Assembly (NCBI GenBank): GCA_027314915.1
Contig: DAHUZZ010000006.1
Span: 23,869 to 87,868, forward strand
Length of the DNA stretch: 64,000 bases
Reading direction: 5' to 3'
Source: Thermoplasmata archaeon
Lineage (GTDB): Archaea > Thermoplasmatota > Thermoplasmata > Lutacidiplasmatales > UBA184
Shown here: positions 1 through 64,000 of the stretch, piece by piece
How positions within the stretch are numbered: position 1 is the first letter of the stretch
Layout of the letters: each line of letters opens with the position of its first letter
The notes under the pieces: model-generated
Told to the model about the DNA's origin: nothing
Databases searched by the model: none
The model's input: the letters and a program-made list of their open reading frames with translations, nothing else
Made by a program: the position numbers and the translations under genes

Positions 1-286
1 ACGCCCGCATGATCGGGCCGACCGGCGGACCGGTATTTCATGGCGGGTGTGGGTGACGGCTCATACCCCCCGGGCGGAGTCTCCGGGGCCGCGCCGCGCG
101 GGCCCGGCCGCTCGCCTAAGATGCCGCCGCTCCGACGCCCCGTGAACGCCCGGTCCTCCCCGGAGCCCGGCGGCGGGTGCCGCCCGTCCCGCGCGGGGTC
201 GCGCCGCTTCCCCGGGAGCCCTCGGGCCGGCGCGGGACCCGGCGGCCGGAAGATACGCTCTTGGCTCGTTCTCCCTCCGGCCGGCC

Positions 287-1099
287 ATGCGCACCGAGGC
301 GCCCCAGCCCGTTCCGGGTCGTCCGGCGCTCCTCCTGCCCGAGGACCGACACCACCCCGCGGAGATCGCAATCGCGGACCTCCATCTCGGCCTGGGGGCG
401 CTGCGCTCGGAGGGGTTCGGGTTCGCCGAGACGCAGGCGCGCCGGATGGTGGAGGAGCTCCTCGGCGCGGCCTCCGAGTCGGGGGCGGCGGGGGTCGTCG
501 TGGTCGGGGACGCGAAGCATCCGCTCGTCGGGGCCCCGGCGCCGGTCGGCCGGATGCTCTTCGAGTTCTTCTCGACGCTGCTCGGCGAGCAGCTCCGCGT
601 CCGGTTGGTGCTCGGCAACCACGACGTCGGGATCGCGCGGCACCTCCCCCGGGAGGTCGAGCTGCTCCCGGCGAGCGGTTGGCGGCGGGGGCCGCTCGGA
701 CTGTTCCACGGACACAAGTGGCCGTCGCCCCGCGTGCTCCGGTCCGAGCGGCTGATCGCCGGCCACCTCCACCCGGGGTTCCGGCTCGCCCCGGGCCACC
801 GCAGCGCCGGCGGGAAGGAGCGCTGCTGGGTCCGGGTCGACCTGGCCCCGCCCCGGTCGCGACGCCGCTCCCGCCACGCGATCACGGCCCGGGAGCTGCT
901 CGTCCTGCCGGCGTTCAATCCGCTCTCCGGGATCGAGGCGCTCAACAAGGGGCCGCCGGCGGAGGGACGCACCTTCCTCGTCCACCGCTTCCTCGCGCCC
1001 GGCGTGGCGCGGGCCTACCTCCTCGACGGCACCGATCTGGGACGCCTGCCTAGCTGGGCGGCGACGCGACCGCGCGCGCGAGCTCCGCGGGCTCCGTGA
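287..1099 (+). CDS. Calcineurin-like metallophosphoesterase (ICC-like)
   Basis: Motifs IADLHLG, VVGDAKH, LGNHD, FHGH and GHLHP in order. Confidence 0.85.
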   Translation: MRTEAPQPVPGRPALLLPEDRHHPAEIAIADLHLGLGALRSEGFGFAETQARRMVEELLGAASESGAAGVVVVGDAKHPLVGAPAPVGRMLFEFFSTLLGEQLRVRLVLGNHDVGIARHLPREVELLPASGWRRGPLGLFHGHKWPSPRVLRSERLIAGHLHPGFRLAPGHRSAGGKERCWVRVDLAPPRSRRRSRHAITARELLVLPAFNPLSGIEALNKGPPAEGRTFLVHRFLAPGVARAYLLDGTDLGRLPSWAATRPRARAPRAP

Positions 1100-3170
1100 T
1101 CGGGGCGAGGCAACGGCTCCCGAAGCAGACGAGCGCGCGCGGGGTCCCGGTCGCTCCGGAGGCCCGGGCGAACTCCTCGGGGAGCGAGAACGGCGGGGGC
1201 GGGAGGCCCCGGAAGATGGCGAGGTTCGGGTGCCAGAGGCGCACGGCCGCCTGCCACAATCGGTCGGCCTCCGGGCCCGAGCCCTCCACCACGACCCGGG
1301 TCGCCGGCATCTGGAGGAGACCGGCCCCGAGGGCCGTCCCCGCGGCGAAGAGACCGGCCCCGCCGACCCGGGCCGTGAGCACGCGCCCGAGCTCTTCCGC
1401 GGAGGTGCGCCAGCCCGCCGAGCCGGTGACGGCGGCGAGCCGTGCGTAGGCGAGGAGGGTGGCGGCGTTCGCGGCGAGGTGCGGCGTATCCTCGAGAGGA
1501 TAGGCCGGCTGGTCGATCGGCGCGACCCGGGGACCGTCGTAGAGCGCAGGCGCGACGTCCCGCAGGACGCCGGAGTCGCCCGGGAACTCCCGACGGACCA
1601 CCTCGAGGATCGCCTCCGCGGACTCGAGGTACCGCGGTTCGGCGGTGACGGTGCCCAGGTCGATCAACCCCAGGGCGAACTCCGCCTGATCGTCGAGGAG
1701 CCCCCAGCCGGACGGACCCTCCGCCGAAAGGCGGTGGGCGACGCCTTCGCCCCGGCGGAACCCGTCCCGGAGGAAGCGGTCGGCGGCGCGGCGGGCGTCC
1801 GCCACGAGCGAAGGGTCGCCGAGGAACTGGCCGCCGCGGGCCAGGCCCCGGAGGAAAGCGCCGTTGAGGGAGGCGTAGAGCGCCCGGTCCACGAGCGGGG
1901 TGGGCCGTTGCGCGCGGGCCGCGCGGAGCTTCTCCTTCGCCCGGTGGAGCCGGGCGAGCGCCTCCTCCTCGCTCCGGCCGGTCCCTTCGGCGGCCTCCGA
2001 GAGGGGCAGGAGATGGAAGAGCACGTTCCGGTCGGGGTCGTGCGGCATCCGTCCCTCGCTGCCGACGCCGTAGTACCGGGTGATGAGCCGCAGCTCCTCG
2101 GGCTCGAGGAGCGCCTTGAGCTCGGCCCGGCTCCACGTGAAGTAGCTACCATCGTCGCCGGGGGCGTTGTCGGCGTCCTGGCTCGAGCCGAACCCTCCGG
2201 CGGGGTCGCCGAGCACTCCGCGCACCCAGCCCACGGTCTCCCGGATCACCTCGAGGAAACGCGTCTCCCCCCCGAACCTCCGGGCGCCCTCCACGTAGGC
2301 CTCGAGCAGCGCCGCGTTGTCGACCCCCATCTTCTCGAAGTGGGGGATGTGCCAACCTTCGTCGACCGAGTAGCGGTGGAACCCTCCTCCCAGGTGGTCG
2401 TACATGCCGCCCTCGGCCATCTTGAGGAGCGTGGTCCGGGCCCGGTCGGCCGAGCGCTCCTCGCCCGTCCGGAACCCGTCGAGGAGGAGGAAGGAGATCG
2501 CGGTCGGATGGGGGAACTTCGGCGCGCTACCGAATCCGCCGTTCACCGGGTCGTACCGTTGGGCCAGGTCCGCGCGGACGGACGCCGGGAGCGCCTCCTC
2601 CCCGGGGGTGGCCGCGGCGGCGGGGGAACGTGCCATGCGGCCCAGGGCGGCGCGGACCGCCTCCGCGTTCTGGCGGACCTGCTCGGGCTCGCCGCGCCAC
2701 AGCCGGGCGACCTCCTGGAGGACCCGGCGGAAGCCCGGACGCCCGTGCCCGTCCTGGGGCGGGAAGTAGGTGCCGCCCAGGAAGACCTCCCCCTCCGGCG
2801 TGAGGAAGGCGGTGAGCGGCCATCCGCCCTCGCCGGTGAGCGCGCTGACCTGGCGCTGGTAGCGGCGGTCGACCTCGGGGTGCTCGTCCCGGTCGACCTT
2901 CACGGCGATGAAGTGCTGCTCGATGAGCCGCGCGACCTCGGGGTCGGAGTACGTCCCCTCGTCCATCACGTGGCACCAGTGGCACCACGCGGCGCCGATG
3001 TCGAGGAGGATCGGACGCCGGCTGCGCTTCGCCTCCGTGAACGGGTCGTCGCCCCACGGTCGCCAGCTGATCGCCTGCTCGGCGGCCCCCCGCAGGTACA
3101 CGGAGCTCGACTCCGCGAGCCGGTGGCCGGCCGGGGCCCCCTGCGGAGCCGGGCGGTGCTCCTTCGCCAT
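1050..3170 (-). CDS. Thioredoxin-domain protein, YyaL/SPATA20 (DUF255) family
   Basis: WCHWCHVM, VKVDRDEHPEVD, GGWPLT, GGFGSAPKFP and HFEKM motifs. Start moved to the ATG at 3170 (MAKEHR). Confidence 0.9.
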   Translation of the reverse strand: MAKEHRPAPQGAPAGHRLAESSSVYLRGAAEQAISWRPWGDDPFTEAKRSRRPILLDIGAAWCHWCHVMDEGTYSDPEVARLIEQHFIAVKVDRDEHPEVDRRYQRQVSALTGEGGWPLTAFLTPEGEVFLGGTYFPPQDGHGRPGFRRVLQEVARLWRGEPEQVRQNAEAVRAALGRMARSPAAAATPGEEALPASVRADLAQRYDPVNGGFGSAPKFPHPTAISFLLLDGFRTGEERSADRARTTLLKMAEGGMYDHLGGGFHRYSVDEGWHIPHFEKMGVDNAALLEAYVEGARRFGGETRFLEVIRETVGWVRGVLGDPAGGFGSSQDADNAPGDDGSYFTWSRAELKALLEPEELRLITRYYGVGSEGRMPHDPDRNVLFHLLPLSEAAEGTGRSEEEALARLHRAKEKLRAARAQRPTPLVDRALYASLNGAFLRGLARGGQFLGDPSLVADARRAADRFLRDGFRRGEGVAHRLSAEGPSGWGLLDDQAEFALGLIDLGTVTAEPRYLESAEAILEVVRREFPGDSGVLRDVAPALYDGPRVAPIDQPAYPLEDTPHLAANAATLLAYARLAAVTGSAGWRTSAEELGRVLTARVGGAGLFAAGTALGAGLLQMPATRVVVEGSGPEADRLWQAAVRLWHPNLAIFRGLPPPPFSLPEEFARASGATGTPRALVCFGSRCLAPITEPAELARAVASPPS

Positions 3171-3284
3171 ACGGGCGCACCACGGTCCGCGCGCAAAACG
3201 GTTCGCCCCGGGACGTCCGCCGCCGCGGAAACCGGGTGTCGCGGACGCAACCAAGTGTCCGAAGGTGCCGCGCTCCGCTCGGTG

Positions 3285-3290
3285 TTATAA
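3285..3290 (+). promoter_or_regulatory. Archaeal TATA box (TTATAA) upstream of psmA
   Basis: The only strongly AT-rich hexamer in the GC-rich intergenic region, about 40 nt upstream of the psmA ATG. It is palindromic. Confidence 0.6.
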
Positions 3291-3330
3291 GCGCGGCCTT
3301 GGTGCCCCGGGAGCGCGCACGAGGGATTCC

Positions 3331-4086
3331 ATGGAGATGCAGCCGGGCCAGATGGCCTACGACCGCGCGATCACCGTCTTCTCCCCGGACGGGCGACTGT
3401 TCCAGGTCGAGTACGCCCGGGAGGCGGTGCGCCGCGGCGCAACGACGGCCGGCGTGATCTTCAAGGACGGCGCGGTCCTCGCGGCGGACCGGAGGATCCC
3501 GAACCCGAAGCTCGCCGAGCCGGCGAGCCTCGAGAAGATCCACCAGATCGACGAGCACGTGGCCTGCGCGACCGCCGGGCTCGTCGCCGATGCGCGGGTG
3601 CTCGTCGACTTCGCCCGGCTGACGGCCCAGATCAACCGGGTCACCTACGCCGAGGGGATGACGGTCGAGCTCCTCGCGCGGAAGATCTGCGACTACAAGC
3701 AGCAGTACACCCAGTTCGGCGGGGTCCGACCGTTCGGCACCGCCCTCCTGGTCGCGGGCTACGACGACACGGGCGTCCGGCTGTTCGAGACCGAGCCCTC
3801 GGGCTCGCTCACGAGCTTCAAGGCGACCTCGACGGGGGGCAACAAGGGGCCGGTGATGGAGCTTCTCGAGCAGAAGTACCAGCCCAACATGGACGTGGAC
3901 AGCGCCATCCTCCTCGCCATCGAGGCGATCCGGCAGTCCCTCGAGGACCCCGCGACCCTCTCCCAGGTGGAGGTCTGCCTGGTCCACCGGGACCGCGGCT
4001 TCCGCCGTCTCTCGGCCGAGGAAATCCAGAAGTACGCGGCCCGACTGCCTCCCCCGTCGGGGACCCCCCGGGGCGGCCGCTCGTAG
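3331..4086 (+). CDS. psmA: Proteasome alpha subunit
   Basis: YDRAITVFSPDGRLFQVEYAREAV signature and GGVRPFGTALL. Start set at the ATG at 3331. Confidence 0.97.
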   Translation: MEMQPGQMAYDRAITVFSPDGRLFQVEYAREAVRRGATTAGVIFKDGAVLAADRRIPNPKLAEPASLEKIHQIDEHVACATAGLVADARVLVDFARLTAQINRVTYAEGMTVELLARKICDYKQQYTQFGGVRPFGTALLVAGYDDTGVRLFETEPSGSLTSFKATSTGGNKGPVMELLEQKYQPNMDVDSAILLAIEAIRQSLEDPATLSQVEVCLVHRDRGFRRLSAEEIQKYAARLPPPSGTPRGGRS

Positions 4087-4118
4087 GCCGTCCGCGCGGG
4101 TCCGGGAACGGCCGGGCC

Positions 4119-4814
4119 GTGGTGAAGGTCGAGGACGCGGTGGTCGCACGCTGGGAGCATCAGGGCTCCCGGTTCGAGGTGCTCGTCGATCCGAAGGCGG
4201 TCCAGGACATCAAGGACGGCAAGAACGTCGACATCGCCGACAAGCTCGCCCTGGACCATGTCTTCAAGGACGCCCGGAAGGGCGACAAGATCTCGGAGGA
4301 GTACCTCGAGAAGGTCTTCCGCACCCGCTCCGTGCCGGAGATCGCGCTCCAGATCGTCCGCAAGGGCGAGGTCCAGGTCACCACCGAGCAGCGGCACGAG
4401 CTCGCCGAGGCGAAGTACCACCAGATCGTCGCCCAGATCGCCCGCAACGCGATGAACCCGCAGACCGGGGCGCCGCACCCGCCCGCCCGGATCGAGGCGG
4501 CGATGCGCGAGGCGAAGGTCCACGTCGACCCGTTCCGGCCGGCCGACCAGCAGATGCAGGAGATCCTGCAGAAGCTGAGGCCGCTCCTCCCGATCCGGCT
4601 CGACACGGTGCGGATCAAGATCCGGCTCCGGGGCCAGGACTACCCGAAGGTCGTCGGCGATCTCAAGGGGTTCGGCAAGGTCCTCGAGGAGGGGTGGCTT
4701 CCCGACGGCTCCTGGAGCGGGATGATCGAGATCCCCGCCGGCATGCAGACCGAGCTCTACGAGCGGCTCAACGCGCGCACGCGGGGCGCCGCCGAGGCCG
4801 CCTTGGTTAAATAG
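4119..4814 (+). CDS. Ribosome maturation protein SBDS/Sdo1
   Basis: FEVLVDP, GEVQVTTEQR, NPQTGAPHPPARIEAAM motifs and canonical position after psmA. Confidence 0.95.
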   Translation: MVKVEDAVVARWEHQGSRFEVLVDPKAVQDIKDGKNVDIADKLALDHVFKDARKGDKISEEYLEKVFRTRSVPEIALQIVRKGEVQVTTEQRHELAEAKYHQIVAQIARNAMNPQTGAPHPPARIEAAMREAKVHVDPFRPADQQMQEILQKLRPLLPIRLDTVRIKIRLRGQDYPKVVGDLKGFGKVLEEGWLPDGSWSGMIEIPAGMQTELYERLNARTRGAAEAALVK

Positions 4815-4850
4815 GGCAGCCCCGTCGCGCGGTGCGGTGCAGTCAAGAAA

Positions 4851-5726
4851 ATGCCCCATGGACATCGACCCGGCCGTCGTGGGCCGGGACGCGAGGGTGC
4901 TCCCTCGCACGGAACTTCCGACCGGATTCTAGTCCTGCCCGGCGAGGAGATCGCGGCGCGCGGACTCCAGCCCGGCACCGGCACCTACCGGGTCAACGGC
5001 CACATCTACGCGAGCGTGCTCGGGCTGGTGCAGCCGCGGCCCCCGTTCGTCCGGGTGGCCCCGCTCTCCGGCCGCTACATCCCCAAGGCGCGGGACCTGG
5101 TCATCGGGATCGTGACCGACGTCCAGGGCACCTTCTGGCTGCTCGACATCGGCGCCCCGAGATGGGCTCCGCTCCACATGACCGGCACGCCCTGGAAGAT
5201 CGACTTCGGCGAGACCGAGCAGTACCTCAAGGTGGGCGATGCCGTGGTGGTCTCGGTCGAGCAGATCGAGAACACCGGGCGGATCGGCGTCACCATGATC
5301 GGCGACGGGCTCGGCAAGCTCGAGGGCGGCACCCTCGCCACGATCTCGCCCGCGAAGATCCCCCGGGTGATCGGGAAGGGCGGCAGCATGATCCAGACGA
5401 TCCAGCAGGCGACCCGGTGCGAGGTCGTGGTCGGCCAGAACGGCCGGCTCTGGATCGACGGGCCCGACGAGGGCATCCTGAGGGTCCGCGAGGCGCTGCG
5501 CCTCGTCGAGACCGAAGGGCAGCGTCGCGGCCTCACCGAGAAGGTCCAATCGCTCCTCGGCATCTCCGGCCGACCTCCGGTCGGCGCGCGGGAGACGGAG
5601 CGTTCCCCCGGCCGCGGGTCCCCCGCAGGCGAGGAGCACGAACCCCGGCACCGCCCTCCCCTCGGGGAGGATGCGGCCGGCGGCTCGGAGATGGACGGGG
5701 ACAATTCAGAACAGGACGGGAACTAG
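4851..5726 (+). CDS. rrp4: Exosome RNA-binding subunit Rrp4
   Basis: VLPGE N-terminus, YIPKARDLVIG S1 domain, KH motif PRVIGKGGSM and VGQNGRLW. Confidence 0.95.
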   Translation: MPHGHRPGRRGPGREGAPSHGTSDRILVLPGEEIAARGLQPGTGTYRVNGHIYASVLGLVQPRPPFVRVAPLSGRYIPKARDLVIGIVTDVQGTFWLLDIGAPRWAPLHMTGTPWKIDFGETEQYLKVGDAVVVSVEQIENTGRIGVTMIGDGLGKLEGGTLATISPAKIPRVIGKGGSMIQTIQQATRCEVVVGQNGRLWIDGPDEGILRVREALRLVETEGQRRGLTEKVQSLLGISGRPPVGARETERSPGRGSPAGEEHEPRHRPPLGEDAAGGSEMDGDNSEQDGN

Positions 5727-5727
5727 C

Positions 5728-6501
5728 ATGGGAAGCGTAGGAGCCAAGGAGGTCCCCCAGCTCATCGGGCCGGACGGACGAAGGATCGACGGACGGCAAC
5801 TGGACGAGCTGCGACCCCTCCGGATCGTGGCCGGGGCGCTCCACCGCGCCGACGGATCGGCGTTCGTCGAGTGGGGTGCGAACAAGGTCATGGCGGCCGT
5901 CTACGGGCCGCGCGAGGTGCACCCGAGGCACCTCCAGCAGAACAACAAGGCCATCGTGCAGTGCCGCTACAACATGGCGGCCTTCTCCGTCGACGAGCGG
6001 AAGCGGCCGGGGCTCGACCGCCGCTCGCAGGAGATCTCGAAGGTCATCGCCGAGGCGTTCGAGTCGGTGATCTTCGCGGAGGAGTACCCGCGCACGAGCA
6101 TCGACATCTACATCGAGGTGCTCCAGGCCAACGCCGGGACCCGCTGCGCGGGGCTCGTCGCCGCCTCGGTGGCGCTCGCCGACGCCGGGATCCCCATGGT
6201 CGACCTCCTGCCGGCGGTCGCCGTCGGGAAGATCGGCGGCCAGATCGCCCTCGACCTCCGTAAGGAGGAGGACAACTTCGGCGAGGCGGACCTCCCCATG
6301 GCCCTGGTCCCGCAGTCCGGCCGGCTCGTCCTGCTCCAGATGGAGGGGCACATGAACCGGGAGGAACTTTCCCGCTCGCTCGACCTGGGCGTGGTGGGCT
6401 GCCGGAAGATCTACGACGTGATGAAGCAGGCGCTCCGCGATCGCTACTCGGTCACGCCCGCGGCGCCCGCCCCCTCGGTCCCGACGGAGGCACCGGCATG
6501 A
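5728..6501 (+). CDS. rrp41: Exosome complex exonuclease Rrp41
   Basis: RIDGRQLDELRP, ADGSAFVEWG, YPRTSIDIYIEVLQANAGTR and EEDNFGEADLP. Start set at the ATG at 5728. Confidence 0.97.
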   Translation: MGSVGAKEVPQLIGPDGRRIDGRQLDELRPLRIVAGALHRADGSAFVEWGANKVMAAVYGPREVHPRHLQQNNKAIVQCRYNMAAFSVDERKRPGLDRRSQEISKVIAEAFESVIFAEEYPRTSIDIYIEVLQANAGTRCAGLVAASVALADAGIPMVDLLPAVAVGKIGGQIALDLRKEEDNFGEADLPMALVPQSGRLVLLQMEGHMNREELSRSLDLGVVGCRKIYDVMKQALRDRYSVTPAAPAPSVPTEAPA

Positions 6502-7286
6502 GCGAGGAGGTCACGGCCGAGATCCTGACGACCCACATCCTCGAGCTCGCCCAGGGCGGCAAGCGGCTCGACGGCCGGGCGGTCGACGAGTACCGGCCCG
6601 TCACGATCCAGTTCGGGTACGTGGCGAGCGCCGACGGGAGCGCGCTCGTGCGGCTCGGCAACACCACGGTCCTCTCCGGGATCAAGCTCGAGCCCGGCAA
6701 GCCGTTCCCCGACACGCCCAACGCGGGCGTGCTCACCACCAACGCGGAGCTGATCCCGCTCTCCTCGCCCACCTTCGAGCCCGGACCGCCGCACCCGAGG
6801 GCCATCGAGGTCTCGCGTGTCGTGGACCGGGCGATCCGGGCCGCCGAGGCGGTCGACCTGACCGGGCTCTGCGTCACCCCGGGGGAGAAGTGCTGGACCT
6901 GCTTCGTCGACATCCACGTGCTCGACCACTCGGGCAACCTGATCGACGCCTCCATGCTCGCGGCCGTCTCCGCGCTCTCGCGCGCGACGCTGCCGGGCAA
7001 GCGGTTCGAGATCGGGGAGGACGCCCCGCTCAACATCCGGCACCTGCCCATCGAGACCACCTTCTGCCGGCTCGGGGAGACCATCGTCGTCGACCCGACC
7101 TTCGAGGAGGAGACGGCCGCCCAGGGGCGGGTCACCATCGCGACGGACGAGATCGGCAACGTCGTCGCCATGCAGAAGGGGCTCGTCGGCGCCTTCGCGC
7201 CGGAGGAAGTGAAGCAGCTGGTCGACCGGGCGTTCCGCCACGGCGACCGCCTGCGCGAGCAGATCCGCCGCGGGGGAGGCCCATGA
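6498..7286 (+). CDS. rrp42: Exosome complex component Rrp42
   Basis: RLDGRAVDEYRP, PFPDTPNAG, FEPGPP, GNLIDA. ATGA overlap with rrp41. Confidence 0.96.
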   Translation: MSEEVTAEILTTHILELAQGGKRLDGRAVDEYRPVTIQFGYVASADGSALVRLGNTTVLSGIKLEPGKPFPDTPNAGVLTTNAELIPLSSPTFEPGPPHPRAIEVSRVVDRAIRAAEAVDLTGLCVTPGEKCWTCFVDIHVLDHSGNLIDASMLAAVSALSRATLPGKRFEIGEDAPLNIRHLPIETTFCRLGETIVVDPTFEEETAAQGRVTIATDEIGNVVAMQKGLVGAFAPEEVKQLVDRAFRHGDRLREQIRRGGGP

Positions 7287-7564
7287 GCAAGCGGACGAAG
7301 AAGGTCGGGTGCACCGGCTGGATGGGTCCCCGCTACGGGATCCGGATCCGCCGGAGGATCCTCGAGATCGACACGGTCAAGAGCGCCCGGTCGCGCTGTC
7401 CCAAGTGCGCGACCGTGACGGTGAAGCGCGTGGCGAGCGGCGTCTTCGAGTGCCACCGCTGCGGGCGGCGGTTCGCGAGCGGCGCCTACCAGTTCACCCC
7501 GGCGCCCCCCATCGTGCGCACGGAGCGGGCGGCCGAGCCCGCGGCGGCCCCCGGCAAGCGGTAG
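7283..7564 (+). CDS. rpl37ae: 50S ribosomal protein L37ae (eL43)
   Basis: MSKRTKKVG..GPRYG, C4 zinc ribbon (CPKC, CHRC), FASGAY. ATGA overlap with rrp42. Confidence 0.95.
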   Translation: MSKRTKKVGCTGWMGPRYGIRIRRRILEIDTVKSARSRCPKCATVTVKRVASGVFECHRCGRRFASGAYQFTPAPPIVRTERAAEPAAAPGKR

Positions 7565-7658
7565 GCCGGGGCGGATCGCGGGCGAGGCTTCTTCCTCCCC
7601 GGGGCCCTGGAGCCTCCGTGGCCGAGGAGACCGCGCGCCGGTCCCGGGCCCTCCGCCC

Positions 7659-8363
7659 GTGACCGCCCGGAGCCGGGACGAGGCGCTCGTCGAGCTCAAG
7701 CTGGAGGGGCCGCGGGTCCCCCACTGGCTCAACGACCTCGGGACCCGGTACGGGGCCGTCGTGAAGCTCCACGTCTGCCGGTCCACCGAGGACCGGCCGC
7801 GGAAGCTCGTCCGCCTCCTCGAGATCACCGCCGCCCCGGACCGGCTCGATGAGATCTCCACCTTCCTCGTGAGCAAGGCGGGCCGCGGCAACGTCGCGCA
7901 GACCCGGGTCGCCGCGCACCGGCTGATCGCCCGGCTGCGGACGCCGCTCCCGGCCATCTGCCAGTCGGTCTTCGACCTGGGGGCCATCTGCACGAGCTGC
8001 CCGTTCCTCGCCGAGGGCGACCCGGAGGAGACCGAGAGCTCCTGGGGGCTCCTGGTCCCCCGCGCGGCCGATGCCCGGCCGATGATCCGCGACCTCAAGG
8101 GCTCCGGCGGGAACCCGCCGCGCCTGATCCGGGTCGGGAAGTACCGCGGCCCGCCCGACCTCACCCCGCGCCAGGAGCTCGCGGTCCACCTCGCCCACCG
8201 GATGGGCTACTTCGAGACGCCCCGCCGGGCGGACCTCGACCAGCTGGCCCGGGCCCTCGGGGTGAGCCGGCCGACGGCGATGGAGATCCTCCGGCGCGGC
8301 CTGCAGAAGCTCGCCGAGCGCCACGCGACCGGGCCGGCGGCCACGCGCGCGCTCGGGGGCTAG
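7659..8363 (+). CDS. Bat-like (HTH_10) transcriptional regulator with a Cys-containing N-terminal domain
   Basis: C-terminal LTPRQ..A...GYFETPRRADL..LA..LGVS...EILRR is typical of the bacterio-opsin activator HTH. N-terminal ICQ...ICTSCPF. Confidence 0.8.
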   Translation: MTARSRDEALVELKLEGPRVPHWLNDLGTRYGAVVKLHVCRSTEDRPRKLVRLLEITAAPDRLDEISTFLVSKAGRGNVAQTRVAAHRLIARLRTPLPAICQSVFDLGAICTSCPFLAEGDPEETESSWGLLVPRAADARPMIRDLKGSGGNPPRLIRVGKYRGPPDLTPRQELAVHLAHRMGYFETPRRADLDQLARALGVSRPTAMEILRRGLQKLAERHATGPAATRALGG

Positions 8364-8367
8364 GCCG

Positions 8368-9414
8368 CTACCCCGGCACGACGACGGTCCGCAGGCCCCG
8401 GCCCTCCCGGAGCCGGTCCGCCGCTTCCCCGATCCGCTCGAGGGGGACCCGGCCGGAGACGATCTCGTCGACCCGGACGCGGCCGGACCGGACCAACTCG
8501 ATGACCCGGGGGTAGTCGACCGGCCGGCAGCCGAGCGAGCCGAGGACCGTGTACTCGAAGAACATGAGGCGGTTCATCGGGAGCGTCGCCGGCGCCTCGC
8601 CGTAGCCGACCACGCAGAGCCGGCCGCCCCGCCGGAGGGTCGAGAGCGCGAGGGAGAAGGTGCCGGGGCTCCCGACGGCGTCGAAGGCGACGTCCACCCC
8701 GCCGCCCGTCGCCCGCCGGATCCGCTTCGCGACCTCCGGTTCCCGCTCCGGGTTCAGCGCCTCCGTCGCGCCGAGCCGGGTCGCGAGCGCGAGCTTCTCA
8801 TCCTTCACATCGAGGGCGGTCACCAGGCCGCCCGCCACGGCGGCGAACTGGACCACGTTCATCCCCACCCCACCGCAGCCGACGACCGCGACCTGCTCGC
8901 CGGGCCGGACCCGGGCCCGCTCCACCACGGCATGGAAGGGGGTGGTGAGGGCGTCCGCGATCACGCAGCCGTTCACGAGGTCGATCGACGCGGGGAGCGC
9001 GACGAGGTCCTTCCCGGGGACCGCGACGTACTCCGCGTACCCGCCGTCGACGTGGTTGCCGACCATCCGCATCTCCGGGCAGATGTTCTCCCGCCCCGAC
9101 CGGCACCACGCGCACCGCCCGCACGGCAGGACCGCCGGCACCAGGACGGGATCGCCCGGGCTCCATCCGCCGGCGCCCTCCCCGACCTCCTTCACGCGGC
9201 CGGAGATCTCGTGGCCGAGGATCATCGGGGGCGGCTTCGCCGTCGGGACGTGGTGGTCGAGGTAGTGGAGGTCGGTGTGGCAGAAGCCGCAGGCGGCGAC
9301 CTCGACGAGCACCTCGCCGGGCCCCACGCGGGGGCGGTCCACCTCCTCGAGGACGAGCGGCCGGCCCGGGCCGTGGAAGACCGCGGCGCGCATCTTCCCC
9401 GGCCCCGCCACCAC
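8368..9414 (-). CDS. had: Zn-dependent alcohol dehydrogenase, probable 6-hydroxycyclohex-1-ene-1-carbonyl-CoA dehydrogenase
   Basis: CGFCHTD, GHE, structural Zn CGRCAWC..C and GCGGVG motifs. The specific call rests on its position in the BCR operon. Confidence 0.78.
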   Translation of the reverse strand: MVAGPGKMRAAVFHGPGRPLVLEEVDRPRVGPGEVLVEVAACGFCHTDLHYLDHHVPTAKPPPMILGHEISGRVKEVGEGAGGWSPGDPVLVPAVLPCGRCAWCRSGRENICPEMRMVGNHVDGGYAEYVAVPGKDLVALPASIDLVNGCVIADALTTPFHAVVERARVRPGEQVAVVGCGGVGMNVVQFAAVAGGLVTALDVKDEKLALATRLGATEALNPEREPEVAKRIRRATGGGVDVAFDAVGSPGTFSLALSTLRRGGRLCVVGYGEAPATLPMNRLMFFEYTVLGSLGCRPVDYPRVIELVRSGRVRVDEIVSGRVPLERIGEAADRLREGRGLRTVVVPG

Positions 9415-9415
9415 C

Positions 9416-10186
9416 CTACGCCTCCCTCCAGACCGGGCTCCGCTTCTCCAGGAAGGCGCGGAGCCCCTCCTCGGCGTCGGGGGAGGCCATGAGCTCCTCC
9501 CGGTACAGCCGCTCGGCGTGCGCGACGTGGGTCCAGGGGTCGGAGGTGGTGCGCCGGATCGCCCGCTTCATCAGCCGGAGCGTCTCCCGGCGGTAGCCGC
9601 AGATCGTCTGGGAGAGGAGCGCGACGGTCGCCGGGAGTTCGACGGCCGGCACCGCCCGGTTCACCACGCCCAGGGCGGCGGCCTGGGCCGCGCTCAGGGT
9701 GGCGCCGGTCATCATGAGCTCGAAGGCGGTCCGGCTCCCGAGCGCCTGCGGGTAGTAGGCGGCGGCGAACGGCGCGAAGACGCCGAGGCGGACCTCGGGC
9801 TGGGAGAAGGTCGCATCGTCCGCGGCGTAGGCCAGGTCGCAGGCCATGAGGAGCTCGAGGCCGCCGCCCAGGCAGCGGCCGTGGACCTCCGCGATCGTGG
9901 GCGCCGGCAGCTCCCAGAGCGCGTGGAGCGCCCGGTCGAACGCCCCGAGCATCGCGTCCACGCGGGGCGCGAGGTGGTCCCCGATCTCGAAGCCGGCGCT
10001 CCAGCCCTTGCCGAGCCCCCGGACGATGACGACCTTGGCCTCGCGGACCTCCCGGCGGTGGAGTGCCGTGGCGAGCTTCGTGAGCAGGTCGACGTCGAAG
10101 ATGTTGAGCGGGGGCCGTGACCACTCCACCGTGGCCCGGCCCTCGACGATCGCGACCTGGACCTCCCCGGGGGGACGCGTCGGCAT
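9416..10186 (-). CDS. dch: Crotonase-fold enzyme, probable cyclohexa-1,5-diene-1-carbonyl-CoA hydratase
   Basis: RPPLNIFD, WSAGFEI.DH, CLGGGLEL, QPEVRLGVFAP. Position in the BCR operon. Confidence 0.78.
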   Translation of the reverse strand: MPTRPPGEVQVAIVEGRATVEWSRPPLNIFDVDLLTKLATALHRREVREAKVVIVRGLGKGWSAGFEIGDHLAPRVDAMLGAFDRALHALWELPAPTIAEVHGRCLGGGLELLMACDLAYAADDATFSQPEVRLGVFAPFAAAYYPQALGSRTAFELMMTGATLSAAQAAALGVVNRAVPAVELPATVALLSQTICGYRRETLRLMKRAIRRTTSDPWTHVAHAERLYREELMASPDAEEGLRAFLEKRSPVWREA

Positions 10187-10195
10187 GGCCCCCCC

Positions 10196-11437
10196 TCAGT
10201 CGAAGAGCTGCGATTCCACGAACGTCTCGAGCTGGAGCCGGGCCTGCTCGTACGTCGTCGACCGCTCCTCGAACTCCATCTGCAGGTAGGGGATGTTCCG
10301 CTTCTCGAGGGCCCGGCGGTAGAGGACCACGTCCTCCAGGGCCGGCTCGCAGAACTTCGCCGTGAGGAACAGGACCCCCTGGGCCCCCGTCCGCTCCACC
10401 CGCGCGAGGATCCCCGCCTCCTTCGTGGTCGGGGTGGCCCGCACGCCGATGTCCACGGGGGCCTCGAGGTAGGCCCGCGCCAGGTTCTCGAGCGGGTCGC
10501 CCTCCGACGGCACGTCCCCGTACCAGCGGGACAGCATCTGGAACTCCTCGCCGACGACGGCGCAGCCGGACTCCTCCAGCAGCGAAAGGAGGTCGAGGGT
10601 CGGCTGCTCGCAGAAGGGCCCGACGACGACCACGCGGAGCGCGTCCCGCGGCTTCCGGTGCCGGGCCGTGAGCTCGGCGAGCGCCCGTTCAAGGAGCTCG
10701 ATGTGGAGCTCGCGGGGGAGCGTGCTCCCGAGCCGGGTGAGGAGGTACATCTCCACCAGCGAGAGGTCGGCCGGGCGCTCCCGGCGGAGATCGGCGAGCT
10801 CGCCCACGAGCCTCCGCTGCCGGTTGAACGTCGCGAGCGACGCCCGGAGATGTTCGGGGTCGTAGGCCCGGCCCGCGACCCGCTCGAGCTTCGCGAGGAG
10901 CCGCCGGTACTCGGCGATGAGGAACGGGAGCGTCGCCGCGGATCCGAAGTTCTGGGGGAGATGCAGCATGTGGGTCATCTTCCCCGGGAGGCTCCGGGCG
11001 AAGATCCCCTCGAGGTTGCGGCTCACGTCGCAGATGTAGGGGAAGACGAAGCCCTCGAAGGCGTCGAGGCGTCCGGTGAGCGCCATCTCGAGCGTCGACT
11101 TGCTGATGGAGCAGAGGAAGGAGCCGAGGAGCGCATCGGCGTGGGTGATCTCGAGGTTCTCCCCGCCGCCCTGGACGGTCACCGGCAGCATCCCGAGCGC
11201 GTGGATCAGTTCCTGCGGCGTGTAGACCGGGAACGTGGCGACGGAGCGGCCCCCGGCGCGCTTCCAGGCGCGCGCGACCGGGAAGGTGGGGTCCCCGAGG
11301 ACCTCGCCCGCGAGGCGCACCATCTCGGCAACGCCGGCGGCCGAGCGGAACTCGGCGAGGTCGTTGGAGAGCTCGAGGGAGGGGGCGGCCGGCTCCTCCT
11401 CCGTCCGCTCGCCGATCGTGAGGAGCGGCGCGGCCAT
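10196..11437 (-). CDS. bcrC: Benzoyl-CoA reductase subunit C (BcrC/BzdN-like, HGD-D family)
   Basis: PVYTPQELIHA.G, SFLCSI, PYICDVSRNL, GPFCEQP, AKFCEPAL, LETFVES. Start at the ATG at 11437. Confidence 0.82.
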   Translation of the reverse strand: MAAPLLTIGERTEEEPAAPSLELSNDLAEFRSAAGVAEMVRLAGEVLGDPTFPVARAWKRAGGRSVATFPVYTPQELIHALGMLPVTVQGGGENLEITHADALLGSFLCSISKSTLEMALTGRLDAFEGFVFPYICDVSRNLEGIFARSLPGKMTHMLHLPQNFGSAATLPFLIAEYRRLLAKLERVAGRAYDPEHLRASLATFNRQRRLVGELADLRRERPADLSLVEMYLLTRLGSTLPRELHIELLERALAELTARHRKPRDALRVVVVGPFCEQPTLDLLSLLEESGCAVVGEEFQMLSRWYGDVPSEGDPLENLARAYLEAPVDIGVRATPTTKEAGILARVERTGAQGVLFLTAKFCEPALEDVVLYRRALEKRNIPYLQMEFEERSTTYEQARLQLETFVESQLFD

Positions 11438-11439
11438 CG

Positions 11440-12255
11440 CTAGGCCACCGCCGCCGACGGGGAGACGCCCTGCTCGATCCGGAGCTTCCGGGCCCGGCCC
11501 AGCATCGCGCTCCCGAGGGCCGCCGCGTAGTGGCCCTGCGGGGAGACGTTCACCGGGCACCCGATCGTCTGCGAGAGCGCGCGGACCATCCCCGGGTTGT
11601 GGACGAGCCCGCCCACCAGGGTGACCTCCGGCGCGATCCCGACGTAGCGCATCAGCGCGTGGGAGCGCTGGGCGAGGGAGAGGAAGATGCCCATGAGCAT
11701 GTCCGGGAGCGGGACCCCCTCGGCGACGTTGTTGATGATCTCCGTCTCGGCGAGCACGGCGCAGACGCTCGAGATGAGCCGGGGGTGCTCGGCGTCGAGC
11801 GCCTTGGGGCCCATCGCCCCGATGGGCACCTGCAGGTACTTCGAGCAGCGTTCGACGAACCGGCCGGCGCCGGCCGCGCACTTCTCGTTCATCTTGAACC
11901 GGGTCACCTTCCCGGTCTCGGTGACGGCCAGGGCGCGGGAGGACTGGGCGCCGATGTCGACCACGTGCCGGGTCCCGGGGAAGAGGAAGACCGCGCCGCG
12001 TCCGGAGGAGGTGATGTCGCTCACCTGGAGGTCGCGCTCGGGAAGGCCGCTCCGTCCGAAGCCCGTCGTGCAGACGTAGTCGATGTCGCCGGTGAGGACG
12101 TTCCCCTCCTCGCCCAGCACCTCGAGGACCCGGCGCGCGGCGGCCGCCGGGTTCCCCCGGGTGGGCTCGATCGCCGTGCCCAGGATGCGGCGGCCGTCCT
12201 CGAGGAGGACGCCCTTCGTCGAGCTCGAGCCCACGTCGAGGCCGCAGGTGATCAT
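11440..12255 (-). CDS. bcrD: Benzoyl-CoA reductase ATP-binding activase subunit (BcrD/BzdP-like)
   Basis: ASKHA motifs GLDVGSSSTK and VVDIGAQ, plus cluster Cys in MNEKCAAGAG and SVCAVLAETE. Confidence 0.8.
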   Translation of the reverse strand: MITCGLDVGSSSTKGVLLEDGRRILGTAIEPTRGNPAAAARRVLEVLGEEGNVLTGDIDYVCTTGFGRSGLPERDLQVSDITSSGRGAVFLFPGTRHVVDIGAQSSRALAVTETGKVTRFKMNEKCAAGAGRFVERCSKYLQVPIGAMGPKALDAEHPRLISSVCAVLAETEIINNVAEGVPLPDMLMGIFLSLAQRSHALMRYVGIAPEVTLVGGLVHNPGMVRALSQTIGCPVNVSPQGHYAAALGSAMLGRARKLRIEQGVSPSAAVA

Positions 12256-13043
12256 GCGGCCGCCCCCTCGCACCGGGCCTGGCCGGCCAGCGCGGCCCCG
12301 AGGGCGCCCATGAACTGGGAGAGCGGGCTCACGTTCACCGGGGCGCCGAGCCGCCGGCGCAGCGCGAGGACCATCCCCTCGTTCCGCGAGACCCCGCCGG
12401 TGAAGGTGACCTCGGGCTCGATCCCCACGCGCTGCATGAGCGAGAGGCTCCGGCTCACGATGCTCGCGTGGAGGCCGGCGAGGATGTCCTTCGGCTCCTT
12501 CCCCCGGGAGACGAAGGAGGTGACCTCCGACTCCGCGAAGACGGTGCAGGTGCTCGTCACCTTGAGCGGGTGGCGCGCCTGGAGGGAGAGGGGGCCGATC
12601 TCCCCGATGTCGAAGCCCAGGGCGTTCGCGCAGACCTCGAGGAAACGGCCGGTCCCGGCGGCGCACTTGTCGTTCATGGCGAAGTCGATGACCTCGCCGG
12701 AGGAGCCGACCCGGATCGCCTTCGTGTCCTGGCCCCCGATGTCGAGGACGAGCCGGGTGCCCGGGAAGAGGAAGTGCGCCCCCCGGGCGTGGCAGGAGAT
12801 CTCCGTGACCGTGAGCTGGCCGAAGTACACCTTGTAGCGTCCGTAGCCGGTCCCGGCGATGAACGCCGCCTCGGAGCGCTCGCGCCGCGCGTCCCGGAGG
12901 GCGAGCTCGAGCGCGACCTCGGCGTCCTTCACGATGTCCACGCCGACCGGGCTCAGGGACTTCCCGACGATCTCCTTCCCCTCGAGGAGGACGCACTTCG
13001 CCGTCGTCGAACCGATGTCCATGCCCGCGACGAGCGCGCTCAT
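12252..13043 (-). CDS. bcrA: Benzoyl-CoA reductase ATP-binding activase subunit (short BcrA/BzdQ-like)
   Basis: GMDIGSTTAK, GTGYGR, EISCHARGA, LDIGGQD, MNDKCAAGTGRF, STCTVFAESE. Confidence 0.8.
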   Translation of the reverse strand: MSALVAGMDIGSTTAKCVLLEGKEIVGKSLSPVGVDIVKDAEVALELALRDARRERSEAAFIAGTGYGRYKVYFGQLTVTEISCHARGAHFLFPGTRLVLDIGGQDTKAIRVGSSGEVIDFAMNDKCAAGTGRFLEVCANALGFDIGEIGPLSLQARHPLKVTSTCTVFAESEVTSFVSRGKEPKDILAGLHASIVSRSLSLMQRVGIEPEVTFTGGVSRNEGMVLALRRRLGAPVNVSPLSQFMGALGAALAGQARCEGAAA

Positions 13044-14335
13044 GCGGCGACCTCCGTGGCCGGCGCCTTCGTCGTCCGGCGCTGGTCGAGGGACTCGAAG
13101 AACGCGTCCATCCGGTTCTTGATCTGGGCCGGGGCGAAGTAGCGGGGGTCCTGGTGGTCCGACTCGATGTACAGCGTCGGGACCCCCTGGTCGTGGATGA
13201 GCCAGTCCCGGAGGTCGCCCTGGCCCGCCGTGAAGGAGCGGCACGACTTGATCCCGTGGATCACGACCGCGTCGACGGAGTACTCGCGCAGGTACTCCTG
13301 GATCAGCTTCCGCCGGAGCGTCCAGGACTGGTTCACGTAGGCGCCAAGGCTGTACTCGGCGATGCTCTCGAAGGGCCGGGCGGGGTCGTGGAGGAACCCC
13401 CGGTCGAAGAGCCCCCCGACCTTGGGGTACGTCGCGACCACCGAGACCGCCCCCCACTTCCGGAAGAAGTCCCAGAAGGTCCGGTAGTTGGTGTACGGCG
13501 GGACCCCCTCCACCAGGACCCGGACCTTCTCCTCGGGCAGCGGGAGGTTGCCCTCCCGGACCCTCCGCTCGACCTCGGCGTTCACGACGTCGTAGAAGTC
13601 GGCGGCCTGGGCCGTGCCGCGCAGCACGTTGATCGGGAACATGTAGAAGATCGCCTCGAAGTAGGCCTCGATGGGCGACGGCCGGAGCCGTCCCGCGCGC
13701 AGGTAGCGGGCCCATCCCTCCTCGGCGCGCCGGGTCTCGCGCAGGACCCGCTTGAGCTCCTCCATGTCGAACGCGCGGCCGGTGCGCTTCTCGAGCTGGT
13801 GGACGAACTCCCAGAGCTGGGCGACCATGTACTGGATGTCCTCCTTGTACGGGACCTCCTCGCGCAGGTACGGCACGTCGTAGGTGAACATCGGCGCGCC
13901 GTAGCTCTCGGCGAGCGCCTCCCACCACTTCACGTAGACATAGCAGCCGGAGAAGCTGCAGACGAGCAGGTCGGGCCGCGGGATCCGGCCGAAGGGCGTG
14001 GAGCCTCCCAGGTCCTGGAGCCCGAGGTCGTTCTTCACGTAGCCGCAGACGTCGAGCCCGTAGCCCATCGCCTCGGCGTGCAGGATGTTCTCGAGCGAGC
14101 GGTGCTTGATGGCGCAGTTGAGGGCGACGATCTCGGGGAAGACGACCTCGTAGCCGAACGACCGGACGATCTCGGTCAGGTTCCCGCCGACGAGCATGTA
14201 GGCGACGGGTCGCTGGGGGCCGCCCGCCTCCGCGAGACCGCGGTAGTACTCCTCCACCAGGCGTCGCTGGAGCTCGCGCCCGGAGTCCAGGAAGTCGCCC
14301 TCGCGCGGGGGCGCGGCCCCGGCGGCCCCGGTCAC
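13040..14335 (-). CDS. bcrB: Benzoyl-CoA reductase subunit B (BcrB/BzdO-like, HGD-D family)
   Basis: DVCGYVKND, PRPDLLVCSFSGC..Y.KW, IKSCRSF, LYIESDHQDPR, NRMDAFFESL. GTG start overlaps the oah stop (GTGA). Confidence 0.82.
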   Translation of the reverse strand: MTGAAGAAPPREGDFLDSGRELQRRLVEEYYRGLAEAGGPQRPVAYMLVGGNLTEIVRSFGYEVVFPEIVALNCAIKHRSLENILHAEAMGYGLDVCGYVKNDLGLQDLGGSTPFGRIPRPDLLVCSFSGCYVYVKWWEALAESYGAPMFTYDVPYLREEVPYKEDIQYMVAQLWEFVHQLEKRTGRAFDMEELKRVLRETRRAEEGWARYLRAGRLRPSPIEAYFEAIFYMFPINVLRGTAQAADFYDVVNAEVERRVREGNLPLPEEKVRVLVEGVPPYTNYRTFWDFFRKWGAVSVVATYPKVGGLFDRGFLHDPARPFESIAEYSLGAYVNQSWTLRRKLIQEYLREYSVDAVVIHGIKSCRSFTAGQGDLRDWLIHDQGVPTLYIESDHQDPRYFAPAQIKNRMDAFFESLDQRRTTKAPATEVAA

Positions 14336-15447
14336 GGGGACCTCCGCGCGCCGCCCCCGTGGACCGAGGCGCCGCACCGGCCGCAGAAGTCGAACGCGGC
14401 GGGGAGCCCGATCGTGCCGCACTTCGGGCAGCTCCGGGCGGGCGGCCCGAACCGGAACTCCGGGCTCTCCCCGCGGGCGAGCTGCGCCCGGATCTCGCGC
14501 GTCCGGGCCGGTCGCTTCTCGACGAACGCGCGCATCCCCTCGAACGGTTCGGCGGTCGCGAAGTGGAGCGCGAGCCACTCCTGGGCGTGCCCGGCGGTCT
14601 GGCTCCAGACGAGCTCCTTCCAGAAGTTGGTCTGCTCCTTGGTGTACCGCAGGCACTCCGGGAACATCCCGAGCAGCCGCTCGGCGAGCGACGCGACGGC
14701 GGCGTCGAGGGGGCGGAGATCGATCGCATACTCCTCCTTCCCGCGCCCCGCGAGCTCGACCTCCCGGTCCGAGGGGACCGCGATGAGATCGCCCTGGTGG
14801 CGGATCGACGGCGCGACCTCGGAGACGAGCCCCCACTCGAGGGCCCGCGCGGCCGGGATCCGCTCGTTGAGGAAGAGCATCCGCCGGGCGCGACGGTCGC
14901 CCACGGCGAGGGTGAGCCACTGGGTCGCCCCGCCGGCCGCGACGGAACCGACCCCGACCCCCACCTGGCCGATGTAGACGTGGCTGGCCGCGACGGAGAG
15001 GTCGCAGGCGAGGTGGAGCTCGTTCCCGCCGCCGACGGTGATCCCGTTCAGCCGCGCGATGGTGGGCTTCCCGCACCGCAGCAGCGCGTCGACGGCGTCC
15101 CGGAAGAGCGCCATGTACTTCCAGTAGTCGTGCGGGCGCTGGGTGTAGCGGGAGGCGTACTCCTTCACGTCCCCGCCCGTGCAGAACGCGCGGGTGCCGG
15201 TGCCCGTGAGCACGATCACGCCGACGGAGTCATCGCAGGAGGCGTCCCGGACCGCCTGCGCGAGCTCCTTGAGCGTGTGGGTCGAGTAGGAGTTGAGCGC
15301 CCCGGGCCGGTCGAGGGCGATGGTGGCCACGCCCGCGAGCTTCGTGTAGCGGAGCTCCCGGAACTTGAGCGCCGGGGCGGGCGCGAATTCGTCGGGGGAT
15401 TCGTCGGCGGCCCGCTCGGCGGATACCGGGGCGACGCTCCGGCTCAT
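14332..15447 (-). CDS. oah: 6-oxocyclohex-1-ene-1-carbonyl-CoA hydrolase (Oah/BamA-like) with a C-terminal C4 zinc ribbon
   Basis: Crotonase motifs AFCTGGDVKEY, GGGNEL, VGSVAAGGATQWL, FPECLRYTK, plus CPKC..CGRC tail. An alternative GTG start lies at 15462. Confidence 0.82.
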   Translation of the reverse strand: MSRSVAPVSAERAADESPDEFAPAPALKFRELRYTKLAGVATIALDRPGALNSYSTHTLKELAQAVRDASCDDSVGVIVLTGTGTRAFCTGGDVKEYASRYTQRPHDYWKYMALFRDAVDALLRCGKPTIARLNGITVGGGNELHLACDLSVAASHVYIGQVGVGVGSVAAGGATQWLTLAVGDRRARRMLFLNERIPAARALEWGLVSEVAPSIRHQGDLIAVPSDREVELAGRGKEEYAIDLRPLDAAVASLAERLLGMFPECLRYTKEQTNFWKELVWSQTAGHAQEWLALHFATAEPFEGMRAFVEKRPARTREIRAQLARGESPEFRFGPPARSCPKCGTIGLPAAFDFCGRCGASVHGGGARRSP

Positions 15448-15533
15448 GGCAGCAGGGCCCACGCAGGGCCCGCGGATTCTGCTGTCCCCTAACCGGTGAG
15501 GGACGCACGGACGGGAGCCGCCCGTTCCCCCGC

Positions 15534-15911
15534 CTACCCCGACCGGAGGCCGGGCGCATCGGGGGAGGCGTCGGACCGCCGGACGGGGGCCGGGGGCCGA
15601 TCGGCCGGGGGCACCGGCCGCAGCTGCTCGAGCGCCCGCACCTTGCCTTCTTCCACGATCTGCCGCAGGACCCTCCAGCAGAACTCGGGGTCGAGCCCCA
15701 GCTCCCGGGCCCGGACGTAGGTGCGGAGCCGCAACGCCGCCTCCTGGTTCGGGTCGACGAGCTCGAGCCCGTGGGCCTGCTTGATCTCCCAGAGGACCGC
15801 CACCAACCGGAGGCGCCGTTCGACGAGCTCGAGGAGCGCGCGGTCGAGCTCGCTGATCTGGGTCCGCACGGAGCGCAGCTCCGCGGGAAGGATCGGCGGC
15901 GAAGAGGTCAC
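15534..15911 (-). CDS. AroQ (type II) chorismate-mutase-like protein
   Basis: LRSVRTQISELDRALLELVERR...EIKQAHG..VDP.QE matches the AroQ helix pattern, but some active-site residues differ. Confidence 0.72.
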   Translation of the reverse strand: MTSSPPILPAELRSVRTQISELDRALLELVERRLRLVAVLWEIKQAHGLELVDPNQEAALRLRTYVRARELGLDPEFCWRVLRQIVEEGKVRALEQLRPVPPADRPPAPVRRSDASPDAPGLRSG

Positions 15912-15997
15912 GTCCCCGGCAGGGGCCGAGCGACTTGGCGTGGACCCCTCACCCGTTAGGGAGGGGAGTTAGGAGCCCCCGACCCCCTCGCGAGGGC

Positions 15998-17173
15998 GTG
16001 GAGCTGGTTCTCGCCTCGAACTTCGACGATGAGCTGGTCCGGAGGACCTCGGAGCTGCCGGTCTCCACGTTCTTCGGGGGGTTCCCCTTCTCGCTGGTCG
16101 GCGGCGGGCGGCCGCCCCGCATCCTCCCGAAGATCGAGGACGATGGCTTCCGCCGGCACGTCGAGGCGGTCCACCGCGCGGGGCGGAAGTTCATCGCCAC
16201 GGTGAACTCCTCGGACCTCGGGCTCCAGGAGTACCGCGAGGGATTCCTCGCCCGGTTCAAGGCCGAGATGGCCCACCTGCTCGAGCTGGGCGTGGACGGC
16301 TTTGTCGTCGCCCTGCCGATCCTCATCCAGACGATCCACGAGGAGTGGCCCGACGTGCCGATCTCCGTCTCCACCTTCGCCCGGATCCGTACGGTGAACC
16401 AGGGGGTCTACTTCCTCCGGCTCGGGGCCTCGACGCTGGTCCTCGAGGAGGCGAACCGGGACTTCGGCCTCATCCGAGGCCTCCGGAACGCGGGGGCCGA
16501 GGTCGAGATCCTGACCAACCAGACCTGCGTGCGCGACTGTCCGTACCGGGCCCACCACCTGAACACGAGCTCGCTCGCCTCCCAGCCCGGGAGCACCGCG
16601 GTCCCGTTCGAGCTCCCGATCCTCCAGTGCGGACTCGAGATGGTCCGGGACCCCACGAAGCTGATCTCGTCGATCTGGGTACGACCGGAGGACCTCGAGG
16701 CGTACGAGGACGTCGGGGTCACCCGGTTCAAGATCTCGGGGCGGAACCGTACGACGGACTGGCTGGTCCGGGTCGCCGAGGCCTATGCGGCGCGGCGCTA
16801 CGAGGGGAACCTCCTCGACATCCTGAGCTTCGTGCAGGTGAAGGGCCCGCTCGCGGCGCTCCAGACGATCGAGCGCGATCCCGCGGCCCGCGACGTGGCG
16901 GGCCGGTTCCGCCGCGCCTACGACTCCCTGTCGCGCGTCACCATCGACAATTCGGCGTTCCCCGCCGGGTTCCTCCGCCGCATCGCCTCGAGCGACTGCC
17001 TGCACCGCTCCTGCGAGGAGTGCGGGTACTGTCCGTCCGTGGCGGAGCGCGTCCTCCGGATCGACGGGGTGCCCCCGTCGAAGTATCGGCCGAACCTCGA
17101 TCCGGGACCGCTGGGGCCGCTCCTCGAACGGATCGGGCGCCCCGCGCCCCCGGACGGGGCGCTGCCGCCGTGA
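15998..17173 (+). CDS. Peptidase U32 family Fe-S protein (UbiU/UbiV/TrhP/RlhA superfamily)
   Basis: TIM-barrel segments (ISVSTFARI, EILTNQTC, FKISGR), Cys cluster CVRDCP..H..C and C-terminal CxxxxCxxCxxC. Start placed at the GTG at 15998. Confidence 0.75.
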   Translation: MELVLASNFDDELVRRTSELPVSTFFGGFPFSLVGGGRPPRILPKIEDDGFRRHVEAVHRAGRKFIATVNSSDLGLQEYREGFLARFKAEMAHLLELGVDGFVVALPILIQTIHEEWPDVPISVSTFARIRTVNQGVYFLRLGASTLVLEEANRDFGLIRGLRNAGAEVEILTNQTCVRDCPYRAHHLNTSSLASQPGSTAVPFELPILQCGLEMVRDPTKLISSIWVRPEDLEAYEDVGVTRFKISGRNRTTDWLVRVAEAYAARRYEGNLLDILSFVQVKGPLAALQTIERDPAARDVAGRFRRAYDSLSRVTIDNSAFPAGFLRRIASSDCLHRSCEECGYCPSVAERVLRIDGVPPSKYRPNLDPGPLGPLLERIGRPAPPDGALPP

Positions 17174-17258
17174 TCTCCCCGGCCCCCGGAGCCCGGGCCC
17201 GCCACCGGCGGGTCTTATCGGCCCGGCCGCGTGCGGGGGGACCGGAGGTGGCCGGTCC

Positions 17259-18083
17259 GTGACCGTCAGGTTCGACCGGGACGGCCCGATCGCGATCCTC
17301 ACGCTCGATCGGCCGTCGGCGCTGAACGCGATCGACCCCGAGACCCATGCGCAGCTCCTCGAGGCCTGGGGACGGTTCCGGGACGACGAGGGCCTGCGGG
17401 TCGCGATCCTTCGGGGGGCCGGCGACCGGGCCTTCAGCGCCGGCATCGACCTCAAGCGGCTCCCGGAGTTCTACGCGGAGCTCTACCCGGGCGAGCGCCG
17501 GGAGCGCTGGCAGCGCTCCCCCGGGCTCGCCGGCCTCACCCGGAACTTCGAGGTGGGTAAGCCGGTGATCGCCTCGATCCAGGGCTACTGCCTCGGTCTG
17601 GGCCTCGAGCTGGCGCTCGCCTGCGACCTCCGGATCGCGAGCGAGGAGGCCACCTTCGGCCTGCCCGAGGTGCGCTGGGGGATCATCCCCGGCCAGGGCG
17701 GAACCCAGCGCCTGCCCCGGACGATCCCCCTCGGGGCCGCGCTCGAGATGATCCTCACCGCCGGCCCCATCGACGCCCCCCGCGCCCTCGCCCTCGGGCT
17801 CGTGAACCGGGTCGTCCGCCGCGCCCGACTCGACACCGAGGCCCGCGCCCTCGCCTCCCGCATCGCCGAGCACCCGCCCCGGGCCGTCCGTCAGGCCCGC
17901 GAAGCGGTGCGTCGCGGACTCGAGCTGCCGCTGGTCGACGGCCTCCGGCTCGAGCAGGACCTGGCCGACGCGCTGCGGGGCGCGGCCGAGGGCGCCCGCG
18001 TGGGCGCCAAGTTCTCGGTCCGCCCCCCGCGCCGGGGCCGCCGCCGGTCGGCCTCGCGGGGCCGTTCCCGAGCTTCCCCCTAG
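17259..18083 (+). CDS. Enoyl-CoA hydratase/isomerase
   Basis: LDRPSALNAI, AFSAGIDL, CLGLGLELALACDLR, PEVRWGIIPGQGGTQRLPR. Confidence 0.9.
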   Translation: MTVRFDRDGPIAILTLDRPSALNAIDPETHAQLLEAWGRFRDDEGLRVAILRGAGDRAFSAGIDLKRLPEFYAELYPGERRERWQRSPGLAGLTRNFEVGKPVIASIQGYCLGLGLELALACDLRIASEEATFGLPEVRWGIIPGQGGTQRLPRTIPLGAALEMILTAGPIDAPRALALGLVNRVVRRARLDTEARALASRIAEHPPRAVRQAREAVRRGLELPLVDGLRLEQDLADALRGAAEGARVGAKFSVRPPRRGRRRSASRGRSRASP

Positions 18084-18150
18084 CACGCGCCCGGGGCGTC
18101 GGGAGGTCGACCCCCCCAAGCGTTATGCGGGGTCATTCGGTCCGGCCGGC

Positions 18151-18285
18151 ATGTTCCGGTGCATTCGCTGCGGGGAGGCGCTCCCGAGCGACGCGAACCT
18201 GTTCGGCGTCCGCTGCGATAACTGCGGCGGGAAGATCTTCACGAAGGAGCACCCCAACGTGAAGAAGGTCCTCAAGGCCCGGTAG
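18151..18285 (+). CDS. rpoP: DNA-directed RNA polymerase subunit P (Rpo12)
   Basis: Translated by hand as MFRCIRCGEALPSDANLFGVRCDNCGGKIFTKEHPNVKKVLKAR (44 aa), with the CxxC..RCxxCGxKIFxK pattern. Too short for the ORF track. Confidence 0.9.
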   Translation: MFRCIRCGEALPSDANLFGVRCDNCGGKIFTKEHPNVKKVLKAR

Positions 18286-18328
18286 GACCCTCCGACCGGC
18301 CCGGCCGGCCTTCCGGTACCGCCCTCGA

Positions 18329-19444
18329 TTGTTTCGGGTCCCCTTTCGTACCGCGGACCCGCCGTACCCCCCGGGGGTCGCCGTGCGCGCCACCGGGGTC
18401 CGTACCGAGGACCACCGGTCGTGGCTGCCCCGGCCTCCCGCGCTCGCCCGGAACCTTCCGTGGATCCTCCTCATCCTTCTCTCCATCAGCTTCGCGGAAC
18501 TGCTCACGGGCTCCACGCCGGTCCCGGCCCTCGTTCTCGACCCGCTGAGCGGGGTCTTCCTGGTCGGACTGTACGGGGCCGGGGTCCTCCTCGTTCGCGA
18601 GGCGGGGGTCCGGTGGGCGAAGGGCTGGCCCTCGATCCTCCTGCTCGGGGTGGCGTACGGGATCTCGGAGGAGGGGCTCGGAACGAAGACCTTCTTCGGT
18701 CCGAAGGGGGTCGGGTATCTCGCGACCTACGGGCACGCCCTCGGTGTGAACTGGGTAGGGGCGACCGAGCTCGCCCTCTTCCAAGCCCTCTTCAGCATCG
18801 CCCTGCCCATCGCGGTGGTGGGGCTCGTCTTCCCCGCCCCGGCGCGATCGCCGTGGCTCACGAGCCGCCGGTCGCTCGGGTTCGTCCTGGGCGCGTTCGT
18901 GGCCACCGTCGCGGCCATGTTCGTCCTGGTCAACCCCTCGGAGGACCCCGGGCTTCCGCTCGTGGCCACCGCGCTCGCGCTCCTCGCGGCCCTCGGGGTC
19001 CTGGCGCGGCTCGTCCCCGCGACCCTCGGCGACCCCCGGGCGACCGGACCGGACCGTGGGGTCCGAGGGTACCGGGCGGTCCTCGTCGGAGCGACCTTCG
19101 TCTGGGGGTTCTTCGGGCTCTCCTGGATCGGACCCCGCGGGATCCCGTACCCGGCGCTCACGGCGGGGGCCATCGCCGCCTGGACGATCGGCTTCGGCGC
19201 GGCGCTCTACGCGGACCGGGCGTCGTGGGCGGCGCCGGGCGCGCAGCTCGGGTTCATCTCGGGAGCGCTCTCCTTCCCGCTCACCCTCGCCCTCGCGGGG
19301 GCCCTCCTGGGGGACCCGGCGGTACTGGTCGTGGTGGGAGCGGTGGTGCTCCTCCTGGTCGATCTCCACCGCGCGGGGGAGCGGACGGGGATCCGGTACG
19401 GGGCGCGCGCCCCCGCCCCGGGCGGTCGGGGGGCGCCGCGGTAG
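18329..19444 (+). CDS. Polytopic membrane protein of unknown function
   Basis: About 9-10 hydrophobic helices; AELLTGS, LYGAGVLL.RE and YGISEEGL motifs. Start is uncertain. Confidence 0.7.
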   Translation: MFRVPFRTADPPYPPGVAVRATGVRTEDHRSWLPRPPALARNLPWILLILLSISFAELLTGSTPVPALVLDPLSGVFLVGLYGAGVLLVREAGVRWAKGWPSILLLGVAYGISEEGLGTKTFFGPKGVGYLATYGHALGVNWVGATELALFQALFSIALPIAVVGLVFPAPARSPWLTSRRSLGFVLGAFVATVAAMFVLVNPSEDPGLPLVATALALLAALGVLARLVPATLGDPRATGPDRGVRGYRAVLVGATFVWGFFGLSWIGPRGIPYPALTAGAIAAWTIGFGAALYADRASWAAPGAQLGFISGALSFPLTLALAGALLGDPAVLVVVGAVVLLLVDLHRAGERTGIRYGARAPAPGGRGAPR

Positions 19445-19516
19445 GGCGGATCGCCGGGAACCCGGGGCTGGGGGGGGTACGAAAGGGAAAAGGACCGGGG
19501 CGCCGCTCTCGGTCCA

Positions 19517-20872
19517 GTGCGCGCCCCCACCGTCCGGTTCTATGGCGGCGTGCGCGAGATCGGCGGCAACAAGATCCTCATCGAGGATGGGCCCGACCGC
19601 ATCCTCTTCGACTTCGGCCCCTCCTTCGATCCCCGGTTCGAGGAGTACTACCTCGACTACCTCCAGCCCCGGTCGACGAGCCCGGTCAAGGACCTCCTCG
19701 AGTTCCAGCTCATCCCCTGGATCCCGGGGCTCTACTCGCGGGAGGCGCTCGCGGGGCTCTCCGAGCGCTACGAGCCCCCCCAGATCCACGCGGTGTTCGT
19801 CAGCCACGCCCACTTCGACCACGCGGGGTACCTCCGGTACATCGACCCGGAGATCCCGGTCCATGTCGGCGGGGGGACCCGGACGATCCTCGATGCGATC
19901 GACTCGAGCGGGACGACCTCCTACGGGGAGCATCCGTGGCAGACCTTCGGGGGGAAGCGGGCGATCCGGGTGGGCGGTCTCGAGGTCGTGCCCTACCCCG
20001 TCGACCACTCGGTCCCGCATGCCTACGGGTTCATCGTCCGGACGCGGGAGGGCTCGGTGGTGTACACGGGCGACTTCCGGCAGCATGGCCCCCGGGCCGC
20101 GCTGACCGCGGAGTTCGTCGAGGCGGCCGTCGAGGAGCAGCCGGCGGCCCTCATCATCGAGGGCACCCGGGCCGGCCCCGACCCCCGGAAGAACTTCACC
20201 GAGCAGGGCGTGCGCGAGGGGGTCGACGGGCTCCTCGCCCGGACCCCGGGCCTCGCGATGGCCTCCTGCTATCCCCGCGACGTCGACCGGCTCGGGACCC
20301 TCTATCGGGCGGCCGTCGACTCCGGCCGGGACCTGGTGGTGCCGCTGAGGACCGCCTACCTCCTCGGGGCGCTCGCCGGGGACCGCGAGCTCGAGGTCCC
20401 GGTGCCCGGCCGGGCCCCGAACCTCAAGATCTACCGGCGCCCGAAGAAGCGCTACGCCACCTGGGAGCAGGAGCTCCTCGACGAGGCCGTCGACTCCTCC
20501 TGGGTCCGCGACCATGCCCGGGAGTCGCTCCTCCTGATCGACGTGAACCAGTTCCCGGAGCTCATCGACCTGCGCCCGGAGAAGGGCACGCCGTACGTAC
20601 GGTCGATGAGCGAGCCGTTCTCGGAGGAGGACGGCAACGACCGGGTGCTCCACAACTGGCTCGACCATTTCGGGCTCCGGCTCGAGCAGTTCCACGCCTC
20701 GGGCCACTGCTCCGGCGCGGAGCTCATCGAGATCGGCCGCCGGATCCGGGCGCGGACGTTCTTCCCGATCCACACCGAGCACCCCGAGGCGTTCGAGGGC
20801 GAGGTCGAGAACGTCCGGTCGCCCCAGAAGTTCGTCGCCTACGGGCTCCCCGACGGCCGGGAGATCGCGTGA
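19517..20872 (+). CDS. Metallo-beta-lactamase/beta-CASP nuclease (RNase J-like)
   Basis: GGVREIGGN, LFDFG, SHAHFDH, VDHS, YTGDFR, HASGH, PIHTE. Confidence 0.85.
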   Translation: MRAPTVRFYGGVREIGGNKILIEDGPDRILFDFGPSFDPRFEEYYLDYLQPRSTSPVKDLLEFQLIPWIPGLYSREALAGLSERYEPPQIHAVFVSHAHFDHAGYLRYIDPEIPVHVGGGTRTILDAIDSSGTTSYGEHPWQTFGGKRAIRVGGLEVVPYPVDHSVPHAYGFIVRTREGSVVYTGDFRQHGPRAALTAEFVEAAVEEQPAALIIEGTRAGPDPRKNFTEQGVREGVDGLLARTPGLAMASCYPRDVDRLGTLYRAAVDSGRDLVVPLRTAYLLGALAGDRELEVPVPGRAPNLKIYRRPKKRYATWEQELLDEAVDSSWVRDHARESLLLIDVNQFPELIDLRPEKGTPYVRSMSEPFSEEDGNDRVLHNWLDHFGLRLEQFHASGHCSGAELIEIGRRIRARTFFPIHTEHPEAFEGEVENVRSPQKFVAYGLPDGREIA

Positions 20873-21567
20873 CGCCCGACGAGCCCGGCGCCCCGGCGCA
20901 CGACCTCGTCCCCACGGGCGCCGCGCCGGTCGACGAGCTGCTCGGCGGCGGGCTCGCCCCGGACGGGCTCACGGAGGTCTACGGCGAGGGCGGCACCGGG
21001 AAGACCATCCTCTGCCTCTCCGCCGCGATCCGGGTGGCGCTCTCCGACCGCTGGGTGTTCTACGTGGACACCGAGGGCGTCTCGACGGACCGGCTCAGGT
21101 CCATGAGCGGAGGGAGCGCCGACCGGGTCCTCCGCCGGCTCCTGCTCGCCTCGCCGCCCGGCCTCGAGGACCAGGCCGAGGCGGTGCGGACGGCGTGCGC
21201 GCTCGCCCGGGACGGCCGGCGCAAGGTCGGGCTCATCGTCCTCGACTCGGCGACGCTGTACTACCGGCTCGCCCTGGGGACCCCCGGCGAGGACGAGGGG
21301 CGGGGGGCGCTGATGGGCCAGCTCGCCGGCCTGCTCTCGACCGCCCTCGCGGCCCACGTGCCGGTCCTCTTCACGAACCAGGTCTGGCGGAACGTCTCCT
21401 CCGGGGAGCTCGAACCCATCGGCGGCTCCTTCGTGAACCACCTGTCGAAGACGATCCTCCGGTTCGACCGGCTCTCGGGCGGCCGCCGGAGGGCGGTCCT
21501 GGTCAAGCACCGCGACCGGCCGGAGCGGGAGACCACGTTCCGGATCACCGCCCGCGGCCTCGAATGA
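20869..21567 (+). CDS. radB: DNA repair and recombination protein RadB
   Basis: DELLGGG, Walker A GEGGTGKT, YVDTEG, VLDS..YYR, TNQV, KHR motif. GTGA overlap with the upstream gene. Confidence 0.9.
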   Translation: MTPDEPGAPAHDLVPTGAAPVDELLGGGLAPDGLTEVYGEGGTGKTILCLSAAIRVALSDRWVFYVDTEGVSTDRLRSMSGGSADRVLRRLLLASPPGLEDQAEAVRTACALARDGRRKVGLIVLDSATLYYRLALGTPGEDEGRGALMGQLAGLLSTALAAHVPVLFTNQVWRNVSSGELEPIGGSFVNHLSKTILRFDRLSGGRRRAVLVKHRDRPERETTFRITARGLE

Positions 21568-22211
21568 GCGCCCCGCCCATCGCACCCTCTTATCCCCCGG
21601 CCGAGGTACCCCCGGGCATGGACGCGCCCCTCCGCATGACGAACGTCCCGACCCCGATCGGTACCTTCCGCGTGGTCTACCAGGGCCGGACCCTCCGGCT
21701 CGTCGATCTGCTCGAGCGGGGGACCCCGGAGTCGCCCGTGCCCCCGGGGGCGGAGCTGGAGAAGGGTCACGCCGCGAAGGACTCGCCACCCGCCCAGCTC
21801 CGGGAGTACTTCCACGGCCGGCGCCAGAGCTTCGACGTCGAGGTCCCCGAGGACCTGGGCACCGAGTTCGACCGCGCCGTCTGGAGGGAGCTCGCGAAGG
21901 TGCCCGCGGGCACCACGATCACCTACGGCGAGCTCGCCCGGAGGGCGGGCCACGCCGGGGCCGCCCGCGCCGTCGGCGGCTCCATGCACCGCAACCCCGT
22001 GCCCATCGTGATCCCCTGCCACCGGGTCGTGGGCGACGACCGCTCGCTCACCGGCTACGGCCTCGGGCTGTGGCGGAAGCGGTGGCTGCTCGAGCACGAG
22101 GGCGCCTGGCCGCTCCGGGACGGGACCCCCGACGGACCGCGGTACGCGGGGCAGCGGACCCTCGACGCCCGGCGCAGCCGCCGCCCGGCGAACGCCGGGA
22201 ACTCCTCGTAG
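21564..22211 (+). CDS. ogt: Methylated-DNA--protein-cysteine methyltransferase
   Basis: TITYGELA, ARAVG, active-site NPVPIVIPCHRVV, LLEHEG. ATGA overlap with radB. Confidence 0.93.
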   Translation: MSAPPIAPSYPPAEVPPGMDAPLRMTNVPTPIGTFRVVYQGRTLRLVDLLERGTPESPVPPGAELEKGHAAKDSPPAQLREYFHGRRQSFDVEVPEDLGTEFDRAVWRELAKVPAGTTITYGELARRAGHAGAARAVGGSMHRNPVPIVIPCHRVVGDDRSLTGYGLGLWRKRWLLEHEGAWPLRDGTPDGPRYAGQRTLDARRSRRPANAGNSS

Positions 22212-22421
22212 CGGCGCGGCTCCGGATCCCGGGTCGGCGACCCTCCGGCGAGGCGGACCGCCAGGGTCCGACGCCGTCCTCGGGCGCCTCCTCCCGCCGG
22301 GGGGGTGCCCGTCGCCCGGGCGGCCCGCCGGCCGCTCGCGTGCGCGGCCGACGCGGGCGATCTCCTCGCCCACGGCGGCGGACGCGCCGCCGACCGATGA
22401 GGACCCTCGGGACGGGGCCGC

Positions 22422-24623
22422 CTACCCGGAGTAGTAGGCCGCGTCGTAGGGCTCGGGCTTGAGCCCGCGGCGCTGCCGGACCTGGGCGACGACCTCCTTC
22501 TGCATCTCGCTCGGGAGCGTCTCGAAGCCCATCGACTCGGTGGCCCAGAGCACCTTCCCGGCGGTCGCGCTCCGGATGTCCGAGGCGAAGCCGAACATCT
22601 CGGCGACCGGGACCTTGGCGACCACCGTCTGGAGATCGCCGACGCTGGTCATGTCGAGGATCTCGCCGCGCCGGCGCTGGAGCTCCCGCGTGGCGTTCGC
22701 GAGCACCTCCTGCGGCACGTTCACGGTGACCTTCTGGAGCGGTTCCAGGAGCACGCGGCCGGCGAGCACCATGGCGCCGTACATCCCCGACCGGGCCGCC
22801 GGGATGGTCTGGGCGGGACCCCGGTGGATCGAGTCCTCGTGGAGCTTCGCGTCGACCAGGCGGACCTTGAGCCCGTAGACCTTCTCGTTGGCGAGCGGTC
22901 CCCGGTTCATGGCCTCCTTGAAGGCGTCGACGACCAGGTCCATGGTCTCGTTGAGGTACTGGATCCCCTTGGTCACGTCGAAGAGGATGTTCGTGCCCTC
23001 GATGGCGACGATCCCGCGCCCCTCGTCCCGGGGGACCCCGAGCTCCTCGAGCTTGGTGACGAGCGCCTTGGTGTCCTTGAAGGACTTCCCCTGGGGGATC
23101 TCGCCCTCCTTGAGGGCCTGGGTGAGCGCGCTCGGGAGCGGCTCGACCTCGAAGTAGAACTTGTTGTGCTTGTTCGGGCTCTTCCCCTCGAAGGGGCCGC
23201 CCGGGCCCTTCACCGTCTCCCGGTAGACGACGATCGGCTTCGAGGCCTGGATCTCGACCCGGTAGTCGTTCACGATCCGGAACTGGGTGATCTCGAGGTG
23301 GAGCTCGCCCATCCCCGAGAGGAGGTGCTCGCCGGTCTCCGGGTTGATCTCGACCCGGAGGGAGGCGTCCTCCTTGGCGATCTTGCGCATCGTCTCGATG
23401 AGCTTCGGCAGGTCGGCCATGTGCTTGGGTTCGATGGCGACCGTCACCACCGGCTCGGAGACGTGGCGGATCTCCTCGAAGGGGATCATGTCCGGCACCG
23501 TGGACATGGTCGTGCCGGCGAAGGCGTCGGAGAGGCCGATCACGGCGGCGATGTTGCCGGCGGTGACCTCCTCGACCATGAGCCGCTCGGGCCCCATGAA
23601 GAGCGAGACGTGCTGGACCCGGTTCTTCGCCTTCGCGCCGGCGACCATGAGCTCCATGCCCTTCTGCAGCCTTCCGGAGAAGAGCCGCCCCGTCGCGATC
23701 TCGCCCGCGTTCGGGTCCATCGTGATGTCGGTGACCATGAACGTCGTGGGACCCGCCGCGTCGGTCGCCGCCATCGCCAGGCCGACGGAGGAGCCGGCCT
23801 CGCCCCGCCAGATGTTCGGGATCCGGTACTTCTGCGCCTGCGCGGGATTGGGCAGGTGCTTCACGACCATGTCGAAGATCACGTCGTTGATCCGGGCCTT
23901 CTTCGCGATCTCCTTGGAGCGGTCCGTCGAGACGTAGTCGATGATGTCCTTGAACTTCACGCCGGTCCGCTGCATGTAGGGGATGCTGATCGCCCAGTTC
24001 TCGTAGCCGCTGCCGAAGGCGACCGAGCCGTCCCGGGGGTCCACCGACCACGCATCGACGAACTCCTCCGGGGCCATCTTCCGGATGAGCTCGTTGACCT
24101 CGGTGATGATCGCGGTGAACCGCTTCTGGAACGAATCGGGCGTGAGCTTGAGCTCCTTGATGGCCCGGTCGACCTTGTTGATGAAGAGGACCGGCTTCAC
24201 CTTCTCCCGGAGCGCCTGGCGGAGCACGGTCTCGGTCTGGGCCATGACGCCCTCGACGGCGCAGACCACGACCACGGCCCCGTCCACCGCGCGCATCGCG
24301 CGCGTCACGTCGCCGCCAAAGTCGACGTGGCCCGGCGTGTCGATGAGGTTGATCAGGTACTGCTGGTTCTCGTACTCGTGGACGATGGTGACGTCGGCGT
24401 TGTTGATCGTCAGGAGACGGGCCTGCTCCTGCTCGTCGAAGTTGAGGTAGAGCTGCTTGCCGGCGAGCTCGTTCGAGATCATGCCCGCGGCGGCGAGCAG
24501 GTTGTCCGACAGGGTCGTCTTCCCGTGGTGGATGTGGGCCACGATGCCGATGTTGCGGATGCGGTCGACCTGCCGCATCATCTCGGGAATGGCCGCCGCC
24601 AGCTCGCTCCGGATGTGGGTCAT
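22422..24623 (-). CDS. fusA: Translation elongation factor aEF-2
   Basis: DTPGHVDF, NKVD, SGMGELHLE, EGKSPNKHN and diphthamide loop HEDSIHRGPAQ. Confidence 0.97.
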   Translation of the reverse strand: MTHIRSELAAAIPEMMRQVDRIRNIGIVAHIHHGKTTLSDNLLAAAGMISNELAGKQLYLNFDEQEQARLLTINNADVTIVHEYENQQYLINLIDTPGHVDFGGDVTRAMRAVDGAVVVVCAVEGVMAQTETVLRQALREKVKPVLFINKVDRAIKELKLTPDSFQKRFTAIITEVNELIRKMAPEEFVDAWSVDPRDGSVAFGSGYENWAISIPYMQRTGVKFKDIIDYVSTDRSKEIAKKARINDVIFDMVVKHLPNPAQAQKYRIPNIWRGEAGSSVGLAMAATDAAGPTTFMVTDITMDPNAGEIATGRLFSGRLQKGMELMVAGAKAKNRVQHVSLFMGPERLMVEEVTAGNIAAVIGLSDAFAGTTMSTVPDMIPFEEIRHVSEPVVTVAIEPKHMADLPKLIETMRKIAKEDASLRVEINPETGEHLLSGMGELHLEITQFRIVNDYRVEIQASKPIVVYRETVKGPGGPFEGKSPNKHNKFYFEVEPLPSALTQALKEGEIPQGKSFKDTKALVTKLEELGVPRDEGRGIVAIEGTNILFDVTKGIQYLNETMDLVVDAFKEAMNRGPLANEKVYGLKVRLVDAKLHEDSIHRGPAQTIPAARSGMYGAMVLAGRVLLEPLQKVTVNVPQEVLANATRELQRRRGEILDMTSVGDLQTVVAKVPVAEMFGFASDIRSATAGKVLWATESMGFETLPSEMQKEVVAQVRQRRGLKPEPYDAAYYSG

Positions 24624-24654
24624 GGATGCTTGACTCCGCCGCTACGAGGATCCG

Positions 24655-25347
24655 CTACCGGGCCGACTGCGCGACGCGCTCGACCTCTTCCTTCCGGCCG
24701 ACGGCGAAGCTCGTGAGGTCCGCCTTCGACGCGAGGATGATCTCGCTCGCGAGGCAGCTGTGGATGGGCCTGGTCGACTTCCGCGACGCCTGGATGGCGC
24801 CCAGCGCCAGGTTGCGGATCGCGACCGAGGCCCGGCGCGCCGGCGCCGAGTCGACCGCCCGGGGCACCGAGATGCCGCCGAACTGGAGCCGGGTGACCTC
24901 CTCGCGGGGCGCCGCGTTCTCGACGGCGTTCACGAGGAGCTGGAGCGGGTTCGCCTTCTCGCGGGCGGCCACCTCGTCGAAGGCGAGCTTGATCGTGGTG
25001 ATCGCCTTGGACTTCTTCCCGGTGAACTTCCCGCCCTTCATCAGGTTGTTCGCGAGCCGCTCGACGAGGTGCATGTGCGCCTTCATGAACGGCCGCCCCG
25101 AGAGCTTCCCCTCGGTGTGCGGGCTGTAGATCGGGTGGACGTAGAGGTGGGGCGCGAGCCCCGGGTCGTGGATCTCGATCCCCTCGAAGGGGTACTTCCC
25201 GAACAGGGGCGGCAGCGCGAACGGGGGCGGGGGCGGCGCCGGAGCGCGCACGATGGGCGGTACGACCTCCTCGGTGCCCGGCTCGAGCCCGGCGAGGGCC
25301 GGGTGGGTGGGCGCCCGGGGGGCGGCCGGCGGGGGGGCTCCGCTCAT
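24655..25347 (-). CDS. rps7: 30S ribosomal protein uS7 (Pro/Ala-rich N-terminal extension)
   Basis: [48 protein letters not shown]. Confidence 0.95.
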
Positions 25348-25778
25348 CGCTGCGGCTTCTCCTTCCGGCCCCGGACCAGCTCGTCGAGGGAGGTCCCGTT
25401 GACCTGGATCACCTTGTACCGGACCCCGGGGATGTCCCCGTAGGACCGGCCCATCCGGCCCCCGATGCCCTCGACCAGGACCTCGTCATGCTCGTCGATG
25501 AAGTTGATGGCGCCGTCGCCGACGGCGAACGCGGTGACCTGTCGGCCGTTCTTGATGAGCTGCACCTTCACGCACTTGCGGATCGCCGAGTTGGGCTGCT
25601 TGGCCTCGACGCCGACCTTCTCGAGCACGATGCCGCGCGCCTGGGGGGCCCCCTCGAGCGGGTCGGAACGCTGCTTGAGCCGCAGCGTCCTCCGCTTGTA
25701 GTACCGGTCGGACCAGCGGCGCCGCTGACGCAGCGCTACGAGCCGTCCGCCCGTGTTGAGACCCGACGGTGGAGCCAT
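25344..25778 (-). CDS. rps12: 30S ribosomal protein uS12
   Basis: [30 protein letters not shown]. Confidence 0.97.
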
Positions 25779-25814
25779 GGATCGCCCTCGAGGGGGCGAG
25801 CCATCGGGCCTCCC

Positions 25815-25821
25815 TATTTAA
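25815..25821 (-). promoter_or_regulatory. TATA box (TTAAATA) for the rps12-rps7-fusA operon
   Basis: AT-rich heptamer about 37 nt upstream of the rps12 ATG. Confidence 0.6.
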
Positions 25822-26001
25822 GTCTCGCTCCGCGACGGCGCCGTCGACGAGAAAACCGCCCATCGGGCGGCGCGACCGACCGCCCGGACCCTGCCGTGCC
25901 GGAGCACGGCCGGGGGTCCCTCCTCGTCCCGCCGCCCGCTCCCCGCCCGCCCCGGCCTCGCGGGGCGGCAACGGCTAAGCTCGCGGAGGGCTCATGGACC
26001 C

Positions 26002-28500
26002 GTGGAAACGCTCGACCTGTTCGTCCTGGGCGGCTCCTACCGCTCCCTCGGCGATTCGGTGGTCGTCGAGCTGTTCGGGAAGGACCGCTCCGGGGGGAGC
26101 CTCGTGGCCCGGTACTACGGGTTCCGCCCCTACTTCGAGATCACGGAGCCGACCGAGGAGCAACGCGCGCGGCTCCGGCAGGAGCCGGACGTGCTCGGCC
26201 TCCAGGAGCTGACCCTGTGGGTGCGCGGTCGGGACCGCCCGGTGCTCCGGGTCGAGGTCCGGTTCCCCTGGACCGTCCCCGGCTTCCGCGAGCGGTACCG
26301 CAAGAGCGACGAGGAGGCGAGCGTGCTCGCCTCCGACATCCCCTTCGTCCACCGCTTCCTCTACGACAAGGGGCTCGGACTCACCGTCCAGTTCGAGTGC
26401 GAGGAGGAGCCCGCGGAGGTCCGCGCGCTCTACACCGTCCCCCGGGCGGTCCGGGTCCTCACGGGGGAGGGCCGGGACATCCGCCCCGTCGAGCCGTTCC
26501 GCCCCCCGCTGACCTACCTCGCCTTCGACATCGAGAACGCGATCCGGGAGCGGACCATCTACACCCTCTGCGGCGTCGTCCAGAAGGACGGGGCCGAGCG
26601 GGGGTTCCGGCTCGCGGGGGAGGAGCGGGCGATCCTGGAGGGGTTCGTGCGGGAGGTCCTCGCCTCCGATCCCGACGTCATCACCGGCTACAACATCGGC
26701 GGCTACGACTTCCCGCTCCTGGTCGAGCGGGCCAAGGCGCTCGGACTGCCCGACCTCGCCCTCGGCCGGGACCGCGCCCCGCCGGACGAGTCCGGCGAGC
26801 GGCTCTGGCGGATCCACGGACGGGTGGTCGCGGATGCCTGGTGGTCGGCGCGGCGCGAGCTCCGCCCCAAGCAGGAGAGCCTTGAGTACGTCGCCCGGAC
26901 CCTGCTGGGGGACAAGAAGCTCGACGTCGACCGCCGGAACATCGCCGCCGAGTGGGCCCGGGACAAGGAGGCGGTGATGCAGTACTGCGAGCACGATGCC
27001 CGGCTCGCGCTCCGGATCCTCCAGCGGCTCGCCTCCCTGGAGAAGGCGGCGGACCTTGCGACCGCCGCCCACCTGCCCCTCGAGGAGGGGCTCAACGGCC
27101 GCACCTCCCTCTTCATCGACGCCCTCCTCATCCCCCGGGCCGACCGGCGGAAGGTCGGCGTGCCCCCCACGAACCGGGCGCGGCGGGACACGGCCATCGA
27201 GGGCGGCTACGTCCACACGATCAAGCCCGGGCTCTACCGGTGGGTCGTCGTCCTCGACTTCAAGGCGATGTACCCCTCGATCATCATCTCGAAGAACCTC
27301 TGCTTCACGACCCTCGACCCGGAGGGTCCGACGGTGGCGCCCTCCGGCGCGCGGTTCCTGACCCCGGAGCAGCGGCGCGGGATCATCCCCGAGCTCCTCC
27401 AGGAGCTCATGGAGCGGCGCGAGGAGTTCAAGGGGCTCGCCCGCACGGCGCCGTCCGAGGAGCGGCGCCAGTACTACGACGGCCTCCAGGCGGCGGTCAA
27501 GATCCTGATGAACTCCTTCTACGGCGTCCTCGCCTCGAGCTTCTACCGGTTCACGAACAAGGAGATCGGCGCGGCGATCACCGCCTACGCCCGGGAGCAG
27601 ATCACCACCATCATCCGGGAGCTCGAGCGGGCCGGGCACGAGGTCGTCTACTCCGACACGGACAGCGTCTTCGTCCGCGCCCCCGAGCCCTCGCTGGAGG
27701 GGGCGCAGGCGTTCGGACGGGACATCGCCCGGCGCTTCACCGTCCAGGGGGTCACCTTCGAGTTCCAGTCGGTCTACGAGTCGCTCTTCAGCCACGGGGC
27801 GAAGAAGCGGTACGTCGGCCGCGCCGCCTGGCCGAAGGAGGAGCTCGTCATCCGCGGCTACGAGAGCCGGAGGACCGACGCCTTCGACTTCCAGGTGGAC
27901 TCGCTCAACGAGATCTTCGGGCTCGTGCTCAAGGGCGAGACGGGCGCGCTCCTCACCCGGGCCCGGGAGCTCGTCGCCCAGGTGCAGGCCGGTCGCGTCG
28001 AACCCGAGCGGCTCGTCATCGCGCGTTCGGTCCGCGCCGAGGCCGAGTACAACGAGGCCACGAAGGAGAACCTCCCCTTCCTCCGGGTCTTCAAGCAGCT
28101 GCAGGCGGAGGGGTACGACGTCATCCCCGGGATGAAGGTCGCCTGGATCGTCACCGATGCGTCGGCCCGGCCGCAGGCGATCGAGCCCTGGGTGCCGGGC
28201 CGGAAGCTCGAGAAGGGGCCGGACTTCGGCTACTACGCCGAGCGGGTCGCCCAGACGCTCGCCCGGGTGACGGAGGTCTACGACTGGGACGCCTCCTCGC
28301 TCCTCCAGGGCCACCACCAGCAGCGGCTGGGCGGGGGCACTCCCTCCGACGGGGCCGAGGAGCGCCCGGCCGGCGCCGCGCCCCCGGCGCCGGCGATCGG
28401 GCTCGACTCGCCGATCGGGGCGCTCTCCGGGAACCCGAAGGCGAAGAAGCGGGTGACCAAGCCGCTCGCCGCGTTCGAAGACCCCGGGGCCCCCGGGTAG
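26002..28500 (+). CDS. polB: Family B DNA polymerase with proofreading exonuclease
   Basis: ExoI AFDIE, ExoII GYNIGGYDFP, ExoIII YCEHD; polymerase motifs LDFKAMYPS, KILMNSFYG, YSDTDS. Confidence 0.96.
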   Translation: METLDLFVLGGSYRSLGDSVVVELFGKDRSGGSLVARYYGFRPYFEITEPTEEQRARLRQEPDVLGLQELTLWVRGRDRPVLRVEVRFPWTVPGFRERYRKSDEEASVLASDIPFVHRFLYDKGLGLTVQFECEEEPAEVRALYTVPRAVRVLTGEGRDIRPVEPFRPPLTYLAFDIENAIRERTIYTLCGVVQKDGAERGFRLAGEERAILEGFVREVLASDPDVITGYNIGGYDFPLLVERAKALGLPDLALGRDRAPPDESGERLWRIHGRVVADAWWSARRELRPKQESLEYVARTLLGDKKLDVDRRNIAAEWARDKEAVMQYCEHDARLALRILQRLASLEKAADLATAAHLPLEEGLNGRTSLFIDALLIPRADRRKVGVPPTNRARRDTAIEGGYVHTIKPGLYRWVVVLDFKAMYPSIIISKNLCFTTLDPEGPTVAPSGARFLTPEQRRGIIPELLQELMERREEFKGLARTAPSEERRQYYDGLQAAVKILMNSFYGVLASSFYRFTNKEIGAAITAYAREQITTIIRELERAGHEVVYSDTDSVFVRAPEPSLEGAQAFGRDIARRFTVQGVTFEFQSVYESLFSHGAKKRYVGRAAWPKEELVIRGYESRRTDAFDFQVDSLNEIFGLVLKGETGALLTRARELVAQVQAGRVEPERLVIARSVRAEAEYNEATKENLPFLRVFKQLQAEGYDVIPGMKVAWIVTDASARPQAIEPWVPGRKLEKGPDFGYYAERVAQTLARVTEVYDWDASSLLQGHHQQRLGGGTPSDGAEERPAGAAPPAPAIGLDSPIGALSGNPKAKKRVTKPLAAFEDPGAPG

Positions 28501-28503
28501 GGC

Positions 28504-29430
28504 TCACGCCGGCTGGTAGGGGTTCTCCGAGCTCTGGCTGCCGCGGACCGCGAGGGTCGCCCCCGCGACCGCCACGGGGACCCCGAGGAGGCCGAGGGGC
28601 GTGGGGTACTGCTTCCCCACGAGCGCCGCGAAGAGGAGGGTGAAGACGGGGATGGCGGCCATGAGGAGCGAGGGGAGGAAGATGCCGGCGCGCTGGATCG
28701 ACCGGAAGTAGAGCAGCGGGGCCAGGAAGAACGAGGTGACCCCGGTCCCGACGAGCAGGACGGCCGCCCCGCCGCCCGGGACGGCGAGCGACCCGAGCGG
28801 GACCGGCAGGAGGAGCGCCCACGGCGCCGCCGCCAGGCCCGCGACGAGCGCGGCCTGGCCGGCGATCGCGGTGATGGGGCGGTCCCGTCCGGCCCGGGCC
28901 GCGCTGATGAAGAACCCGGCGACGAGGAGCGGGAGGAGCGGCGCGAGGAGGAGGCTCAGCCCCGCGAGCCCCACGAGGCCGCCGCCGGCCACGATGGTGA
29001 GGCTCGCACCGGCGGTGCTCAGCAGGACGCCGCCCAGGAAGACCGGCGAGGAAAGCCGGTCCCGGCCCTCATCGAAGGCGAGCATGACGAAGAGGGGCGT
29101 GACGGCGACATCCCCGAGGAGCGAGAGGAGCGCGGCGTCGACCGCCCCGTTCACGAGGGTGATGTAGACGATGGAGACCTGGATGCCGAGGAAGAGGCCG
29201 ATCCGGCCCCACTGCCCCGGGGAGAGGAAGAGCCTCAGGAGGGCACGCCCCTCGCCCCGGTAGGTGGAGAACGCGGAGTAGGCGACCCCGCCCACCAGGA
29301 ACGGGTAGACGGTGAGGGCGAGCGGGGAGATCCGGCCCTCCAGCACGAGCACGAACCCGTAGTAGCTCGCCCAGAGGAACGCGGCGAGCAGGCTCATGGC
29401 CGTCGCGCCCCGGATCTGCGCCGCGACCAT
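28504..29430 (-). CDS. DMT/EamA-family permease
   Basis: About 10 transmembrane helices in two repeats, FLWASYY N-terminus. Start at 29430 or 29397. Confidence 0.7.
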   Translation of the reverse strand: MVAAQIRGATAMSLLAAFLWASYYGFVLVLEGRISPLALTVYPFLVGGVAYSAFSTYRGEGRALLRLFLSPGQWGRIGLFLGIQVSIVYITLVNGAVDAALLSLLGDVAVTPLFVMLAFDEGRDRLSSPVFLGGVLLSTAGASLTIVAGGGLVGLAGLSLLLAPLLPLLVAGFFISAARAGRDRPITAIAGQAALVAGLAAAPWALLLPVPLGSLAVPGGGAAVLLVGTGVTSFFLAPLLYFRSIQRAGIFLPSLLMAAIPVFTLLFAALVGKQYPTPLGLLGVPVAVAGATLAVRGSQSSENPYQPA

Positions 29431-29456
29431 CGAGGACCCCGCCCGCCGGGGCCGGT

Positions 29457-30512
29457 TCAGGCGTACCCCTCGAACCGGAGCCCCTCGGCGGGGAGCGAGA
29501 CGCCCCGGCCCCGGGCGACGTGCCCGATCTCGACCGCGTCCGGGTACCCGGCCCGGGCCAGCCGCCGGAACAGCTCCGAGCGGCGGCGGGGCCGGGCGAC
29601 CACGACGAACCCGATCCCCTGGTTGAACGTCTGGAACATCTCCCTCGGCGCGATCGCCCCCAGCTCCCGGAGGAACGGAAAGAGCCCCGGGGGGGTGGGC
29701 CACCGGTCCAGGACGAACTCGACGCGGGGATGGAGCCGGACCAGGTTCCGTACGCCGCCGCCGGAGAGGTGCGCGTAGCCCGTGACCTCGGAGGAGCCGG
29801 CGAGCGCCTCGGTCGCCCGGACGTAGCAGCGGGTGGCGGTGAGCAGCTCCTCCCCGAGCGGCCGCGATGCCCCCGGCCGGGGCCGGTCGAGCGGCGTCCG
29901 GGTCTCCCGCACCAGCCGGCGCGCGAGCGTGAGCCCGTTCGCGTGGAGTCCGGAGGAGGGGAGGCCGATCAGGAGGTCGCCGGGCCGTACCGCCGACCCG
30001 GTGACCGGCCGGCGGCCCCGGGGGAAGAAGCCGATCGCGGTGCCGCCGAGGTCGGTGCCCCGGAGCAGCTCCGGCACGACGGCGGTCTCGCCCCCCAGGA
30101 GGTGGCAGCCGGCGGCCCGGAGCCCGCGGTCGAGCCCCCGGCCGATCTGCGCGAAGACCTCGGGGTCGGTCCGGGCCACGGAGATGACGTCGACCAGCCC
30201 GATGGGACGGGCCCCGACGGCGGCCAGGTCGTTCACGTTGATCGCCACCGCGTCCTCGCCGACCTCCTCCCAGCGCCCGAGCTCCTCCGCGAGCAGCCCC
30301 TTGGTCCCGACGGTGTCGGTCGTGATCGCGATCGTCTCGCGTCCCACCCGGACGAGCCCCGCGTAGTGCCCGGGCAGCTCGAGGCGCCGGCCGCTCGCCG
30401 GCGGCGGCCGGAAGCGCACCCCCCGGAGGAGGGCGGCGAGCGCCGTCGCGACCTCGCCCCGGTCGACCCCGGCCCGGGCGTACGTCCACTCCCCGGAGTC
30501 CGGGCCCGGCAT
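29457..30512 (-). CDS. purM: Phosphoribosylformylglycinamidine cyclo-ligase (AIR synthetase)
   Basis: YARAGVD, TDTVGTK, AINVND, GGETA, SSGLHANG, HLSGGG, TFNQGIG. Confidence 0.95.
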   Translation of the reverse strand: MPGPDSGEWTYARAGVDRGEVATALAALLRGVRFRPPPASGRRLELPGHYAGLVRVGRETIAITTDTVGTKGLLAEELGRWEEVGEDAVAINVNDLAAVGARPIGLVDVISVARTDPEVFAQIGRGLDRGLRAAGCHLLGGETAVVPELLRGTDLGGTAIGFFPRGRRPVTGSAVRPGDLLIGLPSSGLHANGLTLARRLVRETRTPLDRPRPGASRPLGEELLTATRCYVRATEALAGSSEVTGYAHLSGGGVRNLVRLHPRVEFVLDRWPTPPGLFPFLRELGAIAPREMFQTFNQGIGFVVVARPRRRSELFRRLARAGYPDAVEIGHVARGRGVSLPAEGLRFEGYA

Positions 30513-30598
30513 CGGCCGACGGAGGGGTCGGGCCGCAAATAGCTACCGCCGGCGGGCGGCGCGTCACCGAGATATGCCGCGCCCCCCTCCCATCGCGG

Positions 30599-31999
30599 AT
30601 GCCGGCGCGTGCCCGCCACCGTCGCGAGGCGGAGGAGACCCCGCCGCTCCCCGACGGACCGGAATGGGTCCTGGCGGGACGCGCCTACGTCGGAGGCCGG
30701 ATCCAGCCGCTGGAGATCGGCATCTCCGCCGAGGGGAAGATCGTCGCCCTCGGCCGCGACCTCCGCGCGCCGCGGCGCCACGAGGTCGCGGATCGCCTCA
30801 TCCTGCCGGCCGCGACCGACCTCCACGTGCACTTCCGGTCGCCGGTGGGGCTCCGCTCGGGCGAGAGCTGGTCGACGGGCACGGTCCAGGCCGCGCTGGG
30901 GGGCGTGGGGCTCGTGGCCGAGATGCCGAACTCCGACCCGCCCGTCACGACCGCCGACCGTCTCCTCGAGCGGCGCGACGCGGGGGCCGGCCGCCTCGCG
31001 GTCGACATGCTCCTCTTCGGTGCGCTCACCGAACGGCGCCGGGTGCCCGCGCTCGCGCGGGCGTGCGGGGCGTTCAAGCTCTACCTCGCGCCCACCACGG
31101 GGATCGGGCCGCCCGACGCCGCCGAACCGCTCGACGGACTGCTCGAAGCGGTCGCCGCGACCGGGCTCCCCCTCACGGTGCACGCCGAGGACCCGCGGGA
31201 GTTCCGCCACCCCGCCGAGCTCACGTCGACCGCCGGGTGGAACGAGGCGCGTCCCCTCCGCGCCGAGCGCCGGGCCGTCGAGGAGCTCCTCGCCCGGGCG
31301 CCGCCGGGGCTCCGGCTCAACATCGCCCATGTCACCCAGGCGGAGGTCGCGGAGCTCCTCGCGCGGGCCGGCCACCTCTTCGAGGTGACGCCGCACCACC
31401 TCCTCCTGTCCGCCCGGAGCACGGGCGACGCCTTCTCGAAGGTGAATCCCCCGCTCCGCCGGGAGCCGGAGCGGTCGGCGCTCTTCGAGCGGTTCGCCGC
31501 CGGATCGGTGCCCGTGCTCGCGAGCGACCATGCCCCGCACCCGATCGCCGAGAAGGAGCTCCCGTTCGAGCGCGCCCCGAGCGGGATGCCGGGCGTCGCG
31601 ACGATGCTCCCGCTCCTCCTCGCCCTGGCGCGGACGGGAGCGCTGCCCCTCCCCGAGCTGATCCGGTCCGCCTGCGAGCGACCGGCGCGCTGGCTCGGCC
31701 AGCCCGCCGGCCGGATCGCCCTCGGGCACCGGGCCGACCTGATCGTGATCGATCCGAAGCAGCGGCGCACCATCTCCGCCGAGGGGCTCGGCATCCCGTG
31801 CGGATGGACCGCGTTCGAGGGATGGGAGGGGGTCTTTCCGCAGGAGCACTACCACGGCGGCGAGCCCCTCGTGGAGGGGGGCGAGTACGTCGGACGGCCG
31901 CTCGGGCGGTTCGTCCGGCCGGAGTTCGCGCCGGCCCCCCGGGGGCCCGCCCCGCCCGGAGGGCCCGGGGACGCGGGGGTCGGACCGACCGAGGACTGA
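30599..31999 (+). CDS. pyrC: Dihydroorotase (amidohydrolase superfamily)
   Basis: DLHVHFR, EMPN, VHAE, AHVT, EVTPHHL, KVNPPLR, ASDHAPH. Confidence 0.9.
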   Translation: MPARARHRREAEETPPLPDGPEWVLAGRAYVGGRIQPLEIGISAEGKIVALGRDLRAPRRHEVADRLILPAATDLHVHFRSPVGLRSGESWSTGTVQAALGGVGLVAEMPNSDPPVTTADRLLERRDAGAGRLAVDMLLFGALTERRRVPALARACGAFKLYLAPTTGIGPPDAAEPLDGLLEAVAATGLPLTVHAEDPREFRHPAELTSTAGWNEARPLRAERRAVEELLARAPPGLRLNIAHVTQAEVAELLARAGHLFEVTPHHLLLSARSTGDAFSKVNPPLRREPERSALFERFAAGSVPVLASDHAPHPIAEKELPFERAPSGMPGVATMLPLLLALARTGALPLPELIRSACERPARWLGQPAGRIALGHRADLIVIDPKQRRTISAEGLGIPCGWTAFEGWEGVFPQEHYHGGEPLVEGGEYVGRPLGRFVRPEFAPAPRGPAPPGGPGDAGVGPTED

Positions 32000-32003
32000 C
32001 GGG

Positions 32004-32606
32004 CTACGCCGCGGGCGCCCCGGGGGGGACCCGCTCGCGCGCCCGGATCCTCAGGAACAGCCAGAGGAGGAGGATCACGATCCCGGCCCCGATCACGACC
32101 TCGAGGTAGGTGAAGTAGTGCGTGAGCGACGTGTAGTCCTGCCCGAGGATCGTGCCCAGGTAGACCATCAGCAGGATGAAGGGCAGCGCGCCGAGGGCGC
32201 TGAAGGCGAGGAACTTCGTCCGGTCCATCTCCGCGGCCCCGGCGGGGTAGGAGATGTAGGCGCGCGCGAGCGGGATCATGCGGGAGAGGAAGACGGTGAT
32301 CTCCCCCCGTCGGTCGAAGAACTCCTCGGCCCGGTGGAGCTCGCGGTCGTTCAGGTAGAACCGGCTGCCCCAGCGGTGGATCACCGCACGCCCGCCGTAC
32401 CGCCCGATCTCGTAGGCGATGACGCAGCCGATCAGGCTCCCGGCGAGGGCGACCAGCGTGACCGTGAGCCACGAGAACCCCCAGGCCCCCTCGATGAGGA
32501 GCACACCCGCGAAGGGCAGGATCACCTCGCTGGGGAGCGGGGGGACGCCGAAGCTCTCGACGATCATCAGGGCGAAGAGGCCCGGAAGCCCGATCGTCCG
32601 CATCAC
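32004..32606 (-). CDS. dedA: DedA family membrane protein
   Basis: ESFGVPPLPSEVILPFAG, YEIGRYGG, SRMIPLARAYISYPAG. The start may lie further upstream (see findings). Confidence 0.92.
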   Translation of the reverse strand: MMRTIGLPGLFALMIVESFGVPPLPSEVILPFAGVLLIEGAWGFSWLTVTLVALAGSLIGCVIAYEIGRYGGRAVIHRWGSRFYLNDRELHRAEEFFDRRGEITVFLSRMIPLARAYISYPAGAAEMDRTKFLAFSALGALPFILLMVYLGTILGQDYTSLTHYFTYLEVVIGAGIVILLLWLFLRIRARERVPPGAPAA

Positions 32607-32680
32607 GGTCAGGACGAGCTGGAAACTCCACGCGAGGAAGGAGAAGATGCGCCCTCACCCCCCCCCGGCCGTCGGGACGG

Positions 32681-32959
32681 TCACGCCGGTCCGCCCGGCT
32701 CGGCGAAATGGAGCCGGAACGGCTCCCGGAGCCCGGTCGTCGTCCGCGCGGGGATCCCCTCGAAGCTGAGCGGAACGGCGCATCCCCCGCAGCTGGTCGC
32801 GGGGCGGAGCCGGCCGAGGGCGATGGACAGGGGGACCCCGACCTCGATCTCCCTCACCGGCCCGGGAGCGGAGTCGAGGGCCGCCTTCAACGACCGGAGC
32901 AGCTCCTCCCCGTCGGGTGCGGCCGTCACGGACATGTCTTCGAAAGGTCCCGTCGGCAC
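32681..32959 (-). CDS. Small hypothetical protein
   Basis: 92-aa ORF with normal codon style in an operon-like position between a membrane protein gene and dedA. Confidence 0.55.
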   Translation of the reverse strand: MPTGPFEDMSVTAAPDGEELLRSLKAALDSAPGPVREIEVGVPLSIALGRLRPATSCGGCAVPLSFEGIPARTTTGLREPFRLHFAEPGGPA

Positions 32960-32974
32960 GTGCCCCGGCGGGAA

Positions 32975-33694
32975 TCACTCGCCGCCGACCGAGGCGTCCG
33001 GAGCCGGCGCGCCCCTCGATCCGGAGGGGCCGCTGTTCCCCCCGCCCTTCGGGGGGCGTGCGTCCTTCTTCAGGATCTCGCCGCTGATCCGGTCGAGCTC
33101 GTCCATGAGATCATCGATGTTCGGCTCCTCGGCGGCGTCGGCGGCCCCCGCGGCCGCCGGAGCGGCCGCCGCCGTCGCCGGCGACGGCGTCGCCATCACC
33201 GCGGTCGGCCCGCCCACGTCCTCCGGGCCCTCGACGTAGTCGGGGGCTCCCGCCGCGGCCCCGGGTCCGGGGTCGGTCGAGGAGACCACCGCCGCGCCCG
33301 CGGCGCCGAGCCCGGAGCCGGCGAGCGCTTCGCCCGCGGCCCCCGGGGGCGGGGTCGCCTCCGGTCCACCGGCGACCGAGGCCCCGCTCCCGTCGGGCTC
33401 CGTCTCCGAGCCCTCGGGGGGACCCGCGGGCGGCTTCCGGCGGCGCCGCTCGTGCTGGAAGATCAGGAGCGCGGCCACGAGCGCGGCGATCACGATCGCC
33501 GCGATGGAGGCCCAGACCCAGGTCGGGACGCCGGGGGAGGTCGTCGAGCAGCTGGTGTACTGGCAGTTGCTCTGCGCCACGACCGGCCCGGCCGTGGCGG
33601 CGAGGGCCCCCCCGATGAGCGCCCCCAGGGCCGCGAGTCCGAAGAGCGCCGGCAGGAGGCGCTCCCGCAGGAGCTGAGAACGATGGGGATCCAT
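32975..33694 (-). CDS. Signal-peptide/single-pass membrane protein with an Ala/Pro/Gly-rich cytoplasmic tail
   Basis: Hydrophobic leader, short CQYTSC ectodomain, TM followed by RRRRK, then an acidic helix IDDLMDELDRISGEIL. Confidence 0.7.
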   Translation of the reverse strand: MDPHRSQLLRERLLPALFGLAALGALIGGALAATAGPVVAQSNCQYTSCSTTSPGVPTWVWASIAAIVIAALVAALLIFQHERRRRKPPAGPPEGSETEPDGSGASVAGGPEATPPPGAAGEALAGSGLGAAGAAVVSSTDPGPGAAAGAPDYVEGPEDVGGPTAVMATPSPATAAAAPAAAGAADAAEEPNIDDLMDELDRISGEILKKDARPPKGGGNSGPSGSRGAPAPDASVGGE

Positions 33695-33862
33695 GGGGTA
33701 CCTTCGGGCCGGTGCTCCATGACTCAGGGAGGTATGTAAGCCTGTGGGAATGGGGGCCCCCGGCCCTCCCCCCCGCCGTCGGCGGGATGGACCGTCCGGG
33801 CCCGCGCGGCGGGGGTCCCCGCAGCGGAACCCTTACGCACCTCCCGGGATGGTACCCGTCCC

Positions 33863-34174
33863 GTGGACGCTGCCTTCCTCGCGCTGTGGCTGGTCATCGT
33901 ATCCGCCTACGCCGGGTACTCGCTGTGGGCCCGGCTCGACCCCCGGTACCTTCTGGGGGCCGCGCTCCTCATGGTCATCGCCGCGGCCGTGCTCGAGGCG
34001 CTCGGCGACGTGGCCGCGGCCAACGCCCTCGCGGTGGACACCTTCTTCGCCTTCCTCGCGGGGCTCGTGGTCCTGGTCCTCGACCGGGCGATCTCGGAGC
34101 GGCGCGCCACCCGAAACCTAGGGCGAGCGGCGGGACCGGCCGAACCAGCGGGCGAGCCGACGGACCCCCGGTAG
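33863..34174 (+). CDS. Small membrane protein (3 TM)
   Basis: 103-aa hydrophobic ORF with a GTG start. Confidence 0.65.
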   Translation: MDAAFLALWLVIVSAYAGYSLWARLDPRYLLGAALLMVIAAAVLEALGDVAAANALAVDTFFAFLAGLVVLVLDRAISERRATRNLGRAAGPAEPAGEPTDPR

Positions 34175-35689
34175 CCGGCGACCGCCGAGGAGCTTCTCGA
34201 CCGCCTCGAGGAGGAGACGGTCGCCGTCCGAGATGCCGACGACCACGAGCTGGACGAGGACGAAGACCACGGCCGTCGCCAGGATGAACAGCGCGAGCGC
34301 CGGGAAGCCGGGGACGAACGGCAGGAGCGAGAAGAGGAGCCCGAGCGGCAGGATCGTGAGCACGAGCCCCACGAAGTACGGGGCGGGGAACGGCCGGATG
34401 TGCTCGCTCGCGACGAGCTCGCTCATCGAGAGGATGGGGATGAGCGCCGTCGCGATCGTCCAGGCGATCGAGGCGCCCACGATCCCGTAGGGCGGCACGA
34501 GCAGGAGGCTCAGCACCCCGTCGGTCACCGCGGCGGCGAGGTTGTTGATCAGGAGGTAGCGGGTCTGCCCGAAGGAGACCTGCGCCGCCGACGCGGGCCC
34601 GATCACCCCGGAGATGGTGGCGCCGATGACCAGGATCCGGAGCGGGAGGGCGTTCGCGGCGTACTGGGCGTTGTAGACGACGGTGAGGGCGGGGCCGGGG
34701 AAGACGAAGAAGACGAGGGCGAACGGCAGCGAGGCGAGCACCATCCACCGGGTCGCCGTGCCGTAGATGAGCCCGGCCGAGGAGCGGTCCTCGTACCGGA
34801 CGTACCGCGCGATCACCGGCAGCAGGATGTAGGCGAGCGCGCCGAGCCCGATCAGGAGGAGCCGGGCGAGGGAGAGCGCGGCGCCGTAGGGCCCGGCCTC
34901 GGAGTTGTGGAAGAACCCCAGGATGAGGGTGTCGAGCGACCCCGCGAGGTAGGAGAAGAGCCCGACCACGAGGAGCGGCAGCGCGAAGAGGACGAGCCGG
35001 CGGGCGGCCGCCGGGTTCCCCGGGCCGGCGGGGAGGGAGCGGCGGAGCCGCATCCGGAGGTAGACCAGGATCCCGACGAGGGAGGCGACGTTCGCGAGCA
35101 CGTAGGCGACGAGCGCCCCGGTGTACCCGAGGGGGTAGCGCCCCGGCCCCTGCGTCAGGAAGAGGGTGAGGAAGACGATGAACAGGAGCGGGTTCAGCAG
35201 CTGGATGAAGATCGTGTTCGGCCGGACGTCCTCGAAGCCCTGGAAGACCGCGGCGATCTGGGAGGCGACGATGCCGCAGCTCACGGCCACCGCGAAGTAC
35301 TGCAGGGTGAGCCCGAGCACCGGCGAATGGTACCGCTGCGAGATCGGGATCGAGAGGAGCTCGAGGACGAGCCCGGCCCCGAGGGCGAGCGGGATCGCGA
35401 TGAGGAAGCCGGTCCGGATCACCGTCCGGCGGTCGGTGTCGCTGGCGGCGAAGGGGATGCTCCGGGCGACCGCCGCCGGGAGCCCCAGCTGGCCGAGCAC
35501 GGTGACGAGCCCGGAGAGCGCGAGCGCGATGTAGTACTCGCCGAAGTCCTGGGGCGAGAGGTTCCGGACCAGGATCACCCGGGCGACGAAGTTCGCCCCG
35601 ACGAAGCCGAGGGTCCCGAGGAGGAGGATCAGCGTTCCGCGGGTGACCGAGCCGAGGCCGTCCCGGGCCCGGTCGCTCGTCTGCGCCAA
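34118..35689 (-). CDS. Oligosaccharide flippase (MOP/Wzx family)
   Basis: About 14 TM helices; RVILVRNL...FGEY, LGLPAAVARSI, LDTLILGFF...GPYGAA. Confidence 0.85.
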   Translation of the reverse strand: MAQTSDRARDGLGSVTRGTLILLLGTLGFVGANFVARVILVRNLSPQDFGEYYIALALSGLVTVLGQLGLPAAVARSIPFAASDTDRRTVIRTGFLIAIPLALGAGLVLELLSIPISQRYHSPVLGLTLQYFAVAVSCGIVASQIAAVFQGFEDVRPNTIFIQLLNPLLFIVFLTLFLTQGPGRYPLGYTGALVAYVLANVASLVGILVYLRMRLRRSLPAGPGNPAAARRLVLFALPLLVVGLFSYLAGSLDTLILGFFHNSEAGPYGAALSLARLLLIGLGALAYILLPVIARYVRYEDRSSAGLIYGTATRWMVLASLPFALVFFVFPGPALTVVYNAQYAANALPLRILVIGATISGVIGPASAAQVSFGQTRYLLINNLAAAVTDGVLSLLLVPPYGIVGASIAWTIATALIPILSMSELVASEHIRPFPAPYFVGLVLTILPLGLLFSLLPFVPGFPALALFILATAVVFVLVQLVVVGISDGDRLLLEAVEKLLGGRRLPGVRRLARWFGRSRRSP

Positions 35690-35794
35690 CGCCCTCGGTC
35701 GATGCGGGGGGGCCCGGAGCGCTTAAGCAATGCCCTTGACCGGCACCGGTTCACGCCGAAGGCGCGCCCCCCGGCCGGCCCGGTCCGCGGGAGC

Positions 35795-36694
35795 CTACAG
35801 GAACTCCTTGAGGAGATCTTCCCGGCCCTTGAGCCCCGAGGGCTGCTTCGTGAGCGGTCCCGCGGCGAGGACCTCCTCGAGGTCCTCGTAGGTGGGCCGG
35901 TCGGTCTTGTAAAAGAGCCCGATCGGGATCTTGTCGCCCCACTCGAGCGCCCTCTGCCAGGCCAGCTGGAGGTTCGTGGGGTCGTGCCCCGAGCCCTCGA
36001 GCTTGTAGATCCGCTGGCGGAACCAGTCGAACGTGTTGAGCTTGTTGTAGGTGACGCAGGGGCTCAGCGCATCGACGAAGGCGAACCCCTTGTGCTGGAT
36101 GCCGTTCGCCACGAGCTCGGCCATGTGCTTCACGTCGCCGGAGAAGCCGCGCGCCACGTACGTCGCTCCGCTCGCGAGCGCGAGCGCGATGGGATCGATG
36201 GGGTTCTCGATGACCCCGGTCGGGGTGGACTTCGTCTTGTGCCCCATCATCGAGGTGGGCGAGGCCTGGCCCGTCGTGAGGCCGTAGATCTGGTTGTCCA
36301 TGGTGACGTAGGTCATGTCGACGTTCCGTCGCATGGTGTGGACGAAGTGCCCCGCGCCGATCCCGAACCCGTCCCCGTCGCCCCCGGTCGCGATGACGGT
36401 GAGGCCGTGGTTCGCCCAGCGGACCCCCTCGGCGACGGGCAGCGCCCGCCCGTGGATGCCGTGGAAGCCGTAGGAGGAGAGGAAGTGGGGGAGGTTCGAC
36501 GAGCAGCCGATCCCGCTCACGATCACGACGTCGTGCGAGGGGATCTGGAGCCGCTTGACCGCCATCTCGACGGCCGCGACCACGCCGAAGTCGCCGCAGC
36601 CCGGGCACCAGGTGGGCTTGGTGTCGGACTTGCCCACGACCATCTTGAGGGTCGTACCGGCCGTCGGATGGGCGGCGGTCGCGCTACCGGCCAT
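35795..36694 (-). CDS. 2-oxoacid:ferredoxin oxidoreductase beta subunit
   Basis: WCPGCGDF, SGIGCSS, HGRALP, TPP motif GGDGD, NQIYGLTTGQASPT, SPCVTYN. Confidence 0.95.
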   Translation of the reverse strand: MAGSATAAHPTAGTTLKMVVGKSDTKPTWCPGCGDFGVVAAVEMAVKRLQIPSHDVVIVSGIGCSSNLPHFLSSYGFHGIHGRALPVAEGVRWANHGLTVIATGGDGDGFGIGAGHFVHTMRRNVDMTYVTMDNQIYGLTTGQASPTSMMGHKTKSTPTGVIENPIDPIALALASGATYVARGFSGDVKHMAELVANGIQHKGFAFVDALSPCVTYNKLNTFDWFRQRIYKLEGSGHDPTNLQLAWQRALEWGDKIPIGLFYKTDRPTYEDLEEVLAAGPLTKQPSGLKGREDLLKEFL

Positions 36695-38435
36695 GGCTCA
36701 GCACCTCCGTGGCGCGTCCTACGATCTCCATCGGATAGAAAGGTTCCCCGTCGAACTTGAGCAGCCGCTCGGTCAGGTGGATCCCCGTCTCGGCCCGGAT
36801 CAGGCGGCCGAGCTGCCCGGAGAAGTTCGCCTCCACCAGCAGGGTGCGCTTCGCGGAGCCCAGGAGCCGGCCCAGCTCCGCCGCGTGGATGGGATAGACG
36901 GTGGGGAGGTGGATGAGGTTCGTCGCGACCCCCCGCGCGGCGAGCAGCGCCATCGCGTCCCGGACCGCGCCCACGGTGGAGCCCCACGCCACGAAGGACA
37001 GCTCCGCCGAGGGCGGCCCGAGGATCTGGGGGAGCTCGGTCGCCTGCGCGAGGCCGTCGAGCTTGCGCATCCGCTTCGACATCATCTTCGTCCGCTCGGC
37101 GACCCAGATGGGCACCCCCGACTTGACGTCGGAGATCAGGTGCCCCTTCTCGTCGTGCTCGTCGGATCCGCTCACGTAGTTCAGGCCGGGCTGGCCGGGG
37201 AACGAGCGCGGCGAGACGCCGCTCGGGGTGTAGCGGTAGCGGAGGTACTCCCCGCCGTTCGGCTCGACCGTGTAGAGGCTCGGGATGTCGACGTTGAGGT
37301 CGAGCTCGCCCGGATCGACCGTCGCGTAGCTCTCCGAGAGGTGGAGGTCGCTCGCCACCAGGATGGGCGTCTGCCACGCCTCGGCGAGCTCGAAGGCCCG
37401 GATCGTCGCACGGAAGGCGTCGACCGGATGGGTCGGCGCGAGGATCGCGCGGGGGAACTCGCCCTGCCCGGCCCCGAGCATCAGGTTGAGGTCGCCCTGC
37501 TCCGTCTTCGTCGGGAGGCCCGTCGAGGGGCCGCATCGCTGCGACTCGACGACGACCAGGGGGATCTCCGCCATCCCGGCCATGCCGAGCGCCTCGACCA
37601 TGAGGGAGAATCCGCCGCCGCTCGTCGCGGTCATGCTGCGGACCCCGCCGAAGGAGGCGCCGATCGCCATGTTGATCGCGGCGAGCTCGTCCTCCGCCTG
37701 CTTCACGACCACGCCGACCTGGTGGGAGTGCGCCGCCATCCAGTGCATGATCGAGGAGGCCGGCGTCATGGGGTACTGGGAGAGGAACTTGCACCCGGCG
37801 GCCGCGGCCCCGAGCGCGATGGCCTGGTTGCCGGCCATGAGGTACTTGGGCGGGCCCGCGGGGGCGACCGCCGATCCGACCGGGGCGCCGTGCTGCTGGG
37901 CATACCGGTACCCCTCGCCGGCGCCGTTCACGTTCCAGTCGACCACGTCGCCCTTCTTGGTGCCGAAGGAGTCGGCGATCGTCCGCTGGATCACCTCGAG
38001 CGGGATGCCGGCGAGGAAGCTCACGGCCCCCAGGCCGGCCGCGTTCTGGAGGATCGGCTGGGAGGTGAACTTGCGCGCGACCGCCAGCGTCGGGACCGAG
38101 AGCGCCCGCGTGCCGACGGGCAGTTCCGAGTCCGCGACGGTGAAGTTCTCCGGGTCGTAGACGAGGACGCCGCCGCGCCGCAGGGAGGGGAGGTGGATCT
38201 GCGCGGTCTCCTTGTTGAGCGCGTAGAGGATGTCGCACCCGTCCCCCTGGGAGTAGACGCGCTCCTTCGCCGCGCGCGCCTGGAACCATACGTGGCCGCC
38301 CCGGATGACCGATTGGTAGGCGTTGAAACCGAAGACGTGGAGCCCCATCCGCGAGAGGCACTTGCTGAGCGTCTCGCCGATCGAAGCGATGCCGTCCCCG
38401 GCGGCGCCGCCGCTCCGGATCGCGATCTCTTCCAT
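36684..38435 (-). CDS. 2-oxoacid:ferredoxin oxidoreductase alpha subunit (gamma-alpha fusion)
   Basis: GGAAGDG, IRGGH, YPMTPAS, EDELAA, TSGGGFSLM, GPSTGLPTKTEQGD. Start at the ATG at 38435. Confidence 0.95.
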   Translation of the reverse strand: MEEIAIRSGGAAGDGIASIGETLSKCLSRMGLHVFGFNAYQSVIRGGHVWFQARAAKERVYSQGDGCDILYALNKETAQIHLPSLRRGGVLVYDPENFTVADSELPVGTRALSVPTLAVARKFTSQPILQNAAGLGAVSFLAGIPLEVIQRTIADSFGTKKGDVVDWNVNGAGEGYRYAQQHGAPVGSAVAPAGPPKYLMAGNQAIALGAAAAGCKFLSQYPMTPASSIMHWMAAHSHQVGVVVKQAEDELAAINMAIGASFGGVRSMTATSGGGFSLMVEALGMAGMAEIPLVVVESQRCGPSTGLPTKTEQGDLNLMLGAGQGEFPRAILAPTHPVDAFRATIRAFELAEAWQTPILVASDLHLSESYATVDPGELDLNVDIPSLYTVEPNGGEYLRYRYTPSGVSPRSFPGQPGLNYVSGSDEHDEKGHLISDVKSGVPIWVAERTKMMSKRMRKLDGLAQATELPQILGPPSAELSFVAWGSTVGAVRDAMALLAARGVATNLIHLPTVYPIHAAELGRLLGSAKRTLLVEANFSGQLGRLIRAETGIHLTERLLKFDGEPFYPMEIVGRATEVLSHGR

Positions 38436-38561
38436 CGGAGCGCGGCGAGCGAGCCGCGATATTAGGCGTTTCCGGCCGCCGAGAACCGCCCGGGTCGGAT
38501 CGGTGTCGCGGGCCCGACAGGAAGGTAAAGGAGATGAGCCGCGGCCGGTACCGAACCGGGC

Positions 38562-38819
38562 GTGACGGCCCCGGTGCGCGTCCTCCTCTTCGCCTCGGCG
38601 CGCACGGCGGTGAACTCCGCCCGGATCGAGCGGAAGGTCCCCGAGCGCGGGCTCCCCGTCCGGCAGTTCCTCGACGAGCTCGTGCGCGACTACCCGGCGC
38701 TCCGACCCGTGACGGAGGTGGCGCGCTTCGTCCGGAACGGGGAGTACCTCATGGGCACCCGCGGCCGGATCGGACCGGGTGACGAGCTCGCGATCCATCC
38801 ACCGTACAGCGGGGGCTGA
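38562..38819 (+). CDS. moaD: MoaD/ThiS-family ubiquitin-like sulfur carrier (SAMP-like)
   Basis: V.LFASAR N-terminus, GDELAIHPP, C-terminal SGG. Confidence 0.88.
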   Translation: MTAPVRVLLFASARTAVNSARIERKVPERGLPVRQFLDELVRDYPALRPVTEVARFVRNGEYLMGTRGRIGPGDELAIHPPYSGG

Positions 38820-38821
38820 CC

Positions 38822-39262
38822 GTGGAGGTACGGGTCGGCCCGCGACCGCTCTCCCTGGCCGCGGCGTACCGCGAGCTCGACGATCCCCACTCGGGCGGCG
38901 TCGTCCTGTTCGCCGGGCGCGTCCGGGCCGGCCCGATGCCCCGCGGTCCGCCGGGCCCGCTCTCCTCGCTCGAGTACGAGGCCCACGCGCCGCTCGCCGA
39001 GGCCTCCCTCCGGAGCCTGGGCGCGGCCGCGCGCCAGCGATTCGGCGTGCGCGGGCTCGTGCTCTGGCACCGCACGGGCGTCCTCGGGATCGGGACGATC
39101 TCGCTTATCGTCGGCGTGGCCGCGCCGCACCGGGAGAGCGCGTTCCGGGCCGCGCGCTGGCTGATCTCGGAGCTGAAGAGGACGGCCCCGATCTGGAAGA
39201 CGGAGCGAGCGCGATCCGGGCGTCGGCCGCCACGACCCCCTGGCCCTCGGGTCGGACGATGA
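38822..39262 (+). CDS. moaE: Molybdopterin synthase catalytic subunit
   Basis: GGVVLFAGRVR, LEYEAH, HRTG, APHR..AF, LKRTAPIWK. Confidence 0.9.
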   Translation: MEVRVGPRPLSLAAAYRELDDPHSGGVVLFAGRVRAGPMPRGPPGPLSSLEYEAHAPLAEASLRSLGAAARQRFGVRGLVLWHRTGVLGIGTISLIVGVAAPHRESAFRAARWLISELKRTAPIWKTERARSGRRPPRPPGPRVGR

Positions 39263-41330
39263 GCGGGTTGATGTCGAGCTCGGCGATCTCGGGCAGCTCG
39301 ACCGCGAGCTGGCTCAGCCGCTCGATGGCCTCGTAGAGCGCCTCGAGATCGCTCGCCGCCTCGCCCCGGACCCCCGAGAGGAGCGGGAAGGACCGGACGG
39401 AGTGCACCATGTTCCGGGCCGAGAGCGGCCGGATCGGGGCGAGCCGGAACGTCACGTCCTGGAGCACCTCGACGTAGATGCCCCCCATCCCGAAGGCGAG
39501 GATGGGGCCGAAGGCCGGGTCCCGCTGCACGCCGAGCAGCACCTCCTTGCCGGCGGGGATCATCTGCTCGACCTGGAACCCCTCGATCCGCGCGTTCGGG
39601 ACCCGCTCGGAAAGCGTGGCCCCCATGCGCGAAAAGGCGTTCCGGAGCTCGTCGTCGCTCCCGAGGCCGAGCGCCACCCCGCCCGCATCGGTCTTGTGCG
39701 AGATGTCCGGCGAGGCCACCTTGAGCACGACCGGGTAGCCGATCTCGCGGGCCGCCGCCACGACCGAATCCACGTCCCGGCCGTGGACGGTGCGACCCTC
39801 GGGGAGCCGGAAGCCGTAGGCGGCCAGGACGCGCCGGGCGGCGTACTCGGGCAGGACCGTCGTGCCGGCCCGTCGGGCGGCCCCCAGGAGCCGGCGGGCG
39901 GTGGCGGTGTCGGCCGGGTAGTGCCGGCCCTTCATGCGGAGACGGGTGGACCACGCCCGGTAGCGGGCGAGGCTCGCGAACGCCTGGACCGCCTCCTCGG
40001 GGAAGGTGAACGACGGGACTCCCATGCCCTCGAGGAACGTCACCTCCTGGGAGAGATCGGTGAGCCCGAACAGGCAGGCGATCACCGGTTTGCGGTAGCG
40101 CACCCGGGCGGCCGCCATCGCCTCCGCGACGGCCCGCGCGGGCGTCTCGCCGGTGGGGGTCGCGATGACCAGCGCCCCGTCGTAGTCCTTCCCGCCCAGG
40201 AGGGCCGCGAGCGCCGCCTCGTACTGGGGCGCCTTGGCGTCGGCGGTCATGTCGAGCGGGTTCGAGAGGGTCGCGGACGGGGAGAGCCGGCGGGCGAGCC
40301 GGGTGCGGTCCGCCTCGGGGAGCGGGGGAAGCTCCAGCCGGGAGCGCGCGCAGGCATCCGCCGCCACGATGCCCGGTCCGCCGGAGTTCGTGAGGATGGC
40401 GAGGCGGGGGCCCTCGAGCGTGAGGCCGTAGCTGAAGATCTTGGCCATCCGGAAGAGCTCGCCGATGGTGTCGGCCCGCAGCACGCCGGACTGCTCGAAC
40501 AGGGCATCGAACAGCCGGTCCTGGCCGGAACGCGCGAGGGAGCCCGTGTGGCTGCGCGCGGCCCGCTCGCCCATCGGGGAGCGGCCGCTCTTGATCACGA
40601 GGACCGGCTTGTGCTCGGTGACCTCCCGGGCGGTCTCGAGGAACCCCCGGCCGTCCGCCAGGCTCTCGATGTAGAGCAGGATCACCTTCGTCGCCGGGTC
40701 CGCCCCCAGCGAGCGGAGGAGGTCGTTCTCGTCGACGCCGGCCCGGTTGCCCACGGAAAGGAACCGCGAGAAGCCCAGCCGCTCGGCGATGCCGTACTTG
40801 AGGATCCCCGCGCAGAGCGCGCCGCTCTGGGAGACGAAGGCGATGTTGCCGCGGGGCGGGGGCGAATCGGAGAAGGTCGCGTTGAGGGCGATCTCGGGGT
40901 CGTTGTTGATCACGCCGAAGCAGTTCGGGCCGATGATCGACATCCGGTACTTCTGGCCGATGCGCCGCAGCTCGGCCTCGCGCGCGATCCCCTCGCCGCC
41001 CACCTCCGCGAAGCCGGCGGAGATCACCACGATCCCCTTCGTGCCGCGCCGGCCGAGTTTCTCCGCGACCCGCGCGACGGCCGCGGCGGGGACGATCACC
41101 ACGCCCAGGTCCGGGACCTCCGGCAGGTCGTCGACCGTGCGGTAGCACCGCACGCCGGAGACGCTCGTCCAGGAGGGGTTGACGGGGTAGGCGACGCCGC
41201 GGTAGCCGCCGGTCAGGAGGTTCCGGAAGAGGCTCTCCCCGACGGTGCCGGGGCGGTTCGAGGCGCCGATGACCGCGATCGACCGGGGCTCGAACAGCTC
41301 GCCGAGCGCCGGATCCCGCCCGACGACCAT
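39105..41330 (-). CDS. ADP-forming acyl-CoA synthetase (ACD, alpha-beta fusion)
   Basis: LFEPRSIAVIGAS, GPNCFG, SQSGA, catalytic SHTGSL, NPLD, ATP-grasp HKTDAGGV and DINPL-like segment. Start at the ATG at 41330. Confidence 0.92.
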   Translation of the reverse strand: MVVGRDPALGELFEPRSIAVIGASNRPGTVGESLFRNLLTGGYRGVAYPVNPSWTSVSGVRCYRTVDDLPEVPDLGVVIVPAAAVARVAEKLGRRGTKGIVVISAGFAEVGGEGIAREAELRRIGQKYRMSIIGPNCFGVINNDPEIALNATFSDSPPPRGNIAFVSQSGALCAGILKYGIAERLGFSRFLSVGNRAGVDENDLLRSLGADPATKVILLYIESLADGRGFLETAREVTEHKPVLVIKSGRSPMGERAARSHTGSLARSGQDRLFDALFEQSGVLRADTIGELFRMAKIFSYGLTLEGPRLAILTNSGGPGIVAADACARSRLELPPLPEADRTRLARRLSPSATLSNPLDMTADAKAPQYEAALAALLGGKDYDGALVIATPTGETPARAVAEAMAAARVRYRKPVIACLFGLTDLSQEVTFLEGMGVPSFTFPEEAVQAFASLARYRAWSTRLRMKGRHYPADTATARRLLGAARRAGTTVLPEYAARRVLAAYGFRLPEGRTVHGRDVDSVVAAAREIGYPVVLKVASPDISHKTDAGGVALGLGSDDELRNAFSRMGATLSERVPNARIEGFQVEQMIPAGKEVLLGVQRDPAFGPILAFGMGGIYVEVLQDVTFRLAPIRPLSARNMVHSVRSFPLLSGVRGEAASDLEALYEAIERLSQLAVELPEIAELDINPLIVRPEGQGVVAADARIALAPSSRSGPSSSAPRSASARPGTRSPGAARPRRR

Positions 41331-41368
41331 CCCCTCATGCCTCCGGCAGCGCGCGACGTGCCCGGGCG

Positions 41369-41375
41369 TTATATA
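41369..41375. promoter_or_regulatory. TATA element (TTATATA) between the divergent acd and mrp genes
   Basis: AT-rich element 25-40 nt from both start codons in a 69-nt intergenic gap. Confidence 0.55.
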
Positions 41376-41399
41376 GAGTCGGGAGGTCCGAATTGACCC

Positions 41400-42251
41400 A
41401 TGACCGCGGACCCGTCGCCGTCGGAGGGCCGACCCACCTCCCGGCCGGCGCGCCCGGGCGGCCCGCTCCAGCGGATGGAGAAGGGCCCGATCCGTCACGT
41501 GGTGGCCGTCGGGAGCGGCAAGGGCGGCGTCGGGAAGAGCTCGGTGACCTCGCTCCTCGCCGCGGAGCTCCGGCGACGGGACCTCACGGTCGGGGTGCTC
41601 GACGCGGACGTGACCGGGCCGTCGGTCCCGAAGCTCCTCGGCGTCTCCGGCCCGCTCTTCGACAAGGGCGAGGGGATCGAGCCGGCGAAGACCCGGAACG
41701 GCATCTCGGTCATCTCCTCCCAGTTCCTGGTCGAGGAGGAGCAGACGCCGGTCATCTGGCGGGGTCCGCTCGTGACGCGGCTCATCCTCCAGTTCTTCGG
41801 CGGGGTCAACTGGGGCCCCCTCGACTACCTGCTGCTCGACATGCCCCCGGGCACCAGCGACGTGCCGCTGACCGTCTTCCAGTCGATCCCCATCGACGGG
41901 ATGGTCTTCGTGTTCTCGCCCCAGGAGCTCGCGGCGCTCATCGTCCGCAAGGCGATGAACATGGCCCGCGACCTCCACGTCCCGCTGCTCGGGATCGTCG
42001 AGAACCTCGCCTACCTCGACTGCCCGCACTGCACGACCCGGATCGAACCGTTCGGCCCGAGCCGGGTCGCGGCGATCGCGGAGGAGTACGGCGTGCCGCT
42101 GCTCGCGCGGATGCCCATCGACCCCGCCGTCTCGGTCCGCGGCGACGCGGGCGAGCTCACCGACCTCTCCACGGCCGCGGTCACCGCGCTCGGCGACGCC
42201 TTCCTCGCCGCGATCACGTCGGCGGAGAAGCGCCAGCTGACGGTGCTGTAG
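41400..42251 (+). CDS. mrp: Mrp/NBP35 family ATPase (Fe-S cluster carrier)
   Basis: GKGGVGKS, LDADVTGPS, WRGP, DMPPGTSD, CPHC. Confidence 0.92.
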   Translation: MTADPSPSEGRPTSRPARPGGPLQRMEKGPIRHVVAVGSGKGGVGKSSVTSLLAAELRRRDLTVGVLDADVTGPSVPKLLGVSGPLFDKGEGIEPAKTRNGISVISSQFLVEEEQTPVIWRGPLVTRLILQFFGGVNWGPLDYLLLDMPPGTSDVPLTVFQSIPIDGMVFVFSPQELAALIVRKAMNMARDLHVPLLGIVENLAYLDCPHCTTRIEPFGPSRVAAIAEEYGVPLLARMPIDPAVSVRGDAGELTDLSTAAVTALGDAFLAAITSAEKRQLTVL

Positions 42252-42921
42252 CCCGGAGCTTCGCGAGCGGGATCCGCTCCGACGGGATCCCGAGGCGGCC
42301 GAGCGACTCCGCGAGCCCGGGGAGGTGCGCGTCCCCCACGACGACCGCGAGCCGGCCGTACCCGTGGCTCCTCAGCTCCGCGAGCCGGGCGGCCATGTGC
42401 TCGTTCCGCTCGTCGAGGAGGACGTGGGCGACGCCGGGGAACTGGGCCCGCATCTCCGTGAGGAGCTCGGCGGGCGCCTCCTCGTAGGCCCCGATCTGCG
42501 CGCGGACCACGCCCGACGGGACGAACAGCCCGACGAGGCTCCCCACGAGCAGGCTCAGCCGCTCGCGCATCGAGAGCGACCGGACCATCCGGCCGATCGT
42601 CTCCCGGATCGGATCGTCGATGAGGAAGAGCGGGAGCTGCCACTCGCGGGCGAGCAGGGCCGCCGTCCGCATCTCCGCGCCGGCGCCCTCCCCGAGCTCC
42701 TCCCCGAGCCGGCGCTGGAGCACGCTCCAGAGCCGGAGGAAGAAGGGGCCGCCCCCGCCCCGCGGACGCGCCGCGCCCCCCTCGGGCAGGAGGATCGCGG
42801 CGCGCTCGGCGTCGAGCTCCACCGCGATCCCCTGGAGGTCGCGGCCGGAGAGCGCGCGACGCAGCGGCCCGGCGAGGTCCACCACGTGCGCGGTGCCGAC
42901 GAGGAGCACCGGGCGCTCCAT
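42214..42921 (-). CDS. TraB/PrgY/GumN family protein
   Basis: LVGTAHV, AVELD, LIDD, LLDERNEHM, VVGDAH. Confidence 0.85.
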   Translation of the reverse strand: MERPVLLVGTAHVVDLAGPLRRALSGRDLQGIAVELDAERAAILLPEGGAARPRGGGGPFFLRLWSVLQRRLGEELGEGAGAEMRTAALLAREWQLPLFLIDDPIRETIGRMVRSLSMRERLSLLVGSLVGLFVPSGVVRAQIGAYEEAPAELLTEMRAQFPGVAHVLLDERNEHMAARLAELRSHGYGRLAVVVGDAHLPGLAESLGRLGIPSERIPLAKLRATAPSAGASPPT

Positions 42922-43034
42922 CGTGGAGGCGTACAAGGGGTTGGGGAGCGTCACCGGGGGTATCTCGGTTGCGCGGCCCCGGGCGGGGCCCGCAACCTCA
43001 AAATACGCGGCGCGGGTGAAATCTCCGCCGCATC

Positions 43035-43334
43035 ATGACGTGGACCCTCTACCTCGTGCCCAACTCGAAGCGCGCCGAGCTCGACACCGTGCTCAAGGAC
43101 GACCAGCTGTCCCGGCAGAGCCAGAAGCTCCGCGACGCCGCCGCGATGGGCGGGCCGGCCGGCGAGACCTACGTCCTGCTGGAAGGCTCCGCGGAGGCGA
43201 TCCAGCGGGGCGAGGGGCTGCTGGGCCCCCTCGGCGCGAAGCTCTCGGGCGCGGACGGCGAGACCCTCTATCGGAAGTTCAAGGACGAGGAGGAGGCCGC
43301 CTCCGCCGGCATGGGCCTCTTCTTCACGGAGTAG
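43035..43334 (+). CDS. Small hypothetical protein
   Basis: 99-aa ATG ORF with strongly biased codon usage and globular composition. Confidence 0.75.
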   Translation: MTWTLYLVPNSKRAELDTVLKDDQLSRQSQKLRDAAAMGGPAGETYVLLEGSAEAIQRGEGLLGPLGAKLSGADGETLYRKFKDEEEAASAGMGLFFTE

Positions 43335-43355
43335 GGCCGGACCCGGGCCCTCCGG

Positions 43356-44435
43356 TCAGGTCCCGCGCCCGGCGCCCGCGGGCCGCGGCACGCCGTCGGG
43401 GAGGATCACGCCCCCGCTCGGCCCCCCGGCCACGAGGGGGCGGCCGAACTGCCAGGGGATGAGCTGGCGCAGCGCGCCCGCCGGGGCCCGGACGATCTCG
43501 ATCTTCCGGAGCACCGAACGGAGGTTCGCGAGGATCGGCCGGTCGGGGCCGCGCCGGCGGGCGGGCGAGGCGAGGGCGCCGAACAGGACCCGCTCGGCAT
43601 CCCACCCGAAGAGGAAGGGCGCGGTGCCGGCATGGCGGTACAGCTGGAGGAGCAGGGACCGGACGGCCACGGGGTCCGAATGGAGACCGGTGACGAGGAC
43701 CTCGTCGAGCCCGGGCATCTCGGACACGGGCGGCAGGGCCTCCGGGTTCAGGAAGCAGCGGCGGCGGAGGAGCCCCTCGAGCTGGAGCTTCCGCTCCCAG
43801 CGCCGCTGGCGGATCGCGGCCCACGGGCCCCCGCCCGCGCGCGGCTCCTTCGCGTCGGTCCGCTCACCCAGGGCGCGGTGGAACGCCTGCCGGGCCGTCC
43901 CGCTCCCGAGCGCGGGCCGTTCCGCGGAGTCGGCCAAGAGGAACTCCCAGGGCTGGGGGTAGGAGATGGGGGGCCGCCCGAGCACCGAGCCCGCCCAGGC
44001 CCCCTCGAAGTCGAAGAACGCGGGCAGCCCCCCCGAGCTCGCCGTGACCGTCACCGTCGCCTCGGCGCGCAGCCGCGCCGGGGCGAGCGGTCGGGGCGGG
44101 GGCCCCGAGGCGCGGTCGGCATGGACGGAGAGGACCGCGCCGGGCAGCTCCCACGCGACGACGGAAGAGGGATCCTCCTCGACCTCCCTCGCGATCCCGG
44201 CGTGATGCTCGGCGTAGGGCTGGAGCAGCCGGAGCCGGACCTGGCCGAACTCGGACGGGAGGAGTCCCGGGACCCACCGCTCGCTCACCCATCGCTGGGC
44301 GAGCGCCTTCCGGCGGACCGACTGGTAGGTGGTCCGGGGCGTGCCGGCGCAGCGGATGCGCCCCCGCTCGCCCCCCGGCACCTGGGCGAGGAGGGCGCCG
44401 AGGACCGCGAGCTCCGAGCGGCTCAGGCTCCGCAC
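43356..44435 (-). CDS. Hypothetical protein (possible N-terminal winged-HTH)
   Basis: Long ORF filling the gap between genes; N-terminal SRSELAVLGALL...PRTTYQSVRRK resembles an HTH. Start is uncertain. Confidence 0.55.
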   Translation of the reverse strand: MRSLSRSELAVLGALLAQVPGGERGRIRCAGTPRTTYQSVRRKALAQRWVSERWVPGLLPSEFGQVRLRLLQPYAEHHAGIAREVEEDPSSVVAWELPGAVLSVHADRASGPPPRPLAPARLRAEATVTVTASSGGLPAFFDFEGAWAGSVLGRPPISYPQPWEFLLADSAERPALGSGTARQAFHRALGERTDAKEPRAGGGPWAAIRQRRWERKLQLEGLLRRRCFLNPEALPPVSEMPGLDEVLVTGLHSDPVAVRSLLLQLYRHAGTAPFLFGWDAERVLFGALASPARRRGPDRPILANLRSVLRKIEIVRAPAGALRQLIPWQFGRPLVAGGPSGGVILPDGVPRPAGAGRGT

Positions 44436-44509
44436 GGGGGCCCGAAGGAGGACCGCCTATCACTACCTGCCGTCCGGCGCGCTCCGTTTCGCCCCCTCGA
44501 ACCGGAGCC

Positions 44510-45505
44510 GTGCCTCTTCTACCCGGTCGCCGGTCCCCCCGACGGATGGCGCGTCCCGTGCGCGAGCGCTCCGTTCCACGGTCCCTCCGGGCCGCCGGGG
44601 GCGTCGCCCTGGCCCTCCTCCTCCTCACCTCGGCCGCGGCGGTCGCGGCGCCGACCGCGGACGGGCTTGACCGCAGCGGGTCCGGGCCCTGTGCGCTGCT
44701 CCCGGCGCTCTACCCCGTCCTGGTGAACGGCTCCTCCAACTCGAGCTTCATCACCCTCTACCCGATCGTCGTTCCGATGAACTCCTCGTCCGCCCCGTCC
44801 GTGCCCCCACCGTCCTTCAACGGGACCCTCGGCGTTCCCTGGCCGACCAACCTCTCGACCGCGAACCCCCCGAAGGCGACGGTCGGCGAGGCGCGGGCGG
44901 ACTGGGCGACGATCTGCGGGGGACCGGAGTTCGTGTACCTGAGCGGGCAGGTGTCGGCGTTCGACTTCCAGACCGGAACCACCGCGGACACGCTCACGGG
45001 GAACGTCAGCCTCGTGGTGGGCTTCGGATGGTCCGCGACCTGTCCCGGGGGCAACCTGTTCAACGCCACCAACTCCTCCTCCGCGGGCTCGGTCAACTGG
45101 AGCCACCCCAACTTCACCGGTTCGGGCTGCAGCTACCAGGTGGACTGGTTCGGCAACTTCTACCCGAACGGCACCACCAACGTCTCCGGGCCGTTCGAAC
45201 ACGTCCAGCCCGCATTCTATGGCAGCCCTGCGCCCCCGCCGGGCTTCCCGGGGGGTCCCCCGGGCGGCGGGCTCGGACCCACCGCCTTCCTGGCCGCGGG
45301 CCTGGTGCTGCTCGTCCCGGTCGCGCTCGCGATCGCCCTCGCCCTCGCGATCACGCGGCGGGCCGACCGGGCCCGGGGCGCCAGCGCCCCGGCGCCGTCC
45401 CCCTCCTGGAGCGGACCCCCCGCGCCGGCGCGGCCGGCCCCGCCGGGTCGTACCCCGGAGGAGGCGCCGGCGGCCGAGCCGGATCCGCTCTCCGACCTGC
45501 TGTGA
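44510..45505 (+). CDS. Secreted/membrane-anchored Ser/Thr/Asn-rich surface glycoprotein
   Basis: N-terminal hydrophobic leader, many N-x-S/T sequons, 4 Cys, C-terminal TM followed by RR. Confidence 0.7.
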   Translation: MPLLPGRRSPRRMARPVRERSVPRSLRAAGGVALALLLLTSAAAVAAPTADGLDRSGSGPCALLPALYPVLVNGSSNSSFITLYPIVVPMNSSSAPSVPPPSFNGTLGVPWPTNLSTANPPKATVGEARADWATICGGPEFVYLSGQVSAFDFQTGTTADTLTGNVSLVVGFGWSATCPGGNLFNATNSSSAGSVNWSHPNFTGSGCSYQVDWFGNFYPNGTTNVSGPFEHVQPAFYGSPAPPPGFPGGPPGGGLGPTAFLAAGLVLLVPVALAIALALAITRRADRARGASAPAPSPSWSGPPAPARPAPPGRTPEEAPAAEPDPLSDLL

Positions 45506-45542
45506 CCGGGCGCGCGGCCGGGGACCGCGGACGGGGTCGGTA

Positions 45543-46340
45543 TCAGGCCAGGTCGGTGGGGCCCTGCCCGGGCTCCAGGTCCTCGCCGCCCCCGAAGTTC
45601 CTCTGGGCCGCACGGTAGAGGAGCTCGAGCCCCCGCCCGTCGGTCCCCGAGGTGGCGATGAGACCGGACATCGGCGCCATCGACTCGACGGCGCGGAGGA
45701 TCTCCGCCGAGAGCTGCACGTCCGGCGTCGGGGACTCGAGGTTGACGGCGTCCGAGAGCCGGCCCGGCTCGTCCCCCCAGGAGGCGATCTCGTCGATCTT
45801 CTCGGGCGGGAGGAGGTCGCACTTCGAGAGCACGTTCACGATCGGCAGCCGGAAGCGGAACTCCACGTTGGCCGCCAGGAGGAGGAGCGAGACGAACCCC
45901 GAGGCGCTCCGGGCGAGGCTCGGGTCGAAGAGGAAGGCGATCATCGAGCGGTCGCCGCTCAGCGCGTCGACGATCGCCTTCGACGACTCCCGGAAGGCGA
46001 ACAGCTCGACCTGCCCCGGCGTGTCCACGAGGATGTAGTCGGTGCGGAACTCCTCGATCGCCTGCCGGAGCTCGAAGACCTTGAGGGCGATCATGTCGGC
46101 CGCCGCGACCTGCGCCCCGTTCGGGCCGAGGCCGTACTCGGTCATCACCTGGCCCAGGCGGACCCAGTCGCGGATGTCGATGTCCGGCTCGAAGCCGGTG
46201 CTCTCGTTGCCGGGGTCCAGGTTCACGGTGATGGAGTCGTAGCCGGCCGTCTCGAGCCACCGGGCGAACCCCTGGACGAGCGTGGTCTTCCCCGCGCCGG
46301 CGGTGCCGGTGAAGTAGATGGCCGAGGGCTCCTCCGCCAT
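45543..46340 (-). CDS. GPN-loop GTPase
   Basis: GTAGAGKT, NLDPG, GLGPNGA (GPN), DTPGQVELF, NVLSK.D. Confidence 0.93.
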   Translation of the reverse strand: MAEEPSAIYFTGTAGAGKTTLVQGFARWLETAGYDSITVNLDPGNESTGFEPDIDIRDWVRLGQVMTEYGLGPNGAQVAAADMIALKVFELRQAIEEFRTDYILVDTPGQVELFAFRESSKAIVDALSGDRSMIAFLFDPSLARSASGFVSLLLLAANVEFRFRLPIVNVLSKCDLLPPEKIDEIASWGDEPGRLSDAVNLESPTPDVQLSAEILRAVESMAPMSGLIATSGTDGRGLELLYRAAQRNFGGGEDLEPGQGPTDLA

Positions 46341-46347
46341 CTTCCCC

Positions 46348-46644
46348 CTAGGCCCGGGCCGCGGCCGCGAGCGACCGGAGCTGCTCGGCGATCTGGCGGA
46401 GGACCCGGGCCTTCGAGCCCTCGCCCTTCTTCGTGATCTTCACGCGCCCCTCGAACCGGTGCGCCTCCCGGGGGTAGAGCTTCCCGGGCTCCGCCTCGGC
46501 CACGTAACCGAGCCGACGGGCGGCCGCCACGATCTCCTCGGTGGTGACCTCGGCCGCGGCGACCGCAGTGGGCACCCTCCGTCCCGAGGCCCGGCTCCCC
46601 TTGGCCCGCAGGTAGGAGGGGTAGACGTAGAAGTGGTCGGGCAC
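46348..46644 (-). CDS. srp19: Signal recognition particle 19 kDa protein
   Basis: YVYPSYL...SRASGRRVP, KLYPR, GRV.I, K..L..IA. Adjacent to rps8e. Confidence 0.88.
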   Translation of the reverse strand: MPDHFYVYPSYLRAKGSRASGRRVPTAVAAAEVTTEEIVAAARRLGYVAEAEPGKLYPREAHRFEGRVKITKKGEGSKARVLRQIAEQLRSLAAAARA

Positions 46645-46661
46645 GGGGAACTCCCGTGGCC

Positions 46662-47057
46662 CTACGCGGTCCCGCGCGCGGCGACCCGGACCCCGTTGAG
46701 GACGCCGTCCTGGCCGGGCCGGGAGCGGATCTGGACGAGCCCGAGCTCCGTCTCGACGATCGCGCCGCGGGTGATGATGTTCCGCTGGACGTAGTTCGGG
46801 TTCGCGGGGTTCTCGCGGACCGTGAGCAGCTTCACGACCTTCATCTGCCGGGTCGCCGGGTCGTAGACGTTCACGACGTTCGTCGTGAGGACCCGCAGCT
46901 TCCGGTTGTCCCCCTTGACCCGGTAGGTCTTGACCGTGCCCGGCCCGATGGTGGCGTGCTGGATCTCGCGCGCGATCTCGAAGCGGCGCTTCTTCCTCAG
47001 CGGGCGGAGCCGTCCGCCCGAAGGCTTCCTGCGCGAGCGTCCTTGCCAGATGCCCAT
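46662..47057 (-). CDS. rps8e: 30S ribosomal protein eS8
   Basis: MGIWQGRSRRKPSGG, VKGDNRKLR, NPANPNYVQRNIITRG, SRPGQDG. Confidence 0.96.
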   Translation of the reverse strand: MGIWQGRSRRKPSGGRLRPLRKKRRFEIAREIQHATIGPGTVKTYRVKGDNRKLRVLTTNVVNVYDPATRQMKVVKLLTVRENPANPNYVQRNIITRGAIVETELGLVQIRSRPGQDGVLNGVRVAARGTA

Positions 47058-47092
47058 CGTTCCTCGGCGAACCGCGGCCAGCCCAGGGTCGC

Positions 47093-47098
47093 TATAAG
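47093..47098 (-). promoter_or_regulatory. TATA box (CTTATA) for rps8e-srp19-GPN GTPase
   Basis: About 36 nt upstream of the rps8e ATG. Confidence 0.55.
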
Positions 47099-47122
47099 AC
47101 GTTTGGCGCGGGGCGCCGCGGC

Positions 47123-48217
47123 TCACCCCCCCGGCGGGAAGGTGAGGACGTGCTTGATCGAGGAGCCCTTCTGCTCGAGGACCGGGCCGTACCCGTCGAG
47201 CGGCGTCCGGTCGAAGATGAGCCGGTCGAACTCGGGGCCCCACCGGTCGGCGTGCTGGACCAGATGGTCCCGCCCGAGCTCGAAGTAGGACCGGTTCGCG
47301 TTGACCGATCCCACCACGGCCTGGTTCTCGAGGACCAGGTCGCGGAGGAGCCGGCCGGCCGGGACCGTGATGGGCGGGGCATCCGCCGCCGGGATCCCCG
47401 TGAGGACCAGGACCCCGTTGGGCCGGAGGTAGTCCACGAGGTGGAGCTCGAGGTCCGCCACCCCCGTCGCATCGACGATCAGGTCGAACCGGGCGTCGCC
47501 GAGGAGGGCGATCCCGCCCCGGATGTTGACGTGCGCGACCCCCTGGCCCGCGAGGAGCCGGGCCGCCGGGGTCGTGTCGTCGTGGAGGTCGACGGCGGTC
47601 ACCGTGAAGCCGTCGGCGGCCAGGAGGAGGCTCGCGAGGATCCCGATCGCCCCCGTGCCGGTGACGAGCGCGCGGTACGGCCGGCCCAGCGGGTAGCCCG
47701 GGGTGGGCTCGAACCTTGTGAGGATCGACCGCCCCTCCGCGAGCGCCTTCTCCACGACGCTCATCGGCTCGAGGAGGACGGCCCGGCTCCGGAGCCCGCC
47801 CGGGACCTTGACCAGGTACTCCGGCCGCTCGGTGTACACCTCGCAGAAGTAGCCGTCGCGCCCGTTGATGCCCCGCTCGGTGAAGAGCCCGCTCTCGCAG
47901 AAGTCCGACCGGTTCGTGAAGCAGAACCGGCACTGCCCGCAGCCCCGCCGCACCGTCGCGACGACCAGGTCGCCGGGATCGAACCCGGGCGTCTCCGGCC
48001 CCGACTCGACGACCACCCCGAGGTTCTCGTGCCCCAGGATGAGGGCGTCGTGACCGGCCGGGGACCGGCCGTACTTCCCGAGGACGATGTCGCGGTCGGT
48101 GCCGCAGACCCCGCATTCCACGATGCGGACCTTCACCTCCCCCGGACCCCGCACGGGCTCGGGAAGGTCGGCGAGGCGGATCCCCGGCGCCGGGGGGTTC
48201 ACGACGAGCGCGCGCAT
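47123..48217 (-). CDS. gdh: Glucose 1-dehydrogenase (archaeal, Zn-dependent MDR family)
   Basis: GVCGTD, LILGHENLG, VRRGC..C..C...C, LLEP.SVVEK, GTGAIG, GSVNA. Confidence 0.88.
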   Translation of the reverse strand: MRALVVNPPAPGIRLADLPEPVRGPGEVKVRIVECGVCGTDRDIVLGKYGRSPAGHDALILGHENLGVVVESGPETPGFDPGDLVVATVRRGCGQCRFCFTNRSDFCESGLFTERGINGRDGYFCEVYTERPEYLVKVPGGLRSRAVLLEPMSVVEKALAEGRSILTRFEPTPGYPLGRPYRALVTGTGAIGILASLLLAADGFTVTAVDLHDDTTPAARLLAGQGVAHVNIRGGIALLGDARFDLIVDATGVADLELHLVDYLRPNGVLVLTGIPAADAPPITVPAGRLLRDLVLENQAVVGSVNANRSYFELGRDHLVQHADRWGPEFDRLIFDRTPLDGYGPVLEQKGSSIKHVLTFPPGG

Positions 48218-48220
48218 GGG

Positions 48221-49114
48221 CTAGAGGTAGCTCCGGAACTCGCGTTCGTCCGGGGCCAGCGCGGCGAGGACCCGCTGCTCCTCCTCCGACGTGAGCGGGT
48301 CGTAGGGGCTCCGGTACCCGACCTCCGCGCCCCGGAGATGCGCGGCGAGGAACTTGTCCGCGGAGGGGAAGGGTCCGGCGGCGGCGACCCGGGCGAGCCG
48401 GTCGACGGTGGCCTGGAGCGAACGGGCCGCCGGCTCGTCCCGGGCGGTCGCCGCGGCCACCAGCTTGACGCACAGCTTGGGCAGGAGGTTCGCCATCCCC
48501 ATGACCGCGCCCGCCGCTCCGGCGGCGATCGCGCGGCTCGCGAAGATGTCGTCGCCGGGCAGCACCGCGAACCCCGGACCGCCGGCCGCGAGGAAGCCCT
48601 CCAGGCTCGGGAAGCTCTCGCTGGTGTCCTTGAGGCCCTGGAGGGTGCCGGCGCGGGCGAGCCGGCCGACGAGCGGCGCCGGGAGCGCGTACCCGACGTG
48701 GCCGGGGATGTTGTAGGCCAGGACCGGCAGCCGGACCGCCGCCCGGATCGCGCGGTAGTACCTCTCGATGGCGGCCTCGGTGGGCCGGAGGAAGAAGGGC
48801 GGGACCGCCACGATCGCCGCGGCGCCCGCCTCCTCGGCCTGCTCGGCACGCTCGACGGCGACGGCGGTCGAGCCGGCCCCGCAGCCGATCCAGGCGTCGG
48901 CGCGGCCGGTCAGGCTCTCGATGACCGACTCGACGAGCGCCTTCCGCTCCGACTCCCGGATCGAGGTGAACTCCCCGAGCGTGCCGAGGGCGAAGATGTG
49001 GTCCACCCCGGCGTCGCAGAGGACCCGGGTGTACCGGGCGTTCTTGCCGGCGTGGAGGCTGCCGTCGTCCGCGAAGATGGTGGGTGTGGGTACGACGAGG
49101 CCCCCGAGCGACAT
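48221..49114 (-). CDS. DapA/NanA-family aldolase, probable 2-keto-3-deoxygluconate aldolase
   Basis: LGTLGE, YNIP (catalytic Tyr), GLKDT (Schiff-base Lys). Co-operonic with gdh. Start at the ATG at 49114. Confidence 0.75.
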   Translation of the reverse strand: MSLGGLVVPTPTIFADDGSLHAGKNARYTRVLCDAGVDHIFALGTLGEFTSIRESERKALVESVIESLTGRADAWIGCGAGSTAVAVERAEQAEEAGAAAIVAVPPFFLRPTEAAIERYYRAIRAAVRLPVLAYNIPGHVGYALPAPLVGRLARAGTLQGLKDTSESFPSLEGFLAAGGPGFAVLPGDDIFASRAIAAGAAGAVMGMANLLPKLCVKLVAAATARDEPAARSLQATVDRLARVAAAGPFPSADKFLAAHLRGAEVGYRSPYDPLTSEEEQRVLAALAPDEREFRSYL

Positions 49115-49166
49115 GGGACCCGCAGCCGAGACGTGTTTATCATGTTGAACCCCTCCGCCGCACCGG

Positions 49167-49871
49167 ATGGGAGCGGCCGGTCTCGCCGCCCGGGGAGCGC
49201 GCCCCGTCGCCGAGGGGACGCTCCTCGGCATCGACGAGGCGGGGCGCGGGAGCGTCCTCGGCCCCCTCGTCGTGGGCGGCTTCCTCGTCCGATCCGAGCA
49301 CCTCGATCGCGTGGCGGCGGCCGGCGCCTGCGACTCGAAGCTCGTCGGCGCCGAGGAACGGGGCCGGATCTACCGGCGGCTCGCCCACCTGGGGCGCCGC
49401 TTCTCGGTGGTGCTCTCCCCCTCCGAGGTGGATTCCGCGGTGCGGCGGGGGGAGCTCAACCTCCTCGAGGCGCGCGCGTTCGGCCGGATCGTCCGGGAGG
49501 CCCGGCCGGCGGAGGCGTACGTCGACGCGTGCGACCCGGTCGCCGAGCGGTTCGGACGCACGGTGGCCGCCTTCGCAGGGACCCGGAGCCGCATCGTCGC
49601 CCGGCACCACGCCGACCGGGACCACGTGCTCGTCGGGGCGGCCTCCATCGTCGCCAAGGTCCTCCGGGACCGCGCCGTGGCACGGCTCCGCCGTACCCTC
49701 GGCGCGGAGTTCGGCTCGGGCTATCCGTCGGACCCGCGGACCATCGCCTACCTGCGCTCGGCGCTCCGCGCCCCCGCCGAGGAGCTCCCGTGGGTGCGGC
49801 ACTCCTGGTCCACCGCGGCAAGACTTAAGCCCCCGACCACGGTCGCAACCCTCGACCGGTTCACGCCATGA
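49167..49871 (+). CDS. rnhB: Ribonuclease HII
   Basis: GIDEAGRG..LGPLV, DSK, YVDA, HHAD, AASIVAK, GSGYPSD, RHSW. Confidence 0.95.
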   Translation: MGAAGLAARGARPVAEGTLLGIDEAGRGSVLGPLVVGGFLVRSEHLDRVAAAGACDSKLVGAEERGRIYRRLAHLGRRFSVVLSPSEVDSAVRRGELNLLEARAFGRIVREARPAEAYVDACDPVAERFGRTVAAFAGTRSRIVARHHADRDHVLVGAASIVAKVLRDRAVARLRRTLGAEFGSGYPSDPRTIAYLRSALRAPAEELPWVRHSWSTAARLKPPTTVATLDRFTP

Positions 49872-50206
49872 TGGTGATCGAGGAGACCCTGGCCGGGCTC
49901 GTCGACCGGTTCAACCGCCATGCCGCGAAGAACCCCGGCGTGAGGTCGGAGCTGAAGGGGCTCGAGCGGACCATCGCGATCCACCTCACCGACGAGGGTC
50001 AGTACGCGGTCGACCTCCGCGGCGGCGAGCTCACGCACCTTAGGACCGGCCCGGTCGACCACGCCGACGTCACCATCACGTGCGACCGGGCGACCTTCCT
50101 CGGGCTCATCACGAAGGAGATCGGGCCGATGAAGGCGCTCGTGACGCACCGGCTCCGGATCGACGGCACGCTCGAGGACAAGCTCCTGTTCCGGAAGCTG
50201 CTCTGA
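49868..50206 (+). CDS. SCP2 sterol/lipid-binding domain protein
   Basis: ADVTIT.D..TF.GL..KEIGPMKAL....LRIDG pattern. ATGA overlap with rnhB. Confidence 0.8.
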   Translation: MMVIEETLAGLVDRFNRHAAKNPGVRSELKGLERTIAIHLTDEGQYAVDLRGGELTHLRTGPVDHADVTITCDRATFLGLITKEIGPMKALVTHRLRIDGTLEDKLLFRKLL

Positions 50207-50218
50207 GCCGGCCCGGCC

Positions 50219-50722
50219 TCAGGGCAGGAAGACGCAGGCGGCGATGCAGACCCCGTAGTGGTCCATCGGGATCACGAGCTCCTCGGTCCGGTAGTGGATC
50301 CTCCGCAGCTCGACGCCGCGGAAGTGCGCGATCTCCTCCATCCGCCACTTGAGGAACTCCTTGAGCGACTTCTGCGTCCCGTGGATGTGCGCCTCGGCGA
50401 CGTACCCGCCCTGGCCGTCGGACCGGAAGCCGTAGGCGATGCCCGCGCTGACGACCTCGCCCTCGCCCCCGCCGTGGCGGGCGAGCACGCAGTGGGTGAG
50501 CGCCCCGCGCCGCAGCGGCTGGCGGTCCACCTGGCGGATGCCGATGGGCAGCACCGAGGAGACCGAGATCAGGTTCTGGTCCCCGATCCGGGCCTGGAGG
50601 AGCGCGAGGTCGAAGGCGTTGAGCTCGCTGGTCTTGTTGATCCCCTTGCCGCTCGTGATGAAGAACCGGGTCGGCACGGGCACGAGGGTATCGTTCGGTT
50701 CGGACGACCGGCTGCGGGGCAC
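50219..50722 (-). CDS. pdaD: Pyruvoyl-dependent arginine decarboxylase
   Basis: NAFDLAL..A.IGDQNLISVSSVLP (Ser-Ser cleavage site), GGYVAE. Confidence 0.88.
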   Translation of the reverse strand: MPRSRSSEPNDTLVPVPTRFFITSGKGINKTSELNAFDLALLQARIGDQNLISVSSVLPIGIRQVDRQPLRRGALTHCVLARHGGGEGEVVSAGIAYGFRSDGQGGYVAEAHIHGTQKSLKEFLKWRMEEIAHFRGVELRRIHYRTEELVIPMDHYGVCIAACVFLP

Positions 50723-50794
50723 AAGGCGCGGGAGTCGCGCCGCGAAATAAAGGTGGTGCCGGCGCGGAGGTCGGCGGGGCCCGCCGGGCCGCCC

Positions 50795-51367
50795 TCAGAC
50801 CATGATCGCGTGGCGCTGCCGCATCGACTCCTCGGTCTCGCCCCGGGCGCGCATGAGCTCGGCCACCACGGCGTCGGTGAAGGCGAGCGCGGCCGCCTCG
50901 AAGAGGGTGCCCAGCGGCGCGAGCCGGGGCCGCTCGGACTCCTCGGTGAACCGGAACGGCACGAGGACCGAGGCCGCGTGGGCGATCTTCGAGCCGGGCC
51001 GGGCCGTGAGCACGATGAGGTCGGCGCCCTCGCGCCGGACGATGTTCGCGGTCTGGATCGACGAGTAGCTCTCGCCCGCGCCCGAGAGGATCACCACCAG
51101 GTCGCCCCGGCGGACGATGGGGGTCACCGACTCGCCGATGACGTAGGCGGTGAGCCCGACCTGGGTGAGCCGCATCGCGAAGGCCCGGCCGAAGATCCCG
51201 CTCCGCCCCGCGCCGTAGGCGAAGGTGGCCGGGGCCCGGACCAGGAGCTCGACCACCCGGCCCACGACCGCGCGCGGGATCTCCGCGAGGGAGGCCGCGA
51301 CCTGCCGGGCCACGTAGGCGTGGGCCCGCGCGTAGGTCTCCGCGTCAGTGCCCGTGCTCGGTTCCAT
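50795..51367 (-). CDS. hxlB: 6-phospho-3-hexuloisomerase (SIS domain)
   Basis: GAGRSG, FAMRL, GESVTP, SGAGE, LAPLGTLFE, MRQRHA. Confidence 0.88.
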   Translation of the reverse strand: MEPSTGTDAETYARAHAYVARQVAASLAEIPRAVVGRVVELLVRAPATFAYGAGRSGIFGRAFAMRLTQVGLTAYVIGESVTPIVRRGDLVVILSGAGESYSSIQTANIVRREGADLIVLTARPGSKIAHAASVLVPFRFTEESERPRLAPLGTLFEAAALAFTDAVVAELMRARGETEESMRQRHAIMV

Positions 51368-52532
51368 GCGACCTCGCCCGGGCCACCGCGGACGGCGTGC
51401 GCGCGACGACGGGCCGGCGCGGCGGGGCCACGGGGCGCTTCGGGACGGCCGGTCGCGCGGGGGCGTGCGGGGGCACGCGGCCCTTGCCCGGGGCCGGGGC
51501 CGCCGCGGGCTTCGCCGGCTGGTGGCGCTTCGCCCACCTCCGGCTGAGCGCCCGCTCGTAGAGGAGCTTCATGTACATCGCGTCGTGCTCGAGGAGCGGC
51601 GAGCTCGAGATCACCGAGACATCGTACTCCCGCTCGCTCAGCACCTCGGCGAGCGGGTCGAACTTGAGCTGCCCGCGCTTGATCGGCGTGAGCCGGAACT
51701 CGCCCGGCCCGTAGAGCTCCACGCCGGAGAAGTTGAGGTAGAGGTTGCCGTGGCTCGCCGCCACGAACTCCTCGATGAGGGGGCGGATCTGGTCGGCGGT
51801 CTCGAGCGGGATCCGCTCCCGCGCCGCGACGTGGGGCAGGTTCAGCACGGGCACGATGCCCTTGATCTGGTGGGCGAGCTCGAGGATCTCCTCCCGGCTC
51901 CCGAAGACGTCGGGGTGGCCGCTCGGCTCGATGGCGAGCCGCACCTCCCCGTGGGTGTACTCGTGCAGCCACTTCGAGACGTCGCGGGCGATCTGGGTGA
52001 GCTCCTGGATCGAGTCCTCCCGGACGCCCGGGCCGTAGAACCCCAGGTGGGAGACGGTGAGCCGGGCGCCGAGCCCGTCCGCGAGCACGCCGGCCCAGAG
52101 GATCTGGCGCAGGCTCCGCTCCCGCGCCTCCTGGCTCCCGAAGAAGTCCACGTAGTACGGTGCGTGGAGCGTGAGATCGACGTCGAGGGCGCGCGCCAGC
52201 GCCCGCGTCTGGGCGAGGTCCGGGTGGTCCTTCGCGAGCGACCAGGTGAGCGCGGTGAGCGACGCCCGCCGCTTGAGCGGCGACTCGAGCTCGGGGATCG
52301 TCGGGGCGATCGACTCCTTCCCGACCGGGCTCACCTCGACGACGAGCGTCTGGACGAGCTCCTTGGGGAGCTTGCCCACCTCCTCGTCGAGGACCGGGCG
52401 CAAGAGCGGGTTCACCTTGATGAACTGGACCTCGAGCGCGGCGAGGCCGAGATGGTGGGCATCCGCGATCCCGTCCCGGAGGGTCCGGCCCTTGCACGAT
52501 AACGGAATCCCGGCCGGTCCGAACCGAATCAC
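51345..52532 (-). CDS. Endonuclease IV / AP_endonuc_2 TIM-barrel protein with several metal ligands substituted
   Basis: IRFGPAGIP, LTLHAPYY, SHLG, IEPSG, FGS.EE, SPLLEHDA. GTG start at 52532. Confidence 0.75.
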   Translation of the reverse strand: MIRFGPAGIPLSCKGRTLRDGIADAHHLGLAALEVQFIKVNPLLRPVLDEEVGKLPKELVQTLVVEVSPVGKESIAPTIPELESPLKRRASLTALTWSLAKDHPDLAQTRALARALDVDLTLHAPYYVDFFGSQEARERSLRQILWAGVLADGLGARLTVSHLGFYGPGVREDSIQELTQIARDVSKWLHEYTHGEVRLAIEPSGHPDVFGSREEILELAHQIKGIVPVLNLPHVAARERIPLETADQIRPLIEEFVAASHGNLYLNFSGVELYGPGEFRLTPIKRGQLKFDPLAEVLSEREYDVSVISSSPLLEHDAMYMKLLYERALSRRWAKRHQPAKPAAAPAPGKGRVPPHAPARPAVPKRPVAPPRRPVVARTPSAVARARSHGTEHGH

Positions 52533-52574
52533 AAAACCGACCCTCAGGAGCGGTGGACGGGGGGTATCTCGCGG

Positions 52575-52585
52575 GTCTATATATG
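52575..52585 (-). promoter_or_regulatory. TATA element (TATATA) upstream of the EndoIV-like gene
   Basis: TCTATATATGG about 45 nt upstream of the GTG, overlapping the rlmE stop codon. Confidence 0.5.
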
Positions 52586-53254
52586 GGGGGAGGACGCCCC
52601 CGCGTCGCCGGCCCCGGTCCCGGCACGCGGCCGTCGCCGGTCGGCGCGGGCCGTCCCGGGCCCGCGCGCGAAGTCCAGCGCGACGAGGTAGAGCTCGGAG
52701 GAGCCCTCGCGCGAGGCCCGGGGCTTGCTGCGGTGGACCTCCCCGAAGTCGCGCCGGAGCCGTGACTCGATCTCCGGCAGCAGGTCGCCCTCGAAGACCT
52801 TGGCCACGAACACGCCCCCCTCGGCGAGGACCTCCCGTGCGACGTCGAGCGCCCGGCCCACCAGCTCGACGCTCCGGGCGTGGTCGGTCGCGTAGGCCCC
52901 GCTGATCCGGGGCGACATGTCGGAGAGGATCACGTCGTACTCGCGCCCGGCGAGGAGCCGCGTGAGCCCGGGCTCGCCGACCCGGGCGTGGAGGACCTCC
53001 ACGTCGGGGACAGGCTCGATCCGGCGCGGGTCCACCGCGGTGAGGGCACCCTCGGGACCGACCCACTCGCGCGCGACGAGCGTCCATCCGCCCGGAGCGG
53101 CCCCCAGGTCGAGGACCCGGTCGCCCCGGCGGAAGATCGGGAACCGCTCGGCGAGCTGGCCGAGCTTGAAGGCGGCCCGCGACCTCAGCCCCTCCGACTG
53201 GGCCCGACGGTAGTACGGGTCCCTGCGCCGCTCGGCCTGGAACCTCCGGCCCAT
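52577..53254 (-). CDS. rlmE: 23S rRNA 2'-O-methyltransferase RlmE/FtsJ
   Basis: DPYYRRA...LRSRAAFKL, LDLGAAPGGW, LSDMSP, FVAK, ASR..SSELY (K-D-K-E tetrad). Confidence 0.93.
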   Translation of the reverse strand: MGRRFQAERRRDPYYRRAQSEGLRSRAAFKLGQLAERFPIFRRGDRVLDLGAAPGGWTLVAREWVGPEGALTAVDPRRIEPVPDVEVLHARVGEPGLTRLLAGREYDVILSDMSPRISGAYATDHARSVELVGRALDVAREVLAEGGVFVAKVFEGDLLPEIESRLRRDFGEVHRSKPRASREGSSELYLVALDFARGPGTARADRRRPRAGTGAGDAGASSPHI

Positions 53255-53290
53255 CGTTCGGCCGACACGGGCGAGGGGCTTAACGGCGAG

Positions 53291-55324
53291 CTAAGGTCGG
53301 CCCGGTCCGTCCGGCGGCGGGTCCGCGGTCGGAGACCGGCGTCGTCGCAGCAGGAGGGCCGCGGAGAGCGCCACCACGGCCACGACGAGGAGGAGCGCCC
53401 AGTCGAGGGGCGCCAGGCCGAGGATCGTGGAGCCGCCGCCCCCGGTCGAGGTCCCCCCCGCGCCGGTGATCCGGACGAGGAGGGTCGCGTTGGTGGTCTT
53501 CCCGTAGAGGTCGCGGACCTCCACGTGGACCGTGAAGTTCCCGACCTCGATGTAGGTGTGGGTCGGGGCGGCGAGATCGTTCCCCGTCGAGCCGTCGCCG
53601 AAGTCCCAGAGGTAAGAGTACGGGGCCGCCCCGCCGGTGACCAGCGCGGTGAAGCTCACCGCGACCGGCGCGACGCCCGAGCTCCGGGAGGCCGTCACCG
53701 TGGCATGGACGGCCGCGATCACGGTGACGTTGGTGGAGGCGGTGCCGGTCGCCCCCGCACTGTCCTTCACGACGACCGAGACCCGGAAGGTGCCGCTGCC
53801 GGAGTAGACGTGGACCGGCTGGCCGCCGGTGCCGTTCGAACCATCGCCGAAGTTCCACGACGAGAGGTACGGCGCGGACCCGTTCGTCGTGGCGGTGCGG
53901 AACGACACCGCCTCGGGGGCCTCCCCGAGCGGCGGGGAGAAGCTGATGGTGACCGGCAGGTGCACCGTCGTGGAGGTGGACAGCACCGCCGCCAGGTGCA
54001 GCCCGTCCTCGATCGTCAGATCGACGACGTAGGCGCCCCCCGTGTTGTAGACGTGCGTGGGGTCGGGCCCGATCCCGCTCCCCAGGTCGCCGAAGGTCCA
54101 GGCGTAGGCGATGGGCGGCACCCCGCCGACCTCGGTCACGTTCGGGTGGAAGGCGAAGGGCGCGATCCCGGTCGTGTTGAACCGGTCGAAGGAGACCGAC
54201 AGCTGGTCGAACGCCCAGGTGTCGCCGTGGTACTGGAGGGGCTGGAGGCGGAACCCGCCGAAGAGGAGCACGTAGTGATCGACGGCATCGTAGGCGACGG
54301 CGGTGAGCGCCCGGGGGCCGGGGTCGTTCGCCGGGGAGATCTGCGTGAAGCTGCCGTTCGAGAAGACCCAGCTCTGGTCGAGGTCGGACGTGCTGTTCTG
54401 GCCGCAGGTGAGCAGGACGGAGCCGCTGGGCAGGGTGGCCGCGGCGAGGTACGCCTGGGGCGCCGGGAACTGGGTCGGGGAGAGCTCCGTCCACGACCCG
54501 CTCAGGAACTCCCACGTGTCGTCGAAGATCACGCCGGTGAGATTGGTGCCCCCGAACAGGACCAGCCCCTGGCTGGCGTTGTCGTAGGCCATCGCGAACT
54601 GGCTCCGGGGCGAGGGCGCGAAGCCGAGGCCGACCTGGGTCCAGGTCCCGGCCGCGTACTCCCAGGTGTCCCCGAAGGTGACGGCCCCGTTGTTCCCTCC
54701 GAAGAGGACCGCGGCGCCCGCGGCCGGATCGTAGACCAGGCTGCCCTCCATCCGGCCGGCGGGGCTGATCCCCGGATGCAGGAGCGTCCAGTTGCCGGCC
54801 TGGAACAGCCAGGTGTCGCTGTAGTAGTTGCCCGGGTACTCGAACCCGCCGAAGAGGAGGACGCCGCCGAGGGCGGGGTCGTAGGTCATCATCGCCGAGG
54901 AGCGGGCCGAGGGGGCCAGCCGCGGGGACAGCTGGGTCCAGGTCGCGTTCTGGTAGGTCCAGGTGTCGCCGAGCCAGCCGTTCCCGGCGGGATCGTACCC
55001 GCCGAACATCACCACGTAATGGTCCGCGGCATCGTAGGCGATCGCGGCCCGGTCGCGCGGCTCCGGGGTGCCCTGGACGGAGGAAGTGATGTTGAACCAG
55101 TTCTCCGAGCTCACCGACCCGGTCGCCGGGCCCACCGCCGCGGGCCGGGCCGCGGGGGGCGCGACCAAGTGGGTCACCGCGTGCGGGCCGAGCGCCGGCC
55201 CCGCGGGGGCGCCCGGGACGGCCGAGCCCGACCCCGTCCCCGGGGAAAGGAGCGCGACGACCGCGAAGAGGACGAGGAGCGTCGCGGGACCGACCCGGTG
55301 GGCACTCCGTCGGTGGGACGGCAC
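53291..55324 (-). CDS. Surface protein with a Kelch-like beta-propeller, three PKD domains and a C-terminal TM anchor
   Basis: Six YD..xLFGG..DTW repeats, three W.FGD PKD cores, signal peptide, TM followed by RRRR. The ORF-track start at 55447 overlaps the tRNA, so it was moved to the GTG at 55324. Confidence 0.85.
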   Translation of the reverse strand: MPSHRRSAHRVGPATLLVLFAVVALLSPGTGSGSAVPGAPAGPALGPHAVTHLVAPPAARPAAVGPATGSVSSENWFNITSSVQGTPEPRDRAAIAYDAADHYVVMFGGYDPAGNGWLGDTWTYQNATWTQLSPRLAPSARSSAMMTYDPALGGVLLFGGFEYPGNYYSDTWLFQAGNWTLLHPGISPAGRMEGSLVYDPAAGAAVLFGGNNGAVTFGDTWEYAAGTWTQVGLGFAPSPRSQFAMAYDNASQGLVLFGGTNLTGVIFDDTWEFLSGSWTELSPTQFPAPQAYLAAATLPSGSVLLTCGQNSTSDLDQSWVFSNGSFTQISPANDPGPRALTAVAYDAVDHYVLLFGGFRLQPLQYHGDTWAFDQLSVSFDRFNTTGIAPFAFHPNVTEVGGVPPIAYAWTFGDLGSGIGPDPTHVYNTGGAYVVDLTIEDGLHLAAVLSTSTTVHLPVTISFSPPLGEAPEAVSFRTATTNGSAPYLSSWNFGDGSNGTGGQPVHVYSGSGTFRVSVVVKDSAGATGTASTNVTVIAAVHATVTASRSSGVAPVAVSFTALVTGGAAPYSYLWDFGDGSTGNDLAAPTHTYIEVGNFTVHVEVRDLYGKTTNATLLVRITGAGGTSTGGGGSTILGLAPLDWALLLVVAVVALSAALLLRRRRSPTADPPPDGPGRP

Positions 55325-55402
55325 GAACCGTCGACCGCGGTTCCCCCTACATGTCCCTTGTGGTGCGAACGGCCCCGGCGCGGGCTCCCTCACGGGCGGG
55401 GA

Positions 55403-55477
55403 TGGGGCCGTCCGAATTTGAATCGGAGTCTCTTGCACCCCAAGCAAGAAGGATGGTCCAAGCTACCCCACGGCCCC
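55403..55477 (-). tRNA. tRNA-Pro(GGG), intron-less, CCA not encoded
   Basis: GGGGCCG acceptor stem pairs with CGGCCCC; D-arm GGGTAGCTTGGACCATCC; anticodon arm CTTGC-TTGGGGT-GCAAG; T-loop TTCAAAT. Confidence 0.93.
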
Positions 55478-55553
55478 ACGGGCGCTCCGCCCGGCGGGGA
55501 CCTTCGAGCCGACTTAAGGCTGATGCGTCGCGTCCGCCGGCCGAGCGCGCGGA

Positions 55554-55745
55554 TCAGTGAGCGGCGACCAGGAACCAGGTGGTCACGCCCGCGCCGGCGA
55601 TGATGAACGTGCAGAGGAGGGCGACCCAGAAGAACGTCCAGAGCTCGCCCGTGCCCTCCTCCGGGGTCGTGTCGTGGGGGGGACCGCCCCCGCCCGGATA
55701 GGGGGTGTAGGGGTTCTCGAACGGCGCGTGTCCGGCGGGGGTCAT
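55554..55745 (-). CDS. Small membrane protein (63 aa)
   Basis: MTPAGHAPFENPY...ELWTFFWVALLCTFIIAGAGVTTWFLVAAH, with one C-terminal TM. Confidence 0.6.
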   Translation of the reverse strand: MTPAGHAPFENPYTPYPGGGGPPHDTTPEEGTGELWTFFWVALLCTFIIAGAGVTTWFLVAAH

Positions 55746-55800
55746 CGTCCCCCCGGTCTGTCCCGCGCGCCTAAATGGGTTCCGTTCGAGCCGGGCCGGC

Positions 55801-56496
55801 TCACGCGGCGAACCACGGCAACCGGGCGGCCGGCCCGGTGGGCCGGAGGACCAGCAGGTGGAGGTTCGCGCTCGGGTCCCCCGGAGCGTAGGCGTGCCGC
55901 TGGGCCAGCTGGTACATGAGCCACAGCGCATCCTCGTCCGAGTCCGAGCCCAGGGTCGACTTGAGGTCGAGGTGGAACCGCTGCCTCAGCATCTGGAGCA
56001 TCTCCTCGAAGTCGACCTGGCCGCCGCCCTCGCCCTCGGAGCTCGCCCGCCGGAAGAGGCCCACGATGACGCCGGTCGCGATCTCGAGGAGCTCCCGGCG
56101 ATCGACCACCCCCTCGTGCCAGCGGGGCTCGCCGGCGCCCTCGTCGCGTTCGGGGAGGACCAGGATGGCGATCTCCGGATCGGCCCGGGGGGCCCGTTCC
56201 GCCCTCAGGCGCCTCCAGAGCTCCTCGGCCCGGGCCGGACTGCCCACGACGAAGATCGCCGGGCGGTTGGGGGGCGCGGTGAGGTTGAGCTCGCCGGAGC
56301 TTGGCTCCAGGATGACCGGATAGGTGCGACGCGGCACGCCGGGCTCCTGCACCCAGAAGGTGGGCGCCGGCGCAGCGGTGTCCCGGGCGCGCGGGGCCAC
56401 GCGGGAGTACCCGAGCCGGCGGAGCGCGGTCTCCGCCTCCCGGACCGCCGGCGGGGAACCCCCGGCCGACCCGGCCGGGCCCGCGCTATGGAACAT
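55801..56496 (-). CDS. Hypothetical protein
   Basis: 231-aa ATG ORF with normal codon style and an ordered C-terminal domain (AQRHAYAPGD..ANLHLL). Confidence 0.7.
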   Translation of the reverse strand: MFHSAGPAGSAGGSPPAVREAETALRRLGYSRVAPRARDTAAPAPTFWVQEPGVPRRTYPVILEPSSGELNLTAPPNRPAIFVVGSPARAEELWRRLRAERAPRADPEIAILVLPERDEGAGEPRWHEGVVDRRELLEIATGVIVGLFRRASSEGEGGGQVDFEEMLQMLRQRFHLDLKSTLGSDSDEDALWLMYQLAQRHAYAPGDPSANLHLLVLRPTGPAARLPWFAA

Positions 56497-56547
56497 GTAC
56501 CTTGGAGAGGCGGGGTCGAGATAAGCTCAGCGCCAACGCCCCGCCGG

Positions 56548-57450
56548 TCACCCGCCGAGGACCACCGCCGGATGGAGCCACAGCCCGCTCACGACCAGGA
56601 TGGAGAGGAAGGCGAGCAGGTAGATCCCGGAGTAGATGAACCCCCGTCGCGCCCGGGGCGCCGAGACCTGGCGCCACAACGGCGCCGTGAGGACCACGAA
56701 CAGGAGCCCGAGCCCCACGAGCAGCGCGCCGGCCCAGAGCGTGACGGGGCCGTAGTACCAGAGAAGGACGGTGGCCGGTACGAGGAGCGCCGCCGAGAGC
56801 ACGACCACCCGGCCGGAGTAGGCCGGGTCCTCCATGTCGGGCAGCATCGGGAGCCCTGCGGCGCGGTAGTCGTTCCTCAGGAGGAGCGCGAGCGACCAGA
56901 AGTGGGGCGGGGTCCAGAGGAAGAGGACGAGGGCGAGCGCGAGCGCGCCGGGGGTGAGGTGGCCCGTCGCCGCCGCGCTGCCCGCGAGCGCGGGGGCGCT
57001 GCCGGCGAACCCGCCGACCACGATGTTCCACGAGGAGCGGCGCTTGAGCCAGATCGTGTAGACCACGACGTAGGTGACCCCGCCCAGGAGGATCATCGCG
57101 GCCGTGAGGGGGTTCAGGGAAAGGTAGGCCCCGCCGACCCCGAGGGCGGACAGGAGGAGCCCGAGGGCGAGCACCGAGCGGCCCTCGGCGAGGCGACCGC
57201 CGGGCAGCGGCCGGTGCCGGGTGCGGTGCATGACCCGGTCGACGTCCCGGTCGAAGTAGTGGTTCAGCATCGCCGCTCCGGCGCTCGCGGCCGCCCCGCA
57301 GAGGATGAGCGCCGCCAGCGGCCGGAGCACGATCGGCATGGGGCTCGCGAGGAAGTAGCCGCCCACCCCCACCGCCACGATGAGGCCGGTGATGCCGGGC
57401 TTGGTGAGCGTGAGAAGGTCCCGGAGACGGTCGCCGACGCGCACGGACAC
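56548..57450 (-). CDS. ctaB: Protoheme IX farnesyltransferase (heme O synthase)
   Basis: LTKP, NHYFDRDVD.VM.RT..RPLP, YT.WLKR, NIVVGG, LWTPPHFW, DY.AAG.PM. Start moved to the GTG at 57450. Confidence 0.93.
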   Translation of the reverse strand: MSVRVGDRLRDLLTLTKPGITGLIVAVGVGGYFLASPMPIVLRPLAALILCGAAASAGAAMLNHYFDRDVDRVMHRTRHRPLPGGRLAEGRSVLALGLLLSALGVGGAYLSLNPLTAAMILLGGVTYVVVYTIWLKRRSSWNIVVGGFAGSAPALAGSAAATGHLTPGALALALVLFLWTPPHFWSLALLLRNDYRAAGLPMLPDMEDPAYSGRVVVLSAALLVPATVLLWYYGPVTLWAGALLVGLGLLFVVLTAPLWRQVSAPRARRGFIYSGIYLLAFLSILVVSGLWLHPAVVLGG

Positions 57451-57461
57451 CGCCCGGTCCC

Positions 57462-58082
57462 CTACGACCGCCCGGCGCCCGGACCCGGGCCCGGGATCCC
57501 CGCCGCGAGATCCCGGGCGCGGGCCGCCGGAGCGCGTCCCGGGACCGGCCGCCCCTCGGGCGAGGGGGCCCGGGGCTCCGACGGCCGGGGGGAACGCTCG
57601 CCGTCGATCGCGCTCCGCGCCCACGCCTTCCAGCGCGGCGGAAGCTCCCGGATGTTGGCGAGGAGCGCGATCAGGATCAGCAGGGCGAAGAGGACCGTGG
57701 CGATCGCGAAGTGGGCGAGCACGATGGTGACGACCAGGTCACTGTCGACGACGACGCCGCCCAGGATCGCCTCCAGCACCACGGTGACGAGCGCCGCCAG
57801 GCAGAGCCGGCGGAGCTGGGGACGGGCCGCCTCGAACAGGAGCGCGCTCACGGTGAGGGCGAGGACGAGGACGCTCAGGATGAACGCCGAGGCGCGGTGG
57901 GAGAACTCGATGGCGGCGGCGCCCGTGAGCGGCGGGATCACCTGCGAGCCCTGGCACGCCGGCCACTCCGAGCATCCGAGGCCGGCGCCGCTCGCGATGA
58001 CGTTCCCGCCGACCATGATGGTCACGTAGCAGGCCAGGAAGGCGGCGATGGAGAAGACCCGGAAGAGGGTATGCCCGCGCAC
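57462..58082 (-). CDS. ctaA: Heme A synthase (short, single-module CtaA/COX15)
   Basis: GLGCSEWPAC, EFSHR, LAHF; only four TM helices. Confidence 0.85.
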   Translation of the reverse strand: MRGHTLFRVFSIAAFLACYVTIMVGGNVIASGAGLGCSEWPACQGSQVIPPLTGAAAIEFSHRASAFILSVLVLALTVSALLFEAARPQLRRLCLAALVTVVLEAILGGVVVDSDLVVTIVLAHFAIATVLFALLILIALLANIRELPPRWKAWARSAIDGERSPRPSEPRAPSPEGRPVPGRAPAARARDLAAGIPGPGPGAGRS

Positions 58083-58100
58083 GGCCGACCGCCCCCGGGA

Positions 58101-59786
58101 CTACGCCGTCCCCTCCGGCGCGCTCGCGTTCACCGCGGGCACCGGGGTCGGGGCGGGCCGCGGCGCGGCGGGGCCGAGGAAGGTGCTCGGCAGCGGCTCC
58201 CCCCACGGGTCGGGCACCGTCACGCGCTTCCCCGCGTAGTAGCTGTAGACCATGTTGTAGACGAAGACGAGCTGGCCGATCCCGAAGATGTAGGCCCCGA
58301 GCGTCGACAGCAGGTTCAGGAACTGGAAGGAGGGGGTCGGGATGTAGGTGAACACCCGGCGCGGCATCCCCATCGCCCCCAGGATGAACATCGGGAAGAG
58401 GAGCAGGTTCACCCCGACGTAGGTGAGCAGGAAGTGGACCTGCGCGGCGGTCTGGTTGTACCAGCGGCCCGTCCAGATCGGGAAGTAGAAGTACATCGCC
58501 GCGAAGATGGCGAGCACCGTCCCGCCCAGGATGATGTAGTGGAAGTGGGCGACGACGAAGTACGTCGCGTGGTAGAGGTAGTCGATGGGGATCGAGGCGA
58601 GCATCAGCCCCGAGAGGCCGCCGATGACGAAGCCGGTGATGAAGGCGAGGCAGAACCACATCGGCGTGGCCATCCAGATCTTCCCGCCCCAGAGCGTCGC
58701 GACCCAGTTGAACGTCTTCACCGCCGACGGGACCGCGATGGCCATGGTGGTGAGCATGAAGACGAACCGGACGTTGGTGGAGATGCCGGTGACGAACATG
58801 TGGTGCTCCCAGACGGCGAAGGAGAGCACCGCGAAGACCCCGAGGGCGATGGTCATCGCCGCGTACCCGAAGATGTCCTTGCGCGCGAGCTTCGGCAGGA
58901 TCGTCGAGATGAGCCCGAAGGCCGGCAGGACCATCACGTAGACCTCGGGATGCGCGAAGAACCAGAACATGTTCTGGTAGAGCAGCGCGCCCCCGAGCGG
59001 CGTCCCGTTCGCGGCCGCCAGGAGGTGCGTGCCGAAGTTGCGGTCGGAGAGGATCATCGTGAGCGCGATGGAGAGCGAGGGGAGGGCGAAGAGCAGGAGG
59101 ATCGCGTTGATGAACGTCGACCAGACGAACAGGGGCATGTTCCAGTAGTGCACCCCCGGCGCGCGGTGCTTCATGATCGTGACCAGGAAGTTGATCGAGC
59201 CCAGCATCGAGCTCGCCGACAGGATGTGGAGCCCGAGGATCCACAGGTCGACCCCGTGGGGGTTCGAGGGATCGATCTGGAGCGAGAGCGGCACGTAGCC
59301 GGTCCACCCGGCCGAGGCGCCGGAGAGGATGAGAAGGATCCCGGCCGGAGGGATCATCCAGAAGGCGATGGCGTTGATCCGGGGGAGCGCCATCTCCTTC
59401 GATCCGATCATCGAGGGGACGAGGAAGTTCCCGAACCCGGCGAGGACCGGCATGACGAACATGAAGATCATGAGCGTCCCGTGCAACGTGAACAGCGTCG
59501 AGTACGTCGCCGGGTCGATGCCGAGGGTCGTCTGGGGGCTCAGCCCGAGCCCCTGGATGACGCCCAGGTCGGTGCGGATGAGCGAGGCGTAGATCCCGCC
59601 GATGAAGAAGAAGATGAACCCGGTGACGATGTACATCACGCCGATCCGCCGGTGGTCGGTCGTGAACAGCCACCGGCCGGCGACCCGGACGAACCAGGTG
59701 CCCCGCTTCTCAAGGAAGTACAGGACGATCCCCGCCCCGACGAGCACCGCGGCGATCTCGAGGAGCGCGAGGGTCACTTCGTCCAT
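58101..59786 (-). CDS. coxA: Heme-copper oxidase subunit I (A-type, aa3-like)
   Basis: [35 protein letters not shown]: all six His ligands plus the cross-linked Tyr. Confidence 0.95.
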
Positions 59787-59804
59787 GCTGCTTCTCCGCC
59801 CTTC

Positions 59805-60197
59805 CTAGCCCGTGAGCAGGGTGGCGAGGATGTAGGCGATGGCGAAGGCGACGGCGGCCACGACGCAGATCCGGAGCACGTAGACCATCCGCGCGGGCGT
59901 CACGACGTTCGGCGGAGAGGGGTGGAACCGCCGCCCGAGGGGCCACTCGCGGTAGCTCCGGTCCACGACGTGGACGAGGAGCGCGGCGAGCAGGAAGAGG
60001 AGCGCGAGCGCGTACCCGAGCGAGCTCTCGACGCCCGGGCCCACCAGCGGCCCGAGGGCGAGGACGTAGGCGACCAGGATCCCGATCGCGACGATGCAGA
60101 TCACCACGACGGCGAAGTAGACGTTGAGCGTCTCGTTCTGGAGGCGGGCGAGCTCCGGCGGACTCACGTCGACGACGACGGGGGCCTCGTCACTCAA
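59805..60197 (-). CDS. Small membrane protein (3 TM) in the respiratory operon
   Basis: Hydrophobic 130-aa ORF overlapping the upstream gene and 18 nt from coxA. Confidence 0.7.
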   Translation of the reverse strand: MSDEAPVVVDVSPPELARLQNETLNVYFAVVVICIVAIGILVAYVLALGPLVGPGVESSLGYALALLFLLAALLVHVVDRSYREWPLGRRFHPSPPNVVTPARMVYVLRICVVAAVAFAIAYILATLLTG

Positions 60198-60462
60198 AGA
60201 GATCGATCCTCCGGTGGGGCGTCCCGCGGAGCCGGTCGATCCGGTAGAGGATCCCGGCGACCAGGAGGATGAGGTAGAGCACGGCGAGCGCCGCGAGGAC
60301 CATGATGGCCAGGTCGACGAAGGGAGGGCCGTTCCCGACGAACCCCACGAAGCCGTAGGCGAAGAAGGCGCAGGCGACGCTGCCGAGCGCGAGGAGGAGG
60401 GTGAGCACGCCCCAGATCACCCCGGTCCGGTACCGCGGTCCCGGCGCCGTCCCGCCGCTCAT
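60190..60462 (-). CDS. Small membrane protein (2 TM) in the respiratory operon
   Basis: 90 aa, ATGA overlap with cytochrome b. Confidence 0.7.
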   Translation of the reverse strand: MSGGTAPGPRYRTGVIWGVLTLLLALGSVACAFFAYGFVGFVGNGPPFVDLAIMVLAALAVLYLILLVAGILYRIDRLRGTPHRRIDLFE

Positions 60463-61862
60463 CCGCCCTCCCCCGGCGCGCCGGCGCCCGGGGCGGCCCG
60501 CGACGCGGGGAGCCCCCCCGCCGCGCCCACCGGGACGGCCGGTCCCGTCGGCCCGGCCGGGCCGGTCGCGCCGTAGACGCCGGGGAGGCGGAGCGCCCGC
60601 TCCCGGGACTCGAGCCGCGCCTGGTAGCTACGCTGGTAGCGGAGGTAGAACAGCGCGACCACGATCGCGTTCAGGGCCAGCACGGGCGCGAACCGGAAGG
60701 CCACCTGCGCCGGCGAGATCTGGATCCCGGGCGTGAGCCCGCCCCAGACCGTCGTGAGGATGAAGAAGGCGAGGAGGCTGTTGCCCAGGAAGAGGAAGAT
60801 CGGACGGTCCCGCGGGTGGGTCCGGGGGGACCGGTCGAGGAACGGCAGGAAGAGGAAGTACAGGATCAGGACCGTCGAGAAGCCGATGACCGCGACCGGG
60901 GTGAGACCGGTGAAATCGACGATCTTGAACGTCCAGAGGAAGTACCAGTCGGGCTCGGTCACCACCCCCGCGGCGCTCAGGTCGCCGACGTAGGTGGGCA
61001 GCTGCCACGGCCAGAGGGCCGCGATGCCGAGGAGGAGCCCGACATAGAGGAGCGCCCACTTGGTCATGTAGAAGAAGATGTGCGGCCAGAACGGGACCCC
61101 CTTCTTGTCCTCCTTCTCGGTCCAACGTCGCCGCTGCGTGGGATCGGAGGTGGCGGGCGGCGCGATCCCGTGCGACTCGAACAGCGCGATGTGGGCGTAG
61201 AGCAGCGCGCCGAGCGCGAGCGGGATGAGGAGGACGTGCGCGGCGAACATCCGGCTGAGCAGCCCCTGGCCGGTGCCGTCGGCGAGCAGGAAGGGGCCGA
61301 TCAGCGGACCGACCGTGGGGAGCCGCAGCGCGAGCACGAGCCCGACCTGCGTCGCGTTGTAGGAGAGCTGGGTGTAGGGCAGGAGGTAGCCGGTGAAGCC
61401 CATGCCGAGGGTCAGCATCATCATCAGCGTGCCGACCATCCAGCTGAATTCGCGGGGCTTCTTGTACACCCCGAGGTAGTACTGCCGGTAGAAGTGCACC
61501 AGCATCAGGAAGATCATCGCGTAGGCGCCGTAGAGGTGGCTCGAGAGCAGGAGCGAGCCCATCGGGAGCGAGTTGATGATGTAGTAGGTGCTGCACCAGG
61601 CGGCCGGCGACGTCGAGAGCGCGCCCGCGGCCTGGCCGCAGCTCGTGAGCGTGAACGCGGTGCTGGGCTGGTAGTACAGGAGCAGGAGGAGCCCCGAGAC
61701 CACCTGGTAGAGGAAGGCGTTGACGACGAAGGCGCCGGTCCAGTAGGAGGGCTTGAAGGTGAACTCCGGCTGCGGACGGAGCGCCCACTTGGGGATCCCG
61801 GCCCGTTCCTCGATGAACCCCCAGACGCGGTTGAGCGATCGGTTGAAGGTCCGCTCGAACAC
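60459..61862 (-). CDS. petB: Cytochrome b of a Rieske/cytochrome b complex (b plus subunit IV fused)
   Basis: Heme ligand pairs HLYGAYAMIFLMLVH and HVLLIPLALGALLYAH, GFTGYLLP, Qo motif PDWY. Confidence 0.92.
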   Translation of the reverse strand: MFERTFNRSLNRVWGFIEERAGIPKWALRPQPEFTFKPSYWTGAFVVNAFLYQVVSGLLLLLYYQPSTAFTLTSCGQAAGALSTSPAAWCSTYYIINSLPMGSLLLSSHLYGAYAMIFLMLVHFYRQYYLGVYKKPREFSWMVGTLMMMLTLGMGFTGYLLPYTQLSYNATQVGLVLALRLPTVGPLIGPFLLADGTGQGLLSRMFAAHVLLIPLALGALLYAHIALFESHGIAPPATSDPTQRRRWTEKEDKKGVPFWPHIFFYMTKWALLYVGLLLGIAALWPWQLPTYVGDLSAAGVVTEPDWYFLWTFKIVDFTGLTPVAVIGFSTVLILYFLFLPFLDRSPRTHPRDRPIFLFLGNSLLAFFILTTVWGGLTPGIQISPAQVAFRFAPVLALNAIVVALFYLRYQRSYQARLESRERALRLPGVYGATGPAGPTGPAVPVGAAGGLPASRAAPGAGAPGEGG

Positions 61863-61871
61863 CCGTCCCCC

Positions 61872-62720
61872 TCAGGCGATGTTGCAGGCCACGATCGGCG
61901 ACTGCTTGGAGAGCTGGCTCGAGTTGCCGACGCCGTAGGAGCCCTGGAGCGTGTCCAGGTGCCCGTTCACCGGCGGACCGATCTCGTTGACCGCGTAGAT
62001 CGTGTCGTCGGTGGTGTCGTGCTCCAGGATGACCTGCGGCAGCGGGAGGACGGCCGGACCGGTCAGGTTCGCCGCCCGGTCCGCCGCATTGTAGGTCGAG
62101 CCGTGGCACGTGCAATGGATGTAGAAGTCGAGCGAGCCGCCGTTGAACGTCTGCGGGCAGGTCCCGGGCGGGTAGTAGGAGATGTTGGGCGCGGGGCATC
62201 CCAGGTGCTGGCAGATCGCGCTGTAGGCCACGATCGAGCCCTGGGGACCGATCCCGTTCGGCACGTTGGTGGCGCCGCCGCTCCCGCCCGCCGGGGGGGC
62301 GAGGTTCAGCAGGAAGTTCGGCTCGTCGGTGAGCGGGTAGTTGAAGGTGATGACCTCGTGGGTCGTCAGGTTGTACTCCGACAGGACCTTCGTCACGGTG
62401 AGCGGCGAACCGTCGAGGTCGAGGAGCTGGACCTTGGGGTAGCCCGCGAGCCCGACGAGCGGCGGCTTCGAGACGTACTGCAGCGAGGCGCCCACGATGC
62501 CCCCGCCGGCCGCCCCGACGACGCCCGCGAGGACGGCGAGCTTGAGCATGTTGCGCTTGGTCTCGTCCACCTCGTTCGAGGAATGGCCCCCCGCGGTGCC
62601 GGCCGCGAGCCGTTCCGCGGGCACCCGACCGACGCGGTAGGTCTGCCCCACGGGGAAGCGCGCGATCGACCGGATGTCGAAGGGCACCGGGCAGTTGCCC
62701 GAGCAGGTCCGGCCCATCAC
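61872..62720 (-). CDS. Rieske [2Fe-2S] protein
   Basis: CQHLGC and CTCHGS boxes, GPA..PLP, N-terminal Tat-like KRNMLK followed by a TM helix. Confidence 0.93.
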   Translation of the reverse strand: MMGRTCSGNCPVPFDIRSIARFPVGQTYRVGRVPAERLAAGTAGGHSSNEVDETKRNMLKLAVLAGVVGAAGGGIVGASLQYVSKPPLVGLAGYPKVQLLDLDGSPLTVTKVLSEYNLTTHEVITFNYPLTDEPNFLLNLAPPAGGSGGATNVPNGIGPQGSIVAYSAICQHLGCPAPNISYYPPGTCPQTFNGGSLDFYIHCTCHGSTYNAADRAANLTGPAVLPLPQVILEHDTTDDTIYAVNEIGPPVNGHLDTLQGSYGVGNSSQLSKQSPIVACNIA

Positions 62721-62902
62721 CGGAGCGTCCTCCCCTCGACCGGGTAGTGGTAGTCGTCCGGCTCGGCCGGGTCCGGGATGGGCGCGGTCCCGGGCAGCTC
62801 GGCCCGGTCGCTGTTGTAGAAGGCCGCCCAGGTGATCCCCACCCCGAGCAGCATCACCAGGATCTCGACCAGCGTGATCTGGTCATCGATGGAGAGGCTC
62901 AT
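62717..62902 (-). CDS. Small single-TM protein coupled to the Rieske gene
   Basis: MSLSIDDQITLVEILVMLLGVGITWAAFY...; ATGA overlap with tatA and GTGA overlap with the Rieske gene. Confidence 0.6.
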   Translation of the reverse strand: MSLSIDDQITLVEILVMLLGVGITWAAFYNSDRAELPGTAPIPDPAEPDDYHYPVEGRTLR

Positions 62903-63306
62903 CGGAGATGGACCACCTCCCCGGGGGCGCTCGTGGTCGCGACGGACCATAGCCCGGGGCCCAGCGCGGCCCCGAGGGCGACCGTCTCGACCGTCCGGAG
63001 GCTCACGGGGGTGACCTGGGTGACGATCCCCGGCATCGCCGCGGCGGAGGGGACCGGCGGGAGCGGTGCGGCGCCGACGCCGGGCACGGGGTCGTCGCCC
63101 AGCAGGGCGCTCCGCAGCGAGCCCGACCCCGCGCCGGGCAGGTCCATGCCGGAGGTGATCTCGCGCAGGAGCTCGCCCCGGAGCCGGAGCATCCGCCCGT
63201 AGAGCCGGCCGAGCTGGCGCACCGTCTGCTGACCCTGCGAGCCGAAGAGCAGGAAGGCGGCGACCGCCAGGATGACGATCCAGTCCACGTCCGAGAAGAG
63301 CGCCAT
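62899..63306 (-). CDS. tatA: Twin-arginine translocase TatA/TatB-like subunit
   Basis: N-terminal TM ending in FG followed by an amphipathic helix (VRQLGRLYGRM); directly downstream of tatC. Confidence 0.75.
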   Translation of the reverse strand: MALFSDVDWIVILAVAAFLLFGSQGQQTVRQLGRLYGRMLRLRGELLREITSGMDLPGAGSGSLRSALLGDDPVPGVGAAPLPPVPSAAAMPGIVTQVTPVSLRTVETVALGAALGPGLWSVATTSAPGEVVHLR

Positions 63307-63315
63307 CGACCTACC

Positions 63316-64000
63316 TCACCCCGGCAGCGCGACCGGCGGCTCCGGCCCGGGCTTCGTCCGCTCCCAGCGACCCGCGAAGTAGGCCCCCGCGAGGTAGAGC
63401 GCGATCATCGGCGTCGCCACGAGCAGCATCGTCACGCCGGAGTTGTCCGGCGTGACCAGCATGCCGAAGATCAGCGAGCCGATGATCGCCCCCCGCCAGT
63501 GCTTCCGCCACGCCGAGGCCGGCACGGCGCCGACCCGGGTGAGCGCGTAGACGAAGACCGGCAGCTCGAAGACGATGCCGAAGGCGAGCGGATAGAGGAT
63601 CGTGAAGGTGACGAACGACTGGATGCTCAGCTGCTCGGCGACCCCGAGGGCCCCCACGTACTCGAAGAGGAAGGTGAGGGTAAGCGGCGTGATGAACAGG
63701 AGGCCGATCAGCGTGCCGACGACGAACAGCACCGTCGCCGGGATCCCGATCTGGCGCAGCAGCTCCCGTTCGTTCTTCCGGAGCGCCGGGACCAGGAACG
63801 CCCCCGCCTCGTGGATGATCCAGGGCATGCCCAGGATCAGGGTGAGGAGCGCGCCGATCTCGACCTGGACCATCACCGCATCCGCGATCCCCAGGTTGAA
63901 GAGGAGCACCCCGCGCGGCAGCAGGGCGGTCATCGCGACGAACACCTGGGCGGTGACGTTCAGGAAGAGGTTCGGAAACGGGTAGACGACGGGCACGGTG
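63316..64000 (-). CDS. tatC: Twin-arginine translocase TatC (5' end outside the window)
   Basis: FLVPAL..NE, FGIVFELP, WRGAII...IFG.LVTPD, PMIALY. Confidence 0.92.
   Translation of the reverse strand, partial: TVPVVYPFPNLFLNVTAQVFVAMTALLPRGVLLFNLGIADAVMVQVEIGALLTLILGMPWIIHEAGAFLVPALRKNERELLRQIGIPATVLFVVGTLIGLLFITPLTLTFLFEYVGALGVAEQLSIQSFVTFTILYPLAFGIVFELPVFVYALTRVGAVPASAWRKHWRGAIIGSLIFGMLVTPDNSGVTMLLVATPMIALYLAGAYFAGRWERTKPGPEPPVALPG

Follow-up and report, generated by a model that had tools for sequence, protein, structure and literature searches.

A probable upper benzoyl-CoA pathway operon with a divergent Thauera/MBR-type reductase and an Oah-like zinc-ribbon crotonase in a Thermoplasmata archaeon

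Introduction

Do seven adjoining genes in a Thermoplasmata archaeon encode the upper benzoyl-CoA pathway and, if so, on which kind of reductase is it built? [quoted passage not shown] The occurrence of bcr genes in Thermoplasmatota is already published, since bcrABCD were described in ‘Ca. Yaplasmales’ from marine sediment, where a class I BCR was claimed from annotation (Zheng et al. 2022, PMC9239135). Our analysis suggests that the operon is probably that of an upper benzoyl-CoA pathway, for the ATP-driven opening of aromatic rings in the absence of oxygen, on a class I reductase of the Thauera/MBR type (MBR being 3-methylbenzoyl-CoA reductase), and that it represents a known pathway in divergent but still recognisable form. 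Profiles, structures, a tree, Fe-S ligands and synteny thus uphold the core of the earlier proposal, whereas two of its parts, the canonical Oah and the Bzd type of reductase, have to be given up.

Results and Discussion

Locus and gene layout

An archaeal origin within Thermoplasmata, as had been proposed, is borne out by window genes for the proteasome, the exosome, EF-2 and PolB and by named homologues. The features considered here are the following.

7283-7564, rpl37ae, flanking the accessory block
7565..18150, no strand, accessory block of ~10.6 kb from the HTH_10 gene to ECH3, including CM_2 and U32
7659..8363, plus strand, HTH_10 (Bat-type) transcription regulator, convergent with had (Pfam HTH_10 2e-17)
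8368..9414, minus strand, Had-like Zn-dependent dehydrogenase, 348 aa, candidate 6-hydroxycyclohex-1-ene-1-carbonyl-CoA dehydrogenase
9416..10186, minus strand, Dch-like crotonase, 256 aa, top NCBIfam match TIGR03189
10196..11437, minus strand, BcrC-like second HGD-D subunit, 413 aa
11440..12255, minus strand, BcrD-like ATPase subunit, 271 aa, BcrAD_BadFG, ATGA overlap
12252..13043, minus strand, BcrA-like ATPase subunit, 263 aa, BcrAD_BadFG, ATGA overlap
13040..14335, minus strand, BcrB-like catalytic subunit, 431 aa, HGD-D family, start overlapping the oah stop (GTGA)
14332..15447, minus strand, Oah-like ring hydrolase candidate, 371 aa, a MenB/BadI/Oah-type crotonase with a C-terminal zinc ribbon
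17259..18083, plus strand, third crotonase (ECH3), 274 aa, generic enoyl-CoA hydratase (Pfam ECH_1 1e-54)
18151-18285, rpoP, flanking the accessory block

Re-derived starts and stops bear out the order oah-bcrB-bcrA-bcrD-bcrC-dch-had of seven minus-strand genes and their junctions, with a GTGA overlap between oah and B, ATGA overlaps between B and A and between A and D, and gaps of 2 nt (D/C), 9 nt (C/dch) and 1 nt (dch/had). None of the seven frames is broken, and the genes of the reductase follow one another directly, four in a row with translational coupling. In a public gene call made independently on a near-identical contig, the seven genes and their lengths are identical, with the Pfam domains HGD-D and BcrAD_BadFG twice each, ECH twice and Zn-ADH once. 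Two HGD-D subunits and two activases, each with two cluster cysteines, had also been described correctly, as both Pfam and the alignment of homologues show: C127/C166 of the A subunit and C126/C165 of the D subunit are invariant (76 and 61 homologues).

Type of the reductase

Each of the seven proteins has the corresponding Thauera-type family (BcrB, A, D, C, Dch, Had, Oah) as its top curated HMM, and all seven stay below the curated NCBIfam equivalog cut-offs, which are 487 (TIGR02260), 421 (TIGR02263), 578 (TIGR02259) and 313 bits (TIGR02261) for the reductase, and 292.5 (TIGR03189), 339 (TIGR03201) and 464 bits (TIGR03200) for the downstream enzymes. The B subunit scores 324 bits on TIGR02260, 159 on HadB and 108 on BzdO, and the C subunit 282 bits on TIGR02263, 171 on HadC and 114 on BzdN. 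The A subunit reaches 199 bits on TIGR02259 by a match confined to its C-terminal 200 residues, and the top equivalog of the D subunit is TIGR02261 (BcrD), at 157 bits.

Among solved structures the nearest to B, C and A are subunits of 3-methylbenzoyl-CoA reductase, with HadBC behind and BzdNO far behind. The B subunit matches MbdO (9g87) at 1e-62, HadB at 2e-36 and BzdO at 1e-28; the C subunit matches MbdN at 3e-75 and HadC at 1.5e-46; the top match of the A subunit is MbdQ, the alpha subunit, at 6.5e-89, and the D subunit matches MbdQ (2e-57) and MbdP (3e-52). In the tree of B subunits, the window protein, MbdO and canonical BcrB (P0126 and P0128, with 630 and 815 bits on TIGR02260) form one clade (UFboot/SH-aLRT 100/100, stem 0.78), and HadB falls outside it.

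Both results bear on a very different reading of the operon, in which the reductase genes would encode a 2-hydroxyacyl-CoA dehydratase and its activator (HgdABC, HadBC-I or FldBC-I) at work in amino-acid fermentation, and the crotonases and dehydrogenase would be those of ordinary beta-oxidation. The Pfam domains HGD-D and BcrAD_BadFG are indeed common to both systems, and NCBI labels the homologues ‘2-hydroxyacyl-CoA dehydratase family protein’. The grouping with dehydratases that such a reading calls for is absent from the tree, however, the Thauera-type BcrB and BcrC profiles outscore HadB and HadC, two distinct ATPase genes are present rather than a single homodimeric activator, and across phyla the reductase genes stay linked to homologues of Dch, Had and Oah. 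Furthermore, the C subunit has five conserved cysteines, two of which, C276 (97% of 75 homologues) and C292 (93%), recur in MbdN but not in HadC. We therefore regard the dehydratase reading as highly improbable, even though HadBC and HadI of Clostridioides difficile (PDB 3o3m/4eht) share with the window proteins the superfamily fold and the principle of ATP-driven electron injection.

The active site agrees with a reductase of the kind proposed here. C97, C131 and C365 of the B subunit are invariant among homologues and align, together with Y99, with Cys95, Cys128, Cys380 and Tyr97 of BzdO, the active site of which has a three-Cys aqua-[4Fe-4S] design (PMC11971306). E68, within an invariant PE motif, is probably the equivalent of BzdO Glu65, in a part where the alignment did not reach BzdO. 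HadB carries the same set of cysteines, tyrosine and glutamate, which makes this feature necessary and non-discriminating.

The assignment to the Bzd (Azoarcus) type, made in the preliminary description, does not hold against scores of 108 (BzdO) and 114 bits (BzdN) compared to 324 and 282 bits for the Thauera-type families, and a short BcrA is no mark of that type, as MbdQ, the alpha subunit of the Thauera-type MBR, is likewise short (269 aa). A Bzd-type BCR was thus rejected on the low scores of the Bzd profiles (TIGR03190-03192) and on the weaker match to the BzdO structure than to MbdO. BzdNOPQ of Azoarcus/Aromatoleum (PDB 8s02) does share the overall reaction, the three-Cys aqua-[4Fe-4S] site and short ATPase subunits with the window system, but is far more distant in sequence, and BzdN holds an [8Fe-9S] cluster by six cysteines where the window C subunit has five conserved ones. 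The Bzd type has been reported from Ferroglobus and Lokiarchaeota as well.

With BcrCBAD and Dch/Had/Oah of Thauera aromatica (TIGR02259-02263, TIGR03189, TIGR03200, TIGR03201), on the other hand, the window system shares two HGD-D subunits with two ASKHA ATPases, the top HMM families, the B-subunit superclade, the Fe-S ligands, and linked genes for a hydratase of the dienoyl-CoA, a dehydrogenase of the Zn-ADH type and a ring hydrolase. It differs in that its BcrA lacks the N-terminal extension of ~170 residues (only model positions 227-429 match), in the order BADC instead of CBAD, in having no ferredoxin gene in the cluster, and in the replacement of Oah by a zinc-ribbon variant. MBR of Thauera chlorobenzoica (MbdONQP, PDB 9g87/9gai) has the short alpha subunit and the five-Cys pattern of the gamma subunit in common with it, but belongs to another subclade of the B tree and has the gene order ONQP, equivalent to B-C-A-D. 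For ‘Ca. Yaplasmales’, of the same phylum, the comparison is with a bin from the South China Sea (L010), the name of which, SY.153, suggests that it stems from the study of Zheng et al. 2022: its B subunit, only 54% identical to that of the window, groups near bacterial sequences in a different subclade, and its genes run CBAD-dch-had, whereas the soil lineage of the window has BADC with the hydrolase upstream.

Downstream enzymes and the candidate zinc-ribbon hydrolase

Homologues of Dch, Had and Oah are linked to the reductase genes in loci of Thermoplasmata, Asgard, Nitrososphaerota, Acidobacteriota, Bacteroidota, Planctomycetota and Pseudomonadota. The Had-like protein scores 255 bits on TIGR03201, 56 bits ahead of the next family (198), and has the solved Had structures 7quy and 7qul among its top three PDB matches. 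For the Dch-like protein the margin is narrower, with 148 bits on TIGR03189 and 134 on a generic crotonase family (14 bits), and its assignment leans mainly on conserved position: a homologue lies beside BCR genes in 26 of 80 related loci (genome_contigs), and also in Heimdallarchaeota LC_3.

The Oah-like gene fills the hydrolase slot beside BCR, Dch and Had, and to this extent the original oah call stands; the call of a canonical Oah does not. The protein scores 205 bits on TIGR03200, followed by BadI (146) and MenB (143), and its best stretch spans only model positions 39-224 of 360. The proteobacterial-type locus L083, in which Oah, Had and Dch are all true equivalogs, has a canonical Oah of 627 bits that is 35% identical to the window protein. 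The C-terminal part of the latter differs from canonical Oah and ends in a zinc ribbon, CxxC-x12-CxxC at residues ~338-360, which Pfam zinc-ribbon models match weakly and which is conserved in homologues beside BCR genes in many phyla. Identity with canonical Oah/BamA was rejected on these three grounds, namely the score, the partial match and the C-terminus.

By its sequence the protein belongs to a distinct, undescribed subfamily of MenB/BadI/Oah-like crotonases with a zinc-ribbon tail, which in many clusters takes the place of canonical Oah. In 23 of the examined BCR loci the sole Oah-like gene found is of the zinc-ribbon type, and two further loci have a matching Oah-like core with no visible ribbon; one of these loci (L078) has a BcrB of the canonical type. 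Public annotation calls the protein ‘enoyl-CoA hydratase-related’ only. We tentatively suggest, with a confidence that falls a little short of even, that it could be an unrecognised family of ring-cleaving hydrolases to which canonical Oah/BamA has given way in a large part of the class I BCR clusters carried by uncultured archaea and bacteria (Thermoplasmata, Asgard, Nitrososphaerota, Acidobacteriota, Fidelibacterota, Bacillota and Lentisphaerota); the ribbon itself may add a regulatory or complex-forming function. If this is true, surveys of anaerobic aromatic degraders by oah/bamA markers or KEGG orthologues would overlook the lineages that carry the zinc-ribbon hydrolase.

Substrate and proposed route

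Since all seven proteins score below their cut-offs, and window B is 40-43% identical to canonical BcrB, substrate specificity is a matter of prediction. The same chemistry could act on another aryl-CoA, ring-substituted or different in some other way, such as a methyl-, hydroxy- or halobenzoyl-CoA from the breakdown of lignin or humic matter, just as MBR acts on 3-methylbenzoyl-CoA. Besides the sub-threshold scores for the benzoyl-CoA equivalogs, such a substrate would fit a window clade as far from canonical BcrB as MbdO is, a hydrolase from a different subfamily, and a host genome, 84% complete, in which no dedicated benzoate-CoA ligase was found: there are two AMP-forming ligases in all, Acs and one like FadD, and both stay below the benzoate-CoA ligase cut-off. 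However, the residue of window B that corresponds to BzdO Leu383 in the lining of the ring pocket is Phe368, as in canonical BcrB, against Val in MbdO, and the downstream enzymes are of the ordinary Dch and Had types, although both points are weak evidence either way. At the position of BzdO His131 there is Tyr in window B and Phe in MbdO. On balance, a substrate other than benzoyl-CoA seems unlikely, though it is the most credible of the alternatives weighed here.

Reasoning by homology, a Thauera/MBR-type pathway would work as follows. Reduced ferredoxin, which the three 2-oxoacid:ferredoxin oxidoreductases in the genome could supply, would deliver single electrons to a [4Fe-4S] cluster bridging the BcrA/BcrD ATPase heterodimer, and ATP hydrolysis would lower the potential of the cluster electron. 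The electron would then pass by the BcrC cluster to that of BcrB, a [4Fe-4S] cluster with three Cys ligands and an open site, where benzoyl-CoA or a close ring-substituted analogue would be reduced to cyclohexa-1,5-diene-1-carbonyl-CoA. Dch would hydrate the diene, Had would oxidise the 6-hydroxy group, and the zinc-ribbon MenB/BadI/Oah-like crotonase would add water and open the ring, giving 3-hydroxypimeloyl-CoA for general beta-oxidation. The pathway had been called complete, which fits its upper part; beyond that the word goes too far, as the genome, 84% complete, yielded no dedicated benzoate-CoA ligase and no clear glutaryl-CoA dehydrogenase.

An accessory block in its host

Taken as a whole, the block is accessory in this archaeal order, a cassette that some genomes carry and others lack. 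In nine sister genomes, six of them of the same genus, rpl37ae and rpoP directly abut (i.e., the site is empty), while in the window species the block lies between them, with the motif upstream of rpoP, CCCCCAAGCGTTA, kept at 18113-18125; flanking repeats of the block were looked for and none found. Reductase genes are carried by 64 of the 186 genomes of the order and by two of the eight in the genus.

This species-specific insertion and patchy distribution could mean that the cassette is a recent passenger, silent or decaying in an aerobic host, or that only its Dch/Had/hydrolase part is used, e.g., for alicyclic acids entering at the dienoyl-CoA. Such a reading would also fit a genome that encodes a heme-copper O2 oxidase and in which a search for molybdopterin oxidoreductases found none, so that nitrate-type respiration went undetected; the oxidase makes the payoff of an O2-labile, ATP-consuming reductase in this host puzzling. 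On the other hand, the seven frames are intact with their translational coupling preserved, every Fe-S ligand is invariant, GC at the third codon position of had and dch (0.94-0.98) is like that of the host, and the block is intact in about half of the order's high-quality genomes, which argues for selection. A silent or partly used passenger is accordingly rather improbable, and a working upper pathway is preferred.

Two neighbours travel with the operon in related Thermoplasmata. The convergent HTH_10 gene, which has the same position in five loci (L004, L008, L019, L025 and L069) at 49-52% identity, is a likely candidate for the operon's regulator. ECH3, for which NCBIfam gives generic enoyl-CoA hydratases only, is a divergent neighbour of the operon, kept beside oah in related loci at 58-66% identity.

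Operon structure and family assignment

The seven genes at 8368-15447 of the window, all on the minus strand and read in one direction, form a real and intact operon which, judging from its sequence, most likely encodes a working ATP-dependent pathway built on a dearomatising aryl-CoA reductase. When the reading frames were derived afresh, they gave exactly the genes and junctions of the preliminary description, namely, in order, GTGA, ATGA and ATGA overlaps followed by gaps of 2, 9 and 1 nt, and the same genes and Pfam families are present in the public gene call of a near-identical contig (GCA_027315785.1). The Thermoplasmata-like archaeal origin proposed there is likewise borne out, both by archaeal markers within the window (proteasome alpha, exosome Rrp4/41/42, EF-2, S7/S12 and PolB) and by the nearest homologues, which are named Thermoplasmata; no RNA families were found within the window.

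Genes of the operon, with top NCBIfam profile, score and curated equivalog cut-off (bits)
14332-15447, minus strand: Oah-like, 371 aa; TIGR03200, 205 (cut-off 464)
13040-14335, minus strand: BcrB-like (B), 431 aa; TIGR02260, 324 (cut-off 487)
12252-13043, minus strand: BcrA-like (A), 263 aa; TIGR02259, 199 (cut-off 578)
11440-12255, minus strand: BcrD-like (D), 271 aa; TIGR02261, 157 (cut-off 313)
10196-11437, minus strand: BcrC-like (C), 413 aa; TIGR02263, 282 (cut-off 421)
9416-10186, minus strand: Dch-like, 256 aa; TIGR03189, 148 (cut-off 292.5)
8368-9414, minus strand: Had-like, 348 aa; TIGR03201, 255 (cut-off 339)

The matching Thauera-type family of the benzoyl-CoA pathway is the top match for each of the seven proteins, and all seven score below the cut-off. 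On the window subunits, dehydratase models reach 159 (HadB) and 171 bits (HadC), and Bzd-type models only 108 (BzdO) and 114 bits (BzdN). The closest solved structures are subunits of 3-methylbenzoyl-CoA reductase (MBR, MbdONQP, PDB 9g87), with MbdO at 1e-62, MbdN at 3e-75 and MbdQ at 6.5e-89; the PDB ranking places MBR before 2-hydroxyisocaproyl-CoA dehydratase (HadBC), with BzdNO far behind. The short BcrA had earlier been taken as a sign of the Bzd (Azoarcus) type, but the alpha subunit MbdQ of MBR is itself only 269 aa long, so that a short alpha subunit is no Bzd trait and the label is wrong; the HMM and PDB scores also rule out a Bzd-type assignment. The window reductase is a BCR/MBR (Thauera)-type enzyme, its subtype is corrected to Thauera/MBR, and the operon is a divergent member of an already known pathway type rather than a new kind.

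Phylogeny and catalytic residues

Two trees of the B subunit were built, one of 121 relatives and a careful one of 57 rows. Window B lies inside a clade that is supported at 100/100, sits on a stem 0.78 substitutions per site long and also contains MbdO and the canonical BcrB sequences P0126 and P0128 (630 and 815 bits, above the TIGR02260 cut-off); HadB and ~30%-identical relatives fall outside it. Window B thus groups with BcrB, as its earlier identification had it, and with MbdO, and clustering with dehydratases is not seen. Within the clade its nearest relatives are other soil Thermoplasmata (76-85% identity), followed with 100/100 support by an Asgard group (Heimdall, Hod and Thor, 57-61% identity) and, in a weaker grouping, by a Caldarchaeum/Nitrososphaerales/Methanomassiliicoccales set. 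Canonical BcrB sequences are 40-43% identical to window B.

Three cysteines of window B, C97, C131 and C365, are invariant in 81 homologues and align with BzdO Cys95, Cys128 and Cys380, which together provide the three ligands to the aqua-[4Fe-4S] cluster of the active site (PMC11971306). Y99, the equivalent of BzdO Tyr97, is retained, and E68, in an invariant PE motif, is probably BzdO Glu65, the alignment having stopped short of that BzdO region. At the BzdO His131 position window B has Tyr and MbdO has Phe; at the Leu383 position, where Phe is common to window B and canonical BcrB and MbdO carries Val, the residue gives only a weak hint of the substrate. Five cysteines of the C subunit are conserved, among them C276 and C292, which occur in MbdN too and are missing from HadC; the bridging-cluster pairs are C127/C166 in A and C126/C165 in D. 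The phylogeny, the pattern of cysteines and the synteny all speak against reading these subunits as a 2-hydroxyacyl-CoA dehydratase, and that reading was rejected.

Where O2 is absent, de-aromatisation is the bottleneck in the turnover of aromatic carbon, and its biochemistry is known from little more than a few Proteobacteria and Ferroglobus. Thauera-type class I enzymes of soil Thermoplasmata make up a large archaeal clade that is uncharacterised, and the locus is a clean and complete example of it, anchored in the chromosome. Reports of class I bcrABCD, made from annotation, exist for 'Ca. Yaplasmales' within the Thermoplasmatota (PMC9239135) and for Asgard archaea (10.1101/763623; PMC8163825). 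One related locus, L010, whose bin, judging by its name SY.153, appears to stem from the Yaplasmales study, differs from the window in carrying a BCR of another subclade, in CBAD order and 54% identical. The description paper of the soil order Lutacidiplasmatales mentions neither aromatics nor benzoyl-CoA.

A zinc-ribbon variant of the candidate ring hydrolase

The most original element of the locus is its 'Oah', which is a variant hydrolase: the earlier assignment holds in that TIGR03200 is the top match, and fails in that the protein, at 205 versus 464 bits, is a distinct zinc-ribbon variant. Its C-terminus reads CPKCG-x12-CGRCG, and the CxxC-x12-CxxC tail is kept in homologues beside BCR genes (48-73% identity to the window protein) in Thermoplasmata, Heimdall, Caldarchaeum, Nitrososphaerales, Acidobacteria, Neomarinimicrobiota, Bacillota and Lentisphaeria, whereas canonical Oah is only 33-39% identical, differs in its C-terminal half and has no ribbon. 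At locus L078 the ribbon-type hydrolase occurs together with a canonical-type BcrB, which argues for functional displacement of canonical Oah by the ribbon type. Public names of the hydrolase are generic, Pfam gives only weak zinc-ribbon matches, and the nearest solved structures are of MenB; standard markers miss this variant.

Rest of the pathway and host energetics

The 84%-complete genome holds only two AMP-forming ligases, Acs and a FadD-like protein, both below the benzoate-CoA ligase cut-off, and no dedicated benzoate-CoA ligase was found in it. A single family-III CoA-transferase on contig C33 was considered for the activation step and rejected, being generic and near-universal (162 of the order's 186 genomes), so that its distribution does not track BCR. 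The same incomplete genome yielded no clear glutaryl-CoA dehydrogenase, all five acyl-CoA dehydrogenases being generic, and no molybdopterin oxidoreductase or anaerobic respiratory molybdoenzyme. Two further features of the window bear on energy supply:

35798-39104, minus strand: 2-oxoacid:ferredoxin oxidoreductase, two subunits (POR/POR_N, then TPP_enzyme_C/PFO_beta_C)
56548-64000, minus strand: respiratory operon (TatC, Rieske, cytochrome b, COX1 at 477 bits, CtaA, CtaB)

The former, one of three such oxidoreductases in the genome, could supply the reductase with reduced ferredoxin. The latter includes a heme-copper oxidase, and the host looks like an archaeon that respires O2 and carries an O2-labile reductase, with nitrate-type respiration undetected, which makes it a sharper question how the ATP cost of ring reduction is met. 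In Heimdallarchaeota LC_3 (L003), the neighbours of CBAD-dch-had, at 3367-8724 of the locus, are genes for an AMP-binding ligase, for an aldehyde:ferredoxin oxidoreductase and for a ferredoxin-like protein; the window cassette, in contrast, lacks such neighbouring candidates for activation and electron donation.

Synteny across phyla

Among 80 named loci of species-representative genomes plus LC_3, homologues of Had, Oah and Dch repeatedly flank the four reductase genes, a linkage spanning Thermoplasmatota, Asgard, Nitrososphaerota, Acidobacteriota, Bacteroidota, Planctomycetota, Pseudomonadota and others; in the proteobacterial-type L083 all three are true equivalogs, with Oah at 627, Had at 568 and Dch at 397 bits. 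The window's Thermoplasmata lineage shares the order BADC with the Caldarchaeum/Nitrososphaerales/Methanomassiliicoccales group, and CBAD occurs in other loci, LC_3 among them. The unit conserved in relatives consists of a third crotonase gene (ECH3), oah-B-A-D-C-dch-had and the convergent candidate regulator gene HTH_10, and seven related Thermoplasmata loci have no other conserved neighbours.

Some loci depart from this arrangement. In nine from Methylomirabilota/Rokuibacteriota (L028, L030, L033, L035, L036, L039, L042, L048 and L052), the C-B and A-D pairs stand ~4-5 kb apart with other genes between; no Had or Oah homologues lie near these nine, four of which have a Dch-like gene, and the same reductase type may there be put to a different use. 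Three planctomycetotal loci (L029, L032 and L037) have, ~9 kb upstream of BCR, an additional and distant HGD-D gene accompanied by one activase-like gene, as has L003 at 407-2494, upstream of its BCR cluster; these HGD-D genes are 24-26% identical to B, and the pair resembles a module of dehydratase or double-cubane type. In the BCR cluster of the congeneric genome G020 (L095, on G020:C10), the had-bcrC interval (5573-6188 of the locus) is only ~615 nt with no Dch match, and Dch may have been lost or truncated.

An accessory cassette and its distribution

The operon sits in a cassette of ~10.6 kb (7565-18150) which separates rpl37ae from rpoP within the exosome superoperon and contains the ECH3-operon-HTH_10 unit, a chorismate-mutase-like gene and a U32 gene:

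7283-7564: rpl37ae, left flank
15534-15869, minus strand: CM_2 chorismate-mutase-type gene, sub-threshold for TIGR01791
15998-17173, plus strand: Peptidase_U32 gene
18151-18285: rpoP, right flank

Since rpl37ae and rpoP are directly adjacent in nine sister genomes, six of them congeners, the block is an accessory cassette inserted here in this species. The rpoP upstream motif CCCCCAAGCGTTA is retained at its right border, and no direct or inverted repeats flank it as a mobile-element signature. The congener G020 has an empty site and its own BCR, only 77% identical, on another contig; the cassette proves mobile within the order. The host genome (1.85 Mb in 76 contigs, 84% complete) has one BcrB copy, and the gene occurs in 64 of 186 species genomes of the order, in about half of the high-quality ones (35/72) and in seven of ten genera, with only two of eight genomes in the window's own genus.

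Within the inserted block, the CM_2 gene immediately precedes oah in the same orientation and stands head-to-head with the Peptidase_U32 gene. At L025 the cassette likewise has a U32 homologue at its flank, with 63% identity; the pair is absent from the other related loci. Among the members of the U32 family are O2-independent hydroxylases that depend on prephenate.

Follow-up and report, generated by a model that had tools for sequence, protein, structure and literature searches.

A candidate prephenate-driven, O2-independent hydroxylase module beside a benzoyl-CoA reductase operon in a Thermoplasmata archaeon

The locus described here, which lies in a 64,000-nucleotide stretch of a Thermoplasmata genome (contig DAHUZZ010000006.1, positions 23,869 to 87,868 of the forward strand; hereafter the window), suggests an archaeal version of prephenate-dependent U32 chemistry that is co-regulated with benzoyl-CoA reduction. 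In the reading we favor, and in which our confidence is slightly better than even, a chorismate mutase (CM) and a divergent Fe-S protein of the U32 fold, together with an HTH_10 regulator, make up a self-contained module for prephenate-driven hydroxylation without O2, in one regulon with the bcr operon. The mutase would make prephenate from chorismate, in a lineage with essentially no other source of it, and this prephenate would be the oxygen donor for the U32-like enzyme, as proposed for UbiU/V, TrhP and RlhA. The U32-like enzyme would then hydroxylate an aromatic small molecule without O2, with two electrons leaving via its Cys-bound clusters, and would release CO2 together with phenylpyruvate, which these cells, having no prephenate dehydratase, could transaminate to Phe. 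The module and the class I benzoyl-CoA reductase operon would belong to the same small regulon via the palindrome CC-N2-ACCGGT-N2-GG, and since this operator-like motif is common to both, we propose that the module and anaerobic ring reduction are expressed at the same time. Each turnover would use up one molecule of prephenate, an expensive compound, so that we expect a low-flux role (for example a cofactor, an electron carrier or a minor substrate) and not bulk catabolism. The CM activity, Fe-S binding, prephenate use, hydroxylation, substrate and identity of the motif-binding protein are what we infer from the features below, given in window coordinates. Among characterized U32 proteins, UbiU/V use prephenate as their oxygen donor, and TrhP and RlhA require it (PMC10990095, PMC6599085, PMC5727448).

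7283..7564, plus strand: rpl37ae, bordering the insertion on its left, identified from its translation
7659..8363, plus strand: HTH_10 transcription regulator (Pfam HTH_10, 1.2e-17), N-terminal domain with conserved C40, C101, C111 and C114
8368..9414, minus strand: had-like Zn alcohol dehydrogenase of the 6-hydroxycyclohex-1-ene-1-carbonyl-CoA dehydrogenase type (best NCBIfam match TIGR03201, with 254.6 bits against an equivalog cut-off of 338.65)
9416..10186, minus strand: dch-like dienoyl-CoA hydratase (best NCBIfam match TIGR03189, 147.8 bits, below cut-off)
10196..11437, minus strand: bcrC-like class I benzoyl-CoA reductase subunit (TIGR02263, 282 bits, 5.5e-84)
11440..12255, minus strand: bcrD-like ATPase subunit (TIGR00241, 190.9 bits, above cut-off; TIGR02261, 6.8e-46)
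12252..13043, minus strand: bcrA-like ATPase subunit (TIGR00241, 268 bits; TIGR02259, 1.5e-58)
13040..14335, minus strand: bcrB-like subunit, start approximate (TIGR02260, 324 bits, 9.2e-97)
14332..15462, minus strand: oah-like ring-opening hydrolase that ends in a zinc ribbon, its gene leading the bcr operon (TIGR03200, 2e-60; Pfam ECH_1 and DZR)
15488..15501: operator-like palindrome CCTAACCGGTGAGG, 26 nt upstream of the oah start
15534..15911, minus strand: AroQ-class chorismate mutase-like gene, 125 aa
15947..15960: operator-like palindrome CCTCACCCGTTAGG, at the center of the CM|U32 intergenic region (intergenic alignment)
15998..17173, plus strand: divergent U32-fold protein, 391 aa (Pfam, alignment, AlphaFold2 model, 5D88 match, hhalign, tree)
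17259..18083, plus strand: crotonase/enoyl-CoA hydratase (Pfam ECH_1, 3e-55), within the inserted block
18151..18285, plus strand: rpoP, bordering the insertion on its right, identified from its translation

In this genome the regulator, the bcr genes, the mutase, the U32-like gene and the hydratase sit as one 10.6-kb insertion between rpl37ae and rpoP; in six congeners the block is missing from this junction and the two genes directly adjoin. A preliminary description of this DNA had placed an AroQ-like gene on the minus strand and a U32 gene on the plus strand, diverging across about 86 nt, and both were located at 15534-15911 and 15998-17173 with a gap of 86 nt. The start at 15998, also given there, was retained over the longest-ORF start at 15935 because the homologues begin at MELVLA. 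The mutase gene is, as had been noted, co-oriented with the oah-bcr operon, lying 71 nt upstream of oah in the gene order oah, bcrB, bcrA, bcrD, bcrC, dch, had. For all seven of these genes the corresponding TIGRFAM is the best match, at 1e-43 to 1e-97 and always below the equivalog cut-off; the two Bcr ATPase subunits exceed the CoA_E_activ domain cut-off. The enoyl-CoA hydratase gene described 3′ of the U32 gene is indeed present, but it is no conserved neighbor of that gene, and it was rejected as a member of the conserved module because it is absent downstream of U32 in the relatives.

The U32-like protein belongs to the peptidase U32 superfamily by both family profile and fold. Its match to Pfam Peptidase_U32 (PF01136) scores 42.2 bits against a gathering cut-off of 22.4, covering only profile positions 4-66 of 233, and its AlphaFold2 model (pLDDT 92.7) has a U32 barrel whose top Foldseek match is PDB 5D88 (E 2.2e-10, TM 0.74 on the target), which was also the only hit of a PDB sequence search (E=0.0066). 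This best structural match is MK0906 of Methanopyrus kandleri, a U32 structure with no assigned function and 17% sequence identity; MK0906 consists of a barrel of ~250 residues only, whereas the protein described here also has a helical region and, at its C terminus, a CX4CX2CX2C module. The earlier characterization of the protein as Cys-rich holds, in that seven Cys are invariant across 30 aligned homologues, the invariant residues being C177-x3-C181, H187, C211 and C334-x4-C339-x2-C342-x2-C345. On this alignment, the seven Cys and His187 would be enough for two metal or Fe-S sites. The four-Cys motif CX6CX15CX3/4C, which binds a [4Fe-4S] cluster in U32 hydroxylases (PMC11574389, 10.1101/587956), is missing from the 30 homologues, and only the first Cys of the family aligns near a position of that motif. 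The source annotations name the protein a 'collagenase-like PrtC family protease' or 'U32 family peptidase', and taken literally they would make it a true, collagenase-like U32 peptidase. We find this hardly credible, as the annotations derive from the family name only, the protein is a cytoplasmic one in which seven Cys are invariant, its gene pairs with that of a chorismate mutase, and U32 peptidases have no known catalytic mechanism (PMC5727448). The name 'collagenase-like peptidase' carried by ~990 sequence clusters (50% identity) of this clade is probably wrong.

Two of the findings that the preliminary description regarded as speaking against a hydroxylase module concern sequence comparison, namely close U32 homologues never linked to AroQ or bcr genes and a protein lying inside the TrhP/RlhA clade as the housekeeping RNA hydroxylase, and neither was found. 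In a maximum-likelihood tree the 30-member family falls outside the clade of TrhP, RlhA, UbiU and UbiV, split from these four E. coli proteins by a 100/100 branch of length 5.87 (5.9 substitutions per site). The gene is accessory and not housekeeping, since it is found in 11/151 genomes of the class sample (7%) and in 62/121 genomes of the sample from the same Thermoplasmata family, and this genome holds a single U32 gene. The closest characterized sequence relatives are TrhP, which makes ho5U34 in tRNA, and RlhA, which makes ho5C2501 in 23S rRNA; both require prephenate (PMC6599085, PMC5727448). A tRNA or rRNA hydroxylase of this kind, with a bcr neighborhood of no functional meaning, would be in keeping with TrhP as the best NCBIfam match (25.9 bits against a cut-off of 534) and the best hhalign match (97.7% for E. 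coli TrhP and 89% for UbiU, over residues 44-175 only), and two of the four characterized U32 proteins act on RNA (PMC5727448, PMC6599085). In contrast to TrhP and RlhA, however, the protein lacks the CX6C...C motif, and no DUF3656 or other RNA-binding extension was found with Pfam; its distant homologues are located in NRPS, ketosynthase and radical-SAM small-molecule clusters, and the operator common with bcr is kept across unlinked loci. Its distribution in the class, the tree and the lack of CmoA, full-length CmoB or TrhO matches in this genome led us to judge a housekeeping RNA hydroxylase unlikely, and with presence in only half of the family any RNA-directed function seems very improbable.

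The mutase ORF matches Pfam CM_2 at 6.4e-15 (55.6 bits, cut-off 27), which places it with the AroQ (type II) CM_2 domains, and it is the sole CM_2 match in this genome; among the NCBIfam models it is below every equivalog cut-off, the best being TIGR01791 with 54.2 bits against 66.95. The equivalents of EcCM R11, R28, K39, D48 and E52 are kept as R16, R33, K44, D53 and E57. Those of Ser84 and Gln88 are missing, and the U32-linked clade has an invariant EGK motif instead. Chance adjacency of the two genes was ruled out by a synteny survey of the 121 family genomes, because a CM_2 gene in divergent orientation lies ~125-150 bp upstream of 48 of the 58 full-length U32 copies. Such pairs are found with and without bcr nearby, and the survey supports the view that the two genes are a conserved functional pair. 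Since the family has chorismate synthase (117/121 genomes) and almost no prephenate branch, with prephenate dehydratase in 1/121 and AroH CM in 0/121, and since only 12 of the 59 U32-less genomes have an AroQ CM, the mutase looks from gene content like a dedicated prephenate source. Of the additional AroQ copies, one was inspected and proved to be a CM-TyrA fusion, and the rest lie in comparably long frames; tblastn found no match for PheA, TyrA or a MenF/TrpE-type enzyme in this genome. A housekeeping CM was ruled out on the same grounds, the family being without AroH and prephenate dehydratase and most U32-less genomes without any AroQ CM.

Prephenate supply also bears on a different use of the pair, as a non-canonical Phe branch in which the U32-like protein would turn prephenate into phenylpyruvate by decarboxylation and dehydration, replacing prephenate dehydratase with no second substrate. 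Prephenate dehydratase is missing in 120 of the 121 family genomes in spite of chorismate synthase, the two genes are present or absent together across genomes, and U32 chemistry has been proposed to yield phenylpyruvate as its by-product (PMC10990095). Half of the family, however, has neither the pair nor prephenate dehydratase, so Phe auxotrophy or another route is the family norm; the seven invariant Cys suggest electron transfer over a simple dehydratase, and the operator, the co-occurrence and the co-insertion with bcr would be left unexplained. We therefore regard a Phe branch as distinctly unlikely. For the hydroxylase module, a distant U32 clade with its own mutase in a lineage without a prephenate branch amounts to a natural experiment, and the pairing is independent genomic evidence suggesting that dependence on prephenate extends well past the four known clades and into archaea. 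To our knowledge, prephenate was recognized as an oxygen donor only recently, with genetic evidence limited to three bacterial processes, and we know of no in vitro assay of a U32 protein as yet; the two genes offer a compact unit for expression and assay. The preliminary proposal of a prephenate-supply plus hydroxylase module stands as far as the conserved pair, the lineage without another prephenate branch and the bcr link are concerned, but is weakened by the absent canonical Cys motif and Ser84/Gln88 equivalents and by genomes with only one of U32 and bcr.

U32 and bcr are linked in more than one way: they co-occur across genomes, are co-inserted as one island and have a common operator even at unlinked loci. 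Among the 121 family genomes, U32 and bcrB occur together in 46, U32 alone in 16, bcrB alone in 6 and neither in 53, giving an odds ratio of 25 that is not phylogenetically corrected. The association is seen, again uncorrected for phylogeny, inside genus g2 (odds ratio 18, p=1e-8) and inside g1 plus g68 (p=1e-3), and where the U32 and bcr genes are adjacent their layouts show at least three different arrangements. The 16 genomes with U32 and no bcr include three with few contigs (G240, G250 and G255), and the 6 with bcr and no U32 include G187 (5 contigs, 91% completeness); as each is found alone in fairly complete genomes, neither strictly needs the other. Judged by best TIGRFAM match, the locus carries putative counterparts of all seven catabolic genes in class I benzoyl-CoA reductase clusters of the Thauera bcrCBAD-dch-had-oah type, and such a cluster has been reported in the Thermoplasmatota 'Ca. 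Yaplasmales' (PMC9239135). Unlike the described bcr clusters, it adds the CM and U32 unit with an operator common to both; our literature search found no paper joining U32 with benzoyl-CoA, and a search for 'peptidase U32' with 'chorismate mutase' returned RlhA and TrhP studies only.

A more specific version of the proposal, which we consider distinctly unlikely, is that the pair is a catabolic, prephenate-driven and O2-independent hydroxylase that funnels or activates an aromatic compound into the benzoyl-CoA pathway under the control of bcr's Cys-containing HTH_10 regulator. Candidate reactions would be benzylic or ring C-H hydroxylations, which are done by molybdenum enzymes in other anaerobes. 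In anaerobic aromatic metabolism, the oxygenation of some C-H bonds without O2 is still debated, and a catabolic role, if true, would make prephenate the first organic oxygen donor used in anaerobic aromatic degradation and this protein the first archaeal U32 hydroxylase. The further suggestion that the phenylpyruvate by-product feeds the benzoyl-CoA route we dropped, since by our own reasoning the stoichiometry does not work out if the hydroxylation is a step on the path from phenylpyruvate to benzoyl-CoA.

Comparison with UbiU-UbiV-UbiT of E. coli and Pseudomonas raises another possibility. The likeness lies in the U32 TIM-barrel homology, a Cys-rich and presumably Fe-S protein, an accessory distribution in organisms facing anoxia and, as we infer here, prephenate dependence. 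In contrast to the UbiU-UbiV heterodimer there is a single U32 gene, and tblastn found no UbiT, UbiU or UbiV match in this genome, so the locus does not qualify as a UbiUVT system; the Cys pattern differs, the archaeal lineage has no detectable ubiquinone pathway, and the U32-like gene carries its own chorismate mutase and is probably co-regulated with benzoyl-CoA reductase. The protein could nevertheless be an archaeal analogue of UbiU/V, that is, an anoxia-only cofactor or quinone hydroxylase whose tie to bcr reflects a common anoxia-induced regulon of a facultative organism. The four conserved Cys of the regulator suggest a redox or O2 sensor, a hemerythrin belongs to the same operator-controlled set in the relatives, U32 and bcr can each occur alone, the cost of prephenate favors low-flux use, and UbiUVT of facultative anaerobes sets a precedent (10.1101/587956). 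No benzoquinone-type pathway was detected, however: with E. coli Men and Ubi queries, tblastn found no match for the Men genes, UbiA, UbiH or UbiI in this genome, and the only matches were UbiD/UbiX, which probably belong to the archaeal mevalonate pathway, and a generic UbiE-like methyltransferase. The operator is moreover rare (10-17 sites genome-wide), as would be expected of a small local regulon and not of a global anaerobic one, and we consider the cofactor or quinone reading unlikely but not remote.

A different partnership is found in Sulfolobales and one low-GC Thermoplasmata genome, where members of the same U32-like clade (38-42% identity, same seven invariant Cys) form a radical-SAM(SPASM)|U32-like-MBL triad. 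Unlike the CM|U32 pair, the triad has a radical SAM protein and a metallo-beta-lactamase as partners and no adjacent CM; a CM is likewise lacking beside the distant homologues in bacteria, and bcr genes are absent within 10 kb of the U32-like gene in Sulfolobales. This genome has no orthologue of the triad radical SAM protein and only weak MBL matches.

The proposed prephenate-driven module and bcr are connected by the 14-nt palindrome CC-N2-ACCGGT-N2-GG, which precedes both U32|CM and oah. The copy CCTCACCCGTTAGG lies 38 nt from the U32 start and 36 nt from the CM start, and a palindrome of this type is found at the equivalent CM|U32 position in relatives. The motif also stands upstream of oah at nine relatives' loci, and it is present at both loci in six genomes in which U32|CM and oah are unlinked. 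The strict motif has 31 matches in 327 kb of the relatives' loci, and U32|CM, hemerythrin, oah or HTH_10 promoters account for ~29 of these, against a background in this genome of 0.54 per 100 kb. A common operator would tie O2-independent oxidative chemistry to anaerobic aromatic metabolism. The candidate regulator of the module is the HTH_10 protein, whose C-terminal domain, of the type in Bat-type archaeal regulators, scores 63.9 bits against 23.1 and whose orthologues adjoin CM|U32 in relatives; judged from this gene context it probably binds the palindrome. Its N-terminal domain has no Pfam match, and its AlphaFold2 model (pLDDT 83) has no PDB fold match at E<=0.001. The few other promoter-like sites of the motif are single ones, for example before a lumazine/riboflavin-synthase-like gene followed by a ferredoxin gene on contig C10.

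The best-supported reading of the divergent gene pair at this locus, judged from sequence, is a chorismate mutase (CM) that would supply prephenate to a U32-type Fe-S oxidase or hydroxylase belonging to the regulon of a class I benzoyl-CoA reductase (bcr). The genes concerned are as follows.

14332-15462, minus strand: oah, with a C-terminal zinc ribbon; best match the benzoyl-CoA-pathway TIGRFAM
After oah, minus strand: bcrB, bcrA, bcrD, bcrC, dch and had, each with the matching benzoyl-CoA-pathway TIGRFAM as best match
15534-15911, minus strand: AroQ chorismate mutase gene (125 aa; Pfam CM_2, 55.6 bits), 71 nt upstream of oah and co-oriented with it
15998-17173, plus strand: U32-family gene, diverging from the CM gene across 86 nt
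17259-18083: crotonase (enoyl-CoA hydratase) gene, downstream of the U32 gene

We place the U32 start at 15998 because homologues begin MELVLA, and this together with the Pfam and TIGRFAM matches bears out every detail of the preliminary description, which had reported a divergent AroQ-U32 pair beside oah-bcr with an enoyl-CoA hydratase gene after U32. All scores of oah, bcrBADC, dch and had lie under the TIGRFAM equivalog cut-offs, and the U32-linked CM scores under those of NCBIfam. The archaeon is GC-rich (~72%), and genes for the exosome (rrp4, rrp41, rrp42), SBDS, EF-2, S7, S12 and PolB surround the locus, whose nearest homologues carry the name Thermoplasmata archaeon. The C-terminus of oah (14332-14440) carries a double-zinc-ribbon-like extension (CPKC...CGRC; Pfam DZR 0.002); we know of no such extension in bacterial Oah.

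The link between U32 and bcr rests on four independent lines, namely co-occurrence, adjacency, a shared island and a shared operator. Of 121 genomes sampled from the archaeon's GTDB family, 46 have both U32 and bcrB, 16 U32 alone, 6 bcrB alone and 53 neither (odds ratio 25, not phylogeny-corrected), and the association is found within genera (g2, odds ratio 18, p=1e-8; g1 plus g68, p=1e-3). Adjacency of U32 and bcr takes at least three forms: U32 followed by hemerythrin and oah-bcr-dch-had, all in one orientation (five genomes); a bcr cluster whose end lies ~6 kb away on the CM side (five genomes); and the inverted order of the window. The window's block lacks the hemerythrin (HHE) gene that stands between U32 and oah in relatives (L003:11430-12020, with equivalents in L002, L004 and L007) and is preceded there by the operator motif. 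That block (7565-18150) is a 10.6-kb insertion in the exosome superoperon, between rpl37ae (7283-7564) and rpoP (18151-18285). Since these two genes adjoin with a gap of 28-65 bp in six congeneric genomes, regulator, bcr, CM, U32 and crotonase genes came in as one unit. Beyond rpoP, a 371-aa hydrophobic ORF (18329-19444) without a Pfam match precedes a metallo-beta-lactamase (MBL)/RNase-J-like gene and gave no match in the congeneric genomes, where rpoP and the MBL gene are 60-215 bp apart in five of six, the sixth locus being without an MBL match. In genus g3 (G050, G185, G190, G072) the bcrB matches, just 43-44% identical, are a different paralogue or enzyme, and the module is organised differently, since the CM_2 gene is not adjacent to U32.

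Alignment of the CM-U32 intergenic regions exposed the putative operator, a conserved palindrome, CC-N2-ACC(G/C)GT-N2-GG, with two sites in the window.

15947-15960: centre of the divergent CM-U32 region
15488-15501: 26 nt upstream of oah

With a strict ACCGGT core the motif occurs 10 times in the 1.85 Mb of the genome (0.54 per 100 kb) and 31 times in 327 kb of relatives' loci, ~29 of the latter in promoters of U32/CM, hemerythrin, oah or the HTH_10 regulator gene; six empty-site loci contain none. Six genomes with U32/CM and bcr on different contigs (G062, G132, G269, G244, G201, G037) carry the motif before both loci, at unchanged promoter positions, and one with bcr only (G187) has it upstream of oah. 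Under a rival reading, the enzyme would hydroxylate a cofactor or quinone specifically in anoxia, and common regulation would be its sole tie to bcr. Some fairly complete genomes have U32 but no bcr and others bcr but no U32, so the U32 enzyme is no obligatory component of the reductase, and the CM-U32 pair is also found in otherwise unrelated neighbourhoods (heme genes, Nramp), usually with an HTH_10 regulator nearby. The HTH_10 protein (gene 7659-8363, plus strand) is the likely operator binder; its predicted fold has no PDB match, and the four cysteines conserved in CM-linked orthologues (C40, C101, C111, C114, numbered as in the window's protein) suggest a metal or redox sensor. The operator-like motif also occurs on contig C10 (position 35356), where a lumazine/riboflavin-synthase-like gene lies 45 nt downstream and a 2x[4Fe-4S] ferredoxin gene comes after it, possibly a further regulon member.

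Prephenate-dependent U32 hydroxylation is already known in bacteria, where prephenate is the oxygen donor for UbiU/V and is required by TrhP and RlhA (PMC10990095, PMC6599085, PMC5727448), and bcr genes are already known in Thermoplasmatota (PMC9239135). The preliminary description knew of no AroQ-U32-bcr system, and our literature search likewise found no description of this U32 clade, of an obligate CM partner in a prephenate-poor lineage or of an operator shared with benzoyl-CoA reductase. The U32 gene is present in 62/121 family genomes, and a CM_2 match diverges from 48 of the 58 full-length copies at a distance of 125-150 bp; at least some unpaired copies (e.g. L005) have a degenerate CM-like ORF below threshold. 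In the window's genome, 84% complete, the paired genes are the sole U32 and CM_2 matches. That the U32-linked CM is the housekeeping enzyme can be ruled out, because AroH-type CM is absent (0/121) and prephenate dehydratase (PDT; 1/121) nearly so, any AroQ domain occurs in only 12 of 59 U32-less family genomes, and tblastn of E. coli PheA, TyrA, MenF, MenD, Ubi and Cmo proteins against the window's genome gave no further chorismate- or prephenate-using enzyme, including any of MenF/TrpE/PabB type. Chorismate synthase is present in 117/121. Of the extra AroQ copies, one was inspected and proved to be fused to prephenate dehydrogenase; the frames of the remaining copies are of comparable length. 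A caveat is that the U32-linked CMs, which keep equivalents of EcCM R11, R28, K39, D48 and E52, have S84/Q88 replaced by a conserved EGK. The U32-linked CM tracks U32 in a lineage otherwise making little or no prephenate, the pattern that a need of U32 for prephenate would predict. A PDT-like phenylalanine branch is a rival; under the hydroxylase reading, phenylpyruvate would probably be transaminated to phenylalanine in these PDT-less cells. The earlier suggestion that this by-product feeds the benzoyl-CoA route fails, by our own reasoning, if hydroxylation lies on the phenylpyruvate-to-benzoyl-CoA route, since each by-product phenylpyruvate demands another prephenate and the sum cannot balance. 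Given this imbalance and that prephenate is costly and consumed one-for-one, a low-flux role is expected.

The Pfam PF01136 match of the U32 protein is limited to profile positions 4-66, and profile comparison aligns residues 44-175 with E. coli TrhP (97.7%) and UbiU (89%). Its AlphaFold2 model is confident (pLDDT 92.7), with the uncharacterised U32 barrel MK0906 (5D88) as top fold match and sole match in a PDB sequence search. In a maximum-likelihood tree, a 100/100 branch of 5.9 substitutions per site separates 30 family members from E. coli TrhP, RlhA, UbiU and UbiV; the protein therefore lies outside every characterised U32 clade, including that of TrhP/RlhA. The canonical U32 hydroxylase motif, CX6CX15CX3/4C (10.1101/587956; PMC11574389), is absent from the clade in an alignment from Thermoplasmata to Clostridia, which instead shows full conservation of C177, C181, H187, C211 and, in the C-terminal part, C334-x4-C339-x2-C342-x2-C345. 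A profile search gives 988 clusters at 50% identity (E<=1e-30); those members that have a name are labelled 'collagenase-like PrtC protease'. A true peptidase is a rival, with this label for it and the invariant cysteines against it.

An RNA hydroxylase is a further rival, with the resemblance to TrhP on its side, but the contexts of distant members favour small molecules over RNA as substrates. The gene is accessory, occurring in 11/151 genomes of the class, almost all from the window's family. Members from Sulfolobales and one 30%-GC Thermoplasmata genome (38-42% identical) are flanked by SPASM-type radical SAM and MBL genes, a triad common to two archaeal phyla (L009-L017, L030, L042; L069:6167-9014 in G140) whose radical SAM and MBL proteins are 56% and 48% identical between them. 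Bacterial members (25-33% identical) lie beside NRPS, ketosynthase, methyltransferase or radical SAM genes, which suggests a role in natural-product or lipid tailoring. In none of these distant members does a CM gene adjoin the U32-like gene; CM_2 domains are encoded at other places in their genomes, within long reading frames that may represent fusions. In Clostridia (L032, L035, L037, L038, L039) the U32-like gene directly follows a 2338-aa NRPS-reductase gene, in Desulfobulbaceae and relatives (L019-L031) it lies beside methyltransferase, ketosynthase and radical SAM genes, and an Elusimicrobia MAG (L020:8805-11170) has two tandem U32-like paralogues, reminiscent of the UbiU/UbiV heterodimer.
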